DNA of 63,973 nt, counting the filler, from a bacterium (lineage in GTDB: Bacteria > UBA9089 > CG2-30-40-21 > SBAY01), in the NCBI GenBank assembly GCA_040757115.1. It is 7 parts of 7 records of this genome, joined end to end, with 100 filler letters (N's around TTAATTAATTAA, not from the genome) between each part and the next. Parts side by side here need not be neighbours in the genome. Positions count along the whole stretch, not along the records: positions 19,305 to 28,578 come from JBFLYA010000148.1; 6 more parts are not named here. The stretch is one strand, 5' to 3'. Shown here piece by piece: positions 1 through 63,973 of the stretch (position 1 is its first letter; each line of letters begins with the position of its first letter). The notes beneath the pieces were generated by a model. The model ran no database searches. It worked only from the letters and a program-made list of their open reading frames with translations, and was not told the origin of the DNA. The translations under genes were made by a program, and so were the position numbers.

Positions 1-2
1 CT

Positions 3-107
3 CTCATAAGATTCAATGATAGTGATGTAAAGAAAGATATAGACAATGTTTTAAGGGCAATTGAAGGATGGATTGAACAATCACAACCCCCTAACCCCCT
101 TTATTAA
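3..107 (+). CDS. 3' end of DUF559 (Vsr-like) endonuclease, truncated by the window start
   Basis: Frame 3 reads LIRFNDSDVKKDIDNVLRAIEGWIEQSQPPNPLY*, resembling the DUF559 C-terminus. It ends inside a CCCCCTAACCCCCTTTATTAAGGGGGA hairpin. Confidence 0.6.
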   Translation, partial: LIRFNDSDVKKDIDNVLRAIEGWIEQSQPPNPLY

Positions 108-115
108 GGGGGAAT
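84..115. repeat. REP-like hairpin CAACCCCCTAACCCCCTTTATTAAGGGGGAAT; second copy at ~58460-58491
   Basis: Identical 32-mer seen at both positions; CCCCCTT/AAGGGGG stem. Confidence 0.8.
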
Positions 116-366
116 TGCCTGGAAACCCGGGGTAAGTGTAGCCTCCCTCTGGGTAGAGGGGAAAAAGTAAAATTGCCCTCCACCCCTATTTAAAAGGGGT
201 GAAAATCAAGAAAAAGCAAGAAATTGACATTTGCAACTCTTTTGAAATCAAGGAGTTATATAGTAGGAGGGCAATAAGAAAAAAGCGTATTTGTAACTTC
301 TTGTTAATCAAGGAGTTATGAATTTCGTGAAAGGCTGTAATAAAAATAAAAAGGAGGTAAACTATC

Positions 367-1239
367 ATGTTAAAGAAAAATATTATGATAGTAGTATTAG
401 GAGGAGTTATATCCGTATGGTTAACATCTTTTTCTTTTGCGGCTTTTAAATTTGAAGGGGTTGGTGCAAGACCTTTAGGTATGGGAGGTGCATTTGTGGG
501 ATTAGCCAATGATATTAATACACTTTATTATAATCCCGCGGGTTTAGCCGATATACGCGAACGGATAGAAACCTATATGTATTCCCAGAAATTAGAGGTT
601 CTAAAATATCATTATGTTGGTATTGCCCAAAAAAATGTTGGATTTAGTTTCGTTACTCAAAATACAGGGGATGAATTAGGTGGTAAGAATATAAATCAGC
701 AAAAATTAGATATGAGTGAATCTGTTCTTGCCCTTTCTTATGGGGGATATATAATAGAGACAATGCCTGAGTTAGCCTTAGGAGGGAATCTAAGAGTGCT
801 AAATTTGAATTCACCTACAAGATCAGGTTCGGGATTTTGTTTTGATATTGGGGCTTTGTATAAACATCCAATGTATGAACATATATCTTATGGGGTAGTC
901 ATCCGTAATATTAATGCAGAGACTCTGGATGAAGAAATAGATGAGGTATTTTCTGTTGGGGTAGGATATAAATTAGATAGCCCCAAAATGATATTTGCCG
1001 CTGATATAACTACTAAAAAAGATTATGCAAAAACAAGTGATACAAAATATGGCTATAATTTAGGATTAGAATATACACCTATTCCCATTTTAGCCGTGAG
1101 ACTGGGCCTGGCAGATGGGAATATTACCTGGGGGATGGGTTTTGCACAGGAGAAATGGCAGTTGGATTATGCCTTTGGTTCTATCGATGCGATAGAAGAT
1201 TTTAACAACCACTATATCTCTTGCACCTTAAAGTTCTAA
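367..1239 (+). CDS. PorV/PorQ (UPF0164)-like outer-membrane beta-barrel protein
   Basis: Signal peptide, GARPLGMGGAF..YYNPAGLA motif, C-terminal Phe, AGGAGG RBS. Confidence 0.8.
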   Translation: MLKKNIMIVVLGGVISVWLTSFSFAAFKFEGVGARPLGMGGAFVGLANDINTLYYNPAGLADIRERIETYMYSQKLEVLKYHYVGIAQKNVGFSFVTQNTGDELGGKNINQQKLDMSESVLALSYGGYIIETMPELALGGNLRVLNLNSPTRSGSGFCFDIGALYKHPMYEHISYGVVIRNINAETLDEEIDEVFSVGVGYKLDSPKMIFAADITTKKDYAKTSDTKYGYNLGLEYTPIPILAVRLGLADGNITWGMGFAQEKWQLDYAFGSIDAIEDFNNHYISCTLKF

Positions 1240-1267
1240 ATAGATGTAACTATACTCAAATAAATTG

Positions 1268-1387
1268 AGTTTGCAAATATTTTGTTCTAAAAAGGGATCA
1301 AGGATTCGAGGGGTGAAGGATTCAAGTGCTTGAAAAATAAGGTGTTCACTCGACCCTTGAATCCTTTCAAGAAAGTTTTTGCAAACT
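1268..1387. repeat. Small inverted-repeat element with internal octamer-like repeats
   Basis: AGTTTGCAAA ... TTTGCAAACT ends; internal GGATTC(A/G)AG-type units and their complements. Confidence 0.5.
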
Positions 1388-1410
1388 AGTTTTGTTTGGG
1401 TATATTTAGC

Positions 1411-1522
1411 CATCTGAAGTGAAACAAGAGGTAATGTTTGTCAGGTTCAGGGTTCAAGGAGCAAGGTAGAAAATAAGCCCCCGTGTTCCGTGGTTGGTGA
1501 ACCGACTGTCTTACTTCAGATG
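1411..1522. repeat. Inverted-repeat element or hairpin
   Basis: CATCTGAAGT (1411-1420) pairs with ACTTCAGATG (1513-1522). Confidence 0.45.
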
Positions 1523-1592
1523 AGTAAATAAATAATTACCCAAAATTTATAAATAGTCTTAAAAATGAACAGTAAAAAGGGGAGAGGATAAA

Positions 1593-2315
1593 ATGATAAA
1601 ATATAATTTAAAAACATTAATTTCGACAATAATTGCTATTTCTCTCATATTTCCTACCTCAGTGAGTGCTAAAATTACCCCTAAAGAAATAAAAGATAAA
1701 AAGGTTGAAGTTATTACTATTAAAAAAGGTGATACCTTATGGGATATAGCTAAAGTTTGTTATAAAAACCCATTTATGTGGAAAAAATTCCAGGAATTTA
1801 ATATTATTACCAACCCTGATTTGATTTTTCCAGGTGAGAAATTAGTCATTAGCGCTGAAGATGCTAAAAAATTAAAGGAGATATTAGAAAAGAGAGTAAT
1901 TGAGGTAAAAGAAGAGATAAAAGAAATAAAAGAGAAAAAAGAGATACTTAAGAAGAAAAAAGAAGAAAAACCTGAAAAAGTAGAAGTGATAAAAGAAGTT
2001 ATCAAAGAAAAAGAAGTTAAAGTTCCTGTTCCAGATGAAGCGCTTCTAAAGAAAATTGCGATGTTAGAACAGGAAATAAAGTTATTAAAAAAAGCAGGGA
2101 AAAAAGACGAGAAGCCGCCTCAAAAGGAAATTAGGGTATTAAAAGAGCAGATAACATCTTTACAAGAGGAAGAAGCAATACTACAGGCATCTATCGTTGA
2201 ATTAGAAGAAAAACTTGCTATAGAAAAAACAGACAAACAAGAATTAGAGGGATTTTCACAATTTCTGGCTGTAGGTATAATGTGTGCAGTTATACTTTTG
2301 AATACATTTAAATAA
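1593..2315 (+). CDS. LysM peptidoglycan-binding protein with coiled coil and C-terminal TM segment
   Basis: IKKGDTLWDIA...NPDLIFPGEKLVI LysM motif, signal peptide, E/K-rich coil. Confidence 0.85.
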   Translation: MIKYNLKTLISTIIAISLIFPTSVSAKITPKEIKDKKVEVITIKKGDTLWDIAKVCYKNPFMWKKFQEFNIITNPDLIFPGEKLVISAEDAKKLKEILEKRVIEVKEEIKEIKEKKEILKKKKEEKPEKVEVIKEVIKEKEVKVPVPDEALLKKIAMLEQEIKLLKKAGKKDEKPPQKEIRVLKEQITSLQEEEAILQASIVELEEKLAIEKTDKQELEGFSQFLAVGIMCAVILLNTFK

Positions 2316-2626
2316 TGCTCTGTCATACTTCAATTGATAGATAAAAGGTAATTGTTCACCGCAGAGACGCAGAGAAAGAGAGAGGAAAATATCTTTTTTT
2401 TTCGTGTTTTTCGGTGTTTAAAAAGGCTTAAAAACAATTACTCGAAAGTAAGTATTAAAAGATTAATAAACAACGAAAGACCCAAAATGCACAAAAAAAA
2501 GGAAATTTCTGTTTCTGGTGAATAGATTTTAATTTTTTGTAACCGTTCAGGGCTATACATTACAGGGCTATACATTAGAAGTGTAAACAAGGAGAAATGG
2601 GGAAAAGGGAGAATTAGAGAAATGGC

Positions 2627-3190
2627 TCAAACTTTTTCTTGCTCCACCCTTCGAACATCAATCTTGGAGTCTGCGAAATTTACCAGTAACCCTATTTCTT
2701 TATCCACTGCTCTAAGGTATGCTCTAACCTGATTATAATACTTCCCACTTATCTCCTCAACAGTTTTAATCTCTACCACAATCTCATCTTCAACAAAAAG
2801 ATCAAGTCTATCAATCCCAACCTCAACACCTTGATAGAATATCTTGACTTCTTTTTCTGATTCAAAGATGATGTTCTGTCTTGCAAACTCAACCTTCAAG
2901 GCATTGTGATAGATGCTCTCCAGAAAACCAGGTCCTAATGTCGTGTTGAACAAATAACGCACGGAATTCGATTCTGGTAACTGGTGATTGGTAACTGGTA
3001 ATTAAATACCGTTCGGCTGAGCTCAGGACGAAACTATTTAACCAATTACCAATTACCAGTTACCAATTATCCGTTTGCAGGTTACGAAACCTGATGATGC
3101 CCCGTGCAAAACTTACTCAATACGACACTAACTTTTGATGGACATTAATACAGGCATTAATAATCCTATCAGTTAACTCTTTTTCTCCAT
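2627..3190 (-). pseudogene. GxxExxY (PD-(D/E)XK-like) protein interrupted by a MITE
   Basis: Removing 2939-3131 rejoins KELTDRIINACINVHQKL with GPGFLESIYHNAL...DLFVEDEIVVEIK. The ATG at 3190 is out of frame with this by one base in an A-run. Confidence 0.85.
2939..3127. mobile_element. 189-bp MITE (family B), TSD CTAA
   Basis: TGTCGTGTTGA ... TCAATACGACA TIRs, flanked by CTAA on both sides; interrupts a gene. Confidence 0.9.
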
Positions 3191-3307
3191 TTCTCCATCT
3201 TCTCTCCCTTTCTCCTTATTTTTATCCTACCTGAACTCTTACAATTTTTTCTGTGCATCTCTGTGTCTTTGCGGTGAAACGGTTACGAAGGTTTAATCTC
3301 TCACTAA

Positions 3308-4315
3308 TTATTTCATAAAGAAAAGTCCTGCCAGAAAGATTAAATAAAATCCACTAGCTCCTAATAATACATAAGGATTAATTTTTTCTTGAATACTCAT
3401 CATTATAAAAATAAGTGTAGAAACTACTATGGGAATACCGCCTGTTAGAAGTGCTATTCCCTGTAAGTGCCAGGGACTAAATAAAATTCCTAACATAACC
3501 AGAATAGTAGCTTGAAATATCATCGAACTAATTATATTGCTTAATGCCAATGTATCTTTGTTATCTTTTAACCATATAATTATATTAATTTTTGAAGGAA
3601 TTTCAATTACCAGAGGAGCAAAGATTATCGCTAAAATTAACCCTAATAATGGAGATTGAATTCCAATAGTTATTTCTTTCATAGTATGAACAAATAAATA
3701 ACTCCCTCCGATTAAAGATATTAAAGAAATGACAAGTTGGGAGATAATAGTTGCTGATGTTGTTTCTCCTCTACCCCCTGAGAAGTATAATGGGGTGTAG
3801 AGTTCTTCAAATGCTCTTTCTTCATAAGCAATACTTCGATAGAGATAATAGCCATAAATTATTAATAAAACAAATCCAATGAATATTTGTGGGAACTTAT
3901 CTTCAAGTAACCCTGCAAATATGGCGAAGGAGTAAGTAATTAAGAAAAATTTCAAATCTCTTGATATAATTAGCTCATCAGCGTCTATTTCACTATCTCG
4001 CTCGCCTTTTTTAGCCAGTAATATAATTGTCAATCCAAATATACCAGGGGCTAATGTGGATAAAATAAGTGGTGCACCAATGATTGCTCCAATACCTATT
4101 GGTATAGTTTCTGTTCCACGGAGGAAAATAAAGGCAGTTAAAGGAATTATTATCTGTGGAAGACATTTCCCTGTGATTGAGATGATATTTCCAATAGTTC
4201 CTTCGGCTAATTCAAATGTCTTCCCCAGCCATTCTATAGCATTATTGAAAAAGAAACAGGAAATAAAGATTAATCCTATGCTTAAAACAAATAAGATAAT
4301 TGAAATAATCTCCAT
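3308..4315 (-). CDS. Sodium/calcium exchanger family membrane protein
   Basis: About 10 TM helices; alpha-repeat-like GKCLPQ and EIPSK segments; GIGAIIGAP. Confidence 0.75.
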   Translation of the reverse strand: MEIISIILFVLSIGLIFISCFFFNNAIEWLGKTFELAEGTIGNIISITGKCLPQIIIPLTAFIFLRGTETIPIGIGAIIGAPLILSTLAPGIFGLTIILLAKKGERDSEIDADELIISRDLKFFLITYSFAIFAGLLEDKFPQIFIGFVLLIIYGYYLYRSIAYEERAFEELYTPLYFSGGRGETTSATIISQLVISLISLIGGSYLFVHTMKEITIGIQSPLLGLILAIIFAPLVIEIPSKINIIIWLKDNKDTLALSNIISSMIFQATILVMLGILFSPWHLQGIALLTGGIPIVVSTLIFIMMSIQEKINPYVLLGASGFYLIFLAGLFFMK

Positions 4316-4741
4316 GATTTTTCTTCTCCTGAAAATAGAAAGTAGAGAGTAGAGAGTAGAAAGTAGAAAGTAAAGAAAACATCACTCCTCACGCTTATCT
4401 CCCCATCTCCCACCTTCTATCTACTATTTTCATCTTCATTTGTGAACTAACGGTTCATGACCGTTTCCTCTGAAAATGAACGCAGATTTATTCGTCCTTC
4501 TAAATAAATTATCGGCATTTTAATAAAATACTTTAGATGGGACGGTCTATTTTTTTTCGTTTTTACAAAATAAAAACTGGAAAACCTAACTTTTCTGGGA
4601 CGGTTCACTTTTGTTTGAAAGATTGCGGTTAGAAATTCGAAATTAGAAATTGGGACAAAAATCAAGAATCTTTCTCTCTAATTTCGAATTTCCAATTTCA
4701 ATTCTCTCTATTCTTTTATATCCAACTCTTCCAATCTACCA

Positions 4742-6583
4742 TCAAATATTTAACCCAATGCGTTTTTCATCAATACTGCCAATAAGTAATTTAGCCGCCT
4801 GAGATGGGTCTGTTTCTAAAATAATCCTTCCTTCAAATAATTCTATGACCTTTTTAGCAAGTATATTGCCAATGAGGGGACTACTAAGAATGGTTTGATT
4901 TAATCCAAAGTGGACTGGAATTCCTAAACTTAGAAGTCCAAATCCCATCGCCGTTGGTTTTTCTATTCCCAATTCATTGACAATAGCGACTATTGGGAGG
5001 TCTTTTAATTGCATATCAAGTCTTGTGGCAATAGCGAATAAAAGATTTAAAATATGAGCAAAATCAATCATACTCCCAAAATGCCAGATAGGTGGTAGAG
5101 CCTTTTCAATATTAGATTGTCGGGCTAAACTACACAGGATATTTCCCAGTTTTTGACCTGCATATTCAACGACGGCAGTGGTATTCATAAGTCCTGCAGA
5201 AATACAGGAATAAATACTACATCCTGTGCCTAATATCAATATATTTTTCTTTAGGAGTTCTTTGACTATTTGGAGATGAGTTTCATTAAGTTTTGGACAA
5301 CCAATTAATAAAGCAAATCCCTGTATTTCACCAGATACCAACCAATGAAGTAAAGGTTTGAAGGGGTCAATTGAATTTAACTTGCTTAAAATATCAACCA
5401 GTCCTTCAAAAGAAAAACCTGCAGAAAATGACATTAGTTTTTTTGGAGAATCTATGGAGATAGTTTTTTTACGGTTTGCAAAATTGCTAATAGCGGTCTC
5501 GATAATTTCAACGGCTTTTATATCGTTTATTTCTTGAGTATTGATAAATTGTGTATGGAAAGAATTTACCATTTGTTTTAGAGCAGGATAAACACATCCC
5601 TCATCTGCCATGACCATTTCCACTAAACCTGTCCCCACAGCAAGTTCTTGAAGGTCTGCCCCACCGAGCCAATGAATATTACCTCGACCTAATATTTCAT
5701 TTCCAATACAACCCAAACCCAGGATATTTATTCCCGTTGCTCCCTGATGATGAGCCTTCGTTATCATTTCTTCAGAATTTGCTAATTGGACAATTTTGTC
5801 GCCTGATAATGGGAAATGTCCGATTAAGATAATATTTACCTGCGGTTGTTCTAAAATCTCCATTCCTGTTTTTGTCTCAACTAATTGATGTGGCAAAAGA
5901 AGGGTATCTTGAAGTTCTGAGGCAATAATCATTGTCAAAAGGTTTGTTAATCCAATCTTAAATCCCTGTATTAAAAAATCCTCTTCATTTGAAGTAACAC
6001 CCAGACTACATAAATGATTACCCTGTAAGATTTCACTTGTGGCTGAATTGGGGAAGATATTCTTTTCAATAAGGTCAAGTCTTACTCGTTTTGGAAGATA
6101 GTTATAGACAAACCGTGTAGATACAGGAGAATTCTGTATTGGATTTTCAATATCCGCAAGAGCCTTTAATGCTACTTCTTTTTTGTCTAATAGTATGTCA
6201 AGTCTTTTGGCTATTTGTTGTAGTTTGCCTTCATTTTTTATCCGGCAAGATGTATCTAACAAAGAGAAGGCAATCTGTTTAGCATAAATTATACTTGAGG
6301 TTGTTCCTTTTATGATGGACGATAGAAGGTTTTTAGCAATGATAGTATCTAATGTATCCCCACAGATACCTGTTAGTTTTTGTTTATGGATTAATTTTAA
6401 ATGAAGTGGGAGTTGACTATGGCTGAGTTGACAGGGGCCCATAGCACATTGATTACAGCAGACTAATAATTGAGCAAAGGCACATTGAGTTTTGTGATAT
6501 TTATTTTGGCGATGAAAAATGGTTTCAATATTTTGGTTATTTTCATGATTAAAAAAATCATTTCTTTTTATCATAATTAACAA
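4742..6583 (-). CDS. cooS: CooS-like (Ni-CO dehydrogenase/Prismane family) protein with a degenerate active site
   Basis: CCNQCAMGPC, GICG, GTGC, PPIWHFGS and EK motifs align to CooS. The true start may be the ATG at 6574. Confidence 0.8.
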   Translation of the reverse strand: MLIMIKRNDFFNHENNQNIETIFHRQNKYHKTQCAFAQLLVCCNQCAMGPCQLSHSQLPLHLKLIHKQKLTGICGDTLDTIIAKNLLSSIIKGTTSSIIYAKQIAFSLLDTSCRIKNEGKLQQIAKRLDILLDKKEVALKALADIENPIQNSPVSTRFVYNYLPKRVRLDLIEKNIFPNSATSEILQGNHLCSLGVTSNEEDFLIQGFKIGLTNLLTMIIASELQDTLLLPHQLVETKTGMEILEQPQVNIILIGHFPLSGDKIVQLANSEEMITKAHHQGATGINILGLGCIGNEILGRGNIHWLGGADLQELAVGTGLVEMVMADEGCVYPALKQMVNSFHTQFINTQEINDIKAVEIIETAISNFANRKKTISIDSPKKLMSFSAGFSFEGLVDILSKLNSIDPFKPLLHWLVSGEIQGFALLIGCPKLNETHLQIVKELLKKNILILGTGCSIYSCISAGLMNTTAVVEYAGQKLGNILCSLARQSNIEKALPPIWHFGSMIDFAHILNLLFAIATRLDMQLKDLPIVAIVNELGIEKPTAMGFGLLSLGIPVHFGLNQTILSSPLIGNILAKKVIELFEGRIILETDPSQAAKLLIGSIDEKRIGLNI

Positions 6584-6587
6584 CTTT

Positions 6588-8588
6588 CTATTTTTTACTT
6601 TCTAAAGAAGTTGGGAGAATATACGGTGTGATATAAATGACAAGTTGTGATTGCGATTCCTCTTTTGTTAATTTTTTAAATAGATACCCAATAATTGGGA
6701 TTCGTCCTAATATAGGGACTCTGGATTCTGATTCATTTTTCTTTGATTGAACTAATCCACCGATAACGATTGTTTCTCCATTTTTCACTCTAATTGTTGT
6801 GTTAACCTTTCGTTCGCTGGTAATGGGCAAGGAACCGCCACCGGCTCCTGTTTCTGTTTCGCCTGTTTTATCACTAACTTCTGGTGAGATTTCGACATTA
6901 ATTTCACTCGAGGCAGTCACCCAGGGTTTAATTTTTAATTTTATCCCTGTTTCGACTACCCTTGGCACACCAACAGGTTCTAATTTTCCAGTCGCTTCAT
7001 TATATCTATGTTCTCGATACCGATACATTGTCAAAACATCAATATTTGCCTCATGTCCATTTAGAGTAGCAAGAGTAGGATTAGCCCGAATAGTTGCCTT
7101 TCCCTCTTTTATCAAAGCCCTTAGACTTGCGGAGAATTCTTTACTTAATTCCCCAACTTTATAAGTTAGTGGTAAAGGTATAATCTGGTCTGGAAATAGT
7201 TTTATATCAATATTTCCTTTTTGATATTTTGCCTCTGCTAATCCTAATTCTCGACCCCATGTTGTTGTATAATCAACAATTAAAGCCTCAATCATAATTT
7301 GAGGGGCTGGTTTGTCTATTTGAGAGAGATATTCCTTCACTTTATCAATTAGTTGTTGAGTGCCGATAATCGCCAGGGCATTTTGGTCTTTAAGTAATTT
7401 AATATTGGTTTTAGGAAAGGCATCTGGCAGAGATTTTAAAGCCTCTTCTACATTTATCCAGTTAACCTTAATTACCTCTGAATTAACAAAGGTAAGAGCC
7501 GCCGCACTTAAAGATACCCCCTCTCCTATAATATAAGTTCCATTACTTTTAGTAAATGTAAAATTAGTTCCTTCTAATATTAGTCCTAATAGTTTTTCTA
7601 AAGGGACATCAGTGAGATGAGCATCTACTTTACCCTTGACATAGCCTGCGGTAACAATATCAATCTTTCCTTGAACCGCAATCGCCCTTATGACCTCTTC
7701 TAAGTTTGCGGATTTTAAATCTACAGTAAACAATCCTTCCTGGTTGACCATAATAGAAAATGTTTTTTTACCTTCCATTCTGGTCACTTGAAAGATTTCA
7801 TTAATCTTTTCTACAGTAAAGCCATTAGTTTCTAAAAGAGCCCGCAATCCTACTTCTAATGGTGCATTTTCAAGATGAGAAGATACCTCACCAACAACTG
7901 ACCTATCGGCAACAATATTTATTCCCCCTTGAATGGATATTTCGCGTAATACCTTAAGTATATCAGCAGATTTAACATCCAGTGATAATAGTCCATTTTT
8001 AACAATAATTGTTCCTATTCTCTCTTCTTCTTCGCCACCTGCTCCAACGACATATATATCTTTTACCTTTCGATATTTAAAGCCACCCGTTCTAAGTATT
8101 CGTTCAAGACTTGTTTCTACCGGGACATTTTTTAGATATATTGATATTTCTCCAACAACAGATTTATCCGTAATAATATTAACTCCACTTTGTAAAGATA
8201 TGTCTCGTAGGATTTCATTAATATCTACTTTTTTTGCATCTAAGGTTAAATATCCACGCTCTACAGATAAGGTATAAGGTTTTTTTAAATCAATTTTTTT
8301 TACCTTATAAATATCACCTTTTTTTTCATAAGTTAATCCATGGGCATTAAGTAAAGCCATTAATCCTGTTTCAAAAGGGACTTTTGTCAGGTGTATTGTT
8401 ACTCGTCCTTTGATAGGTTCATCTGTGACAATATTAACTTTTTGCTGTGAGGCTAATGAGCGTAAAACATCATTTATATCCGCCTCACGGTAATCAATGG
8501 TAATAAGATTAGGTGTTGTTATTTCTTCAGTTACGGCTAATGAAGAGCCAATTAAAAGAAATAAAGTAGCAAGTAATATCTTTTTCAA
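6588..8588 (-). CDS. Secretin (GspD/PilQ family) with repeated STN/N domains
   Basis: QIMIEALIV, PTLATLNGHEA and GETIVIGGL..VPILGRIPIIGYLFK secretin motifs. Confidence 0.9.
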   Translation of the reverse strand: MKKILLATLFLLIGSSLAVTEEITTPNLITIDYREADINDVLRSLASQQKVNIVTDEPIKGRVTIHLTKVPFETGLMALLNAHGLTYEKKGDIYKVKKIDLKKPYTLSVERGYLTLDAKKVDINEILRDISLQSGVNIITDKSVVGEISIYLKNVPVETSLERILRTGGFKYRKVKDIYVVGAGGEEEERIGTIIVKNGLLSLDVKSADILKVLREISIQGGINIVADRSVVGEVSSHLENAPLEVGLRALLETNGFTVEKINEIFQVTRMEGKKTFSIMVNQEGLFTVDLKSANLEEVIRAIAVQGKIDIVTAGYVKGKVDAHLTDVPLEKLLGLILEGTNFTFTKSNGTYIIGEGVSLSAAALTFVNSEVIKVNWINVEEALKSLPDAFPKTNIKLLKDQNALAIIGTQQLIDKVKEYLSQIDKPAPQIMIEALIVDYTTTWGRELGLAEAKYQKGNIDIKLFPDQIIPLPLTYKVGELSKEFSASLRALIKEGKATIRANPTLATLNGHEANIDVLTMYRYREHRYNEATGKLEPVGVPRVVETGIKLKIKPWVTASSEINVEISPEVSDKTGETETGAGGGSLPITSERKVNTTIRVKNGETIVIGGLVQSKKNESESRVPILGRIPIIGYLFKKLTKEESQSQLVIYITPYILPTSLESKK

Positions 8589-8724
8589 ATCTTCACCTCT
8601 TGTGTAAAATAAAAGGAAATATGGAGATTATGTATGGGAAAGTGAGATTCACTGCTTACCTTCTCCCCTTCATCATCTCCCTTATTTCCCTTTTATACTT
8701 CAGCTGTATAAACCTGAATGGTGA

Positions 8725-9258
8725 CTATATTTCATGTCCATAATTAGAGTAATAGATAGTAGATGAAAGGTTATTAAAGGCATTGGTATCTTGATGAGTA
8801 CAATTTATCCGCACATCGCCACTGTTAGAGCTATATATCCATCCACCTATGTCATTAATTTGTCCCTGTGCTATTTCATCATAGAGGTTAGTTGGGACAT
8901 AGTGAATATGTGTTTCAGTTTCTTCAGTATGCGGATGTGGATTAGACCGTTGAAGTGTTGCTCTGGGTATCTTTTGAATATAGTCAGGCACAAAAGGAGG
9001 ATAAGTTTCACCGCCATTATCCCACTTTTCAGTATTTAATAGTCTGGGCCACATTCCTCTCGTATCCGCAAAATAAATAACGATAGATGCTCGCAATGCT
9101 CCTAAATTAGCTTTTGCCGCGGCTTCTCTTGCCTTATCTATCAATTGCATAAATTTAACTACACTTATCGCGGCTAAAACACCTATTATTCCAACAACAA
9201 TCATTAACTCAAGAAGGGTAAATCCACCCTTATTATTCTTTTTCATGAAATTCCTCAT
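8725..9258 (-). CDS. Type IV pilin or T2SS pseudopilin
   Basis: GFTLLELMIVV N-methyl-Phe prepilin motif. Confidence 0.9.
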   Translation of the reverse strand: MRNFMKKNNKGGFTLLELMIVVGIIGVLAAISVVKFMQLIDKAREAAAKANLGALRASIVIYFADTRGMWPRLLNTEKWDNGGETYPPFVPDYIQKIPRATLQRSNPHPHTEETETHIHYVPTNLYDEIAQGQINDIGGWIYSSNSGDVRINCTHQDTNAFNNLSSTIYYSNYGHEI

Positions 9259-9488
9259 TATCTATTTATCAATTCTCATTTTTAGGGTTCTGCAAAACCA
9301 AGAAACTGTAGTTGTTAAGCGGGTATTTAAAACCTCTATTTTTATCAATTTCCTCCAAAGAGCAAAATGCAAAACTCGTTTATAGTTTAGGGTTTATAGT
9401 GTATAGTTTATAGTGTATAGTTTATAGTCCTTCAACTATCAACTATAAACTATCAACTATAAACTATCTTTGCCAAAGTTCAGTAAAA

Positions 9489-9557
9489 TTATCTCTTTCC
9501 TTTCAGCGTTAAAATACTTGAAGCAAAGATATTACCAAATTCCTCCAACTCTTTGAG
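9489..9557 (-). pseudogene. 3' end of a four-helix-bundle (23S rRNA IVP-like) gene at a contig edge
   Basis: LKELEEFGNIFASSILTLKGKR*; identical DNA at 59747-59815; adjacent heptamer tracts at 9378-9467. Confidence 0.65.
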
Positions 9558-9558
9558 A

Positions 9559-9658
9559 NNNNNNNNNNNNNNNNNNNNNNNNNNNNNNNNNNNNNNNNNN
9601 NNTTAATTAATTAANNNNNNNNNNNNNNNNNNNNNNNNNNNNNNNNNNNNNNNNNNNN
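9559..9658. other. Assembly linker; also at 19205-19304, 28579-28678, 37760-37859, 46930-47029 and 56074-56173
   Basis: 100-nt N runs with central TTAATTAATTAA (stops in all six frames). Confidence 0.97.
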
Positions 9659-9780
9659 TTCCACAATCAATTTCTACCTATTTCTATAAATTTCAATCTA
9701 TTTCTATTATCTTATCTCCATATCACTCTTATCTCCTTATCCCCTTTCTTACACTTTTGATATATAGCCTGAACGGTTAC
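9659..9780 (-). mobile_element. Partial copy of the 237-bp GTAAC-TIR MITE at a contig edge
   Basis: Reverse complement of the left half of 17941-18177. Confidence 0.9.
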
Positions 9781-9807
9781 CAAATACCAGTATCTCCCAG
9801 TCTTTAC

Positions 9808-12705
9808 CTAAAAAGTATAGCTCAGGGAGGTAGTAACATTTCTTGTTGTAGGTCTTTCAGTGGAAGGGCGGTCTTGTAGAAAACTGATGTTTAGTGAAAG
9901 ATTGTCCAGGAAAGAATAATTACCCGCAACATTCAAGTTCTCACTTTCACTATCGTTAGATTTAGTAGAACTAAATGTGGTTGTAAGTCCAAAAGGCGCT
10001 TTTGTAATCTCCATGCCTACTGTTCGGGAAATAGTTTCCTGGTTAATTGTCGTTGTTTTCCCCTTATTTATGTTATAGGCATAAGATGTTGAAACTATCT
10101 CGGTTATAGGAGCGCGGATGGAAACCTTCGTCTCTGTATCTATTTTATCTGTGTCATCCGGGGAATAGATATAAGTTTGCCCAAAAGTAAGTGGAAAATC
10201 CCGATTTTTTATCCTCAAATTGTAATTTATATCTGTGCTGTAATTGTGTGTTATATTTCTTTCTGTGGCTTTCTGCTCAGCCAAAACATAACCTATTTGA
10301 TAGTCCAGGTTTTCAAAGACTGGCTGAGAAAGTTGGAGAGTAAGATTATGAGTAAGATTTCGTGTCTTTTCATCTAAGGAATAAGACTTATCAACACAAT
10401 TACTGAAATTACAAGATAGAGTCATCTCTTTTATAAGATTAAAGAGAAGGTTCAAGGTATATCCGGTATTTTCAGATTTAGGGTTACCTTGTTCATCCTT
10501 TATCTTTGTTGACTGAAATTCAATCCCTGTTTGCCCCAAAAACCTTTTTTCCCCTATATCGTAAGTCATACCTGCGGTTGTCAGATGCGTTTTAGCACTA
10601 TTGGCAGATTCTTCTGTATCAGATAAGTTATAGCCCACACGGAAGATTAAAGAAGATAATGCTTGCCAGGAGAGTCCATAATCCTGGGTAAATGTTTTAA
10701 TATCTGTCTCTGTGGTCTGGGATTTAGAAAGGTTATTATTTAAGTTAAATTTAGTTATAAATTTTAATTTCTCATTAATCTGGCTGATAAGTCCTGCCAT
10801 ATAGTTTTCCGACTCAGATGAGGTTTTTAAACTTTCATCATCAGGTATGTTATCAGTATCAGAAGATTGAATATCAAGGTTTAACTCGAAGATTTTCTTG
10901 AAAGGGATATTTGATGTTAGCCCAATAGATTTTACCTTAGTTTTATTCTTTTCAACAAAGTCCTGTGTTTTGCCAAGATTTAGAATAATATCCGTGGTCG
11001 CCTGCCCTAACTTACTCCCCAGAGAGAAGTTAAAATCTTCTGTTTTAACTTCTTTATCTGAACCAACATTCTCTCTTGTATTTTTATTATCTGAATTAGA
11101 GTAATTGAATTGTATAGGGAAGTTATTAAATACGGATATACCCAGACCAATCTTCATAGAATCATCTTTACTCTTGTAATCGGTTTCATCGAAGGTATTC
11201 AAGCTATCTTCTGTCTTGCCCGATAACGCCAATTCCCACAAAGGATTTTTTATACCTACATCAAGGTCGGCTTTTTGTTTCCCGCCGGTTGTGAACTCTT
11301 GCTTATTTGCCTTAATCTCGCTTCTTATTTCAACTCCATTGTCGAGAGAGCGTGTCTGATTTACCGCGACATTGGTCGATAGGGCATGTTGAGTTTGATT
11401 CTGTTCATCTTCTACTGTTTGATAGCCTGTGGTAATTCCACCGGATGCCCCATCTACTTCAAATTCAGTCCAGTCTATTTGTGTTGGTTGTCCGCTTGTC
11501 CCATCCACATCCCCATATTCCCATCCGCCTTCCATCTCTCCTCCATCCCACTCTTCGCCCTCTTCCATTTCTTCTTCTGGCTCTGGTTCTTCCTCTGGTT
11601 CTACTGGTGGTTCTTCCTCTGGCGCTATTGGTGATTCTTCCTCTGATTCTATTGGTGGTTCTTCCTCTGGCTCTATTGGTGGTTCTTCCGGACTAATAGG
11701 AAGGGGAATTACTATTCTTCCTGGATTGGGATAGATTATTTGAACTTCCAATTTACGGACTCCAGCTGGAATAAAAGGAGAGACTATCACATCGTTATTT
11801 TTTGTTGCCGGAACTTTGAAACTACGCCAGCCCTTGCCATCGAGATAAATATTTCCCCTGACATCTCCAATTCGTGTCTCTGAAGTTCTTAATTTGATGC
11901 CGACTTTGAATTCTTTTTTCTTTTGAATGTCTTTTTTGGGTAAGATAACTTTCATCCCTTTTACTCTAAACAGCTCATCTCTTAGAGTAGTGCGAACCTC
12001 TATTTGAATTGGAGAACTACCGCGAATCGGATTACCGAGGGTATCATAGCCTGAAAATGTGCGGCTAATCGTAAATTTACCGTTTGCCTTTCCTGACAGT
12101 GCCTGTGCCCTTTTCATATCATCAAGGATAATTGGTCTATTTAACCGTTTGGGAGCCCCTGGTGTAATATTTTCAGAGATGAGAAAAACCTCTGTTTTTG
12201 TCCCATTCCCAAATCGATACATAACCTCCTCCCGGGTTATCCTGGCGCCAACAGGACCATTTAGCGAGAGGGTATAGGATAAATTAGCCCTCTTTTCGCC
12301 TTTATAAAATATTAAGGCATTAGGTGATGGCGTAACACGGAGAGTTGTAGCCACAATATTTACTTTGATGCCATCAGAAGATTTCCATTGCTGACCATAA
12401 GCATCTCTAACCGCGAAGTAGTAAGTTTTACCCTGGGTCAATGATAAACCAGACCTCGTCACACTCGTTCCTGTGGCAAATGTCCAGGTAACTACATCTG
12501 TTCCGCCGCGGGTTGTCCCAATGGCATACAGATAACCGTTGGCACCTACTACTGGTGCCCAGTTTGCGGACAATTGTGTTGTTGACCGTGTCCAGTCTTC
12601 ATCTGCACCGAGACCATCATTTACCCAAGCTGGTGCTTGAGCGAAACCTACCTCTGCGGTCAATAAAATCCCTAAAACTATACCCAAAGTTTTTATCCTG
12701 TCCAT
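9808..12705 (-). CDS. Large secreted protein: FN3-like N-terminus, Pro/Glu linker, probable C-terminal beta-barrel
   Basis: Signal peptide; LSANW..YLYAIGTTRGGTDV FN3-like motif; PEEEPPIE repeats; amphipathic strands ending in YTF. Confidence 0.65.
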   Translation of the reverse strand: MDRIKTLGIVLGILLTAEVGFAQAPAWVNDGLGADEDWTRSTTQLSANWAPVVGANGYLYAIGTTRGGTDVVTWTFATGTSVTRSGLSLTQGKTYYFAVRDAYGQQWKSSDGIKVNIVATTLRVTPSPNALIFYKGEKRANLSYTLSLNGPVGARITREEVMYRFGNGTKTEVFLISENITPGAPKRLNRPIILDDMKRAQALSGKANGKFTISRTFSGYDTLGNPIRGSSPIQIEVRTTLRDELFRVKGMKVILPKKDIQKKKEFKVGIKLRTSETRIGDVRGNIYLDGKGWRSFKVPATKNNDVIVSPFIPAGVRKLEVQIIYPNPGRIVIPLPISPEEPPIEPEEEPPIESEEESPIAPEEEPPVEPEEEPEPEEEMEEGEEWDGGEMEGGWEYGDVDGTSGQPTQIDWTEFEVDGASGGITTGYQTVEDEQNQTQHALSTNVAVNQTRSLDNGVEIRSEIKANKQEFTTGGKQKADLDVGIKNPLWELALSGKTEDSLNTFDETDYKSKDDSMKIGLGISVFNNFPIQFNYSNSDNKNTRENVGSDKEVKTEDFNFSLGSKLGQATTDIILNLGKTQDFVEKNKTKVKSIGLTSNIPFKKIFELNLDIQSSDTDNIPDDESLKTSSESENYMAGLISQINEKLKFITKFNLNNNLSKSQTTETDIKTFTQDYGLSWQALSSLIFRVGYNLSDTEESANSAKTHLTTAGMTYDIGEKRFLGQTGIEFQSTKIKDEQGNPKSENTGYTLNLLFNLIKEMTLSCNFSNCVDKSYSLDEKTRNLTHNLTLQLSQPVFENLDYQIGYVLAEQKATERNITHNYSTDINYNLRIKNRDFPLTFGQTYIYSPDDTDKIDTETKVSIRAPITEIVSTSYAYNINKGKTTTINQETISRTVGMEITKAPFGLTTTFSSTKSNDSESENLNVAGNYSFLDNLSLNISFLQDRPSTERPTTRNVTTSLSYTF
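11575..11690 (-). repeat. 24-bp coding tandem repeat (PEEE(P/S)P(I/V)(E/A))
   Basis: About 4-5 imperfect TCTATTGGTGGTTCTTCCTCTGGC units. Confidence 0.85.
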
Positions 12706-12730
12706 TTCTCGTTCCTCCTTATTCCTCTAT

Positions 12731-12905
12731 TGTCGTGTTGAACAAATAACGCACGGAATTTAATTCTGGTAACTGGTGATTGGTAACTGGTAATTAAATA
12801 CCGTTTGGCTGATCTCAGGACGAAACTATTTAACCAGTTACCAGTTATCCGTTTGCAGGTTATGAAATCTGATGATACGCCGTGCAAAACTTACTCAACA
12901 CCACA
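12731..12905. mobile_element. MITE family B copy
   Basis: Near-identical to 2939-3127; flanks are CTAT and CTAG. Confidence 0.85.
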
Positions 12906-13049
12906 CTAGCAAGTTTATAAACAGGAATTTAGGCTTTAGCCTTTCATTGCAACGAATGAAACCCTACGAGGGTAAATTCCATCTTAAATTTATAATATAA
13001 ATATAACATAATAACACTATAAAGTCAAAACTTTTTTTAAAAAAACTTC

Positions 13050-13079
13050 TTGACAAAATAATAATAGTTAAGATATAAT
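13050..13079 (+). promoter_or_regulatory. Sigma70 promoter
   Basis: TTGACA-18 nt-TATAAT upstream of 13111. Confidence 0.65.
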
Positions 13080-13110
13080 AAAAAATGGTTGTTTTAAGGG
13101 GAATAAGAAG

Positions 13111-13560
13111 ATGTTAGCAAAGGAGTCAAGACCATTATTTGTCCTGTTTTGGGGAATTGTTCTCCTGTGTGTTATCCTTTCATCTCAGGGAAGAGTAATG
13201 GGCAAGGTAGAAAAAACGGTTAAACCAAAGATAATTATTTCAGTTTCTTCCTGTGGCAAAGAGGCAGATTTTCCATCAAAAGATAAACTTGTGACTATGG
13301 GGAAGGAGATAATTCAGAGCATTTTCCCTTTGGAGATAGAAAAGAGTCGTCGAGTAAAAGGGGAGATTAGCTTTATCGGGCGGAAGGGAAAAGTGCCGAT
13401 GTTTAAGATGGATTGCCTATTCCTCTACAAGACAACTTATACCGCTGTTACTCACCATGTTGTCTTTAAACTCCATGTAACCGGATACATCATTGTATCC
13501 GTTGATGATAAATTATGGGACACCACAAGCGTAAAATCTAAAATAAAAAGGAGGAAATAG
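13111..13560 (+). CDS. Hypothetical exported protein
   Basis: Hydrophobic N-terminus; first gene of a tight three-gene run. Confidence 0.6.
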   Translation: MLAKESRPLFVLFWGIVLLCVILSSQGRVMGKVEKTVKPKIIISVSSCGKEADFPSKDKLVTMGKEIIQSIFPLEIEKSRRVKGEISFIGRKGKVPMFKMDCLFLYKTTYTAVTHHVVFKLHVTGYIIVSVDDKLWDTTSVKSKIKRRK

Positions 13561-13562
13561 AT

Positions 13563-15110
13563 ATGAAGACTTTTTTATTTTCAGTTTTTTTCTCAATGTG
13601 TTGTATCCCATTAGCATGGGCACAACAACTGTTTCCAGGAGCCAAAATAATCGATGACAAGGTGATAAAGATTCCCTCAGTGGTTCAGGTTGCGACGAAT
13701 ATTAGAGATGTTCAATTGACCACGCGCCTGACTCTTGAGCAGATAGATAAACAAAATGTGGAGAAAGCAACTAAGTTACTGATTAATCAACAGCTTGCGA
13801 CTCTGGTTGGTCGGAGTAGTTCAGTAAGACCAATAGTAACGGTGCTCCAAAGAGTTGGCAAGAAACTTTTGGTTGAATCGCTGGTTGTTTTCCGTGATAA
13901 AACAACATATAGTGCTACACTTTCAAAGATGGACTATGAAGTCGAAGGTGACCAGGTCATTTTAAAGCAGAAGATTGATGACTATAGTCCACGGATAGCC
14001 GTTTTACAGAAACCCGGCGCTCCAAAGGCTGAAACACTAAAGATTAAAAAGGATATTCTTGCCAATCTAAAGATTTCTCTACCGCAGGGATATGGGCCAA
14101 AGGCACTTGCCAATACACCTTGCGATGATATTTCTACAGCAGTGCAATATACAAACCAGATACACAATATCTTTGTTCAGGCATTTGGACTGGCGGAAAA
14201 AAAGATTGGTAACAAGAGCACAAAAGCCGCCCTGATGAATATTCTACAAAAGGGCACACGGCTTCTGGCATGGAATAACATCGGGCACGGAAATCCAGAC
14301 CTGATTGTCGAGTGGAATGACAAATTAATAACGCATGCCGATTTTAATACGCCAACTTCGTTTGAAGGTGTTTATAATGCCGTCATTCTTCTAAACTCGT
14401 GTGATACCTGTGCCTCACCATACCATCTCAAAAATGCGATTATGAACCACAATCCTCGCACCTTCATTGCAGGCAGTAAAGGTTTACCAATTGGCTCATC
14501 AGAAGAAGTGGATTATCATTTCTGGAACTATTCACTTCTTCAAAATCAGACTATGGCCTGGTCTTTAAATGAGGCAGAGAAAAAGAAAAACCTTCTTGGC
14601 TATTTCTGTCTGAATGGCTACAATGGGAAATTTGCAGAAGTTGAGGCGGCAAAATTCACCGAAGATTGCATACCATTTGACTATAAGAAAGTAAAGGCTA
14701 AAAATGTAAATGGTCGGTGGAAAGTAGTTCAAGGGAGTATGTGGATGCTTGATTTCGGAACCAATAAATCTCAAGCAGAAAAGGCTATTGAGATTATGAA
14801 ACACTACAAGCTTGACCGTCAATGCTTTGTTGGACGACCTGATGCTCCGATGCAATACTATACCACAGGTGGAAAAGCACCTCAGGGGAGCCTGGCTGGT
14901 GAGGATTGCATTTCGTTCAATCCTAACAATGTAACCGCTAAAAATATCGGTGGACATTGGAAGGTTGTTGATGGCTCACACTGGCTCCTTGATTTTGGTA
15001 ACAAAGAAGCGGAATCAAAGATTGCCGTAGAAATCATAAAATTTTATGGTTTCAAGCAGATATGTTTTGTGGGAAGACCAAATGCGCCAATGATGTATTT
15101 TAAAAAGTAG
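13563..15110 (+). CDS. Secreted protein with a clan CD-like (His-Gly / Ser-Cys) peptidase domain and a duplicated C-terminal domain
   Basis: Signal peptide; NIGHGNP and LLNSCDT; two EDCI.F...WKVV.GS.W.LDFG...CFVGRP.APM.Y repeats. Confidence 0.6.
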   Translation: MKTFLFSVFFSMCCIPLAWAQQLFPGAKIIDDKVIKIPSVVQVATNIRDVQLTTRLTLEQIDKQNVEKATKLLINQQLATLVGRSSSVRPIVTVLQRVGKKLLVESLVVFRDKTTYSATLSKMDYEVEGDQVILKQKIDDYSPRIAVLQKPGAPKAETLKIKKDILANLKISLPQGYGPKALANTPCDDISTAVQYTNQIHNIFVQAFGLAEKKIGNKSTKAALMNILQKGTRLLAWNNIGHGNPDLIVEWNDKLITHADFNTPTSFEGVYNAVILLNSCDTCASPYHLKNAIMNHNPRTFIAGSKGLPIGSSEEVDYHFWNYSLLQNQTMAWSLNEAEKKKNLLGYFCLNGYNGKFAEVEAAKFTEDCIPFDYKKVKAKNVNGRWKVVQGSMWMLDFGTNKSQAEKAIEIMKHYKLDRQCFVGRPDAPMQYYTTGGKAPQGSLAGEDCISFNPNNVTAKNIGGHWKVVDGSHWLLDFGNKEAESKIAVEIIKFYGFKQICFVGRPNAPMMYFKK

Positions 15111-15127
15111 CGAAATAAGAGGTTGGG

Positions 15128-16150
15128 ATGGGAATAAAAAGAGCAACCAAAATTTCCATAGGATGGGTATGTATCCTATGTATGTTCTCTCCAGTGGTAT
15201 ATGGAAAGGTAAAAGAGCCTCATCCCATCCCTATTTATGTCATCGAACGAGATACACTGCAAACAAGAAATTTCATCCCCGTAGTAAATCATGAAACGAT
15301 GATTATTAATCTGGGGAAGAGAAGTGTGAGACTCGACCTGGTGTCGAAAATTCCAGAGGGTAAATATCGGGAAGGAGAAGGATATCCTGCTTTTTTAGAA
15401 GACTCTCTCCTTCCCGAACCACTTTTTTCTCTCAAAGATATCTCACCAAAAAAAACCTTATATTTGGAACATCCTGAATTCGATAAGGATGAAAACGCAT
15501 ATATCTGGAAAGGGATATTACTTCCGCCAGCTCAGAACCTCATAGCTCAGTATGACAATTATTTTGGGGAATATAGTCATTACTGGACAGCGCAGGGTTT
15601 TGATTTTCAAGGTATTAAAATAAAAACCTCCTACATCTCCTCCAAACTCAATGAATCCGAATGGGAACTTTCATTGAGTTATGATATTGAAAATGCTACT
15701 GGATACCAGGTCAAAGATTTTTCTATGAGTGTTTTTCTCCCGGTAAAAGAAATCAGGAAAGAAGATGAAGTATCTTTTATTGATTTACAGCAAATTTGTG
15801 CCTCACCAAATATAGAGGTATCCCAGGTAACAAAATCAGATGGATATGGTTGTGCGGCGTATGGGGTTATGGCGAATTTGGGCACAAGTGAGTTTGACGC
15901 AGAGGGAAAAATCAGGTTTTTTGTGTGTATTGCCGGGGCATTATTACCCAATAATGGAAGTATTTGGCCCACCATAAATATCACCGGACGCCTTTTTAAT
16001 CAGGAATCCTGCTGGCCAGCAACTCTTATAAAAACAGATATTCCCGTCGCAGAAGAGCACTTTTCCTACACTTCATACAATCTGGTTATAAAAGATAGTC
16101 ATACCTTTACATTTCATCAAGGAGAAGTTGTTGTTCAACAAGAACGATGA
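15128..16150 (+). CDS. Hypothetical exported protein
   Basis: 340-aa ORF with signal peptide, 17 bp after the previous gene. Confidence 0.65.
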   Translation: MGIKRATKISIGWVCILCMFSPVVYGKVKEPHPIPIYVIERDTLQTRNFIPVVNHETMIINLGKRSVRLDLVSKIPEGKYREGEGYPAFLEDSLLPEPLFSLKDISPKKTLYLEHPEFDKDENAYIWKGILLPPAQNLIAQYDNYFGEYSHYWTAQGFDFQGIKIKTSYISSKLNESEWELSLSYDIENATGYQVKDFSMSVFLPVKEIRKEDEVSFIDLQQICASPNIEVSQVTKSDGYGCAAYGVMANLGTSEFDAEGKIRFFVCIAGALLPNNGSIWPTINITGRLFNQESCWPATLIKTDIPVAEEHFSYTSYNLVIKDSHTFTFHQGEVVVQQER

Positions 16151-16184
16151 ATATTTTCTCTTCTGCTCGCTTTCTCACTTGCTC

Positions 16185-17531
16185 CTAATGGCTTACCTTT
16201 CTTTTATCCTTCTCAAAATTAAACTTTGGGTCTTTATCCGTGGTATGGCATTTTGTGCAAATCCCGCTTGAATCTACCTTGCCAGGTTTATCCCCAATCT
16301 TTGCTATCTGCTTATCTACAAAAGGGTTTTGACGGGTGATTAGATGCACCATTCCTAATTTATGGCACTCCTCACACCCAACATTAATAAAATCAGGTGT
16401 CGTCTGATAGTCTGAAAAACCATTATCTTCTTTGAAATGGGTCGTATGACATTTAAGGCATTCAGGATTTTTTTCCTCCTTAACTCTCTGGAGGGATTGA
16501 AATGCCTTTGCATGTTTTGTCTTTTTCCATTGTTTATATTGTTTGTCGTGGCAGGTACTACATCTTTTTGTTCCGGCATATATCGTTCGAACAAATGGGT
16601 TAGCGGGTTGACTTATGCCTTTCTCCTGGGTTTCTTTCTTATATTCCTCAATTATTTTGGCTATTTTTTCATCCACTGGCACAGATTCCTCAAGAACACT
16701 ATTTTTTTCTTCAAAAGAGGTTATTCCTTTATCAAGATAGACCTTAATACATCTTCCTTCATCCCCTTTAGATGATGGTTGGAGAATTAAAGTGTGGTTA
16801 GTCTTGATTACCCCTCCTTCTTTTGTCACTCTAAACAATTCATCACAAATTATAATATCTATTCCCTCAACTCCTTTTACCAGGTCTAAAGATTCTCCTT
16901 TGGTTAGTTGAGTTAGAGCAATAACAAGGTTACATCTATCCCTTAATGATTTGACGATTTCTTTAGCAACATCGATTGGGTCTTTTATAATTAACCCTTC
17001 TTCTAATTTGATTTGTCTGGATAGTCCAAAGATACCTATTTTAATTTCTTTGTCAACACCAGGAAAAGATTTAATTATGTATGGGGCTGTAAGTAATTTA
17101 TCTTTGTCAAATATATTGGCAGAAACAAATGGGAGATTATATTTTTCTTTTAAATTAATCAGCGTATTTTTGTCAAGATGTGGTATATCTTTTTCACTTA
17201 GATTTATCGCATCATAGTGCATTTGTGCCATTGCTCTGGCGATATATTCATTTTTCACATCTTTTATATTTTTTTGGCTTGAGACAAAATAGCCTGAATC
17301 GAGGACAAGATTTATGGGTGCATTTTGCGTATTTTCTTTAATAAAAGTAGCCCATCTGACCAGACCGCCGCCTCTTTTACCTCCACACCCACAGGGCTCT
17401 AAATAGCCTTTTATATTACCCGAATAAAATATTTGAATTGTGGGAATAGAAATATTTGTCTCTTTTCCTTTGACTGGTGACTGCATTCCAGCCAGAGAAA
17501 TTACTAATAATAAAAGTAATAACCTCTTCAT
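16185..17531 (-). CDS. UshA-like metallophosphoesterase-fold domain fused to a tetraheme cytochrome c554-like domain
   Basis: YLEPCGC..GGL, LDSG and YDAINL motifs; four CxxCH motifs (CSTCH, CLKCH, CEECH, CTKCH). Confidence 0.8.
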   Translation of the reverse strand: MKRLLLLLLVISLAGMQSPVKGKETNISIPTIQIFYSGNIKGYLEPCGCGGKRGGGLVRWATFIKENTQNAPINLVLDSGYFVSSQKNIKDVKNEYIARAMAQMHYDAINLSEKDIPHLDKNTLINLKEKYNLPFVSANIFDKDKLLTAPYIIKSFPGVDKEIKIGIFGLSRQIKLEEGLIIKDPIDVAKEIVKSLRDRCNLVIALTQLTKGESLDLVKGVEGIDIIICDELFRVTKEGGVIKTNHTLILQPSSKGDEGRCIKVYLDKGITSFEEKNSVLEESVPVDEKIAKIIEEYKKETQEKGISQPANPFVRTIYAGTKRCSTCHDKQYKQWKKTKHAKAFQSLQRVKEEKNPECLKCHTTHFKEDNGFSDYQTTPDFINVGCEECHKLGMVHLITRQNPFVDKQIAKIGDKPGKVDSSGICTKCHTTDKDPKFNFEKDKRKVSH

Positions 17532-17582
17532 TTTTCAACCTCTTTGTATAATTAGTGATTCAATTAAGTAGTAGCAGGGAAC

Positions 17583-17658
17583 TGGTAGCGCCACGGGGAT
17601 TCGAACCCCGGTCTGATGGCTGAGAACCACCTATCCTGGACCCCTAGACGATGGCGCC
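17583..17658 (-). tRNA. tRNA-Glu(CTC)
   Basis: Cloverleaf GGCGCCA...; anticodon loop TT-CTC-AG; GGTTCGAATCC; encoded CCA. Confidence 0.95.
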
Positions 17659-17940
17659 GTAATGTGAGGGAGATATTCCCTGCAAAATGTCTTCAACACA
17701 ACAACCCGGAGCACCTGCCAGAAATGCTGGGATGTTTTTTTCAGTGTTTCTGGTCAAGTCCAGCGATTTGTAACCGTTCAGGTAATCCTTTACCGCAGAG
17801 ACGCAGAGTTTAATGCAAATATCAAAATGTAAAAATCAAAAGGACAAAGCAAAATGCAAAAATAGTTGTAAGGCAACAAAAAAAATCAAATATTAAATAT
17901 TAAAAATCAAAAATAAGAATAAAAGAATTCCTTAATTTTG

Positions 17941-18177
17941 GTAACCGTTCAGGCTATATATCAAAAGTGTAAGAAAGGGGATAAGGAGATAAGAGTGATA
18001 TGGAGATAAGATAATAGAAATAGATTGAAATTTATAGAAATAGGTAGAAATTGATTGTGGAAAACAACAAATTTCCATAAATTTCTATTAGTTTCTATTA
18101 ATTTCAATTTTTTTAATAATATCTCCCTATCTCCTTAATCTCCACATCTCCTTTTGTTACACCACCTGAACGCTTAC
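17941..18177 (+). mobile_element. 237-bp GTAAC-TIR MITE, TSD TAATTTTG
   Basis: GTAACCGTTCAGG ... CCTGAACGCTTAC; TAATTTTG at 17933-17940 and 18178-18185. Confidence 0.92.
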
Positions 18178-18247
18178 TAATTTTGATATTTGCTCTTTGA
18201 TTTTTGATATGATATTTGATATGTCATTTTCCATTTTAATATTTAAT

Positions 18248-18316
18248 GTGTTTAAAGTGGTTTCGCACTAAATCAGTACTATTCATTTGTGCTCTCTGAC
18301 CACGCTAAACAGGTAC
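18248..18316. repeat. Dispersed ~69-bp repeat; inverted copy at 60042-60110
   Basis: Direct comparison shows only a few mismatches. Confidence 0.8.
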
Positions 18317-18366
18317 TTATATCTTCTTATCGCTAACATTAGTAATTATCCACTTACCCTTTTGCC

Positions 18367-18440
18367 TGGCTGGGGAGCAAGGATTCGAACCTCAACTAAC
18401 AGATCCAGAGTCTGCTGTCCTACCATTAGACGACTCCCCA
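18367..18440 (-). tRNA. tRNA-Gln(CTG)
   Basis: TGGGGAG...; anticodon loop CT-CTG-GA; GGTTCGAATCC; CCA end. Confidence 0.95.
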
Positions 18441-18521
18441 ATAAAATCATAGCATTCACGGATATTTAACTACCCTGGAGTAATGGAGAAGTGGATTTAG
18501 ACCCAATTTCCCAACACTTCA

Positions 18522-18956
18522 TTACTCCAATACCATCGGCTCAATTAAGAAAAGTATTTCTCCTTCTTTTACTTGCGCACCATTTTTTACCATAATTTTA
18601 ATAACCTTCCCCGATACCTCAGATTTTATCTCGTTAAACAATTTCATTGCCTCAATTATACAAACAGTTTTTCCCCGCTCAATAACATTGCCTTGCTCTA
18701 CATAAGGTTCATCATCAGGTGCCGGGGCACGATAAAATATACCCGTCAAAGGAGAAATAATTTTCTCATATTTATCCTGCTCTATTGGCACTTCTTCTTC
18801 CTCAGGAAGTTCCGGGATTAATTCCGTTTCTTGAGGGATTACTTTTTTTTTAATTCTTATTCGTCTTTTTCCTTCACAAATCTCTAATTCCTCAAGGTTG
18901 GCTGTTGTCGCCAATCCAATAATCTCATGAAGTGTTTTTTCTATATCTTTTCCCAT
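18522..18956 (-). CDS. accB: Biotin carboxyl carrier protein
   Basis: SPLTGIFYRAPAP and IIEAMKLFNEI biotinylation motif; start placed at MGKD. Confidence 0.92.
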   Translation of the reverse strand: MGKDIEKTLHEIIGLATTANLEELEICEGKRRIRIKKKVIPQETELIPELPEEEEVPIEQDKYEKIISPLTGIFYRAPAPDDEPYVEQGNVIERGKTVCIIEAMKLFNEIKSEVSGKVIKIMVKNGAQVKEGEILFLIEPMVLE

Positions 18957-19076
18957 AGTTTTTATTTTACTATATAATTTTCGATAATGCAAGTATTTTT
19001 TTATTGATTTTAATAAAAAAATATGATATGATAATAATTAGAGGTCAGAAGACAGAGGATAGAAGGCAGAATATTT

Positions 19077-19204
19077 GGTGGTGTCTTAATCTAGCATAAA
19101 GGTTAAAATAGTGTATAGGGTTCTGCAAAATAGGATTTGAGGGAGACAACAAATAAATATCAAATATTAAATATCAAAATGCAAAATTACAAATCAAATT
19201 TCAA
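19077..19204 (+). mobile_element. Partial GGTGGTGTCT-ended element at a contig edge
   Basis: Near-identical reverse complement of about 59836-59969; includes the ATGCAAAATTAC start of the four-helix-bundle remnant. Confidence 0.8.
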
Positions 19205-19304
19205 NNNNNNNNNNNNNNNNNNNNNNNNNNNNNNNNNNNNNNNNNNNNTTAATTAATTAANNNNNNNNNNNNNNNNNNNNNNNNNNNNNNNNNNNNNNNN
19301 NNNN

Positions 19305-19407
19305 TTTCTTTAGCTGGTTCCCCACCCATAGCTTGTAACACTGTACCTCCCCCAATCACCATACTTAAAACCACTAAAAACCCTAATACTTTTTTTACTT
19401 TAAACAT
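19305..19407 (-). CDS. 5' part of a secreted protein, cut by the contig edge
   Basis: AGGAGGTG RBS; MFKVKKVLGFLVVLSMVIGGGTVLQAMGGEPAKE. Confidence 0.65.
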
Positions 19408-19515
19408 CTTTCAAACACCTCCTAAAATTTTTAACTTTGTTTTTTTAACTATACTACATTTTTTAACATTTGTCAAATTCAATTTCTCATTTTTCCCCTC
19501 ATTCCTTATTTACAT

Positions 19516-21321
19516 TTACACCTTTATCTGATGAATCAAATTATCATCTGGTATTAATTCATCACCTGAGGTAACTACAAATGAGGTACTTGCTTGACTA
19601 TCTGCAGGTAATTCTAAGGTAGATGCAGGATATTGGGTGATAGAAAGGCATTTTGATGCCCTAATCAGTTTCATCTCAATATTAGCCGTAAAAGACTTAT
19701 TCTTTGCCTTGTTAGTGATAGTGATGTAATGAGTATGTGATTCATGTGGCTCTGTAAAATTCTCCCAGGCAGGATGGATAGATACAAAGATAGGTGGCAC
19801 AATCTCAAAACTCCAGCGATAAGGAGATTGTTTCAAATCATGCCCTGGCTCATTAGCATTATCCTTTGCCTCAATTGAGCAAGAATACTCACCATAATCT
19901 AAGTTATTCACTGCTGATGCTTGATGAAAGGTTCCTTGAGGAGTATTCAATACAATAGTTGAATTATCAATCCCGGAGGCATAGCTGTTAACTGGTGGGT
20001 CAAAAAGCGTAGCAGAGATATTGACTGTCCAGGGTGTCTCCTCAGCAATAATCACCTCACCATTTGCTGGGGTGGTGGCAGTTACCTCCGGCTCCTCGGT
20101 GTCAATTAAAAAGGAATGGTAGCCTGATATTGGTACTTCAATAGTTTCAATAATATCTTCCTTACAATCAGCACTGGCTATCTTTACCTGCATTTGTGTT
20201 TTCTCCTCAAAATAAAGCCTTGCGCTGCCGTCAGTCCCTTTGGGAATATTCAAGATTACAGAGAAGTTCTTACCCGAGCCGGCTAAAGATATTGGATGTG
20301 GAGAAGAAAAAGCACCGTTACCTTTAATAAATAGTGTTGGTGCTGAAGGTAAAGATTCGGATAAGGTAATAGAGATAGATATTGCCCCTTCTCTGACAGG
20401 AGATTCCCTTGAGATAGTAATTTGTGCTGTGATAGGAGATTTAGAAAACAGCTCTTCTAATATTTGTCTTTTAACCTTAACACTTTTGTATAAGTCAACA
20501 TGATGTGTTGACAGGGCACCAATATCCTCAAGCCTTTTAACTGTCTTTCTCTGCTGATGTAGAAGTCTACCTTTAGCAGAGAGATAAGAAACCACACCAT
20601 CTCCACCCTCAAACAATGGTGGGCCAATCCTATCCTCAGCTAAATTAATATAAGTAATCGTTGGTGGGTCTGAATTTAATTTATTCTGCCAGAAATACTC
20701 CATAAAGGCACTACCTTTTTCCTGCAATTGCTCAGTTCCAACTAAGTTAGGGTCAGGTTTGTTATACTTCTTAGCAATATCTGATTTCCATTTTGAAGAA
20801 ACTGGTAAATTTCGGAAGAAGTCAGATATACCACTACCCATCTGCGGTGTCCCCATCATAATAATTTGATTTATGTCATTGCCGTAGCGGGGGATGTTGG
20901 AGATGGTTATCTTTTTGGGTTCTTTTTCACCAGCAGGAGTATATTCATAATCCATTGTAGGCTGATGTTGATTCCCATACATCATAGTATAAAGCTCAGC
21001 TACAATACCACCTCTTGAATGAGCAACAATATCAAGTTTAGTTGCTCCTGTTCGTCTCTTAACTTCATCTATTGCTTGTTTAAGCTTTTTAACATCCTCT
21101 TGTATCAATCCTTGTCCTCTGTTAGGAAAATCACCAAACAAATCAGCTAAGGTAAACACATCAAATCCTGCATTTTGCAATGTCTTCACCATGCATCCAT
21201 CTTTAAAACTCTGTGAATCACCATTGAGTCCATGAACTATCAATACAGGATTTTTAGCAAAAGCAGGACTTAACAAAAATAAAGTGCCTACCAGACCTAA
21301 AATAATGGTTCTTTTAAACAT
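19516..21321 (-). CDS. Secreted alpha/beta-hydrolase (lipase-like) plus Ig-like domains, copy A, C-terminally truncated
   Basis: Signal peptide; PVLIVHG, AHSRGG nucleophile elbow, GDGVV and His; paralog of 22444-24894. Confidence 0.85.
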   Translation of the reverse strand: MFKRTIILGLVGTLFLLSPAFAKNPVLIVHGLNGDSQSFKDGCMVKTLQNAGFDVFTLADLFGDFPNRGQGLIQEDVKKLKQAIDEVKRRTGATKLDIVAHSRGGIVAELYTMMYGNQHQPTMDYEYTPAGEKEPKKITISNIPRYGNDINQIIMMGTPQMGSGISDFFRNLPVSSKWKSDIAKKYNKPDPNLVGTEQLQEKGSAFMEYFWQNKLNSDPPTITYINLAEDRIGPPLFEGGDGVVSYLSAKGRLLHQQRKTVKRLEDIGALSTHHVDLYKSVKVKRQILEELFSKSPITAQITISRESPVREGAISISITLSESLPSAPTLFIKGNGAFSSPHPISLAGSGKNFSVILNIPKGTDGSARLYFEEKTQMQVKIASADCKEDIIETIEVPISGYHSFLIDTEEPEVTATTPANGEVIIAEETPWTVNISATLFDPPVNSYASGIDNSTIVLNTPQGTFHQASAVNNLDYGEYSCSIEAKDNANEPGHDLKQSPYRWSFEIVPPIFVSIHPAWENFTEPHESHTHYITITNKAKNKSFTANIEMKLIRASKCLSITQYPASTLELPADSQASTSFVVTSGDELIPDDNLIHQIKV

Positions 21322-21356
21322 AATTTACTCACCTTCAAAAGATTAAAAATTTAAGA

Positions 21357-22250
21357 CTAAAACTCAAACTCACTATCTGGAATACCAGTATTTAATTGAA
21401 TATTGCTAAGAGTAATTTCTTCTGTTGCTCTTGCTGTTTTAACAAACTTTGTTGGAATCCAAGTATCATTGATAAGTACAAAATTACTGAATTCTCTGGT
21501 TGAACTTACATTACCACTTTTAATTCCAATTGCTATAATTTTTGTAAATACCCCTTTATTAAAATCCATTGTGAATTCGTATCTTAACCATCCTGGTACA
21601 GGATAGTTATACTCATCCTCAGGATTACTTGCTTTCGGCACTGCCTCAATCACCCAGGTATCAGGTTGAGGATTATCAATCACCTTCGTATCAAACTTAG
21701 TCATTATCTCATCCAACCGCCAGTAGAAATCAAGTCTATCTGGGTCTAACATTAAATACCAAGGAAGTTTGTATATCCAATCTTCACCATCTACTTTCCT
21801 ATAATGGGTCTGATTTTTTATAATGGTAGGACTTTCTGGTTCATCATTAAGAATATACTTAAGTTTATCTGGTGGTTTAAATAAAAACTTTAGATTAGCT
21901 ATATGGGTATCTTTAAATAATGGATACCCCCATCCTCCTTCCTTTTTTGTCACACTATACATATCTGCCTTCAGGTCTTGTATCTTCTGGTAATTCGCCT
22001 TGACCTTATCCAGTAATGCCTGGACAGTAGGCGTGCCGATTTGTTTTGGTCTAAGTGGTAGATTTTTCTTTTTTACCACCTTTTCCTGCTTCGTCTTTTG
22101 CTCATTAGCCTTTAGCCATGGCCACTGCCATTCTATACCCTGGGCTATAGTGCTACTGCATAGCAAGATACACATCACCCCAATGCAACACATTATCTTT
22201 TTAATCCTTGTTCCTCTTGAATTTCCCTTTAAACCTTTTAAATTACACAT
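21357..22250 (-). CDS. LolA-like (lipoprotein-sorting fold) exported protein, copy A
   Basis: LLDKVKANYQKIQDLKA, FKPPDKLK and SNIQLNTGIPDSEFEF LolA-like signatures. Confidence 0.75.
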   Translation of the reverse strand: MCNLKGLKGNSRGTRIKKIMCCIGVMCILLCSSTIAQGIEWQWPWLKANEQKTKQEKVVKKKNLPLRPKQIGTPTVQALLDKVKANYQKIQDLKADMYSVTKKEGGWGYPLFKDTHIANLKFLFKPPDKLKYILNDEPESPTIIKNQTHYRKVDGEDWIYKLPWYLMLDPDRLDFYWRLDEIMTKFDTKVIDNPQPDTWVIEAVPKASNPEDEYNYPVPGWLRYEFTMDFNKGVFTKIIAIGIKSGNVSSTREFSNFVLINDTWIPTKFVKTARATEEITLSNIQLNTGIPDSEFEF

Positions 22251-22443
22251 TGTTTTTTACCTCCATATTTTTGATAATTGGTTAAATGGTAACTGGTTAA
22301 ATAGTCACCCTTTACCAGGTTTCTTTAATTATAACACATTTTTTGTCTTTTATCAAGGTTTAATTTTTCATTTTTTCTTTTTGTACACTGATTGCACGGA
22401 TTACACTGATTTTTTTTATTTTTATACTCCGTGAGAATCTGTG

Positions 22444-24894
22444 CTATCCGTGAAATCCGTGTACTTTAGATTCCAAACAGGTTAATATCCCGGGCAAAAA
22501 CTCAAATTCATAGCCATATTTCTGTGTAAAACAAACTACCACACCACCTTCCTCAACATATCTCCGTAACCTCCATTCCAATATTTCAGAAGTATCTACA
22601 CCACTTAATCCATAGCTCGGAATAATTAGCACCTTGAAGTCGGATAACTTGCGAGGGATGAGGGACGAGGGATGAGGGATGAAGGACGAAAGAGGAGGGA
22701 CGAGGGATGAAAGAGGAAGTGACTTTTGGAGTTCAGACTTTAGCCTTTCATTCGCAGCATTGGGCATTTGGATTTGATTTGATATTTGGAATTTGGATTT
22801 TGGAATTTGTTTGTAATTTGGAATTTGTGATTTGGAATTTTCCTCAATGGAGGATGGTAACGGTTCAAGGTCACGATCGATAAACCAGACAGGCTCTTTA
22901 AACCGTCCTAAAAGATGTGCTACTCCATCCACAAATCCATTCAAATACACCCCAACCTCTGCCTCAGAATCTATCTTTGCCGGTGTTGGGTATCTTGGGT
23001 CTGAAATATCATAGGATTCATCCGGATGGTCAGTGACTATGTTCTGGCCATTGGCATACTGAATGGCAGATAATTTTAAGCCACGGACAGTTATTATTAT
23101 CTGATGAATCAAATTATCATCCGGTATTAATTCATCACCTGAGGTAACTACAAATGAGGTACTTGCTTGACTATCTGCTGGTAATTCTAAGGTAGAAGCA
23201 GGATATTGGGTGATAGAAAGGCATTTTGATGCCCTAATCAGTTTCATCTCAATATTAGCCGTAAAAGACTTATTCTTTGCCTTGTTAGTGATAGTGATGT
23301 AATGAGTATGGGATTCATGTGGGTCTGTAAAATTCTCCCAGGCGGGATGGATAGATACAAAGATAGGTGGGGCAATCTCAAAACTCCAGCGATAAGGAGA
23401 TTGTTTCAAATCATGCCCTGGCTCATTAGCATTATCCTTTGCCTCAATTGAGCAAGAATACTCACCATAATCTAAGTTATTCACTGCTGATGCTTGATGA
23501 AAGGTTCCTTGAGGAGTATTCAATACAATAGTTGAATTATCAATCCCGGAGGCATAGCCATTCACTGGTGGGTCAAAAAGAGTAGCAGAGATATTGACCG
23601 TCCAGGGTGTCTCCTCAGCAATAATCACCTCACCATTTGCTGGCGTAGTAGCAGTAACCTCCGGTTCCTCGGTGTCAACCAGGAAATTATACTCACCACT
23701 AATTGGGGCTTGAATAATATCTTGAACTTCCTGACAATTTTCATCGGCTATTGTTACCGGAATTGATGTTGTCTCGTTAATATAAAGTTTGGCATTACCA
23801 TCGTCGCCTTTGGAAATAAAGCATTTACCAGAGAAGTTTTTCCCGGAACCAGATAAAGCAATCTCTGGTAGTGGCACTGGGACAAATCCTCCCTTTTGGT
23901 AAATGAGTGTTGGTGGACATGGTAAGGTCTCAGAAGTAGTTACATAAACATTTATTGCCCCTTCTCTGACAGGAGATTTCCTTGAAATAGAGATGTTAGC
24001 TACAATAGGAGACTTAGAAAACAGCTCTTCTAATATTTGTCTTTTAACCTTAACATTTTTGTATAAGTCAACATGATGCGTTGCCAGGGCACCCATATCC
24101 TCAAGCCTTTTAACTGTTTTTCTTTGCTGATGTAGTGGGACACCTTTAGCTGAATCAAAAAAAATTACACCATCACCCGGTTTAAACGATGGAGGACCAA
24201 TCCTATCCTCAGCTAAATTAATATAAGTAATCGTTGGTAGGTCTGAATTTAATTTATTCTTCCAGAATAACTCCTCCATAAAATTACTACCTTCAGTCCG
24301 CTGCTGCTCTATTGCTACAGAATACGGGTCAGGACATTTACCTTTCTTATGGATTTCATTAACTATCTCTGGATTTTTATATGAAAAATCAGCCCACTCA
24401 CTTCCCATCTGCCCTGTCCCCAGCATAATGATTTGATTGACATCATTGCCGTAGCGGGGGATGTTGGTGATGGTCTTATTTTTTTTAAATTTTTCTTTTT
24501 TGGGTTTTCCAGCAGGATAATACGAATAATCCATCGTAGATTGATATTGATCACCAGACATCATAGTATAAAGTTCAGCTACAATACCACCTCTTGAATG
24601 TGCAACTATATCTACCTTATCTGCACCAGTAAAATTTTTAATCTCATCTATCTTTTGTTTTAGCGCCTTTACATCTTCTTGTATTAATCCCTGGCCTTTA
24701 TCATCAAAATCAATAGTAAATATCTCTTTTCCCTCATACCCAGCATTCATCAAGGTAGTTATTAAACAACCTTCTTTCCACATTTTTGAATCCGCAAAAG
24801 TTCCATGAACTAAAAGCACAGGATTCTTCGCCACGGCAGGACTTAACCAGAATAGACTACCTACCAAACCTAAGGCTATAACTCTTTTAATCAT
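22444..24894 (-). CDS. Secreted lipase-like plus Ig-like plus partial class-I GAT-like protein, copy B, truncated
   Basis: AHSRGG motif; about 580 bp near-identical to copy A; the end runs into 9-mer repeats. Confidence 0.85.
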   Translation of the reverse strand: MIKRVIALGLVGSLFWLSPAVAKNPVLLVHGTFADSKMWKEGCLITTLMNAGYEGKEIFTIDFDDKGQGLIQEDVKALKQKIDEIKNFTGADKVDIVAHSRGGIVAELYTMMSGDQYQSTMDYSYYPAGKPKKEKFKKNKTITNIPRYGNDVNQIIMLGTGQMGSEWADFSYKNPEIVNEIHKKGKCPDPYSVAIEQQRTEGSNFMEELFWKNKLNSDLPTITYINLAEDRIGPPSFKPGDGVIFFDSAKGVPLHQQRKTVKRLEDMGALATHHVDLYKNVKVKRQILEELFSKSPIVANISISRKSPVREGAINVYVTTSETLPCPPTLIYQKGGFVPVPLPEIALSGSGKNFSGKCFISKGDDGNAKLYINETTSIPVTIADENCQEVQDIIQAPISGEYNFLVDTEEPEVTATTPANGEVIIAEETPWTVNISATLFDPPVNGYASGIDNSTIVLNTPQGTFHQASAVNNLDYGEYSCSIEAKDNANEPGHDLKQSPYRWSFEIAPPIFVSIHPAWENFTDPHESHTHYITITNKAKNKSFTANIEMKLIRASKCLSITQYPASTLELPADSQASTSFVVTSGDELIPDDNLIHQIIITVRGLKLSAIQYANGQNIVTDHPDESYDISDPRYPTPAKIDSEAEVGVYLNGFVDGVAHLLGRFKEPVWFIDRDLEPLPSSIEENSKSQIPNYKQIPKSKFQISNQIQMPNAANERLKSELQKSLPLSSLVPPLSSFIPHPSSLIPRKLSDFKVLIIPSYGLSGVDTSEILEWRLRRYVEEGGVVVCFTQKYGYEFEFLPGILTCLESKVHGFHG

Positions 24895-24939
24895 AATCCA
24901 CTCACCTCCTAAAAACTCTAAATTCTATACTCTAAACCC

Positions 24940-25869
24940 TTACTTGAACTCAAATTCACTATCTGGAATACCAGTATTTAGTTGAATATTACTAAGCGTA
25001 ATTTCTTCAGTTCCCTCTCCTATTTTAATTAATGTGGTGGGTATCCAAATATTATTGATTAGTTGAATATTTTTATATTCGGATGCTAAATCTTTATCTC
25101 CTCCAGTTTTTGCATCAAAATCAAAAATTTTTGTAATTACTCCTTTTCCATAATCAATATAAATTTCTAATCCCCACCTTGGTGAAAATGGATAATTGTA
25201 CTCATCCTCAGGATTACTAGCTTTCGGCACTGCCTCAATCACCCAGGTATCAGGTTGAGGATTATCAATCACCTTCGTATCAAACTTAGTAATTATCTCA
25301 TCCAACCGAAAGTAAAATTCAAATAACCTTTGTGGGTCTAATAAAGTATACCATGGTAGTTTATAACTTCCAACAGAAGACTCTTCAGTAATTGGTGCTC
25401 CCCATTCTCCTATACTTTTACTGTATTTAGTACTATCTTTTACAATTACCGTGAGAACATTTTCGGGTGGTATCCATTTAAGTTTACCAGGTGCTTTAAA
25501 GAAAAACTTTTCATCCTGTGTAATTAAATCACCTACTATGCCTAACCACTTAGCAAATTCAGAATCCCATGTTTTGAAATTCCAATTTGCCTTCAAATCT
25601 TGAATCTTCTGGTAATTCTCCTTGACCTTATCCAGTAATGCCTGGACAGTCGGCGTGCCGATTTGTTTTGGTCTAAGTGGTAGATTTTTGTTTTTAACCA
25701 CCTGTTCCTGCTTAATCTTTTGCTCCTTAGCTTTTAGCCATGGCCACTGCCATTCTATACCCTGGGCTATAGTGCTACTGCCCAGCAAAACACACATCAC
25801 CCCAATGCTACACATTATCTTCTTAATCCTTGTTCCTCTTGAATTTTCCTTTAAACTTCTTTTACCCAT
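24940..25869 (-). CDS. LolA-like exported protein, copy B
   Basis: Shares near-identical blocks with copy A and diverges between them. Confidence 0.75.
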   Translation of the reverse strand: MGKRSLKENSRGTRIKKIMCSIGVMCVLLGSSTIAQGIEWQWPWLKAKEQKIKQEQVVKNKNLPLRPKQIGTPTVQALLDKVKENYQKIQDLKANWNFKTWDSEFAKWLGIVGDLITQDEKFFFKAPGKLKWIPPENVLTVIVKDSTKYSKSIGEWGAPITEESSVGSYKLPWYTLLDPQRLFEFYFRLDEIITKFDTKVIDNPQPDTWVIEAVPKASNPEDEYNYPFSPRWGLEIYIDYGKGVITKIFDFDAKTGGDKDLASEYKNIQLINNIWIPTTLIKIGEGTEEITLSNIQLNTGIPDSEFEFK

Positions 25870-26039
25870 TTTAAATCTACCTCCTCATTAGTTTAATTTT
25901 TTAGTAATCGGATTAGACGGATATACTGGATTTTTTATCTGCTTAATCCGCTAAATCCGATTACTAAAATAGGATTAGGGTCAGGCAGTTCCCTTTACAT
26001 TCCACATTTACGGTTTGACCCCAAGAGGAACTAATCCTC

Positions 26040-27635
26040 TCAAGGCATCCAGTTAATTAATTTACCATCTTTCTTTGGCTTAAATATCAACTTTTTATTT
26101 TTACCATTGGAATCCATTACCCATATCCTGTGTTGTGTTCCAAATAGCCAATGCATCTCTTTCCAAAATGCAATTTTCGAACTATCAGGAGACCAGACAT
26201 ATAGCTGTTTTAAAATATTAGAAGAGTAAACATCCCCCTTTTCTGTAAGAGACTTTTGATTTTTACCATCACTATCCATTATCCATATATCGTTATTATT
26301 TTTAAAAATAATTTTATTTCCATCAGGAGACCAAATCGGTTTTGAGCCTATCGTTGACAACTGAATTTCTTTCTCGGTCATAATATCTACTTTCCATATT
26401 CCATTGCTGACATAAACAATTTTTTTACTATCAGGTGCCCACGCAGGTAATTCTTTATTAGCCCATATAGTATGTGAAGTTAGTTGTTTTCTATTCGTTC
26501 CATCTACATTTATAACTCCTAATGTATAAAGAGTAGGATAATCTTTAAGTGTTAAAAAAACAACCTTTTGCCCATCTGGTGAGAAGATGGGATATTCCTC
26601 ACTAATTTCATCTGTATTACTTAACCATTTTAGTTCATTAGTAAGCAAATTTATTAAACAGATATCAGAATTATCCTGGCAATTTATCATCCCATCATTA
26701 TTTGTATCTTTTCTTTTAGAAGAAAAGACGAGTAAAATTTCATCATTACTCCATGCAGGATCTTCAGCATAATGAGAAGATACTACCCTTTTATTGTTAC
26801 CATCAAACTCCATTATCCATAATCGTAAATCAACAGAAAGATTTGCAAAACAACCTGTTCTTTCTAATTCTTTTTCTTTAAAAGTTATGAAAGATACATA
26901 TTTCCCTGTAGGAGAGAACTTAAAACCGAATTCGTAACCATAAGAAAAAGATGGAGCGGTTGATAAAAGTTTGGGTGTTTTCTTGTAATGAGTTAGCATG
27001 TATAATTTTTTATCCACTGAAAAAACAAGATTTCCAAAAGGGAGTTTTCTCTGTAATTCAAACAAATGGGGTTTATCAAGCAAATCCCATTCAAAATAGA
27101 GTAAACTTCCTCCTCCAGTAACTAATGCAAGGGCAAAAATTATCCACATCCCTAATTTTACTACTCGCTCATTTAGCCATTTAACTATATTTCTACTTTG
27201 GATAATACCCCATATTAGTCCACAAAATGCTGAAATTGGAGTAATGAACAAAATTAGGAATACATAACCTATTCCTGCCAGCCCTTCAGGTTTTCCAAAA
27301 GTCATGTTACCTATTAAAATTGCTACCAATATGCCAACTATCCCAAAGAGACCTATCCATCCAATAAGAACCCCTAAACATATTATTGGTGCTATTAGTG
27401 CTACCCACTTACTTTTTAATTCTTCCTTAATATTTTCTCCCTTCCATATAAAATATATCCAGCTAAAGATTGCCATCCCTATAGAAAATATTACTATCGT
27501 TGCTAAAATTACATTCACTACTTTATTTTGGAAAGGGATATCCTTTAAAAATGAGGATAGAAATATAGGATAAAGACATATTTCAATAATTATCCCTACT
27601 ATTCCTCCGCATAAGATAAAATGTAAAAACTTCAT
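26040..27635 (-). CDS. Membrane protein with a C-terminal TolB-like (PD40) beta-propeller
   Basis: About 5 TM helices followed by FSPDG, WAPDS and WSPDG repeats. Confidence 0.85.
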   Translation of the reverse strand: MKFLHFILCGGIVGIIIEICLYPIFLSSFLKDIPFQNKVVNVILATIVIFSIGMAIFSWIYFIWKGENIKEELKSKWVALIAPIICLGVLIGWIGLFGIVGILVAILIGNMTFGKPEGLAGIGYVFLILFITPISAFCGLIWGIIQSRNIVKWLNERVVKLGMWIIFALALVTGGGSLLYFEWDLLDKPHLFELQRKLPFGNLVFSVDKKLYMLTHYKKTPKLLSTAPSFSYGYEFGFKFSPTGKYVSFITFKEKELERTGCFANLSVDLRLWIMEFDGNNKRVVSSHYAEDPAWSNDEILLVFSSKRKDTNNDGMINCQDNSDICLINLLTNELKWLSNTDEISEEYPIFSPDGQKVVFLTLKDYPTLYTLGVINVDGTNRKQLTSHTIWANKELPAWAPDSKKIVYVSNGIWKVDIMTEKEIQLSTIGSKPIWSPDGNKIIFKNNNDIWIMDSDGKNQKSLTEKGDVYSSNILKQLYVWSPDSSKIAFWKEMHWLFGTQHRIWVMDSNGKNKKLIFKPKKDGKLINWMP

Positions 27636-27679
27636 ATTTTTAACCTTCCTTGATTAAAACTTCATATTGGAAAATTTAA

Positions 27680-27985
27680 TTACAAAACTTCTCTTTTTAT
27701 CTCTGCCGTTAGGTCTTGTATCTTCTGGTAATTCTCCTTGACTTTATCCAGCAATGCCTGAACAGTCGGTGTGCCGATTTGTTTTGGTCTAAGTGGTAGA
27801 TTTTTCTTTTTAACCACTTTTTCTTGCTTAGTCTTTTGCTCCTTAGCTTTTAGCCATGGCCACTGCCATTCTATACCCTGGGCTATAGTGCTACTGCCCA
27901 GCAAGACACACATCACCCCAATGCCACACATTATCTTCTTAATCCTTGTTCCTCTTGAATTTTTCTTTAAACTTCTTTTACCCAT
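27680..27985 (-). pseudogene. LolA-like copy C, truncated just after the conserved N-terminal block
   Basis: Near-identical to copies A and B up to QKIQDL, then stops 9 codons later. Confidence 0.8.
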
Positions 27986-28015
27986 TTTAAATCTACCTCC
28001 TCATTAGTTTAATTT

Positions 28016-28226
28016 GTAACCGTTCAGGTAATCCTTTACCGCAGAGACGCAGAGGAACAGAGAAGACATAGAAATAAAGTAACTATTCAGCCACTGATTA
28101 ACACGGATTAGCACGGATAAAAAAATAAAATCAGTGTTTCATCTGTGTCCATCTGTGACTGAATAGTTACCAATAAATTTTAATTTTTTCTCTGCGTCTC
28201 TGTGGCATCTTGCGGTGAACAGTTAC
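28016..28226 (+). mobile_element. Composite GTAAC-TIR MITE with an inner GTAACTATTCAG...CTGAATAGTTAC unit, TSD TTTAATTT
   Basis: TSD at 28008-28015 and 28227-28234; the empty paralogous site is at ~25892-25899. Confidence 0.92.
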
Positions 28227-28679
28227 TTTAATTTTTTAGTAATCGGATTGAGCGGATTAATCGGATTTCTTTTCTGTTTTTTATCTGCTCAATCCGCTAA
28301 ATCCGCTTACTAATAATATACCCTAAAAATTTCAATCTGTCAATACCTCAAATTTCTTATTTTCCCTATTTTCCCTATTTTCCCCTTTTTCCTTATTTAC
28401 ACCATCTCCTTCTTTGTAACCGTTCAGGGCTATACATTAGAAGTGTAAACAAGGAGAAACGCTCATGAGTCTGCGACTCACAAAGTCTTATGGTGAAATG
28501 TCAAGTAAAAAATTAAGTTTTTTTAAAAATATTTTTCTTGACTTATATCCCTAAAAAGGCACAAAAATAGTATGTTCGNNNNNNNNNNNNNNNNNNNNNN
28601 NNNNNNNNNNNNNNNNNNNNNNTTAATTAATTAANNNNNNNNNNNNNNNNNNNNNNNNNNNNNNNNNNNNNNNNNNNNC

Positions 28680-29647
28680 AAAGGAGGTGTAAGCGCTATT
28701 AGAGAAGCAAAGACTAACATAACTTACTCTTCTACTACATTTATCCAAACCGATGCCGCTGTTAATCCAGGAAATAGCGGTGGTCCACTCTACCTTCTTG
28801 AGACAAGTGAGGTGATGGGAATAGCTGTGGCTAAACTTCAAGAATCAGAGGGATTAAACCTTGCCATTCCCATAAATATTGCCAAAAGGCTCATTCAAAA
28901 TGCCAAAATAACCATAAAAAGCAATCCCGCTACACCTGTCCCTTTTGCCAAACCAGAGCCAGAAAAACCTTCTACTGTTTTAACTGCCCTTGACTATTTA
29001 CTCCGTGGCAATTCCTGGTATGACAAAAATCTCTATAACCAGGCAATCTCTGATTACAACCGGGCATTAGAGATAAACCCAAGGCTTGCTGAGGCATACT
29101 GCGGTCGGGGGCTGCCTATGGTAATAAAGGTCTCTATGACCAGGAAATCTCTGATTACAACAAGGCATTAGAGATAAACCCAAGGGATGCTGAGGCATAC
29201 TACAATCGGGGGATTGCCTATGGTAATAAAGGTCTCTATGACCAGGCAATCTCTGATTACAACAAGGCAAGTGAGATAAATCCAGGGTTTGCTGAGGCTT
29301 ACATCAATCGGGGGGTTGCCTATGCCGAGAAAGGCGATTATGACCATGCAATCTCTGATTACAACAAGGCATTGGAGATAAACCCAAGGGTTGCTATGGC
29401 TTACTACAATCGGGGGAGTGCCTATGCCGAGAAAGGCGATTATGACCATGTAATCTCTGATTTCACCAAGGCATTAGAGATAAACCCAAGGCTTGCTGAT
29501 GCATACAACAATCGGGGGATTGCTTATTACTTCAAGAGAGAATATGACAAAGCCTGGGAGGATGTCCATAAGGCACAAAGTTTAGGCTATCAAGTTCACC
29601 TAGAATTTCTCAAGGACCTTCGTAAAGCCTCAGGAAGACAAAGATAA
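28680..29647 (+). pseudogene. Trypsin-like serine protease (5' part missing) plus TPR array, with a 1-nt frameshift near 29111
   Basis: KGGVSAIR...IQTDAAVNPGNSGGPL; 102-bp TPR units; the first unit reads CGGGGG-CT where the others read CGGGGG-NNT. Confidence 0.85.
29046..29550 (+). repeat. Five 102-bp tandem TPR-coding repeats
   Basis: ATCTCTGATT...GAGATAAA(C/T)CCA units at 101-102-bp spacing. Confidence 0.92.
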
Positions 29648-29858
29648 CTAAAGAGCCAGAGCAAAGGCTCAGGGAGCTGGAATGACAAGCACGCCAAGAA
29701 CGCAAAGAGAAATAAGGGAAAAAATTACCTTTGCGTCCTTTGCGTGAAAAAACTATTTTCAGTCCACGAATTTTCCGTGTTTCATCTGTGTTCATCTGTG
29801 GCTGAATAGTTATGATTACAATTTATCACCCATTATTATATCCAAAGGAGTAAAATTA

Positions 29859-32531
29859 ATGATTGAATTAACTATTGATGGAAAAACAACTCAAGTAAAA
29901 GAAGGAACAACTATTCTTCAGGCGGCTAAGTCTGCCGGGATTAAAATCCCGCATTTGTGCTATCATAAAAGCCTTTCGCCTTCAAGTAGTTGTCGAATAT
30001 GTGTTGTCGAAGTTGAAGGTGCAAAGACATTGGTCGCTTCCTGCTCTTATCCGGTCAGTGATGGGATGAAGGTTAAAACTGACACCGAGCGGGTGCTAAA
30101 TGCCCGTAAATTAGTGCTCGACCTTCTTTTATCCAACCATCCACAGGATTGCTTGAGCTGTGAGAAAAATAGTATCTGTAAACTCCAGAAATATGCCTAT
30201 GAGTTAGGCATAAGCCGCACTACCTTTGAAGGAGCAAAAACTCAATATCCGATTGATACCTCTAACCCATTCATTGAGCGAGATTATAATAAATGTATTC
30301 TTTGTGGTCGATGTGTTAGTGTTTGTGCTGAAATTCAAATGCTTGGTATCCCTGATTTTGCCAATCGTGGCTTTGAAACTAAAATATCTACCTTTTATGA
30401 TAGCCCATTACAAGAAACAGAATGTGCCTTTTGTGGTCAATGTGTAGCCGTATGCCCAACCGGGGCATTAACAGAAAAAGTGCGTAAGTTCAGAGGAAGG
30501 GAGTGGGAATTGAAGAAGGTAACTACGACCTGCCCATACTGCGGTTGTGGCTGCACCTTTGATTTGAATGTTAAAGATAACGAAGTCGTAAAGGTTACTT
30601 CCAATGATAAAAATCCGGTTAATGGTTTGGCTCTTTGTGTTAAAGGGAGGTTTGGGTTTGACTTTATCAATAATCCGGATAGATTAAAAACACCTTTAAT
30701 TAAACAAGAATCAGGTGAATTTCGCCCTGCCAGTTGGGATGAGGCGTTAAAATTGGTAGCCAATAAATTTAGCCAGATAAAGACGCAATATGGAGCCGAT
30801 AGTATCGCGGGCATAAGTTCAGCCAGATGCACCAATGAAGAAAATTATCTGTTCCAGAAGTTTATGCGAGTAGTGATTGGCACGAACAATGTTGACCATT
30901 GTGCCCGACTTTGCCATGCTTCGACTGTGGCGGGATTGGCGGTATCCTTTGGTTCAGGGGCAATGACTAACTCTATCGCAGAGATTGAGAATGCAGATTG
31001 CATTCTGGTAACAGGCTCAAATACTACCGAATGCCATCCCATAATCGGTTTGAAGATAAAGCAGGCGGTTAAAAAAGGAGCCAAACTAATTGTGGCTGAC
31101 CCAAGACGGATAGAGTTGGTTGAATTGGCTGATGTCCATTTGCAATTCAGGAGTGGCACGGATGTCGCCTGGCTTAATGGGATGATGAATGTGATTATCA
31201 ACGAAGGTTTGTTGGATGAAAAATTTATAGAAGAGCGATGTGAAGGGTTTGATGAGTTTAAGAAAATTGTTATGGAATACACCCCTGAAAAGACAGAGGA
31301 AATAACCGGTGTTCCCGCGGATGAAATAATTAAAGCCGCCAGAATTTATGCTACCGCAGATAAAGCCAGCATTATCTATTCAATGGGGATAACACAACAT
31401 ACTACCGGGACAGATAATGTCTTTTCCATTGCCAATCTGGCTATGCTCACGGGTAATGTCGGTCGGGAAAGCACAGGCGTTAATCCTTTGCGAGGACAAA
31501 ATAATGTGCAAGGTGCCTGCGATATGGGTGCTTTACCTGTGGTTTTCTCCGGGTATCAAAAGGTAGTTGACCCGCAGGCAAGAATGAAGTTTGAACAAGC
31601 CTGGGAAGTTAAATTACCAGAACAACCAGGACTAACGGTAGTCGAAATGCTTAATGAGGCGGGTAAGAAAATCAAAGCAATGTATATTATGGGCGAAAAT
31701 CCAATGGTTTCAGACCCGGATTTAACCCATGTGGAAGAATCACTCAAAAAATTGGATTTCTTGATAGTTCAAGATATCTTCCTGACCGAAACCGCTAAAT
31801 TAGCGGATGTGGTTCTACCCGCCGCCTCTTTTGCCGAAAAAGATGGCACCTTTACCAATACCGAGCGGCGGGTGCAGTTAATCCGTAAAGCCATTGAACC
31901 AATCGGACAGAGCAGACCTGATTGTTCGATAGTTGAATTAGCCAATAAAATGGGTTATCAGATGAAATATGATTCTGCCGCCGCAATTATGGAAGAAATA
32001 GCCAGGTTAACTCCTTCTTACGGAGGCATTTCTCATCAGCGATTGGCAAAAGAAGGTGGAATTCAATGGCCCTGTCCTGATGCCGCTCATCCAGGCACAA
32101 AATTCTTGCATAAAGATAAATTTGTTAGTGGAAAAGGTAAATTTCAAGCAGTAAAATACTTACCCCCAGTAGAAGAGCCAGATGAAGAATACCCATTTTG
32201 GCTGACTACTGGAAGGATACTTTATCACTACCACACCGGCTCAATGAGCCGCAGGTCAAAAGGACTAAATGAAATTTGCAAAGAAGGGTATGTTGAGATT
32301 AATCCTCAAGATGCTATTTCTTTAGGGATAAGTGATGGTCAGACTGTAACTGTTTCGTCAAGACGAGGTTCGATTGAAATAAAGGCAAAGGTAACTGATA
32401 AAATAGCCCAGGGAACATTTTTTATCCCATTTCATTTTGCCGAATCTGCGGCAAATGTCCTCACCAACTCTGCATTAGACCCAATAGCAAAGATACCAGA
32501 GTTAAAGGTTTGTGCAGTAAAAATAAGGTAA
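29859..32531 (+). CDS. fdhF: Formate dehydrogenase alpha subunit (Cys-type)
   Basis: N-terminal Fe-S domains; CPYCGCGC, DHCARLCHAS, PLRGQNNVQG. Confidence 0.93.
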   Translation: MIELTIDGKTTQVKEGTTILQAAKSAGIKIPHLCYHKSLSPSSSCRICVVEVEGAKTLVASCSYPVSDGMKVKTDTERVLNARKLVLDLLLSNHPQDCLSCEKNSICKLQKYAYELGISRTTFEGAKTQYPIDTSNPFIERDYNKCILCGRCVSVCAEIQMLGIPDFANRGFETKISTFYDSPLQETECAFCGQCVAVCPTGALTEKVRKFRGREWELKKVTTTCPYCGCGCTFDLNVKDNEVVKVTSNDKNPVNGLALCVKGRFGFDFINNPDRLKTPLIKQESGEFRPASWDEALKLVANKFSQIKTQYGADSIAGISSARCTNEENYLFQKFMRVVIGTNNVDHCARLCHASTVAGLAVSFGSGAMTNSIAEIENADCILVTGSNTTECHPIIGLKIKQAVKKGAKLIVADPRRIELVELADVHLQFRSGTDVAWLNGMMNVIINEGLLDEKFIEERCEGFDEFKKIVMEYTPEKTEEITGVPADEIIKAARIYATADKASIIYSMGITQHTTGTDNVFSIANLAMLTGNVGRESTGVNPLRGQNNVQGACDMGALPVVFSGYQKVVDPQARMKFEQAWEVKLPEQPGLTVVEMLNEAGKKIKAMYIMGENPMVSDPDLTHVEESLKKLDFLIVQDIFLTETAKLADVVLPAASFAEKDGTFTNTERRVQLIRKAIEPIGQSRPDCSIVELANKMGYQMKYDSAAAIMEEIARLTPSYGGISHQRLAKEGGIQWPCPDAAHPGTKFLHKDKFVSGKGKFQAVKYLPPVEEPDEEYPFWLTTGRILYHYHTGSMSRRSKGLNEICKEGYVEINPQDAISLGISDGQTVTVSSRRGSIEIKAKVTDKIAQGTFFIPFHFAESAANVLTNSALDPIAKIPELKVCAVKIR

Positions 32532-32563
32532 TTATTCAGCTTGTTTAAAGGAGGTGTTTTAGA

Positions 32564-33205
32564 ATGAAGTTTTTTATTGATACCGCCAATATCGACGAGA
32601 TACGCAAGGCGGCTTCCTGGGGGATTGTAGATGGTGTCACGACAAATCCCTCATTGATTGCCAAAGAAGGAAGGGACTTTAGAGAAACAATCCTTGAAAT
32701 TGCCCATATTGTTGATGGACCGATAAGTGCAGAAGTGATTAGTGAAAATGCTGAAGGGATGATTTCAGAGGCAGAACAAATAGCCTTATGGCATCCCAAT
32801 ATTGTTATCAAAATTCCAATGACTCCTGAAGGAATGAAGGCTACAAAAATATTAAAGATGAAGGCAATCAAGACTAATGTAACTTTAGTATTTTCAGCTA
32901 ATCAAGCATTAATTGCCGCCAAAGCAGGAGCAACTTTCGTCAGTCCTTTTGTTGGCAGATTAGACGATGTTGGCCAGGATGGAATGGAACTTATTGGTGA
33001 TATTGTGGATATTTATGATATGTATGGATTTACGACTGAGGTAATTGTTGCCAGCGTCAGACATCCCATTCATGTGGTTATGGCGGCTAAATTAGGGGCT
33101 CATATTGCCACCATACCATTCAAGGTATTAGAACAACTATTTAAACATCCTCTTACCGATATTGGCATCGACCGATTCTTAAGTGATTGGAAAAAGATGG
33201 GATAA
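32564..33205 (+). CDS. fsa: Transaldolase / fructose-6-phosphate aldolase
   Basis: [28 protein letters not shown]. Confidence 0.93.
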
Positions 33206-33321
33206 TCATTTGCAATAGGATAGTATTTAACCACAGAGGCACAGAGACGCTGAGAAGAAATAGAAAAATATGGGAAGTGTCCCCATATTTCCCCTGATAA
33301 ATTGTAATGACAACATCAAGT

Positions 33322-33478
33322 GTAATCGGTCAGTTATTGGTGGGAGAAAGGCATAAAGATTAAATTTCTCGCTAAGGCGCAAAGAACTCAAAGGAATAAA
33401 TTATAATCTTTGCGAACTTTGCGTCTTTGCGAGAGAAAATTTCTATTTAGTTTTTACCACTGATAACTGAGGGATTAC
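33322..33478. mobile_element. Degenerate GTAA-TIR element with 9-mer repeats
   Basis: GTAATCGGTCAGTTATTGGTGG ... CCACTGATAACTGAGGGATTAC; no TSD found. Confidence 0.55.
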
Positions 33479-33578
33479 CGGCTGAGCTCAGGACGAAACT
33501 ATTTAACCAGTTACCAATTATCCGTTTGCAGGTTATGAAACCTGATGATACGCCGTGCAAAACTTACTCAACACCACA
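33479..33578. mobile_element. Right half of MITE family B, abutting the GH57 stop codon (CTAG)
   Basis: Matches the right half of 12731-12905. Confidence 0.85.
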
Positions 33579-35759
33579 CTAGACAATACCTTTAATATTC
33601 TTTTTAATCTTTACCTGCCAGGAATTGTAAGGAGGTATTTCAATCTTCCAATTTGGGAAAAAGACAGAACCCTGGTAGCCTAACTCAAGTCCTGCTTCTG
33701 AAGAAGATACGGTATAGACAGGAAATCGCCATAAACAACAGGGTTGATTGAACTTAAAATCAATTTCTATCTTACCAATGTTATCTCGGAGTGTTATTTC
33801 TTTACAGTCAACATCTTCTGCGATTGAATCCATTTTATTATCTTTTAAATTCTCCATTTCGGGAATTATATAAAAACATTGTGTCCCTCCCACTAAACTT
33901 AGATTAAATTCTATCCCAAACCACAATGAAATATCTTTTTTGTCATCATTCCTGATTTCATAGGTTATCTCTATTTCTGAGTTCCTTGCTAATATTCTAA
34001 CCGATTTTATTAGCCCGATTGATAATGCCTCCTCATTTACCAGCACTTTACCCTCTTTAGCCATATCTACTATTATTTCTTCTTTCCCCTGTCGGACTTT
34101 ATGTTTATAAGATTGATTAATAAAATCACACACCTCTTTATAATTACCTCGACTAAAATTATCAAGTGTAATATCTTTGGGTAAAAAATGGTCAATTAAA
34201 CAGCCCCGTTGGTGGAAATCATAAGTAAGGTATTTGTCTAAATCTTGTTGTTTAGTTGATAATTGTTCGTGGATAGTCGCAACACCTGTTGATTTCCTGG
34301 ATATTTCTGCTTGTTTTATCTTTTGATGATATGCTTCTTCTTTACGACTTAATGTATTTGTAATATTACATAGTTTTGGTTTATAATCAAGTTCAAATAA
34401 AGTTCCACCTTTTAATGGTTGAAAATAAAGATTTAAGTAAGAATTACTGACTAAAATTTCCTTTTCCCCATCTTTATCAAAATCAATTGCCTCTATCTCT
34501 ATCCAGCCGGGTGTATTATGAATGATATTTTCTGAGATAACTTCAGCATTAATAAGATGTTGATAGATAGCGTTTCTTAAATGAGGCAAATATAATCCTC
34601 CAAAAATGCCATGCCAATAGGCACAATTACATTGGCCTTGCCATAATTCTTCCTTTGCTCTATCAATACTTATCGGTCGATTATCAATAAACTTATCATT
34701 CTCAGTATAAACTAATACCTCTGATGCCTGAGATATTTGGTCAACTTTATTACTGACATATAGCATTTTTTTGTGCATATTATTGGCTTCTGGGTATTTA
34801 ATTAAGAAATTACGCCAAAAGCTCCCTTTCATAAATTGGATATAAGATTGATATTTTTTGGAATGAGATAAATCAGCAATAGCCTTTTCGTATTCAATAA
34901 GAGAATGCGACGGGAGTGCCCACTGCATTAGTTCTTCATAAGCCGCACAGGGCAGATATACCCTTCCAAGAGAATTATTTTTCATTATCCAACCAGATAA
35001 AGTTGTCATTTTTATCCAGTCTGCATTTTCTAATGCGGTGAAGAAATTGTCCAACCAGCCTTTTTCATAGACCCATTCATAGGTATGAGGCCAGATGCCA
35101 AATTTTTCACCATCATCACCCATAAGTATCATTTTTGTTACATTTTCATCGGCGACCGATTGGAGATATTCCAGAACATTATCTACTTTTGGGGCAAATG
35201 GAATTAAATATCTTAACTTTTGGCTGATTGGGAATATTTTTATCGCTACCCCTTCTTCTTCGGTTACATAATATCCAAACAGGTCTTTCTCTTTAATTCC
35301 AACCCATTTAAAATGAGTATCGTCAACTAATGTGAATTCTACTCCCGCTTCACCTATGGGTTTAGATAACGATGGCTCCCAAACTCGTTCGGCTAACCAC
35401 ATCCCCTTTGGAACTATGCCAAAATAGTTTTTAATCGTATTGGTCAATTTTTGAATCTGCCCAATCTTATCGCGGTCAGGGATAGCAGGTAATATTGGTT
35501 CATAAAAACCACCAGTCAACATCTCTACCTGACCTTGCTGAATTAACTTTTTTACCTTGCTAATTATCTCCGGATGCTTTTCCAAAAACCAGTTTAATAA
35601 AGAACCACTATAATGAAGTGATAATTTAATAGCAGGATGCTTTTCTAAAACTTTAATAAAAGGAAGATATGCCTTTTGATAAGCCTCTTCAAAAACATAG
35701 TCAAAATTCCCAACAGGTTGATGGCAATGGATAGTTAAAATAAGTGTTATTTGTTTCAT
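33579..35759 (-). CDS. GH57 alpha-amylase / 4-alpha-glucanotransferase
   Basis: HCHQPVGNF, WLAERVWEP, GDDGEKFG, CAYWHGIFGG. Confidence 0.93.
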   Translation of the reverse strand: MKQITLILTIHCHQPVGNFDYVFEEAYQKAYLPFIKVLEKHPAIKLSLHYSGSLLNWFLEKHPEIISKVKKLIQQGQVEMLTGGFYEPILPAIPDRDKIGQIQKLTNTIKNYFGIVPKGMWLAERVWEPSLSKPIGEAGVEFTLVDDTHFKWVGIKEKDLFGYYVTEEEGVAIKIFPISQKLRYLIPFAPKVDNVLEYLQSVADENVTKMILMGDDGEKFGIWPHTYEWVYEKGWLDNFFTALENADWIKMTTLSGWIMKNNSLGRVYLPCAAYEELMQWALPSHSLIEYEKAIADLSHSKKYQSYIQFMKGSFWRNFLIKYPEANNMHKKMLYVSNKVDQISQASEVLVYTENDKFIDNRPISIDRAKEELWQGQCNCAYWHGIFGGLYLPHLRNAIYQHLINAEVISENIIHNTPGWIEIEAIDFDKDGEKEILVSNSYLNLYFQPLKGGTLFELDYKPKLCNITNTLSRKEEAYHQKIKQAEISRKSTGVATIHEQLSTKQQDLDKYLTYDFHQRGCLIDHFLPKDITLDNFSRGNYKEVCDFINQSYKHKVRQGKEEIIVDMAKEGKVLVNEEALSIGLIKSVRILARNSEIEITYEIRNDDKKDISLWFGIEFNLSLVGGTQCFYIIPEMENLKDNKMDSIAEDVDCKEITLRDNIGKIEIDFKFNQPCCLWRFPVYTVSSSEAGLELGYQGSVFFPNWKIEIPPYNSWQVKIKKNIKGIV

Positions 35760-36238
35760 GATTTAAACCTCTTTTTCAGCATCTCTTCAACAATTTTGGG
35801 GACAAAACTATGCAGTGAACCACCCAGACTGGCTATTTCTTTTATCGCTGAAGAACTTAAGAAGAAATTATCTTCATGGGTCATCATAAACAGAGTTTCT
35901 ATGCTGGGATTTAATCTTTTATTCAAGGAAGCCATTTGGAACTCATGTTCAAAATCTGACACTGCCCGTAGTCCTCGAATGATAATACTTGCCTGTTTTT
36001 TTTGTGCATATTCAACTAACAATCCAGAAAATTCTTCTATCTTGACATTAGGATAATCTTTGGTTATCTCTTTTAACATTTGTATTCGCTCTTGTATCGA
36101 GAAAAGAGTTGGTTTAGAAGAATCGCAAGCCACAGCAACTATTACCTCTTCAAATAAAGGTATCGCTCGTTCAATTATATCTAAATGACCATTTGTTATC
36201 GGGTCAAATGTTCCTGGATAAATAGCGATATTGTGCAT
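35756..36238 (-). CDS. coaD: Phosphopantetheine adenylyltransferase
   Basis: YPGTFDPITNGH and RGLRAVSDFE. Confidence 0.97.
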   Translation of the reverse strand: MHNIAIYPGTFDPITNGHLDIIERAIPLFEEVIVAVACDSSKPTLFSIQERIQMLKEITKDYPNVKIEEFSGLLVEYAQKKQASIIIRGLRAVSDFEHEFQMASLNKRLNPSIETLFMMTHEDNFFLSSSAIKEIASLGGSLHSFVPKIVEEMLKKRFKS

Positions 36239-36249
36239 TTTTACTCCTC

Positions 36250-36750
36250 TTACATCTTATTTTTCAATTCCAATACCAATTGAACCTCAGTTTTACTCAT
36301 ATTTACTGCCCTGGCAATTTCCTCTATTGAAAATCCAGCGAGCATTAATTCCTTTATCTTTTCCTTCTTCTCATCAACAGTTGCCTTTTTAGAAAGAGGT
36401 TTTATCTTTGGTCTTTCAACAGGTTTTTCCTTTATTTCTTCTAGTTCTTTGTTTTTTCTACCACGATTAGCGAGTATATCTAAATCAACCGTCATTGAAT
36501 TTAATTTTACAATTTTATTATCGGCTAATTTGATAATATTCTTTAAATCTTCTATTTTATCTTCAAGGATATTTATATTCGTGTTAGAAACTCGATTAAA
36601 CTCAGTGATTAATTTACCTACTTCATTTCTAAACTTATCAATATCTTTGAATTCAACATTTGTTATTCTGGGTTTAATCCCATGTATCCAGATAATATAT
36701 CCGGCGAGGATAAAAGAAATAATCGTTCCAAGAAAAAGCACAAACTCCAT
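36250..36750 (-). CDS. Membrane-anchored coiled-coil protein with a C-terminal HTH-like tail
   Basis: N-terminal TM helix; GFSIEEIARAVNMSKTEVQLVL. Confidence 0.65.
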   Translation of the reverse strand: MEFVLFLGTIISFILAGYIIWIHGIKPRITNVEFKDIDKFRNEVGKLITEFNRVSNTNINILEDKIEDLKNIIKLADNKIVKLNSMTVDLDILANRGRKNKELEEIKEKPVERPKIKPLSKKATVDEKKEKIKELMLAGFSIEEIARAVNMSKTEVQLVLELKNKM

Positions 36751-36887
36751 TTCATCATTTATTGTAATAAATTTAGATGATTTTGTCAAGTGGCAGATTG
36801 AGATTTTTTCAACCTGTATGGTTAGAATTTAAAGGGGGTAATATTTTGGAGATGCTGTTCCCGGGGAGAATTGCTCACTGGAAGTAG

Positions 36888-37355
36888 TCAGGATTGAGCA
36901 AATTTAATTCCTAACCCTACAGCTTCTTTAGCCGTTTGGGCGTAAATGATAGGTGGTTTTTCGTGATTTTGGCGTTCTAAATGCCAGGTTCGTAATCCAA
37001 TAAGGGGCACATTTAATTTTAAACAAAATGCCATCTCAGATAATGTTCCATAGCTTCCCTCAATGGCAATAATTGCTTCACAAGACCGGACAATGATAAT
37101 ATTTCTTGCCTGGTCTAACCCCGTAACAATAGGAATATCAATGTAAGGATTGGCAGAGGTTTTTGCGGTGCCGGGTAGTATGCCGATAGTTAATCCGCCC
37201 TGACTTTTTGCTCCGCAACAGGCAGATTCCATTATTCCACCTAATCCACCACAAATTAATATCGCCCCTGCCTTCGCAATTTCTTCCCCTACTTCAAATG
37301 CTAATTTTTTACCCTCATCAGAAGGATAACTTTCACCTATAACTCCAATTTGCAT
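36888..37355 (-). CDS. LOG/SLOG (TIGR00725-type) nucleotide-binding protein
   Basis: CGGLGGIME, GILPG, ARN, GSYGTLSE. Confidence 0.9.
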   Translation of the reverse strand: MQIGVIGESYPSDEGKKLAFEVGEEIAKAGAILICGGLGGIMESACCGAKSQGGLTIGILPGTAKTSANPYIDIPIVTGLDQARNIIIVRSCEAIIAIEGSYGTLSEMAFCLKLNVPLIGLRTWHLERQNHEKPPIIYAQTAKEAVGLGIKFAQS

Positions 37356-37598
37356 TTTATATATCCTGTTTGTAAGCGTTCAGCATTCAGTTTTTGAATG
37401 AACACCGGTAACTATTCAGCCACAGATGGACACGGATGAAACACTGAAAATTCGTAATCCATGTCCGTTTTCTGTGTCCGTAATTAGGCTGATAGCTGAA
37501 AAATTCGGTGGTGTCTTAATCTAGTGCTCTGTCGCTACTCAATTGATGTTCTCCCCTGGCCTAATCATTACCCACATCTTTTAGTGGACAGATTAGAT

Positions 37599-37694
37599 AG
37601 AAATTCCAAATTCCAAGCACCAAATTCCAAATAAATTCCAAATTCCAAGCACCAAATTCCAAATAAATTCCAAATTCCAAACACTAAATTCCAA
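37599..37694. repeat. Heptamer tandem tract (AAATTCC / AAGCACC units)
   Basis: Directly visible; lies downstream of a four-helix-bundle 3' end. Confidence 0.9.
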
Positions 37695-37718
37695 AGTTTA
37701 TATTACAACGATAAAAAT

Positions 37719-37759
37719 TCATTTAGACTTTTCAATAATTGAAGAAAAAATTTTCTTCA
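37719..37759 (-). CDS. 3' end of a four-helix-bundle (23S rRNA IVP-like) gene at a contig edge
   Basis: KKIFSSIIEKSK*, as I recall a typical C-terminus of this family; very short. Confidence 0.5.
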
Positions 37760-37859
37760 NNNNNNNNNNNNNNNNNNNNNNNNNNNNNNNNNNNNNNNNN
37801 NNNTTAATTAATTAANNNNNNNNNNNNNNNNNNNNNNNNNNNNNNNNNNNNNNNNNNNN

Positions 37860-38088
37860 GTAACTATTCACCATTCACAATTCACCATTCACAATTTCTT
37901 CCCTAAATTTCCTTAATAATGGTGAATGGTGAATTGTCAATTGTGAATTGTGAATTATCACTCTTCACGGTGTCAAGCAAACCTGGTCCAAGAGTTCGAT
38001 GCACCGCTATAGCGCATCCAATGACTCTATTCGATAATTCATCAAATTTCACTTCGTGCTCTCCGTACCCTTCGTGGTGAATAGTTAC
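37860..38088. mobile_element. GTAACTATTCACCA-TIR element carrying a 5' GxxExxY fragment
   Basis: TIRs GTAACTATTCACCA / TGGTGAATAGTTAC. The minus strand reads FDELSNRVIGCAIAVHRTLGPGLL and then runs into heptamer repeats. Confidence 0.8.
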
Positions 38089-38269
38089 TCGCAGAGAAGA
38101 CATAGAAATAAAGTAACTATTCAGCCACTGATTAACACGGATTAGCACGGATAAAAAAATAAAATCAGTGTTTCATCTGTGTCCATCTGTGGCTGAATAG
38201 TTACCAATAAATTTTAATTTTTTCTCTGCGTCTCTGTGTCTGTGCGGTAAACAGTTACTGATTTTTCTC

Positions 38270-38806
38270 TCAACTTTCAATTTTTATCCTTACCTGTTCC
38301 TTAATTTCTATCTTTTCTTTTTCCGGGTCAATTTCTAATCCAAAACCAGAGATATGAACCTTTTTATGAATTATATCCACTCTATCTGGAGTAATAAAAA
38401 TTTGTGGTTTAGCACGCCAGTTAAGGGTATCACTTCTAAATTCTGTTCCTTCCTCATTCGTTGCTTTAACCTGACCTTTGAGTTCAATATCTCTTGTTTG
38501 GGTATCAAGAATGCCATTTTGAGCCTCTACGGTTAAAACAGGTTTGTTATCGGAAAAAAAGATACATTTAATCTGTTCAAGTTTAGTATGTGTTGGCGAC
38601 ATTGCGGCTTTTTTAGCCAATAATTCCCATTGAGGCTTACCAGATATTGTCTCGACAAGGTAAAATCCCTTTAAGCCTGATTCTGAGTCAGAAAATTCAG
38701 TCGCAGGAATCTTATCTTTTTCTTTTATTTTACCTGTATTTTTAATTAAAAGAAAACTAATAATTCCTATTAAAATTAAAACAAATATAAAAATTTTTAA
38801 TCTCAT
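38270..38806 (-). CDS. lptC: LPS export protein LptC
   Basis: Single N-terminal TM helix; WELLAKKA, TLNW and FITPDRV beta-jellyroll pattern. Confidence 0.8.
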   Translation of the reverse strand: MRLKIFIFVLILIGIISFLLIKNTGKIKEKDKIPATEFSDSESGLKGFYLVETISGKPQWELLAKKAAMSPTHTKLEQIKCIFFSDNKPVLTVEAQNGILDTQTRDIELKGQVKATNEEGTEFRSDTLNWRAKPQIFITPDRVDIIHKKVHISGFGLEIDPEKEKIEIKEQVRIKIES

Positions 38807-38860
38807 TTAATTGATAGGAAATTGCTTTTTGGGGTTTGGGGATAATTTTATTTATTTTTG

Positions 38861-39109
38861 GTAACCGTTCACCGCAGAGACACAGAGACGCAGAGAAAAA
38901 AATTAAAATCTATTCACCAGAGACAGAAATTTCCTTTTTTTGTGTGCCTTTCGGGTCTTTCGTTGTTTATTAATCTTTTAATACTTACTTTTGACTAACT
39001 GTTTTTAAGCCTTTTTAAACACCGAAAAACGCAATAAACACGAAAAAAAAGATATTTTCCTCTCTGTTTTCTCTGCGTCTCTGCGGTAAAGGATTACCTG
39101 AACGGTTAC
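38861..39109 (+). mobile_element. 249-bp GTAAC-TIR MITE, TSD TATTTTTG
   Basis: GTAACCGTTCA ... TGAACGGTTAC; TATTTTTG at 38853-38860 and 39110-39117. Confidence 0.92.
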
Positions 39110-39247
39110 TATTTTTGCACCTCCTGAAGGTATTTTAGCAAAAATTTTGTCCTATGTCAACAAAAAATTCGACCTGTTACAAATTCCTCATTCACTACCA
39201 ATCCGCAAATTTTTACTTTCGATTTATCAGAGTTTCAGAAATTTCCC

Positions 39248-39276
39248 TTGACATTTTTATTCATTCATTGTAAAAT
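39248..39276 (+). promoter_or_regulatory. Sigma70 promoter
   Basis: TTGACA-17 nt-TAAAAT. Confidence 0.6.
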
Positions 39277-39294
39277 ATATTTGGTGTAAGATTA

Positions 39295-39801
39295 ATGAAA
39301 ATAGGTATTATGGCTGATTCTCACGAGAATATGCCAATGATTGCAAAGGCTGTAGAATATTTTAATCAAGTTCAGGTAGATTTAGTCTTGCATGCGGGTG
39401 ATATTATATCTCCTATTACTTGTAAAGAGTTTAAGCATCTGAATAGTAAACTCATTGCTGTATTTGGAAATAATGATGGAGAAAGGGCTTTATTAACAAA
39501 AAAGTTTAATGAACTAAAGATAGAAATTTATCCGGCTCCTTATGAGTTAACTATTGTAGGAAAAAGGATTTTACTATATCATATTCCAGATTTTTTAGAT
39601 GATTTAATTAAAACTGGGTCGTATGATGTTATTATTTATGGACATACACATACCGTAGATGTTAGAGAAGGTAAAACATTGGTAATTAATCCGGGGGAAT
39701 GTGGTGGGTGGTTAACCAATAATTGCACGGTGGGAATTCTTACATTGCCTGAATGCCGTGTGGAAATAGTTAATATGGAGAATAAATGTGAAAAAAAATA
39801 A
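39295..39801 (+). CDS. YfcE/MJ0936-family metallophosphoesterase
   Basis: DSH, HAGD, GNND, GHTH, NPGE. Confidence 0.92.
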   Translation: MKIGIMADSHENMPMIAKAVEYFNQVQVDLVLHAGDIISPITCKEFKHLNSKLIAVFGNNDGERALLTKKFNELKIEIYPAPYELTIVGKRILLYHIPDFLDDLIKTGSYDVIIYGHTHTVDVREGKTLVINPGECGGWLTNNCTVGILTLPECRVEIVNMENKCEKK

Positions 39802-40744
39802 TGAATCAAGAATAGGATTAGTTTATCATCCAGCTTATTTACTTCATGAGACCCGAGGGCATCCGGAAAATAAACTTCGATTAATAAAAATATTAAAATA
39901 CTTAGAAGAAAGTCCAATTAGAGATAAATTATTTTATATTCCACCACGATATGCGACGGTGGAAGAGGTTAGTTTTGTTCATCCATTGACTTATATAAAA
40001 ATGATAGAGCGTGCCTGCCAGACAAATAAAAAGTCGATAGACCCGGATACCCAGATATGTTCTAAGTCTTATGAAGTCGCACTGTTAGCGGTTGGTGGAG
40101 TAATATCAGCAATTGATACGGTGATGGAAGGGAAGAAGGTAAAAAATGCCTTTGCCTTAATCAGACCACCAGGACATCATGCCGAACCTAATAAAGGAAT
40201 GGGATTTTGTATATTTAATAATATTGCAATTGGCGCAAAATATGCCCAGAAGAAATATGGTCTTAAAAAAATACTGATTATTGACTTTGATGTCCATCAC
40301 GGAAATGGAACACAATTAGTTTTTTATGATGACCCGGGTGTATTATATGGTTCTATTCATCAATATCCATTTTATCCGGGCACAGGGACTCAATTAGAAA
40401 AAGGCGAGGGTAAAGGAGAAGGATTTACTATCAATATTCCTCTTCCGGCTAAAAGTGGTGATTTAGAGTATATTCAGGCATTCAAAAATTACATACAACC
40501 ACAAAGTTTAGAGTTTAACCCGGAGTTAGTTTTAGTTTCTGCGGGATTTGATGCACATAAAGATGACCCGATTGGCGGTATGAAGTTAACTACGGAAGGT
40601 TATAAAAATCTGGCAAAGATGATTTGTGAGATAGCGGAACAATGTTGCGAAGGTAAAATCGTCTCCTGTCTGGAGGGAGGTTATAATTTAGAGGTATTGC
40701 CTGTTCTTGTAGAAGAATATCTATTAGAGATGTTGAATTATTAG
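39788..40744 (+). CDS. Histone deacetylase family protein
   Basis: HPE, RPPGHHA, DFDVHHGNGT, SAGFDAH, LEGGY. Confidence 0.95.
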   Translation: MKKNNESRIGLVYHPAYLLHETRGHPENKLRLIKILKYLEESPIRDKLFYIPPRYATVEEVSFVHPLTYIKMIERACQTNKKSIDPDTQICSKSYEVALLAVGGVISAIDTVMEGKKVKNAFALIRPPGHHAEPNKGMGFCIFNNIAIGAKYAQKKYGLKKILIIDFDVHHGNGTQLVFYDDPGVLYGSIHQYPFYPGTGTQLEKGEGKGEGFTINIPLPAKSGDLEYIQAFKNYIQPQSLEFNPELVLVSAGFDAHKDDPIGGMKLTTEGYKNLAKMICEIAEQCCEGKIVSCLEGGYNLEVLPVLVEEYLLEMLNY

Positions 40745-40768
40745 GGGGAATAATAAGTAATATAAAAA

Positions 40769-41059
40769 GTAACTATTCACCCTATAGGAAAGTAGGAGAG
40801 TAGGGAAGTAGGAAAGGGAAAGAAAATGAATGAGAAGTTATAAGGGAAAAGGGGAAAAACAGGGGAAAATGGGAAAAGAAAAAAGGAAATCACTTTTACC
40901 CTTTTCCCCAATTTTCCATTTTCCCTTTATTACACACTGAGCACTTACAAAATCTTAATTTATGCCGTTGTTGAGTATAGTATGAAGTATTTTCCCCTCT
41001 TCCTACTTCCTACTTTCCTACTTCCTACTTCCTACTTGCTTGGTATGCTGAATAGTTAC
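40769..41059 (+). mobile_element. 291-bp GTAACTATTCA-TIR MITE, TSD TATAAAAA
   Basis: TIRs present; TATAAAAA at 40761-40768 and 41060-41067; interior of GGAAGTA / TTCCTAC microrepeats. Confidence 0.9.
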
Positions 41060-41144
41060 TATAAAAATTGGGAATCAGTGATTAGATTTTCACGCTTTCT
41101 GTGATTTCTAATTTCAATCTATATTACAAAGGGAGGGAATAAAA

Positions 41145-42371
41145 ATGAATTTTAAAAGCATAATCTTATCTCTATGTTTTTTGATTATTCTTCCCGTTGG
41201 TGTTTTTGGAGCAGGGGCGGCATTTTTAAAAATGGATGTAGGAGCAAGACCTCAGGCACTGGGTGGGGCATATACGGCTTTAGCAGATGATGTCACCTCT
41301 ATTTATTGGAATCCAGCAGGACTTGCCCGGATAAATCAGCCAGAATTTAATTTTATGCACAATGAATGGTTTGAGGGAATTAATTATGAATTTGTTGGCG
41401 TAGCATATCCTGTAGAAGATTTGACCTTTGCCACCTCTGTAACCTACCTCTATATGGATGAAATAAAAGAGATATTAAGGGATACTCAGGGTTACGGAAA
41501 TGGCAGATATTGGGAAACAGGGAAATTGTTTACGGCAGAAAATATGGCATTATCTTTAGCCTTTGCCCAGGCAATCGAAGAAAATCTCTTTATGGGAGTG
41601 AATTTTAAATATATTTATGAAACTATTGAAGATACCTCTGCTTCTGGATTTGCTGTGGATTTAGGAATATTAACTAAACCATCAAATAAACTTGGATTGG
41701 GATTTGTTATATGTAATGTAGGTCCTAAGATGAAATTTATAAAGGATGAATTCGCATTACCATTAACATATCGGGCTGGAATATCTTATCAATTAGGAAG
41801 GAATTTTAATATTTCTTTTGATATAAAAAAGATTAAAGATGAGAAAATAGATTTTTGTGCGGGTATAGAATCATGGTTTGGTGAATGGTTAGCGTTAAGA
41901 TTTAGTGGGAAAACAAATTCAGATAATAAACTGGGGAAATTTAAAGGTTTATCTACGGGGATGTCTGCTGGATGTGGATTTAAACTGGGTAATTCTGTGC
42001 TCGTAGATTACGCTTATGCACCTTATGGTGATTTGGGCGATACCCACAAACTCTCTATCTCAACAAAATTTGGCACTAAAAGGATTCCAACACCTAAAGT
42101 TAAACCAATAAAAGTTTATCAACCTATAAAATCTTATGAAGGGGCTAAACCAGAGATAACTAAACCGCTCAAAAAACCAGAGATATTAACTGTTCGGGTA
42201 AAGATGGATAATGTCGCTATCTGGGATGGTCCTGGTTCGAATTATCAACGCATTGCCACAGTTTCCAAAGGAACAGAATTGCCTGTTCTGGATACATCGA
42301 AGAAATGGTATTATAAAGTTATGTTAGAAGATGGGACTATTGGTTGGATATGTTCTACTTTTGTTGAGTAA
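41145..42371 (+). CDS. PorV/PorQ-family barrel with a C-terminal SH3b domain
   Basis: GARPQALGGAY..YWNPAGL; GPGSNY...WYYKV..GTIGWI. Confidence 0.85.
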   Translation: MNFKSIILSLCFLIILPVGVFGAGAAFLKMDVGARPQALGGAYTALADDVTSIYWNPAGLARINQPEFNFMHNEWFEGINYEFVGVAYPVEDLTFATSVTYLYMDEIKEILRDTQGYGNGRYWETGKLFTAENMALSLAFAQAIEENLFMGVNFKYIYETIEDTSASGFAVDLGILTKPSNKLGLGFVICNVGPKMKFIKDEFALPLTYRAGISYQLGRNFNISFDIKKIKDEKIDFCAGIESWFGEWLALRFSGKTNSDNKLGKFKGLSTGMSAGCGFKLGNSVLVDYAYAPYGDLGDTHKLSISTKFGTKRIPTPKVKPIKVYQPIKSYEGAKPEITKPLKKPEILTVRVKMDNVAIWDGPGSNYQRIATVSKGTELPVLDTSKKWYYKVMLEDGTIGWICSTFVE

Positions 42372-42492
42372 ATTTTACTATGGATGACATAAATTTCACG
42401 AAAGAAGGATAATTATTTATGGAATTTCAAGAGGTTTTTTTAACCTCTTTAATATATAAAAATAGAATTTAAACCGAGGAGGATATAAATAT

Positions 42493-42900
42493 ATGGCAGA
42501 GATTTTAAAATGTGCAGGTGCAGTTTATCTTGGTATTGAAAAAGAAGGAGATACCTGGCTTGGTAAATTGACCGGAGAATTAACTATATGTGGAGAAGGA
42601 AATCTAAAACTTTCAACAGAAGGAGTAACATTTAAACGCTGGCTTCCGCCACGAGAATTCGTTATTCCAATTGAAAAGATAAAAAAAGTAGAGTTGAGCA
42701 CTACTCATTTACTTAAACCTGTATTCCCGGGGAGAGTCCTTAGAATTGTATATCAAGAATCTCAAGATATACTTATTTTTGGAGTATGGCTTGGGACTCG
42801 GGATGGAATAAAATGGAAAACTAAGATAGAATCTCTTCTAACTGGACAGGGTCAAACCGTGACAAAAGAAAGTGAAGAGGGAAGAGAAGAAGATAAATAG
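42493..42900 (+). CDS. Hypothetical protein (possible PH-like fold)
   Basis: 135-aa ORF with GGAGG RBS. Confidence 0.6.
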   Translation: MAEILKCAGAVYLGIEKEGDTWLGKLTGELTICGEGNLKLSTEGVTFKRWLPPREFVIPIEKIKKVELSTTHLLKPVFPGRVLRIVYQESQDILIFGVWLGTRDGIKWKTKIESLLTGQGQTVTKESEEGREEDK

Positions 42901-43021
42901 GCGAGGACAAAATTAATTGTGTGATATCAGAACGCAAGCTTTTTCTCAGAATTTATCAGGATTTTTTAGCCTATTCTGAAAGGTGTAGAAATTAAGAAGG
43001 GAACAGATGGTAGAATAATAG

Positions 43022-43258
43022 GTAACCGTTCAGGCTATATATCAAAAGTGTAAGAAAGGGGATAAGGAGATAAGAGTGATATGGAGATAAGATAATAGAA
43101 ATAGATTGAAATTTATAGAAATAGGTAGAAATTGATTGTGGAAAACAACAAATTTCCATAAATTTCTATTAGTTTCTATTAATTTCAATTTTTTTAATAA
43201 TATCTCCCTATCTCCTTAATCTCCACATCTCCTTTTGTTACACCACCTGAACGCTTAC
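43022..43258 (+). mobile_element. 237-bp GTAAC-TIR MITE without a perfect TSD
   Basis: Same sequence as 17941-18177; flanks AATAATAG and AATATCTG differ. Confidence 0.9.
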
Positions 43259-43285
43259 AATATCTGGATATTAAGGAGGAAGATT

Positions 43286-43534
43286 ATGCCTTCACAAGTG
43301 TTGAGTAGTATGGAGAAAACAATCAGCCATTTATCTGGTATGGAACAGTTATGGCTGATTGAGCAACTTGCTCATCGCTTACAAGAGAACCTGATGAAAA
43401 CTCATGTGATTGAACAGTATGCTTTCGAAAGCCAACTTGCTGCGATGTCAATGGACCCTGAGGTTCGAGCTGAGTTGCAAAAGATTGATCAAGAGTTTAC
43501 TGTAACGGAAGCAGATGGATTGGAGAGCAGATAA
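43286..43534 (+). CDS. Putative antitoxin of the MazF/PemK toxin
   Basis: AGGAGG RBS; acidic C-terminus (EFTVTEADGL); stop overlaps the toxin ATG. Confidence 0.75.
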   Translation: MPSQVLSSMEKTISHLSGMEQLWLIEQLAHRLQENLMKTHVIEQYAFESQLAAMSMDPEVRAELQKIDQEFTVTEADGLESR

Positions 43535-43881
43535 TGACCATTAATCGAGGAGAAATTTATTTTGTCAATTTGGATCCTGTGAAGGGACGAGAGCAAGCAG
43601 GGCAACGTCCAGTATTGGTTTTATCTGTAGATGCCATTAATAAATTGCCTCTTGTGGTTACAGTCGTTGTTGGGACAAGAGGCGAAAACATTTCTCGTGA
43701 TTATCCGACAAATGTCCGTGTATCACCAGAAGATAGTGGTTTAGCGATAGAAACAATTTTCTTATGTTTTCAAATCCGTTCATTGGATCCCAAACGGTTT
43801 CCTGATAAACCAGCTGGCAAGGTTTCAGGTAAGGTATTAGAGAAGATTGAAACAGCTGTTCGTTACTCCCTTGGGCTATGA
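43534..43881 (+). CDS. mazF: PemK/MazF endoribonuclease toxin
   Basis: RGEIYFVNLDPVKGREQAGQRPVLVLS and QIRSLD. Confidence 0.92.
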   Translation: MTINRGEIYFVNLDPVKGREQAGQRPVLVLSVDAINKLPLVVTVVVGTRGENISRDYPTNVRVSPEDSGLAIETIFLCFQIRSLDPKRFPDKPAGKVSGKVLEKIETAVRYSLGL

Positions 43882-43928
43882 TTGATGTCAAATAGGGGAT
43901 TGAATTTGAGAAAATGCCCGAAGAACTT

Positions 43929-44061
43929 CAGATAACATGGGATAAACAAAATTGGAGGTTATTGTTCTCTTAATTTCTAAGCATCAAACAAAGGATGTGT
44001 GGTTAAAACTGTTACGATCTTTCCGAACCTCCAACTTCGTTTATCCCAAGAACGTTATCTG
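43929..44061 (+). mobile_element. Integron attC site 1
   Basis: CAGATAAC ... GTTATCTG; inner stem GGGATAAAC..TTGGAGG / CCTCCAA..GTTTATCCC. Confidence 0.8.
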
Positions 44062-44114
44062 ACATTCGGCTTGACAGATAGCATCTTCAAGAGCAATACC
44101 GGGAGGTGTTTGAA

Positions 44115-44327
44115 ATGGCAACACGAATCTTTACCGCGGTTCTCCACAAGGAAGAAAACCTGTACGTAGCAGAATGCCCCGAAGTTGGGACGGTTAGCCA
44201 GGGGTACACTGTTGAGGAAGCCATCGCCAATCTGCGAGAAGCGACGGAGCTTTACCTGGAAAAGTTCCCCCTACTTGAAGTTACCAAGCCGTTGATGACC
44301 ACTTTTGAGGCGGAGGCGTATGCTTAA
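44115..44327 (+). CDS. hicB: HicB family antitoxin
   Basis: YVAECPEVGTVSQGYTVEEAIANLREATELYLE. Confidence 0.9.
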   Translation: MATRIFTAVLHKEENLYVAECPEVGTVSQGYTVEEAIANLREATELYLEKFPLLEVTKPLMTTFEAEAYA

Positions 44328-44547
44328 GTTACGCAGGGTATCGGGAAAAGAAACTATCCGTGCACTGGAACGCCTGAGTTTCGAGAGAGTGCGGCAACGC
44401 GGCAACCACGTGGTGCTTAAGAAACAAACGCCAGAGGGCGCTGTCGGATGCGTGGTTCCTCTGCACCGTGAGCTGGCGATAGGCACGTTAAGGGGCATTC
44501 TGCGGCAAGCCAGGATAACCCCTGATGAGTTTATGGAGAACCTTTAG
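44320..44547 (+). CDS. hicA: HicA family mRNA interferase toxin
   Basis: RQRGNHV..VVPLHRELAIGTLRGILRQA. Confidence 0.9.
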   Translation: MLKLRRVSGKETIRALERLSFERVRQRGNHVVLKKQTPEGAVGCVVPLHRELAIGTLRGILRQARITPDEFMENL

Positions 44548-44565
44548 CGAACGAGCGCCGAACGT

Positions 44566-44640
44566 CAGATAACACGGGCTTTGCGGCTCACTTCGTTCGC
44601 CCAAATGCTTCGCACTTCGCAAAGTCCAAAAACGTTAGGC
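44566..44640 (+). mobile_element. Integron attC site 2
   Basis: CAGATAAC ... GTTAGGC; inner stem GGGCTTTGCG / CGCAAAGTCC. Confidence 0.8.
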
Positions 44641-44678
44641 GCAATTTCGGCTAATAGTATGCATATGGAGGATACATA

Positions 44679-45500
44679 ATGACAGACAAATATGGAAGTC
44701 ATGCAGATTATATGGAATGGGTGAAAGACGATGCAGATTCACGACAAAAATCTATAGAGAAAGCTCTACATGAGGCATTTTCTAATTTCATAGAAAAACG
44801 AGAAGTTGAAGTCATTGTCTTTTCGAGTATGAACGCTTTTGATCTTGCAGAAGCTATCGTTAGCCGCCCCCTCATTCTTAAACCACTTTTAGCTGCCTGT
44901 AATATTGCGGCAAGAGCAATCGAACGCGACTTATCTATCAAAAATTTAAATACCTATAGTCCTCATCTGAATGAAGATCAGGCTAAAGTTATTGCAGGAT
45001 ATATCAAGCCGTTTTTGCCGTCGTATTTAGAAATCCCCGCCCTCAGCCAGATTGATAGGGTTGCCTTTATTGATAAAGAAATTAGGAAAGGAAAGGGGCG
45101 GTGGGAAAAAGATATCCTTGAAAGTCTTAATAGGTTTAGTAGCTTACAGTTCCATAAACGAATATTTACAGCTGGGGGCGAAGAATTTGAGCTGGATGCA
45201 GCCAGTCCAAAGTCGGGGGATATTAAAGTTGGAGTAGATATAAAAAGAATCGAAGCCAGAAGAGATATCCATAAGCGATGCGATGAAATCGTTAATAAAG
45301 CGGCCAAATTAAAATCAACTTTTCCGAATAGCAAATTTGGTGCTGTTGTGTATTATCCGTTTATTGAAGAACATATAAACATTCAGAATCGCCTTCGTTC
45401 GGATAACATAGATTGCGTTGTTTTTGCCTCAGAGTCAAATGAGTCCATCGAAAATGCGGTGAGAATGTTTCTTTCAACGCTGGGAGTATCGAGAAAATGA
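44679..45500 (+). CDS. Putative type II restriction endonuclease (PD-(D/E)XK-like)
   Basis: E..ELDAA..VGVDIK motif; ATGA overlap with the methyltransferase gene. Confidence 0.6.
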   Translation: MTDKYGSHADYMEWVKDDADSRQKSIEKALHEAFSNFIEKREVEVIVFSSMNAFDLAEAIVSRPLILKPLLAACNIAARAIERDLSIKNLNTYSPHLNEDQAKVIAGYIKPFLPSYLEIPALSQIDRVAFIDKEIRKGKGRWEKDILESLNRFSSLQFHKRIFTAGGEEFELDAASPKSGDIKVGVDIKRIEARRDIHKRCDEIVNKAAKLKSTFPNSKFGAVVYYPFIEEHINIQNRLRSDNIDCVVFASESNESIENAVRMFLSTLGVSRK

Positions 45501-46384
45501 CCAGTCCTAAAACTTTACATCGCTTAATTCAAGGAGATGCTAGGAACCTTTCATTCATACCAGATGAAAGTATCCACCTGGTTGTGACTTCACCCCCTTA
45601 CTGGATACTCAAAAAGTACCGTGATTATCCCGGCCAGATGGGGCATATTGATGACTATGAGCAGTTCATAGAAGGCCTATCAAAAGTCTGGCAGCATTGC
45701 TATCGTATATTAGTCTCCGGTGGGAGATTGGTTTGTGTGGTTGGGGATGTGTGTCTTGCACGAAGAAAATTCGGTAGGCATGTTGTGGTCCCCCTCCACG
45801 CAGACATAGCCGTAGCATGCAGGAAAATAGGTTTTGATAATTTGAATCCTATTATTTGGTATAAAATTGCTAAAGCTACATACGAAGTTAACAATGGTAC
45901 CAAATTTTTTGGCAAACCTTTTGAGCCTAATGCCATAATTAAAAATGACATTGAGTTTATCCTTATGCAACGTAAACCAGGTGGTTACCGTAAACCTACC
46001 TTTGACCAACGTCAATTGAGCAAGATCGGCGAGAAAGAGTATGAGCAATGGTTCCAACAAATCTGGAACATTCCGGGGGCGTCAACGAAAGACCATCCTG
46101 CTCCCTTTCCATTCGAATTGGCATATAGACTGGTTAGGATGTTTTCTTTCTGGGGAGATACTGTCCTCGACCCTTTCTGTGGAACAGGGACGACAATGCT
46201 TGCCGCAATAAAGACTAATAGGAACAGCATTGGTGTTGAAATTGATCCTGAGTATTGTCAAATGGCATTGGAAAGACTTCGACGAGAAGGACGAACTTTA
46301 TACAATGAAATAGAGATAAAGTTTGAGAAAATGGAGGGGTCTATCAATGAGGGGAGTGAGAATGATGCCGAAAACAGCGCCTAA
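45497..46384 (+). CDS. Beta-class N4-cytosine/N6-adenine DNA methyltransferase
   Basis: TSPPY precedes HPAPFP and LDPFCGTGTT; SPPY suggests m4C. Confidence 0.93.
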   Translation: MTSPKTLHRLIQGDARNLSFIPDESIHLVVTSPPYWILKKYRDYPGQMGHIDDYEQFIEGLSKVWQHCYRILVSGGRLVCVVGDVCLARRKFGRHVVVPLHADIAVACRKIGFDNLNPIIWYKIAKATYEVNNGTKFFGKPFEPNAIIKNDIEFILMQRKPGGYRKPTFDQRQLSKIGEKEYEQWFQQIWNIPGASTKDHPAPFPFELAYRLVRMFSFWGDTVLDPFCGTGTTMLAAIKTNRNSIGVEIDPEYCQMALERLRREGRTLYNEIEIKFEKMEGSINEGSENDAENSA

Positions 46385-46619
46385 CACAGCATAAAAGGTT
46401 CGTGCCTTACGGCACCCACCTAAATCCTTCGCTAACGCTCAGGACTTCTTTTATGCTGGAGCCGATAACCAAAATGACGCAGAGCTCAAAGCCCTTTGGG
46501 GTTCGCATTTTGCGGGACACCTACGAAGTGGGGCACATGAAGTGGGTCGCGCTTGCGGGTCGGGGCTGAAGCCAAAATGCCCCTAAAGGGGCACTTCGCT
46601 CATCCGCACCACGTTAGGC
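46379..46619 (+). mobile_element. attC site(s) 3/4
   Basis: GCCTAAC overlaps the MTase stop; CAGCATAAAAG / CTTTTATGCTG stem; GATAACC at 46464; GTTAGGC at 46613. Confidence 0.7.
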
Positions 46620-47131
46620 GAAAGGGCAAGCAAAAAGGATAATCAAAATGGAACCAAAAGACTATAAGAACAGAAGTTACCTTTCAGCAATAGAAGCAGC
46701 TAAATTTTTATGGAGGAGTGGGAGCAAACCTTGAATATTGAATTTAGAATACCCACAACGGTAGATAACAGCAGGCTAAAAACTTCTTGATAATATTGAT
46801 AATGAGCTTTCTCAACAAATGGATAGGTAAGGTTGATAACAATTATATTAGGAGAGAGCGAAAGGTAGTTTGGGAAGAAAAAAATTCTTTGACAACCCAG
46901 AAGGGAGATTTTTTGGGGTTAAAAGGGCGNNNNNNNNNNNNNNNNNNNNNNNNNNNNNNNNNNNNNNNNNNNNTTAATTAATTAANNNNNNNNNNNNNNN
47001 NNNNNNNNNNNNNNNNNNNNNNNNNNNNNTATAAAAACATCAAGAAACTCTAAGGAAATAACTATAGAAATACAATAATAAAAAATTAATTTTAATCCTG
47101 TTCATCTGCGAAAATCTGCGTCCCATTTTAC

Positions 47132-47290
47132 ATTTTCAGGGGAAACGGTCATGCCCACAGGGAGTGGGCACAAAGGAAGGTGAAAATAAAGGAAGGATGC
47201 GGGCGGGGATGCTGAAGTCGAACAACGCAAGCTAAAGCCTGCGGCTACCAGCCTTCCCGAGTCCCGAACCCCGAGTCCCGAGTCCCGATT
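47132..47290. repeat. Composite ~155-bp repeat containing a GTAG-type REP palindrome; copy at 49780-49934
   Basis: ACGCA(A/G)GCTAAAGCCTG(C/T)GGCTAC followed by CCCGAGT heptamers in both copies. Confidence 0.85.
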
Positions 47291-47337
47291 TTCAGAAGAA
47301 CGGCTTAGAATTTGGGGGTAAAGGGTATTTATATACG

Positions 47338-48366
47338 ATGAATTCAGGTAACCTTTTTGCTCAACCAGAATATTTAGTTATATTAACCGCTATACCTGTT
47401 TTAATCCTGTTTTACATAGTTGTATTTTACCAGAAAAAAAAGGCATTGGCTAAATTTGGTAATTTAGACCTGCTAAAAAAATTGTCTCCGACAATAAGTA
47501 ATAACCGACAAAAAATAAAGGTTGTTTTAATTGTCTTAAGTTTTATTTTATTGGTAATTGCCCTGGCAAGACCTCAAATAGGCACCAAATCAGGGATAAT
47601 AAAAAGAACAGGTATCGACATAATTTTAGCGATTGATACCTCGTTGAGTATGCTGGCGGAGGATATTAAACCAAATAGACTCACAAATGCAAAACAAAAA
47701 ATAAGTAACTTGATTGATAAATTAAGAGGAGACCGTGTGGGATTGGTTGTTTTTGCGGGTGAAAGTTTTGTCCAATGCCCATTAACCCTTGATTACAGTG
47801 CGGCAAAGATATTCCTCGAGGCAATTGATATAAATACCGTGCCAGTGCCAGGAACGGCTATTGGAAATGCCATAAGATGTGCCACCGCGGCATTTGTCAA
47901 AAAGGAACAAAAATATAAAGCACTGATTCTACTTACGGATGGAGAAGACCATAACAGTAATCCTATTCAAGCGGCTAAAGAGGCACAAAAAAAAGGCGTG
48001 AAAATCTATACCGTTGGCATAGGCTCGACTCGAGGAGAACCTATACCTGTTAAAACCCCAGATGGACAAGTTGAATATAAAAAAGATGCCTTATGTGAAA
48101 TCGTTATGAGTAAGTTAGATGAAACAACTCTGGAAAAAATTGCATCTTTAACTAATGGTAAATACTATCAAGCGACCTACGGCGAAATTGAATTAAATAA
48201 AATATATCAGGATATTTTAAGAATGGAAAAGAAACAACTTCTGTCGAAACAATACATTCAGTATGAAGATAGGTTTCAATATTTCTTAATTGGTGTCTTG
48301 ATTTTACTGGTAATAGAAATGAGTATCAGCACCCACAGAAAAATGGCGGTGGAAAGATTTGAATAG
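47338..48366 (+). CDS. batB: BatB-like VWA-domain membrane protein
   Basis: ALARPQ, DTSLSM MIDAS, LLTDGEDH. Confidence 0.85.
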   Translation: MNSGNLFAQPEYLVILTAIPVLILFYIVVFYQKKKALAKFGNLDLLKKLSPTISNNRQKIKVVLIVLSFILLVIALARPQIGTKSGIIKRTGIDIILAIDTSLSMLAEDIKPNRLTNAKQKISNLIDKLRGDRVGLVVFAGESFVQCPLTLDYSAAKIFLEAIDINTVPVPGTAIGNAIRCATAAFVKKEQKYKALILLTDGEDHNSNPIQAAKEAQKKGVKIYTVGIGSTRGEPIPVKTPDGQVEYKKDALCEIVMSKLDETTLEKIASLTNGKYYQATYGEIELNKIYQDILRMEKKQLLSKQYIQYEDRFQYFLIGVLILLVIEMSISTHRKMAVERFE

Positions 48367-49024
48367 AATTAAGGTAATTATTTTAATATCTTTTTGTACC
48401 TTTTTAGGTTTTTTAGACCCTGTTGCTGATAAAAATAGGGTTGGAAATAAACTTTATGAGCAAGAGAAATATGATGAGGCATTAGTAAAATATCGAGAGG
48501 CACAACTTAAAAAACCTCAATCCACAGAGTTATATTTTAATATAGGCAATGCCTTTTATAAAAAACAACAATATGAAAAGGCAATTAAAGAATATCAAAA
48601 TGCCCTTAAAAATAAGGAGACCTTATTCCAGGCTAAAACTTATTATAACATTGGTAATTCTCAATATAGAGATGGGAAATTAGTTGATGCCATTGTTTCA
48701 TATAAAAAATCATTACAGATTAATCCTGATGATTTAGAGGCAAAGTATAATTTAGAATTTGTGCATAAAAAATTAAAACAGCTATCTCAAAAACACCCTG
48801 CTAAATCTGAACAACAAAAACAAAAAAAATCTAAAGGTAGTGAAGGGGAAAATGGTAAAGATAAAGAAAAACAAACTCAACAAGCAAAGCAAGAAGATAA
48901 AAATAAGATGTCTAAAGAAGATGCAGGGCGAATATTACAGGCTTTAGAAGAGGAAGAAAAAGAGATTCAAAAGCGAAAACAAGTTCAGATTAGTGGAGAT
49001 AAGCAGATAGAAAAGGATTGGTAA
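48359..49024 (+). CDS. batC: BatC-like TPR protein
   Basis: TPR repeats, AKYNLE, C-terminal EKDW. Confidence 0.8.
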   Translation: MNRIKVIILISFCTFLGFLDPVADKNRVGNKLYEQEKYDEALVKYREAQLKKPQSTELYFNIGNAFYKKQQYEKAIKEYQNALKNKETLFQAKTYYNIGNSQYRDGKLVDAIVSYKKSLQINPDDLEAKYNLEFVHKKLKQLSQKHPAKSEQQKQKKSKGSEGENGKDKEKQTQQAKQEDKNKMSKEDAGRILQALEEEEKEIQKRKQVQISGDKQIEKDW

Positions 49025-49134
49025 TCAGGTAATCGATTAATATGGTAATTGGTAACTAATTACCAGTTACCAATTACCAATTACCAATTACCAGTTACCA
49101 ATTACCAATTACCAACTACAAGGAGGATTGAAAA

Positions 49135-49698
49135 ATGAAGATAAGAGTTGGTGTTATGGGCACTTCCGAAGGGGAATTAAACCCGGAAATTGTCAAAAAG
49201 GCTTATATTTTAGGAGAGGAAATAGCCAGGTGGGGTTGTGCCATACTTACCGGTGGTTGTCCTGGATTACCCTATGAGGCAACTAAAGGTGCTAAAGCAC
49301 AAGGAGGTATGACCATAGGTATTTCTCCAGCCTTAACATTAGAAGAACATATTAAAATATTTCATTCGCCAGCAGATGAAATTGATGTGATGATTTATAC
49401 TGGGAGTGGTTTAATGGGACGTGAAGTAACCGCAGTCCGCAGTTGTGATATTGTCATTATTGTTGGAGGACGCTCTGGAACACTCGGTGAATTCGCAATC
49501 GCTTATGACGAAGGAAAACTTATTGGTGTTTTAGAAGGAAGTGGCGGAATAGCAGATGAAATTAGAAGGATTGTTGAAACGATTAAAAAACCCACAGGTT
49601 CAAAAATTATCTATTCTACAAATCCAAAAGAATTAATTGCGAAATTATTAACCGTTCACCGCAGGGTTCAGGGCTCGGGACTCGGGGCTCGGGAATAA
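49135..49698 (+). CDS. LOG/SLOG family protein
   Basis: TGGCPGLP and GGRSGTLGEF. Confidence 0.85.
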   Translation: MKIRVGVMGTSEGELNPEIVKKAYILGEEIARWGCAILTGGCPGLPYEATKGAKAQGGMTIGISPALTLEEHIKIFHSPADEIDVMIYTGSGLMGREVTAVRSCDIVIIVGGRSGTLGEFAIAYDEGKLIGVLEGSGGIADEIRRIVETIKKPTGSKIIYSTNPKELIAKLLTVHRRVQGSGLGARE

Positions 49699-49932
49699 AA
49701 GAATCCCCTAACCCCTTAATCCCGCCAGCGGGGGAGACAAAAAAATAAAAATTTGGTGTCCTCTGCGAAATCTGCGGATATTTTCAGAGGAAACGCTCAT
49801 GCCCCTGCAGGGCACAAATGACGATAAAAATAAATGAAGGATACGGGCGGGGATGCTGAAGTCGAGCAACGCAGGCTAAAGCCTGTGGCTACCAGCCTTC
49901 CCGAGTCCCGAACCCCGAGTCCCGAGTCCCGA

Positions 49933-51948
49933 TTACTGATTACCTCTCTTTATGTCCTTGGCGCATCTAAAACCACTGCTATTTCGTGATTTATCTGGAG
50001 CAAGATAGTTTCGGATAAAACATTGGGTAGTAATTTGATTTCCCAAATAGGAGCCACCACGCCAAACACGATAATGACCAATATTTGGTCCTTTAGGATT
50101 TATTGAAGGACTATTTTCATAATAATTACTATCATACCAATCTGTAACCCATTCACAGACATTTCCAGCCATATCTTCACAACCATAAGGGCTCTTTCCC
50201 TCTGGAAAACTTCCCACTGGTGTTACTCTTTGCATGCTGATATTACATTTATTTCGGTCAAATATATCTCCCCAGGGGTATTTTCTTCCCCCTGTGCCTC
50301 TTGCCGCCTTTTCCCATTCTGCCTCAGTAGGTAGGCGTTTTCCTGCCCATCTGGCATATCTATTTGCTCCATCCCAGGTAACCTCTACGACTGGATATTT
50401 TTCATACCCAGCCTTTACCTTATACAGACCGTTTGGTTTTTCTATCTTACAATATTCGGACTCAAGATTAATATAACCGTCGTGCTTGCCCATCGCATTT
50501 AAAAACCTAACATACTGTTCATTAGTTACTTCATACTTATCCATATAGAAACTATCTAAATAAACTTTGCGTTGTGGATGTGTATTGTCTCCATTGTGCA
50601 TTCCCATAATAAATTCACCGCCCTCAACTAATACCATTTCTGAAGGAATTGGAAAATCTGCTTTTTGAGACAGAGATTTAACTCTTTCTAACTGGGTAAT
50701 TAATTCTTTTTTTTCGTTTTCAGCATTCTCTATTTTCTGATTTGCTATCTGCATTTGAGCCTCTAAGTTTTGTTTCACTCCTTCTAAATTCTGTAATTTA
50801 GTTTGCAATGTATATAATTTCTTTGCATAATCTCTTTGTGTGATTTGAAGTGTATTTTGATTTTTATTATATTTTTGGATAAAGTAACCAGCTATACTCA
50901 CCGCGATAATGATACCAATTATGCTTAAAATTGTAATCTTTTTCAATTTCAAAAAGGTTTCCTTATTAATGGTAATTTCATCTCTTTTTTGCTCAAAATC
51001 AATCTTTGGGGCACGATGCATTTCTAAATCTGAAAGTAACTCTTTTACCTCCTGATATCTCTTCTCAGGGGCTTTTGCTAAACATTTTCTTGTAATATTA
51101 TCTAACCATACCGGAATTTGAGGATTTAACTCTTTAAGTGGAATAGGGGTTTCAAATATGTGTTTATAGGCAATGGCAATTAATGTATCAGAGCCAAAAG
51201 GAGGTTTGCCAGTAAGAAGTTCATACAGGACAATGCCTACTGAATAAATATCAGTTCGAGCATCAATTTTTTCTCCTTTAACTTGCTCTGGAGACATATA
51301 CTCTGGAGAACCAACTATCAGAAGGTCAGGACTCGTTAAACCATTAAGCTCGGCAGATTTAGCTATACTAAAATCTCCTATCTTTACTATGCCGTCTTTT
51401 CTAATAAGGATATTCTGTGGTTTTATATCACGATTTATAATCTGGTTTTCATGGACTACTTGCAGTGCCTTTAATACCTGCTTTATAACTCCAACCGTCT
51501 CAATCGGAGATAAAATGTTTCTTTCTTGAAGTATACTCTTCAGGTCCTGACCATCAACATACTCCATAGAAATATACCATCTATTATCAAACTGACCAAT
51601 ATCATATATCCTGATTATATTATCATGGCTTAGTCTGCGAGTAATCTTTGTTTCTTGTTTGAATCGTTCGACAATTTCTTGATTCATAGATAGACCCGGG
51701 GCAAGCACTTTCAACGCCACTATCTCATCTAATATAAAATCTTTAGCCTTATAAACAATTCCTACTCCTCCTCTACCAATTGAACTAATAATTTCATATC
51801 TTTTGTCTATCTGATAATGTGGTTCAAATACAATATCAATCGCAGTGATAGGTAAATTTTTACTGATAGTAATTTCTTCGTTACATTCTGGACATAATAA
51901 GGAATTGGTGTTATCCAGGAAGTTGATTTGACATTTATTACAAATCAT
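49933..51948 (-). CDS. Ser/Thr protein kinase with TM helix, coiled coil and FGE-sulfatase (C-type lectin fold) domain
   Basis: GRGGVG, VALK, RDIKPQN, YMSPEQ; RLPTEAEWEKAARG, DMAGNVCEW, GFRCA. Confidence 0.92.
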   Translation of the reverse strand: MICNKCQINFLDNTNSLLCPECNEEITISKNLPITAIDIVFEPHYQIDKRYEIISSIGRGGVGIVYKAKDFILDEIVALKVLAPGLSMNQEIVERFKQETKITRRLSHDNIIRIYDIGQFDNRWYISMEYVDGQDLKSILQERNILSPIETVGVIKQVLKALQVVHENQIINRDIKPQNILIRKDGIVKIGDFSIAKSAELNGLTSPDLLIVGSPEYMSPEQVKGEKIDARTDIYSVGIVLYELLTGKPPFGSDTLIAIAYKHIFETPIPLKELNPQIPVWLDNITRKCLAKAPEKRYQEVKELLSDLEMHRAPKIDFEQKRDEITINKETFLKLKKITILSIIGIIIAVSIAGYFIQKYNKNQNTLQITQRDYAKKLYTLQTKLQNLEGVKQNLEAQMQIANQKIENAENEKKELITQLERVKSLSQKADFPIPSEMVLVEGGEFIMGMHNGDNTHPQRKVYLDSFYMDKYEVTNEQYVRFLNAMGKHDGYINLESEYCKIEKPNGLYKVKAGYEKYPVVEVTWDGANRYARWAGKRLPTEAEWEKAARGTGGRKYPWGDIFDRNKCNISMQRVTPVGSFPEGKSPYGCEDMAGNVCEWVTDWYDSNYYENSPSINPKGPNIGHYRVWRGGSYLGNQITTQCFIRNYLAPDKSRNSSGFRCAKDIKRGNQ

Positions 51949-51993
51949 ATTATTAACCTTTCAATAATTACATTTAGATTATTAATTTTATTA

Positions 51994-52012
51994 TTGCAAA
52001 TTTTATGCTAAC
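51994..52012 (-). promoter_or_regulatory. Sigma54-like -24/-12 motif upstream of the kinase
   Basis: GTTAGCATAAAATTTGCAA; the same 17-mer occurs at 53688. Confidence 0.55.
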
Positions 52013-52170
52013 TCTAATTTCTGTCTTGCTATTATTAGAGTTAAAGAAATTTACCACAAAAAATATCCTGCCTTTATTGTTCAATTATTAAACACTTCCA
52101 AAAGGTTAAAGGTATAACTTCTTGAGATACAAATAGTTACAACTTTTTTAAAAAAAATTTATTTTTTTGC

Positions 52171-52199
52171 TTGACAAAATAATTAAAATTAGATATAAT
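52171..52199 (+). promoter_or_regulatory. Consensus sigma70 promoter
   Basis: TTGACA-17 nt-TATAAT. Confidence 0.7.
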
Positions 52200-52507
52200 T
52201 TTTTTGCTTTGATTGGGATGGGAAAAATTTGAATATAAAGATAATAAGGGACCGAAGTGAGATACTATACCCTTTTAATATATACCACACATATAAATAA
52301 GAGAGAAAGAGTAACTTAAGTCAGTCTTGATGTTTATGCAAGGGAAAAATGTATTATTCTTTAACTCAATTAGTCTCTTAGATGTGTGGTATTTTTGTGT
52401 CTAATAGTTACCAAAAAATAAGGGCAAAAGTAACAGAAGAAAAAAACTAAGAATTACCCCCTCTTAGCTATTGGTTCTTCTTCACATTACCCTTGCCCTA
52501 TTTTTAT

Positions 52508-52536
52508 ATTATACACTATTTTTAAAAAAAAGTCAA
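52508..52536 (-). promoter_or_regulatory. Sigma70 promoter on the minus strand
   Basis: TTGACT-17 nt-TATAAT. Confidence 0.55.
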
Positions 52537-52567
52537 GATTTAATTTTAAAAAAATTAAGGTAAGATT

Positions 52568-53533
52568 ATGAGTAACTTTAATGGAATAGTTGGTAAAAGT
52601 GCCAAAATGCAACAGGTTTATCATCTTATAGATATATCTGCAAACACCAATGTTCCAGTTCATATCTATGGAGAAACTGGCACAGGTAAAGAATTAGTTG
52701 CTCGAGCTATACATAATCGAAGTAAAAGAAGAAATTATATCCCGATAAACTGTGCCGCCATACCTCATGATTTAGCCGAAAGTGAGCTATTTGGTCATGA
52801 AAAAGGGGCTTTTACCTCAGCCATTAAAGACCGATTAGGTAAGCTGGAATTAGCTCAAGGGGGAACTATACTTTTTGATGAAATTGGAGAGATGAGTATC
52901 CCTTTGCAGGCTAAATTATTGCGTGTTGTGGAAGATAAAATATTTTATCGAGTAGGTGGAACTAAACCTATTAATGTTGATATTAGAATAATTTCAGCCA
53001 CGAATAAATCACTATTAACTCAGGTTAAAAATGGACAGTTTAGAGATGACCTTTATTATCGGTTATCCGTGTTTCAGATAAATTTACCACCTTTACGAGA
53101 GCGTAAAGAAGATATTCCTGAATTAGTTAAGCACTTTATAAAAATGGCTAATGAGGAAACTAATAAAGATGTTAGGGATATTGATAGTCTGGCATTAACT
53201 AAATTAATGGAATATGATTGGCCAGGAAATATCCGTCAACTTAGCAATTGTATTCTCAAGGCAGTTATTATTGCCAGTCGTTCTCATATTACCATTGATG
53301 ATATTCACTTACCAATATTCATACCTACTAATGGAAAATTGAAGCTACAACAGGTGGATGAGGCGGCTTATGATAAAAAAGGTCAAGATTCATCTTCGTT
53401 AGTTGATTTAGAAATAACGGCAATTAAACGGATGCTTGAGGAAAAGAATGGAAATAAAAAAGAAACCGCTAAAGCATTAGGAATAGGTCGTTCATCTCTT
53501 TATTGGAAGATACGGAGATATAATTTAGCGTAA
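52568..53533 (+). CDS. Sigma54-dependent activator (AAA+ and Fis HTH) with no N-terminal sensor domain
   Basis: GETGTGKE, ESELFGHEKGAFTSA, FDEIGE, WPGNIRQL. Confidence 0.93.
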   Translation: MSNFNGIVGKSAKMQQVYHLIDISANTNVPVHIYGETGTGKELVARAIHNRSKRRNYIPINCAAIPHDLAESELFGHEKGAFTSAIKDRLGKLELAQGGTILFDEIGEMSIPLQAKLLRVVEDKIFYRVGGTKPINVDIRIISATNKSLLTQVKNGQFRDDLYYRLSVFQINLPPLRERKEDIPELVKHFIKMANEETNKDVRDIDSLALTKLMEYDWPGNIRQLSNCILKAVIIASRSHITIDDIHLPIFIPTNGKLKLQQVDEAAYDKKGQDSSSLVDLEITAIKRMLEEKNGNKKETAKALGIGRSSLYWKIRRYNLA

Positions 53534-53552
53534 GTGTCCAATAATTGGACAC
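53534..53552. promoter_or_regulatory. Palindromic enhancer-like (UAS) site
   Basis: GTGTCCAATAATTGGACAC; related sites at 52078-52095 and ~53595. Confidence 0.6.
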
Positions 53553-53687
53553 AAGACCTCTTTTATAGAAATTACAAGCAAATGTTTAAATTAGTGTCCA
53601 AAAATTAGAGTCTTTGGAAGTAATTTTGGAGAGGAAATACTTTATATAACTTTAAGTAAAGTAATAAGTAAGATAAGATTAAAAGAG

Positions 53688-53705
53688 GTTAGCATAAAAT
53701 TTGCT
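53688..53705 (+). promoter_or_regulatory. Sigma54-like -24/-12 motif
   Basis: GTTAGCATAAAATTTGCT. Confidence 0.55.
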
Positions 53706-53850
53706 CTTTTACGAGTAGGGGTAAGTAACTGGGTATAAGCAGTTGAACAACGGAGAATGATACCTGTATATGCTTATACCCGGTTAACAAATATTTACGA
53801 TAGGGGATTGATATAACTAAGGGAAAATAGTGATTATTTTTACACACTAT

Positions 53851-53893
53851 AAAAGCCAATAGTGGGTCAAGGACCTATTATTGGCTTTTTTTT
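53851..53893 (+). terminator. Intrinsic terminator-like hairpin in the leader
   Basis: AAAAGCCAATAGTGGGTC-AAG-GACCTATTATTGGCTTTTTTTT. Confidence 0.65.
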
Positions 53894-53912
53894 GTTTAGA
53901 GGAGGTCAATTT

Positions 53913-54779
53913 ATGAAAAAAATCATTAATATTGGTTGGTTAATTACTCTTATTCTAATAGTTGGTGGATACCTTTCATCAGTAGAGGCTATTTCTATTG
54001 TGCCAAGTATTGTAAAATTATCATTGACACAAGGAGAGAGTAAAAGCAATGTTTTTGAGATTAATAATGGCGGAGATGAAGAAGTTTATGTTGAGATATT
54101 CACAAAGGATTGGGTATTAGAAAACAATAGCCGGAAATTTGCACCTGCAGGCACACATTCCCAGTCATTAAGTAAGTGGATAACCTTTGAAGAAGAGAGT
54201 TTTACCCTTGCCCCAAAACAAAAACGCTCACTCCGATATGCAATAGATGTTCCACAAAACGCTGAAGGTGGATATTGGGGATTAGTTTGTTTCAATTCCC
54301 GACCATTAAAAAAGGGTGGCGGGGTTAGAGTTGCTACACAATTGGTATCTTTTGTTGGGGCTGAAATTACTGGAACTTTGAAAAAAAAGATTGAAATAAC
54401 TGAAATATCAGCAGAAAATATTAAAGATAGAGGATTCAGATTTCAAGCAAAATTGAAAAATCTCGGTAATTCACCTCTATTTCAACCATCTCCAGTGGGA
54501 AAGTTTAAAATTAAGGATAAAAACGATAATGTCATTGCCGAAGGAAATTTAGAAGGAAGAATGATTTTACCCAATGAAATCGGTGATTATACCTCCGAAT
54601 ATTTTAAATTAAACCCACATGACGAAAATAAGTATTTAACAACAATTATTTTTGACTATGGCGATACAAAACTTATTGGTAAAAAAGTTATACTGCCCAC
54701 AAACACATTTTATAATTGGCAGGTATTAGAGAAACCAGCAACTAAAGAGGCAACAGAAGCCAGTGGCAAAAAACAATAA
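53913..54779 (+). CDS. PapD-like / fimbrial chaperone-type Ig-fold exported protein
   Basis: GGAGG RBS; signal peptide; SIVPS..LSKWI..FTLAP..IDVPQNAEGGYWG. Confidence 0.65.
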   Translation: MKKIINIGWLITLILIVGGYLSSVEAISIVPSIVKLSLTQGESKSNVFEINNGGDEEVYVEIFTKDWVLENNSRKFAPAGTHSQSLSKWITFEEESFTLAPKQKRSLRYAIDVPQNAEGGYWGLVCFNSRPLKKGGGVRVATQLVSFVGAEITGTLKKKIEITEISAENIKDRGFRFQAKLKNLGNSPLFQPSPVGKFKIKDKNDNVIAEGNLEGRMILPNEIGDYTSEYFKLNPHDENKYLTTIIFDYGDTKLIGKKVILPTNTFYNWQVLEKPATKEATEASGKKQ

Positions 54780-56073
54780 TTTGTCTTTTTCAGGAGTTTT
54801 AATTATACTTTGGGCTTTATATCCTGAATCTTCTTTAGCCATATCTGGTTCTGGAAATTACACATTCGAACTTGAGGAAAATCTATCAATGGCAACTTAT
54901 AATCTTAATCTTAATGGAAGACAAAAAGATTTATATTTTAACTCATCAACCAATTTTCAGATTAATGTCCAGGATAAAAAACCTGATTTCACAAATACTC
55001 AACTAACTATTTATAACAAACTGTATAATTTAGCCTTATTTAATCTATCTTATGGAATAAGCCGATTGGTCGAGCCCAATTTGAATTTATTTGGGGTTAA
55101 ATTTGAAATGAAAAAAAAAGCACAGACATCAACTTTTTTTGCCGGAAAATCTGCTGGCTCTCAAGTTATGGGGATAAAAACAAACACAGAATATGGCTCA
55201 AATACATCTTATGGCTTATTTTTATGGGCTAAAGAAAATACTCAAATACTCGGGTTAGATTTCTCAAAACCTATCCATAAATTCTCAAACCTACAAGGTG
55301 AATGTTATTTAAATAACGAAAACCAGTGGGGATTACTTTTAAAAAATTTAATAAACTATAAAAAAACTACCTTACGAACTGAATATTCAATAATAAACAA
55401 TGTGCCTAACTTTAACTTGTTTGCCAACTACAAAACTAAAAGATTAAATACAGAAATTGAATATTCCAGAACCAATCAGGCTAATTTATGGAAATTAAAA
55501 GGTGATTTTAAAACGGACAAATTTAATGCCGGTGGATATATTTCCAATAAAAAGGATTTATCAGAAAGCTTATTATATAATGGCTATGTTGGGTATAATT
55601 TAAAAGTTTTAAAAAAGATTACTCCTTCTATTTTGTATTCACATTCTTACAGTCATCTCTCACAACTATCAACTGAAAATATCTATGATAGTCTTTTTTT
55701 AAAAACAACTTACCTTGAATCTAAATATCCGTTATCTATATCCACCAACATAGGAATTGAGATGGAAAAACAAGAAAGCCCGACTTCCATTAAAAGTGAA
55801 GTAACCTTTGAAAAAGGTCTGCAATTACGATATGAATATTATGGATTTAGACCGTGGGCAAATTTTAATGTAACAACAGGTGAGGATAAAATCAACACAT
55901 CTTACCAAAAACAATCAAATTCTATATCTTATGGAATTAGTAAAAATATTAGTCGAAAATTAAACATATCCTATAATTGTTATCAATCAGAAGATAAATC
56001 ACAATCTTCATCCGGAGAAAAAATTAATAATCGAATAAACAAATTCCTTACCCTTGATTATAAATTTCCAAAA
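54763..56073 (+). CDS. Probable outer-membrane beta-barrel protein, cut by the contig edge
   Basis: Signal peptide; Tyr/Asn-rich amphipathic strands; overlaps the chaperone gene. Confidence 0.55.
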
Positions 56074-56173
56074 NNNNNNNNNNNNNNNNNNNNNNNNNNN
56101 NNNNNNNNNNNNNNNNNTTAATTAATTAANNNNNNNNNNNNNNNNNNNNNNNNNNNNNNNNNNNNNNNNNNNN

Positions 56174-56300
56174 ATTGATTGTGGAAAACAACAAATTTCC
56201 ATAAATTTCTATTAGTTTCTATTAATTTCAATTTTTTTAATAATATCTCCCTATCTCCTTAATCTCCACATCTCCTTTTGTTACACCACCTGAACGCTTA
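56174..56300 (+). mobile_element. Right part of the 237-bp MITE at a contig edge
   Basis: Matches ~18050-18176. Confidence 0.9.
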
Positions 56301-56324
56301 ATGGGAATCTTACAGGAGCGGACA

Positions 56325-57572
56325 ATGACTAAAAAAGTCCTGAAAGACCTAAATACTGAAATAGAAAGGTTAATCGCAGCTGGAGAAGAAAAAGGATATG
56401 TTACTTATGATGAAATAAATGAAATACTTACTGAAAATGATGCCTGGTCACCTTATTTAGAAAAAATCTTTGCTAAATTAGAAGAAAAGGATATCGAAAT
56501 TCAGGATAATGGAAAGATGGATGAGGTAGTTGTAGAGAAAGAACCAGAAGAAACAACTCCTGTTGACCCCCTTAAACTCTACTTAAAAGAGATTAACCAG
56601 ATACCCCTTTTAACCCCAATAGAAGAAAGAAGATTAAGTCGGCAAATAGAAATCGACCACCTAAAAATAAAAGAAATCGAAATAAAAAGTGGCCTTTCTG
56701 AAAGAAGACTAAAGGAATTATATAATAAATGGCAATTAAAAGAAATAAGGAAAAGTGATTTGCCACCATCTTTAAAAAAATTACCTAATAAAGAAATAGA
56801 TAAATTCTTGCGAACCGTAGAGATACTTGAAAACAAAATCGAGGTTATCAAACGGAAATTTATTGAGTCTAATCTCCGATTGGTTGTAAATGTAGCGAAA
56901 AGATATGCACATCACAAATTAAGTCTTTTAGATTTAATTAATGAGGGAAATTTAGGACTAATTCGGGCAGTAGATAAATATGATTATAAAGAGGGGTTTA
57001 AGTTCAGCACCTATGCTATTTGGTGGATAAAGCAGGCGATTAACCGAGCAATTTTAGAACAGGGTAGAACAATTAAAGTTCCTGTTTATATGATGGAAAC
57101 AATTAATCGGTGTCTAAAGACAATAAATAAACTATCGCAGGAATTAGGCCGGGAGCCAACATTAGAGGAAATCGGAACCAAAATGAAACTCCCAGTTAGT
57201 AAGGTGATTGAAATTATCAATATTACTCAAGAACCTATCTCTTTAGAAACCCCGATAGGCATAACTGGAGAAAATGAATTAAGTGAATTGATTGAAGATA
57301 AGGCAAGTCTGCCTCCATCAAAGGCGATATTCTTTACTATGTTACAAGAACAAGTTCAGGAAATAGTAGATACTCTTCCTGAAAAAGAAAGACAACTTCT
57401 AAAATTACGCTTTGGATTAGATGGGTTAGAACCTCATACCTTAACTGACATAGGTAGGATATTAGGTCTAACAAGAGAAAGAGTTAGACAATTAGAAAAA
57501 AGAATACTTGATAATCTTCGCAAAAAAAAGATTACTAAACAATTATATGATGATTTTCTGGGAGAAGAATAA
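56325..57572 (+). CDS. RpoD-like sigma70 factor with region 1.1
   Basis: DPLKLYLKEI, SNLRLVVNVAKRY, DLINEGNLGL, KFSTYAIWWIKQ, LTRERVRQLE. Confidence 0.92.
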   Translation: MTKKVLKDLNTEIERLIAAGEEKGYVTYDEINEILTENDAWSPYLEKIFAKLEEKDIEIQDNGKMDEVVVEKEPEETTPVDPLKLYLKEINQIPLLTPIEERRLSRQIEIDHLKIKEIEIKSGLSERRLKELYNKWQLKEIRKSDLPPSLKKLPNKEIDKFLRTVEILENKIEVIKRKFIESNLRLVVNVAKRYAHHKLSLLDLINEGNLGLIRAVDKYDYKEGFKFSTYAIWWIKQAINRAILEQGRTIKVPVYMMETINRCLKTINKLSQELGREPTLEEIGTKMKLPVSKVIEIINITQEPISLETPIGITGENELSELIEDKASLPPSKAIFFTMLQEQVQEIVDTLPEKERQLLKLRFGLDGLEPHTLTDIGRILGLTRERVRQLEKRILDNLRKKKITKQLYDDFLGEE

Positions 57573-57596
57573 GGAAACAAGGAGGTTATTAAAAAG

Positions 57597-58337
57597 ATGA
57601 AAGAGGTAATTTTAATGTGGCAGAATACAAGAATGGTTGTGTTATGCGCGGTTTGTGCCAGCGTATATACGGCAATACTTATTCCTTTTAAAATCGCAAC
57701 CATAATTCCAGGTTTTACCGAGATACGACCTGCGGCGGTTTTACCTGTTGTCTTTTCACTTATGTTTGGACCAGCGGGTGCCTGGGGGTCTGCGTTTGGT
57801 AATTTAATTGGCGATTTCTTTGGAACTTTGGGACCGGGCTCATTTTTTGGATTTATCGGTAACTTCTTGTATGGATTTATACCATATAAGGTCTGGCAAT
57901 ATATCTCAAAACAAGACCCTGTTTTCAATACCCCAAAGGTAGTTATAAATTATTTTTGCTGTATTGCTTTAAGTTCCTCAATATGTGGAATGTTTATTGC
58001 CTGGGGGGTGGATTTGTTAGGATTTGTCCCGATAACCCTACTGGCGAATATCATTACTCTAAATAATTTTCTTGTTTGTGTTATCCTGGGACCATTTCTG
58101 CTTGTTATTCTCTATCCGAGAGTGAAGAAATGGAGATTACTTTATTCCAATATCTTAACTGAATTACCAAAACCAGGAAAATTTGCTGGAATTGGTATTT
58201 TATGTTTATTAATTGGTAGCATTGGCGGGCTTATCATCATCAACTTAGGTAGTTTTGGTTTTATTCAATGTCCAATAACCTGGTGGACAATGACACCAGT
58301 TGTGTTACTGATTATTATTGGAACACTGCTTATTTGA
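57597..58337 (+). CDS. queT: QueT-family ECF transporter S component
   Basis: IIPGFTEIRPA..FGPAGAWGSAFGNLIGD. Confidence 0.75.
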   Translation: MKEVILMWQNTRMVVLCAVCASVYTAILIPFKIATIIPGFTEIRPAAVLPVVFSLMFGPAGAWGSAFGNLIGDFFGTLGPGSFFGFIGNFLYGFIPYKVWQYISKQDPVFNTPKVVINYFCCIALSSSICGMFIAWGVDLLGFVPITLLANIITLNNFLVCVILGPFLLVILYPRVKKWRLLYSNILTELPKPGKFAGIGILCLLIGSIGGLIIINLGSFGFIQCPITWWTMTPVVLLIIIGTLLI

Positions 58338-58680
58338 GGGATTCGGGACTCGGGGCTCGGGACCCGGGACTCGGGAAGAAAAGAATCCCCGAACCCCGAT
58401 TTTCAGGGGAACGCTCATGAGCTTGCGGCTCACAAAGGGGGATGAAAATAATGAAAGAACAACCCCCTAACCCCCTTTATTAAGGGGGAATATCTGTTCT
58501 AAATCATAGGATACGAGTCTGTGGATACTATACTAATTCGCTAATCTCTAATTCACTAATTCGCTATTTTCAGGGGAAAGTATAGGACGCAGATAAACGC
58601 AGATTTTCAGGATTTTTAAATATACATCCTGATAATCTGCGAAAATCTGCGTCCCATAATCTATTTTCAGGAGAAGTATT

Positions 58681-59592
58681 ATGGAAGAAGGTGAAATCTA
58701 TCTTTCCATTATCAGCCCGGTATATAATGAAGAGGCACATGTAGTTGAATTGTATTTTCGGCTATCAAAGGTTTTGGCACAAATTGATAAACCTTGTGAG
58801 ATTATTTTTATCGATGATGGTAGCACAGATAAAACCTATGCCTTGATTAAAGACTTGAAAATGCGTGATGAGAAAATAAAGATTATCCGATTTATTCGCA
58901 ATTTTGGGCAATATTTAGCCATAATCGCAGGATTTAATCAAGCAAAAGGCAAGATAATGGTTACGATTGAAGGTAGTCTCAAAAGCCCACCTGAAGAGAT
59001 ACCTAATTTATTAGAAGAACTAAATAAAGGCTATGATGTTGTCATTGGCGCCATAGGATTACATCAGTTACCTTCTATTTTTCGACCCTTAATTAATTTT
59101 ATTAACTGGTTTGTTTCTAAACTTACCGGAACCACGATAAAAGACTATGAATCTCTATTTATGGCATATAAAAGAGGGGCAGTAAAAATGCTCCTCCAGT
59201 GTCGAGAAAGAACCCCATTAATAAAAGCATTACTGAGTTGGCTTGGACTTAAAGTCGGTGAAATAGAACTTGATACTACCCATAGTTCCACAAAGACAGT
59301 TTTTGATTTATTAAAAGCAGATTTTGAACTTATTACCAGTTTTTCAACATCGCCTATCTCATTCTTAAGCTCTCTTGGAGTATTTATGGGCTCCCTGGCG
59401 ATTGTGCTTGGATTATTCTGGTTAATTCAATCATTTATTTTAAACGCAGGCATTAGTATCATCATCGCCTTTTTATCCATCCTTTTTGGCATACAACTTT
59501 ATGGACTCGCCTTCCTCGGTAAGTATATTGCAAAAATATATCTCCAAATTCAAGGCAGACCTTATTATATCATTGAAGAAATAATTGAGTAA
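58681..59592 (+). CDS. GT2 glycosyltransferase (ArnC/GtrB-like)
   Basis: PVYNEE, DDGSTD, RNFGQ, two C-terminal TM helices, RPYYII. Confidence 0.88.
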   Translation: MEEGEIYLSIISPVYNEEAHVVELYFRLSKVLAQIDKPCEIIFIDDGSTDKTYALIKDLKMRDEKIKIIRFIRNFGQYLAIIAGFNQAKGKIMVTIEGSLKSPPEEIPNLLEELNKGYDVVIGAIGLHQLPSIFRPLINFINWFVSKLTGTTIKDYESLFMAYKRGAVKMLLQCRERTPLIKALLSWLGLKVGEIELDTTHSSTKTVFDLLKADFELITSFSTSPISFLSSLGVFMGSLAIVLGLFWLIQSFILNAGISIIIAFLSILFGIQLYGLAFLGKYIAKIYLQIQGRPYYIIEEIIE

Positions 59593-59626
59593 CAGTAACT
59601 ACTCCTAATCTTTACCTACATCTTTT

Positions 59627-59969
59627 GGTGGTGTCTGAAAATAACTCTAATAGTGAAATCTATGCAGATTTGGTGTCCAAAAGGGATTTCCTCCAAAGAG
59701 CAAAATGCAAAAAGCAAATATAAAAATTACATATCAAAATGTAAAATTATCTCTTTCCTTTCAGCGTTAAAATACTTGAAGCAAAGATATTACCAAATTC
59801 CTCCAACTCTTTGAGAAACCCTGTTACTTCCTCTTTGAAATTTGATTTGTAATTTTGCATTTTGATATTTAATATTTGATATTTGATATTTATTTGTTGT
59901 CTCCCTCAAATCCTATTTTGCAGAACCCTATACACTATTTTAACCTTTATGCTAGATTAAGACACCACC
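59627..59969. mobile_element. GGTGGTGTCT/AGACACCACC-bounded element with an internally deleted four-helix-bundle gene
   Basis: 10-bp TIR; segments shared with 9285-9558, 19077-19204 and 37507; no TSD found. Confidence 0.7.
59747..59860 (-). pseudogene. 37-aa mini four-helix-bundle gene (N- and C-terminus fused in frame)
   Basis: MQNYKSNFKEE-VTGFLKELEEFGNIFASSILTLKGKR*. Confidence 0.65.
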
Positions 59970-60262
59970 TATTATTTATACCGCGATGCTGTAGCACGCT
60001 AAACACATACCTTTCATTAGTGAATAGTGAACAGATATTCAGTACCTGTTTAGCGTGGTCAGAGAGCACAAATGAATGGTACTGACTTAGTGCGAAACTA
60101 CTTCAAACACAACAAGAGTATTGTTGATAGTTGATGGTTGATAGTCTATGAAACTATCAACTATAAACCATAAACTATCAACTATAAACTATCAACTATC
60201 AACCATCAACCCTGTTACTATATCTGTTCTATGAGAAGATTTCGTTAATAACTACTATATAT

Positions 60263-62167
<1,905 letters not shown>

Positions 62168-62240
62168 TTAGATTACCTCCTCGTTTTTTGGTAAATGGTA
62201 ACTGGTGACTGGTAATTAATTACCAATTACCAGTTATCTG

Positions 62241-62561
62241 TTAAGATTGAAAATATACATCCTTTATAACTTGCATTCCCACCGCAGAATTAATCTTTTT
62301 GATAATATCTTTTTTAAAGAATGAAAGTTCATTACACCAGGCGGAGCTATCAACCTTAACAAAAATTATCTTATCCTTGATTGTCAATGGTTTTGTATGG
62401 ACCGCAACATTAGTTCCAACTACCTCTTGCCATAATTGAATTGCCCGTTCTTCAGCTAATTTATGTGCTAAAGAAATTTCTCGCCCCTTATCAATTACCT
62501 TTATTCTCCGCATCATTTTATCTAACACATTGCCAAATTCTTCAATTCGACGACCTCTCAT
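62241..62561 (-). CDS. dciA: DciA / DUF721 family protein
   Basis: W.EVVG...HTKP..VDSSAW; lies between recF and gyrB. Confidence 0.85.
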   Translation of the reverse strand: MRGRRIEEFGNVLDKMMRRIKVIDKGREISLAHKLAEERAIQLWQEVVGTNVAVHTKPLTIKDKIIFVKVDSSAWCNELSFFKKDIIKKINSAVGMQVIKDVYFQS

Positions 62562-63636
62562 TTATCTCACCCTGCCTGATTTTAAATATGCAGGCATCCT
62601 TTACAAAATCTGGATTTAAGTCATGTAAATCCGTCGTGGTAATAAATACCTGTGTTAGGTCTGGTATAAAATTTAGAAGAGCCTGACGCCTATTCTTATC
62701 CAATTCAGAAGTAACATCATCTAACAAAAGGATAGGAAATTCTTGTGTTTGTTGATAAATATTTTGCACCTGGGCTAATTTTAAACAAATAGTGATAGTT
62801 CTTTGTTGTCCCTGTGAGGCAAAGTATCTTGCCTCAACATCATTTATATAAAAAGAAATATCATCTCGATGAGGTCCAACTAAAGTTACTTCCTGTCTTA
62901 TCTCATCTTCCTGCTTATTTTTCTGCGTTTTTCTAAAGTCCTCCTCAACCACACAAGGTCTATATTTTATCTTTAGTTCTTGCGGCTGTCCACTAATCTG
63001 ATGATAAACTTCATTAATTAAGGGATTTAAACTATCTATTAGTTCTTTTCTTTTCTTTATAATCTCAATACCTGTTTCTATTAGTTGTTCATTCCATACC
63101 TCTAATTCTGTTATGTCACATTTCATATTTTTCTTAAGGAAAGATAATGTTTGATTCCGCTGTCTAATGATTTTGAGGTATCTTTGCAGGTTGTATAAGT
63201 ACTTTGGGGATGTTTGTGAAAGTTCAATATCCATAAATCGTCTTCTTATTGCCGGGGCGCCTTTGATAATATTCAAATCCTGTGGTGAAAAGACAATTAC
63301 CTTCAATTCCCCAATCAAATCTATTATCCTGGTGAGCGGTTTATTATTTATTTTTACCTTCTTAAGGTTATTAGTAAATAAGATGTTAATCTCAAGTGTA
63401 GTATTATTTTTCCATATTTCCCCATTCAGATAAAAATCTGTTTGCCCAAATTTAATTAGTTGTCTATCCTCACTTGTGCGGAAGGATTTTAGAATACCAA
63501 GAAAATATATCGCCTCTAAAAGATTTGTTTTCCCTGCCCCATTTTCTCCCACAAAGATATTTATTTTCGAATCAAAACTTAACTCGTTATCGAATAAATT
63601 TCTAAAGTTTTTGGTAATTATTCTTTTTAAGAACAA
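62542..63636 (-). CDS. recF: DNA replication and repair protein RecF
   Basis: NFRN, GENGAGKTN, GPHRDD, SQGQQR, LLLDDV. Confidence 0.96.
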   Translation of the reverse strand: MFLKRIITKNFRNLFDNELSFDSKINIFVGENGAGKTNLLEAIYFLGILKSFRTSEDRQLIKFGQTDFYLNGEIWKNNTTLEINILFTNNLKKVKINNKPLTRIIDLIGELKVIVFSPQDLNIIKGAPAIRRRFMDIELSQTSPKYLYNLQRYLKIIRQRNQTLSFLKKNMKCDITELEVWNEQLIETGIEIIKKRKELIDSLNPLINEVYHQISGQPQELKIKYRPCVVEEDFRKTQKNKQEDEIRQEVTLVGPHRDDISFYINDVEARYFASQGQQRTITICLKLAQVQNIYQQTQEFPILLLDDVTSELDKNRRQALLNFIPDLTQVFITTTDLHDLNPDFVKDACIFKIRQGEINERSSN

Positions 63637-63846
63637 CTGGTCACCTTTGTATGCTTCTCCTGAAAATAGTTAATTAGAGATTAGAGAATTAGTGAATTAG
63701 AACCTGCACTCTTGCTAATCTCCAATCTCTAATCTCTATGCTCAATTTTCATCTTCCTTTGTGCCCACTCCCTGTGGGCATCGTCGTTTCTCCTATACCC
63801 TATGTCAAGGTTAAATATATCTGTGAAATCTGCGGATTAATTTCCA

Positions 63847-63973
63847 GTAAGCGTTCAGGTGGTGTAACAAAAGGAGATATGGAGATTAAGGAGATAGGGA
63901 GATATTATTAAAAAAATTGAAATTAATAGAAACTAATAGAAATTTATGGAAATTTGTTGTTTTCCACAATCAA
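63847..63973 (-). mobile_element. Partial 237-bp MITE at the window end
   Basis: Begins GTAAGCGTTCAGG; near-identical reverse complement of ~18051-18177. Confidence 0.9.

Follow-up and report, generated by a model that had tools for sequence, protein, structure and literature searches.

Comparison of paired LolA-fold and lipase genes within and between metagenome-assembled genomes (MAGs) shows anchor blocks held near-identical inside a genome by homologous recombination, in the form of gene conversion, and variable blocks of both genes swapped as a patchwork among paralogues and strains, from which many head and partner variants result. Taken as a whole, what is proposed here, with somewhat more confidence than doubt, is a lineage-specific, recombining multigene family of enzyme heads plus partners in a Desantisbacterota-like groundwater MAG from an uncultured bacterium. 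The window, i.e. the whole stretch of DNA that was analysed (63,973 nt), includes a single MAG contig of 9,274 bp, the contig under study, at positions 19305-28578; its first base directly follows an N44-TTAATTAATTAA-N44 linker, so that position 19305 is no biological boundary.

All genes lie on the minus strand, in the order LolA stub, TM+PD40 gene, LolA2, lipase2, LolA1, lipase1 and the start of a HEAT-protein gene (Table 1). The ORFs are as the earlier note described them, a unit of a LolA gene and a lipase gene present twice together with a third LolA stub; the AHSRGG motif is present in both lipases, which do end at different points, lipase2 14 residues after GYEFEFLPG and lipase1 after NLIHQIKV.

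Table 1. Features of the contig, in positions of the window
Feature	Position	Strand	Remarks
LolA-family 5' stub, 101 aa	27680..27985	-	first 94 aa 93.6% identical to LolA2, then 7 unrelated codons and a stop
Membrane protein, 531 aa	26040..27635	-	N-terminal ~200 aa hydrophobic; C-terminal PD40/TolB-like beta-propeller
LolA2, secreted or anchored LolA-fold protein, 309 aa	24940..25869	-	lipase2 45 nt downstream
Lipase2, 816 aa	22444..24894	-	ORF; signal peptide and class-2 lipase head at ~aa 23-295
Dispersed palindromic repeat element	22359..22473	.	adjoins the lipase2 truncation point; 11 matches in G001, some on both strands
LolA1, LolA family, 297 aa	21357..22250	-	63% identical to LolA2; lipase1 35 nt downstream
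Lipase1, 601 aa	19516..21321	-	architecture as lipase2; truncated in the stalk after ...NLIHQ
Secreted HEAT-repeat protein gene, first 34 codons	19305..19407	-	cut by the contig end
Constant-stalk block of lipase2	23097..23678	-	96.9% identical to 19524-20105; gene-conversion tract
Constant-stalk block of lipase1	19524..20105	-	partner of 23097-23678
Homogenised LolA 5' block, copy 2	25585..25899	-	RBS and first ~94 codons
High-copy dispersed repeats	28011..28345	.	upstream of the LolA stub

Behind its head, lipase2 continues into a beta-sandwich and Big_5-like stalk, a low-complexity linker and the first ~60 aa of a GATase-like domain; compared with the giant gene described below it is cut short, the homology stopping at 22488. 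Lipase1 shares its end point and its downstream gene with a 597-aa copy in the nearest genome, G001 (G001:C198), where the corresponding 392-aa HEAT protein, its N-terminus 25/30 identical to the gene start in the window, is encoded ahead of a giant with an Amidase_6 head. No DNA match to the membrane/PD40 gene turned up in G001; PD40 genes adjoining lipase-LolA fusion genes in relatives resemble it weakly. The LolA 5' block recurs at 27699-28015 and 21961-22240 and is 85-98% identical among eight 'A-type' copies of the window and G001. As for the repeats upstream of the stub, a 2.7-kb query holding them has 94 matches in G001, mostly inside the repeat stretch, and their Logan word depth reaches 82,544, where unique sequence has ~300; the breaks in the assembly near family members are probably due to them.

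The full-length protein that was expected to continue past GYEFEFLPG does exist in relatives, namely in G001:C3 (at least 3,295 aa), C305 (at least 957), L026 (2,149) and L091 (at least 2,842). In G001:C3 a 296-aa LolA gene is followed by the giant ORF, with Lipase_2 at 19.6 bits (slightly below the cut-off of 20.3), a stalk of Ig, MG2, CARDB, A2M_BRD and PorZ-like propeller repeats, and a weak Por_Secre_tail; in L026 the lipase-headed protein is followed by one of 1,102 aa with a Por_Secre_tail. The inverted geometry suggested earlier, in which the enzyme head at the N-terminus varies and the stalk is conserved, is borne out; the supposed conserved block of the lipase C-terminal region is real, yet it is an early stalk segment of the full-length protein, ~aa 400-600 of more than 3,295. 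G001 has seven strong LolA matches, a lipase gene after each, and three of these seven modules are truncated. Among 24 genomes of the phylum, only three gave such matches (7, 2 and 1 copies), and the LolA family counts only 18 proteins among 5.77 billion. One related species has just a single module, which lies between murE and murF. In three of five metagenome assemblies of a related species the lipase head contains a stop codon, which indicates that the gene is dispensable in that species.

The head matches Lipase_2 and Bacillus-type lipases, and both Foldseek and phmmer retrieve LipA-type lipases of Streptomyces and Bacillus. Its nucleophile Ser is invariant (12/12 sequences) and the Asp of GDGV is found in 9 of the 11 rows covering that site. 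The AF2 model of the LolA-family protein (pLDDT 77) matches DUF1329, LolA, NE2245 and P. gingivalis LolA3 with a Foldseek probability of 1.0. A lipase gene lies downstream of all 12 full-length LolA-family genes seen, and a LolA gene precedes none of the six non-lipase giants with a visible upstream gene; the LolA-fold partner would appear to be specific to lipase heads.

Self-BLAST aligns 23097-25365 with 19524-21773 at 78.3% over 2294 nt, and the LolA 5' blocks at 95.7% over 302 nt (27714-28015 with 25598-25899) and 92.1% over 280 nt (25585-25864 with 21963-22240). The alternation of near-identical and diverged blocks noticed earlier is evident in sliding-window identity, which swings between 90-100% and 35-65%: mismatch variance per 60 nt is 105 against 10.1 +/- 2.2 in permuted data (0/5000 permutations reach the observed value), identical runs extend to 186 nt where permutation gives at most 61, and the result is reproduced with third codon positions alone. 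Since the near-identical blocks are identical at third codon positions too, gene conversion is indicated. Three of the four blocks named in the earlier note hold at the DNA level, i.e. the LolA N-terminal block, KFDTKVI...YNYP (a 71-nt perfect run at 25290-25220) and the 580-bp lipase block (96.9%, with perfect runs of 186 and 113 nt), whereas the fourth, TEEITLSNIQLNTGIPDSEFEF, is conserved at the protein level only (pN 0, pS 0.42).

The conserved blocks, taken earlier for recombination anchors, behave as recombination tracts: in the same gene pair, dS rises from 0.14 in the constant block to 1.97 in head part 1, and copies group by genome in their constant block but across genomes in their heads. 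The kin available for comparison, 10-12 modules out of four MAGs, form a small sample whose members are not independent. The constant blocks of the two window lipases (W1, lipase1; W2, lipase2) are 96.9% identical to each other but 84-89% to every G001 copy, while the head of W2 is 92.5% identical to that of C363 and 72% to that of W1. Mapped over copies and MAGs, blocks shared at 90% or more make up a mosaic. The housekeeping DNA on the flanks matches G001 at 98%.

The earlier note saw in this mosaic an inverted polymorphic effector/immunity system, in which a giant-delivered N-terminal lipase would be an antibacterial toxin, the upstream LolA-fold protein its periplasmic immunity, and the truncated modules silent or orphan cassettes replacing the head at an expression site through conserved anchors. 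The existence of a full-length gene, the recombination tracts and a divergence far above background (70-92% identity between modules against 98% for the genome background) all fit such a system, which I nevertheless regard as unlikely. The partner, described as co-varying, does not co-vary: LolA and lipase variable blocks assort independently (LolA VR2 against head, Mantel r = -0.22 and 0.08), the correlation of LolA VR1 with head part 2 (r = 0.39, p = 0.03) being driven by two near-identical pairs. W2 and C363 have a common lipase head (dN 0.06) and different LolA VR2 (dN 0.45); conversely, C305 and Y24 have VR2 in common (1% distance) and heads that are 51-57% different. In family blocks dN/dS ranges from 0.06 to 0.97 and never exceeds 1. 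Every would-be cassette comes with a start codon, a signal peptide and a partner gene of its own, and is therefore not silent; arrays of LolA alone, as orphan immunity genes would form, were not seen, the sole lipase-less LolA being the truncated stub. The single-copy module between murE and murF points in the same direction. Nor is the analogy with T6SS Tle/Tli pairs supported: the sheath gene TssC was found in none of the three relatives searched, and no chain named Tle is among the lipase-head structure matches listed.

Immunity also fits less well than a helper domain with a sister family in which a lipase-like hydrolase and a LolA-like domain are fused in one secreted polypeptide (P0038, 707 aa, and P0039, 1,104 aa; 2 of 9 matches, each an alpha/beta hydrolase with a LolA_like domain). 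The fusion suggests a lipid-handling helper role for the LolA partner, although its LolA part is only 27-33% identical to the window family and its role may therefore differ. In favour of the effector/immunity model speaks the wider giant family, whose heads have classic antibacterial activities: besides lipase, Peptidase_M23 (3/10 sampled giants; aa 62-163 in P0020 and P0024) and Amidase_6/NlpC-P60 (G001:C198). The secreted partner encoded upstream differs with the type of head: lipase heads go with LolA, amidase and unknown heads with HEAT, and M23 heads with a BamB-like propeller, a pattern that the immunity model predicts as well. Given the M23 and amidase heads and their partners, the giants may have an envelope-attacking role. 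Along the same line, Imm-HEAT, a recorded HEAT-repeat immunity class, and lipase-like toxin domains are both reported from polymorphic toxin systems (PMC3482391).

It is also rather improbable that the copies are neutral debris, that is, decaying partial tandem duplications made at dispersed repeats, with a mosaic due to passive gene conversion between paralogues and functionless truncated copies. In both window lipases the tail and over 2,400 aa of stalk are missing, the palindromic repeat adjoins the lipase2 truncation, one copy is a 94-codon stub, and five of nine evaluable copies are truncated (W1, 601 aa; W2, 816; C198, 597; C297, 717; C513, 246); the nonsense allele of a related species and the dN/dS of the LolA variable blocks (0.5-0.97) would fit decay too, and truncated, tail-less copies may be inert. 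Yet the truncated ORFs stay open for 601 and 816 codons, they keep the catalytic motif, head dN/dS is 0.08-0.5, and the ~600-aa form recurs in G001 with the same end point and downstream gene despite a very different head, which implies that the truncated architecture persisted while heads turned over.

A chimeric tandem layout, mis-joined from paralogue or strain reads across near-identical blocks, is very improbable: the MAG is fragmented, with G001 family members on 1-5 kb contigs, the near-identical blocks (300-580 nt) exceed short reads, and Logan contigs contain further full-depth joints between units (20733>24400, 21423>25026, 23207>19715), but the blocks are broken by mismatches (no perfect run beyond 186 nt), the same kinds of truncated modules occur in a separate genome, and Logan contigs of run X1, from a separate assembler, span 22137-22657, 25896-27749, 20636-21660 and 24571-25249 with 0 differences, the four bridged junctions including lipase2 end-LolA1 start and stub end-PD40-upstream of LolA2, even if X1 may be the source sample and the bridging then not independent read evidence.

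The reading preferred here, a recombining family of heads plus partners, would run as follows. The basic module would be a two-gene operon for a secreted LolA-fold protein and a surface protein of giant size (from ~2,100 up to over 3,295 aa), with an N-terminal Bacillus-type (class 2) Ser-Asp-His lipase, then Ig-like stalk domains, a GATase-like domain, MG2/CARDB/A2M, propeller repeats and a putative T9SS-type C-terminal tail. Amplification in this genus appears to have involved the module's 5' part, from the promoter region through LolA and the lipase head to the first stalk domains; the window holds it twice in tandem, each copy cut off in the stalk, at aa 816 beside the palindromic repeat and at aa 601 beside the HEAT-protein gene, and a third time reduced to 94 LolA codons. 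Rather than a cognate antidote, the LolA partner may assist the lipase with acyl chains or lipids, either handing off substrate or product or shielding the membrane of its own cell. Full-length proteins could display the lipase on the end of their long stalk, where it would attack, or harvest, the lipids of other cells or of particles; truncated modules would be by-products of tandem duplication that could serve as donors and, possibly, as tail-less periplasmic enzymes. Recombining modules would thus amount to a fast-changing set of enzyme heads.

T9SS cargo, i.e. hydrolases of Bacteroidota, combines an N-terminal catalytic domain, Ig-like spacers and a type A C-terminal sorting domain. The full-length relatives resemble it in their signal peptide, N-terminal hydrolase, long Ig/CARDB/MG2 stalk and Por_Secre_tail-like C-terminus; however, the host is a Desantisbacterota-like MAG, SprA-like matches are below the family cut-off, as is the P0001 tail (16.2 vs 23 bits), and the window copies have no tail at all. 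Neither a dedicated LolA-fold partner gene nor tandem 5' amplification is known as a feature of T9SS cargo.

Polymorphic toxins (Rhs, CdiA, MafB) likewise join variable enzymatic tips to a conserved trafficking or stalk part; a small partner gene lies alongside, extra partial copies occur, recombination runs through conserved sequence, and the activities include lipase-like and peptidoglycan-hydrolase ones (PMC3482391). That family is defined by C-terminal toxin diversity (PMC3482391), whereas here the variable tip is N-terminal and the partner upstream, partial copies bear their own starts and signal peptides, and toxin-partner co-variation is absent; in the accessible text of the survey by Zhang et al. 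2012 (PMC3482391), 'LolA' and 'M23' occur 0 times.

The window family shares its fold with LolA-superfamily paralogues that do not serve lipoprotein sorting, DUF1329 (4z48), NE2245 (3buu) and P. gingivalis LolA3 (9tp6) (TM to target 0.59-0.66) at 12-15% sequence identity; unlike them it is tiny, always beside a lipase head and itself mosaic. LolA3 is described as having 'a separate function' from the LolA-LolB pair (PMC13103446), and DUF1302/DUF1329 genes are reported to have fitness phenotypes on fatty esters in Pseudomonas putida (10.1101/2020.07.04.188060).

In its multiple partial copies, which have conserved blocks in common with a full-length gene for a surface protein, and in its clear evidence of gene conversion, the family is akin to pilE/pilS and vlsE, gene-conversion cassette systems for surface variation; unlike those cassettes, the partial copies represent 5' ends that include a partner gene as well as start codons and promoter-like sites, and are hence probably expressed. 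T6SS Tle lipase effectors pair with Tli periplasmic immunity proteins, and there too a lipase gene adjoins one for a periplasmic protein, but here the LipA-type head belongs to a Sec-dependent giant. LipA-Lif structures of Pseudomonas/Burkholderia (2es4 and 9g8u) rank 50 and 43 in the lipase structure search. Although Lif is not of the LolA fold and its gene follows that of the lipase, LipA-Lif foldase pairs offer a likely parallel to the module, a secreted lipase encoded beside a membrane-anchored or periplasmic partner that is specific to it.

The contig at 19305-28578 carries two copies of a two-gene module, in which a LolA-fold gene precedes the lipase head of a giant, tailed surface protein. 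The 5' part of this module has been amplified in a lineage-specific way and cut short at repeats; its anchor blocks have been homogenised, and its variable blocks exchanged as a patchwork. The 63,973-base window consists of seven contigs ordered by falling length, from 9,558 down to 7,800 bp; as they are joined by linkers, "genes" on either side of a linker are not genomic neighbours. The contig of interest (9,274 bp, 36% G+C) has every gene on the minus strand, with 45 nt between the LolA stop and the lipase start in LolA2/lipase2 (module W2) and 35 nt in LolA1/lipase1 (module W1). No additional members of the LolA or lipase family were found in the rest of the window, and tblastn of the giant protein against the whole window revealed no stalk or tail sequence outside the two truncated copies. 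The antisense ORFs over the LolA 5' block were rejected as real genes, since the variable sites of the LolA frame, 14/14/29 by codon position, favour LolA; they are probably by-products of a conserved DNA block.

Features of the locus, truncated copies in the nearest genome (G001), and retrieved giant loci (window positions unless a locus is named)
Feature	Coordinates	Strand	Length	Point of truncation
Linkers, N44-TTAATTAATTAA-N44	9559-9658, 19205-19304, 28579-28678, 37760-37859, 46930-47029, 56074-56173			
LolA-family stub	27985-27680	minus	101 aa	
Membrane protein with PD40/TolB-like propeller	27635-26040	minus	531 aa	
LolA2	25869-24940	minus	309 aa	
lipase2 (truncated, W2)	24894-22444	minus	816 aa	inside GATase-like domain
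LolA1	22250-21357	minus	297 aa	
lipase1 (truncated, W1)	21321-19516	minus	601 aa	after ...NLIHQ
Secreted protein, first 34 codons, cut by contig end	19407-19305	minus		
Truncated copy C297 of G001			717 aa	in linker
Truncated copy C198 of G001			597 aa	after ...NLIHQ
Truncated copy C513 of G001			246 aa	inside head
Antisense ORFs over all three LolA 5' block copies	22000-22434, 25622-25891, 27771-28007	plus	78-144 aa	
Logan-bridged junction, lipase2 end to LolA1 start	22137-22657			
Logan-bridged junction, upstream of LolA2 via PD40 gene into stub	25896-27749			
Logan-bridged junction, LolA1 to lipase1	20636-21660			
Logan-bridged junction, LolA2 to lipase2	24571-25249			
Locus of RHS-repeat protein and giant, L066	2682-6836	minus		
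Locus of RHS-repeat protein and giant, L071	158-1117			
Locus of RHS-repeat protein and giant, L076	3-962			
Locus of RHS-repeat protein and giant, L074	6019-8133			

Upstream of the LolA stub, 28011-28345 belongs to a high-copy dispersed repeat family (also at 17766-17808 and 29774-29825), with a 43-nt stretch identical at 17766-17808, on a different contig. A 2.7-kb query containing it gave 94 matches in G001, mostly within that stretch, and its bin reached a word depth of 82,544, against about 300 for unique sequence, in Logan (public contigs assembled from metagenome runs). The element looks REP/MITE-like, and such elements flank many family members and contig ends. The linker region of lipase2 (22638-22822) is a low-complexity, 14-nt-periodic repeat encoding PLSSLVPPLSSFIPHPSSLIP-like sequence; Logan depth in bin 22715-23024 is 4,644, so that the PLSSLVPPLSSFIPHPSSLIP-type motif is widespread in the sample. 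On the next contig, a TPR-repeat gene contains a 102-nt tandem repeat (29004-29616; 4-5 copies, 63-84% identical). The second half of that contig (33506-37396) is 98% identical to contig C26 of G001, and its first 4.6 kb (28679-33320) finds only short dispersed repeats there and no long match, being either strain-specific or unassembled in G001.

By sequence, the heads are predicted class 2 / family I.4-type lipases. Their substrate could be triacylglycerol, phospholipid, lipoprotein acyl chains or polyester. Lipase_2 (PF01674) matches lipase2 with 42.1 and lipase1 with 27.3 bits (cut-off 20.3), over head residues 23-108 only, and phmmer against the PDB retrieved Bacillus-type lipases (E 5e-8, aa 23-110); the remaining Pfam matches were DUF915, Abhydrolase_1, PGAP1 and similar, and those of lipase2 in NCBIfam were sub-threshold only (PhaZ7, 22.5 against a cut-off of 450). 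Both proteins have AHSRGG, and 12 of 12 aligned sequences keep its S-R-G-G, which includes the nucleophile Ser; 9 of the 11 rows covering the GDGV site have its Asp, and a His is at least 90% conserved. The heads have an A-x-S-x-G elbow and a Ser-Asp-His triad, its positions taken from the alignment only, in an alpha/beta-hydrolase fold. The AF2 model of lipase2 is confident over aa 23-440 (head aa 23-295), an alpha/beta-hydrolase followed by a beta-sandwich, and the best Foldseek matches to the head are lipases (TM to target 0.70-0.76), with Streptomyces 5h6g, B. subtilis LipA 1i6w, BlEst2 and a Proteus lipase at the top.

As to the partner, the model of LolA2 (mean pLDDT 77, above 85 across most of aa 70-309) is predicted to adopt the LolA fold, an incomplete beta-barrel with a helical plug, and Foldseek relates it with probability 1.0 to LolA of P. 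aeruginosa, LolB, DUF1329 (4z48), NE2245 and P. gingivalis LolA3. By sequence profile, LolA_like (PF17131) gave LolA2 16 bits against a cut-off of 30, with a precomputed match in 3 of 18 family members; Pfam had no match for LolA1 or the stub, and NCBIfam only a sub-threshold one for LolA2 (LolA1_Flavo, 19.7 against 100). Because the LolA gene always adjoins a lipase head, its context argues for a role outside LolCDE/LolB lipoprotein sorting.

Another protein of the phylum, 707 aa long, secreted and encoded on contig C37 of genome G008, begins with a PGAP1/palmitoyl-thioesterase-type alpha/beta hydrolase and closes with a LolA_like domain, which is 28% identical to LolA2 and has the same ...NTG.(T/P)DSEFE. 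ending. A protein of 1,104 aa likewise joins hydrolase and LolA_like, the fusions amounting to 2 of 9 matches. These fusions form a second, distant family in the same phylum; its genes lie in tandem arrays with PD40-propeller genes and include truncated lipases, for instance one of 292 aa on contig C145 of G001. The fusion argues that LolA-fold domains may act with lipases, not against them. A predicted complex of the lipase2 head (aa 22-330) with LolA2 (aa 68-309), computed from alignments, had ipSAE of 0.00 and 0.01 without controls and counts neither way.

The window copies correspond to the heads of much larger proteins. G001 and the window have 30% of 31-mers in common and are 98% identical over 3.9 kb, comprising a formate-dehydrogenase-like gene (window 29859-32531) and DNA downstream. 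G001 yielded 16 matches to lipase2 and 7 strong ones to LolA2, each LolA with a lipase gene directly downstream. The earlier note had proposed that a full-length protein continuing past GYEFEFLPG, where lipase2 stops, be sought in relatives, and one was found: contig C3 of G001 carries a 296-aa LolA and behind it an ORF that is still open at the contig end, after at least 3,295 aa. It begins with a signal peptide and lipase; MG2, CARDB and A2M_BRD are present as well, as are some 18 repeats of propeller type (PorZ-like, sub-threshold) and a weakly matching Por_Secre_tail. In "bacterium Yes70-31", the LolA gene precedes one for a lipase-headed protein of 2,149 aa, behind which comes a protein of 1,102 aa with Por_Secre_tail, and the pair is also present in Ca. 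Desantisbacteria CG2_30_40_21. In the CG2-like species, as assembled from JGI metagenomes, it is single-copy (at least 2,842 aa), between murE and murF.

Incidentally, the order at two of these loci (L088 6281-14391, L091 701-10445) is rsmH-like, a 163-aa gene, murE-like, LolA, giant, murF-like, the cell-wall cluster names resting on N-terminal sequences by inspection only. A CAG>TAG change affects 3 of 5 assemblies of the CG2-like species (L087, L089 and L091; not L088 or L025) at alignment column 256, the invariant Gln of the lipase-head motif GQG(F/L)IQEDVK, and is a common nonsense allele of the giant gene in that species; in L089 the signal-peptide block and the LolA 3' end are also replaced.

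The LolA family comprises 18 proteins among 5.77 billion. Of 24 genomes of the phylum, 3 have strong matches (7, 2 and 1 copies), which makes the amplification specific to the genus of G001 and the window.

Lipases are not the only heads borne by this stalk. In C198 of G001, the constant region recurs (62% identity across 234 aa) behind an Amidase_6/NlpC-P60 head; two retrieved proteins (P0020, P0024) combine Peptidase_M23 at aa 62-163 with Por_Secre_tail, and M23 heads occur in 3 of 10 further giants sampled from the phylum. Full-length LolA-family genes are followed by a lipase in 12 of 12 cases, and the genes upstream of the non-lipase giants code for secreted HEAT-repeat proteins, BamB-like propellers or unknowns, with LolA in 0 of 6; the partner is therefore head-specific. 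BLASTP of the C198 HEAT protein against the neighbours of other giants gave weak matches only, the HEAT partners being visible with Pfam. RHS-repeat proteins are encoded ahead of several giants that belong to a different subtype (N-terminus ...KDGCGP...), and an RHS-type ORF of 704 aa on contig C143 of genome G018 matches the giants' GATase-like domain, so that a link between Rhs proteins and this domain is possible.

This repertoire of lipase, M23 and amidase heads keeps alive a relaxed form of the effector/immunity system that the earlier note had proposed, with the LolA-fold gene as the partner co-varying with its lipase. In polymorphic toxin systems, according to Zhang et al. (2012, PMC3482391), the toxin domain is variable and C-terminal and the immunity gene lies directly downstream. 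Here, in the window and in full-length relatives alike, the variable enzyme is N-terminal and the LolA partner upstream, an inversion that had been correctly recognised; the cassettes, moreover, are not silent. The postulated co-variation, in contrast, is not supported. The LolA variable blocks cover whole barrel strands, not loops alone. When 10 modules were compared by Mantel test, VR2, the variable block closest to the lipase gene, did not follow the lipase head (r = -0.22, 0.08); for VR1, r was 0.31 and 0.39 (p = 0.075, 0.033), the signal being carried by two near-identical pairs. Individual modules speak against it too: W2 and C363 of G001 have nearly the same head (dN 0.06) and different VR2 (dN 0.45, dS 0.89); C305 of G001 and Y24, from another MAG, have VR2 in common (1% distance) and heads 51-57% different; W1 and Y300 have the first head block in common (11% distance) and LolA blocks 63-66% different. 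Even in its relaxed form, the effector/immunity reading is rather unlikely. Gene conversion occurs among the copies, and head replacement in a full-length gene was not observed.

The divergence between copies is blockwise and not uniform, as the earlier note had it. By self-BLAST and global alignment, near-identical blocks of W1 and W2 alternate with strongly diverged ones (77.9% identity, 2,724 ungapped columns overall). Counted per 60-nt window, mismatches have a variance of 105; shuffling the columns gives 10.1 +/- 2.2 and attains the observed value in 0 of 5,000 shuffles. Identical runs extend to 186 nt, and in shuffled alignments to at most 61. The pattern persists at third codon positions alone in both genes. 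Three of the four near-identical blocks that had been named stand at the DNA level; the fourth, the C-terminal TEEITLSNIQLNTGIPDSEFEF block, is conserved in the protein only (pN 0, pS 0.42). Between lipase1 and lipase2, dS rises from 0.14 for the constant block (codon columns 475-680) to 1.97 for the front half of the head. Since the near-identical blocks match at synonymous sites too, they are young as DNA and not merely constrained as protein.

In the constant block W1 and W2 are 96.9% identical, and either reaches only 84-89% when set against any copy of G001. The head of W2 shows 92.5% identity with C363 and only 72% with W1. Heads hence track orthology, with the stalk block homogenised within the genome, which is a signature of gene conversion. 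A map of blocks shared at 90% or more reveals patchwork in LolA and lipase genes alike: the LolA of C305 equals C297 in its first half and Y24 in its second, and lipase1 has its Ig block in common with C305 and its first head block with Y300. Across the two genomes, all 8 "A-type" copies agree at 85-98% in the LolA 5' block (RBS and about 94 codons); the C3, Y24, Y300 and CG2 LolA genes have an ordinary signal-peptide region unrelated to it (52-60%). The comparison set consists of few, related genomes (4 MAG lineages). W1 and C198 were considered as one orthologous locus with a replaced head; their flanks are about 81-83% identical, against 98% for housekeeping DNA, and orthology is not established.

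Of the 9 lipase genes that could be evaluated, 5 end early. Lipase2 remains homologous to the giant gene as far as 22488 (92.6% to C3), and a dispersed palindromic repeat with 11 matches in G001 begins about 15 nt beyond; the W1-type end and the gene downstream are common to the window and C198 (junction DNA 81% identical), where that gene codes for a secreted 392-aa HEAT-repeat protein with 25 of 30 N-terminal residues identical to the window's. That such copies are duplicates in neutral decay is improbable. dN/dS is below 1 everywhere, at 0.08-0.5 in the lipase heads and 0.3-0.97 in the LolA variable blocks. A further lipase of G001 (contig C594; L006 80-1672) has no signal peptide or first ~46 residues, an unrelated short N-terminus instead, and GAGG in place of the GDG Asp motif, which makes it a family member truncated at the 5' end and possibly inactive.

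That the array is an assembly chimera is highly improbable, as Logan contigs span four of its junctions with 0 differences, mis-joining across the 300-580-nt blocks being a residual risk. The sole public run listed with the stretch is a groundwater DNA metagenome (0.84 of sampled words), with no RNA run listed; it may be the source sample, and its Logan contigs come from another assembler. The end of lipase1 is covered by one variant contig only. Other Logan contigs link W1 and W2 at different points and at full depth, joints that are most simply explained as further mosaic paralogues.

Exchange among the modules would proceed by RecA-type recombination over perfect tracts of 56-186 nt, with truncated modules as donors and perhaps as tail-less periplasmic enzymes. 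LolA may take charge of acyl chains bound or released by the lipase, or may shield the cell's own membrane, and in full-length proteins a long stalk would carry the lipase at its tip, facing foreign membranes or lipid particles. The head repertoire hints at attack on the envelopes of other cells. A bolder reading, speculative and itself rather doubtful, takes Desantisbacterota-like, T9SS-tailed giants as contact weapons or harvesting tools with exchangeable N-terminal envelope hydrolases and guardian genes. The heads would be a class-2 lipase, an M23 peptidase or an NlpC/P60-type amidase, each type with its secreted "guardian" encoded upstream, LolA for lipases and HEAT repeats or beta-propellers for the others; recombination of 5' modules with the conserved stalk would diversify heads and guardians, in a mirror image of C-terminal polymorphic toxins, the tail-less tandem copies forming a donor reservoir.

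If true, the amplified and shuffled module is a compact case in which an enzyme head and the gene of its partner undergo concerted evolution and block shuffling together. It ties together three things unconnected in the literature found: LolA-fold proteins as dedicated lipase companions, whether from an adjacent gene or fused to the enzyme; giant stalk proteins whose N-terminal envelope hydrolases can be interchanged; and tandem 5' amplification as a source of variants. To our knowledge, the host candidate phylum has no cultured member, and these genes make it possible to test how uncultured bacteria of groundwater attack other cells' envelopes or scavenge them, and the LolA-lipase fusions are a simple biochemical entry to the function of non-canonical LolA paralogues.

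The literature searched gives no account of LolA-lipase modules or of these giants, and the accessible part of that on Desantisbacteria yielded nothing on the modules; the supplementary domain tables of Zhang et al. (2012) might list N-terminal or LolA-linked cases, and in a giant-gene preprint (10.1101/2023.11.21.568195) lipase, M23 and Desantis each occur 0 times.

Among known systems, the analogy with T6SS Tle lipases and their immunity proteins finds no support. VipB/TssC (PF05943) was found in 0 of 3 relatives (G001, 100% complete; G011, 88%; G002, 93%), the E. coli control being matched; PDB and Foldseek matches of the head are Bacillus, Streptomyces, Proteus or Pseudomonas-type lipases, with no Tle-named chain among the PDB sequence matches or the rows shown for the top 50 Foldseek ranks. 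Exclusion of Tle by Pfam family leans on what we take to be the Pfam correspondence of Tle1-5. The window copies stop long before any tail of the T9SS type A kind. Compared with T9SS cargo having an N-terminal catalytic domain, tail and translocon are weakly supported here: Por_Secre_tail (TIGR04183/PF18962) scores, in bits against cut-off, are 16.2/23 (P0001), 25.2/27 (second ORF of L026, the locus of the 2,149-aa protein), 24.5/27 (P0024) and, above it, 29.5/27 (P0020), and a SprA-like ORF of about 2,000 aa in 3 of 3 relatives (G001, G011, G002) reaches 100-132 bits with TIGR04189, below the 200-bit cut-off. In pilS/vls-type systems, silent donor cassettes without promoter and start codon serve one expression site, whereas each module here has its own RBS, start codon, signal peptide and partner gene. 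Both the stub and LolA1 are preceded by promoter-like sites (score 11/12), weak evidence in which only the placement of the three 11/12 sites is suggestive; the scan totals of 39 promoters (34.5 +/- 5.4 in shuffles) and 4 terminators (6.8 +/- 2.4) are not above chance. From lipase-helper pairs the module differs by the fold of the helper. Taken as a whole, the system resembles T9SS cargo, polymorphic toxins, lipase-helper pairs and gene-conversion families, and is a member of none of them.
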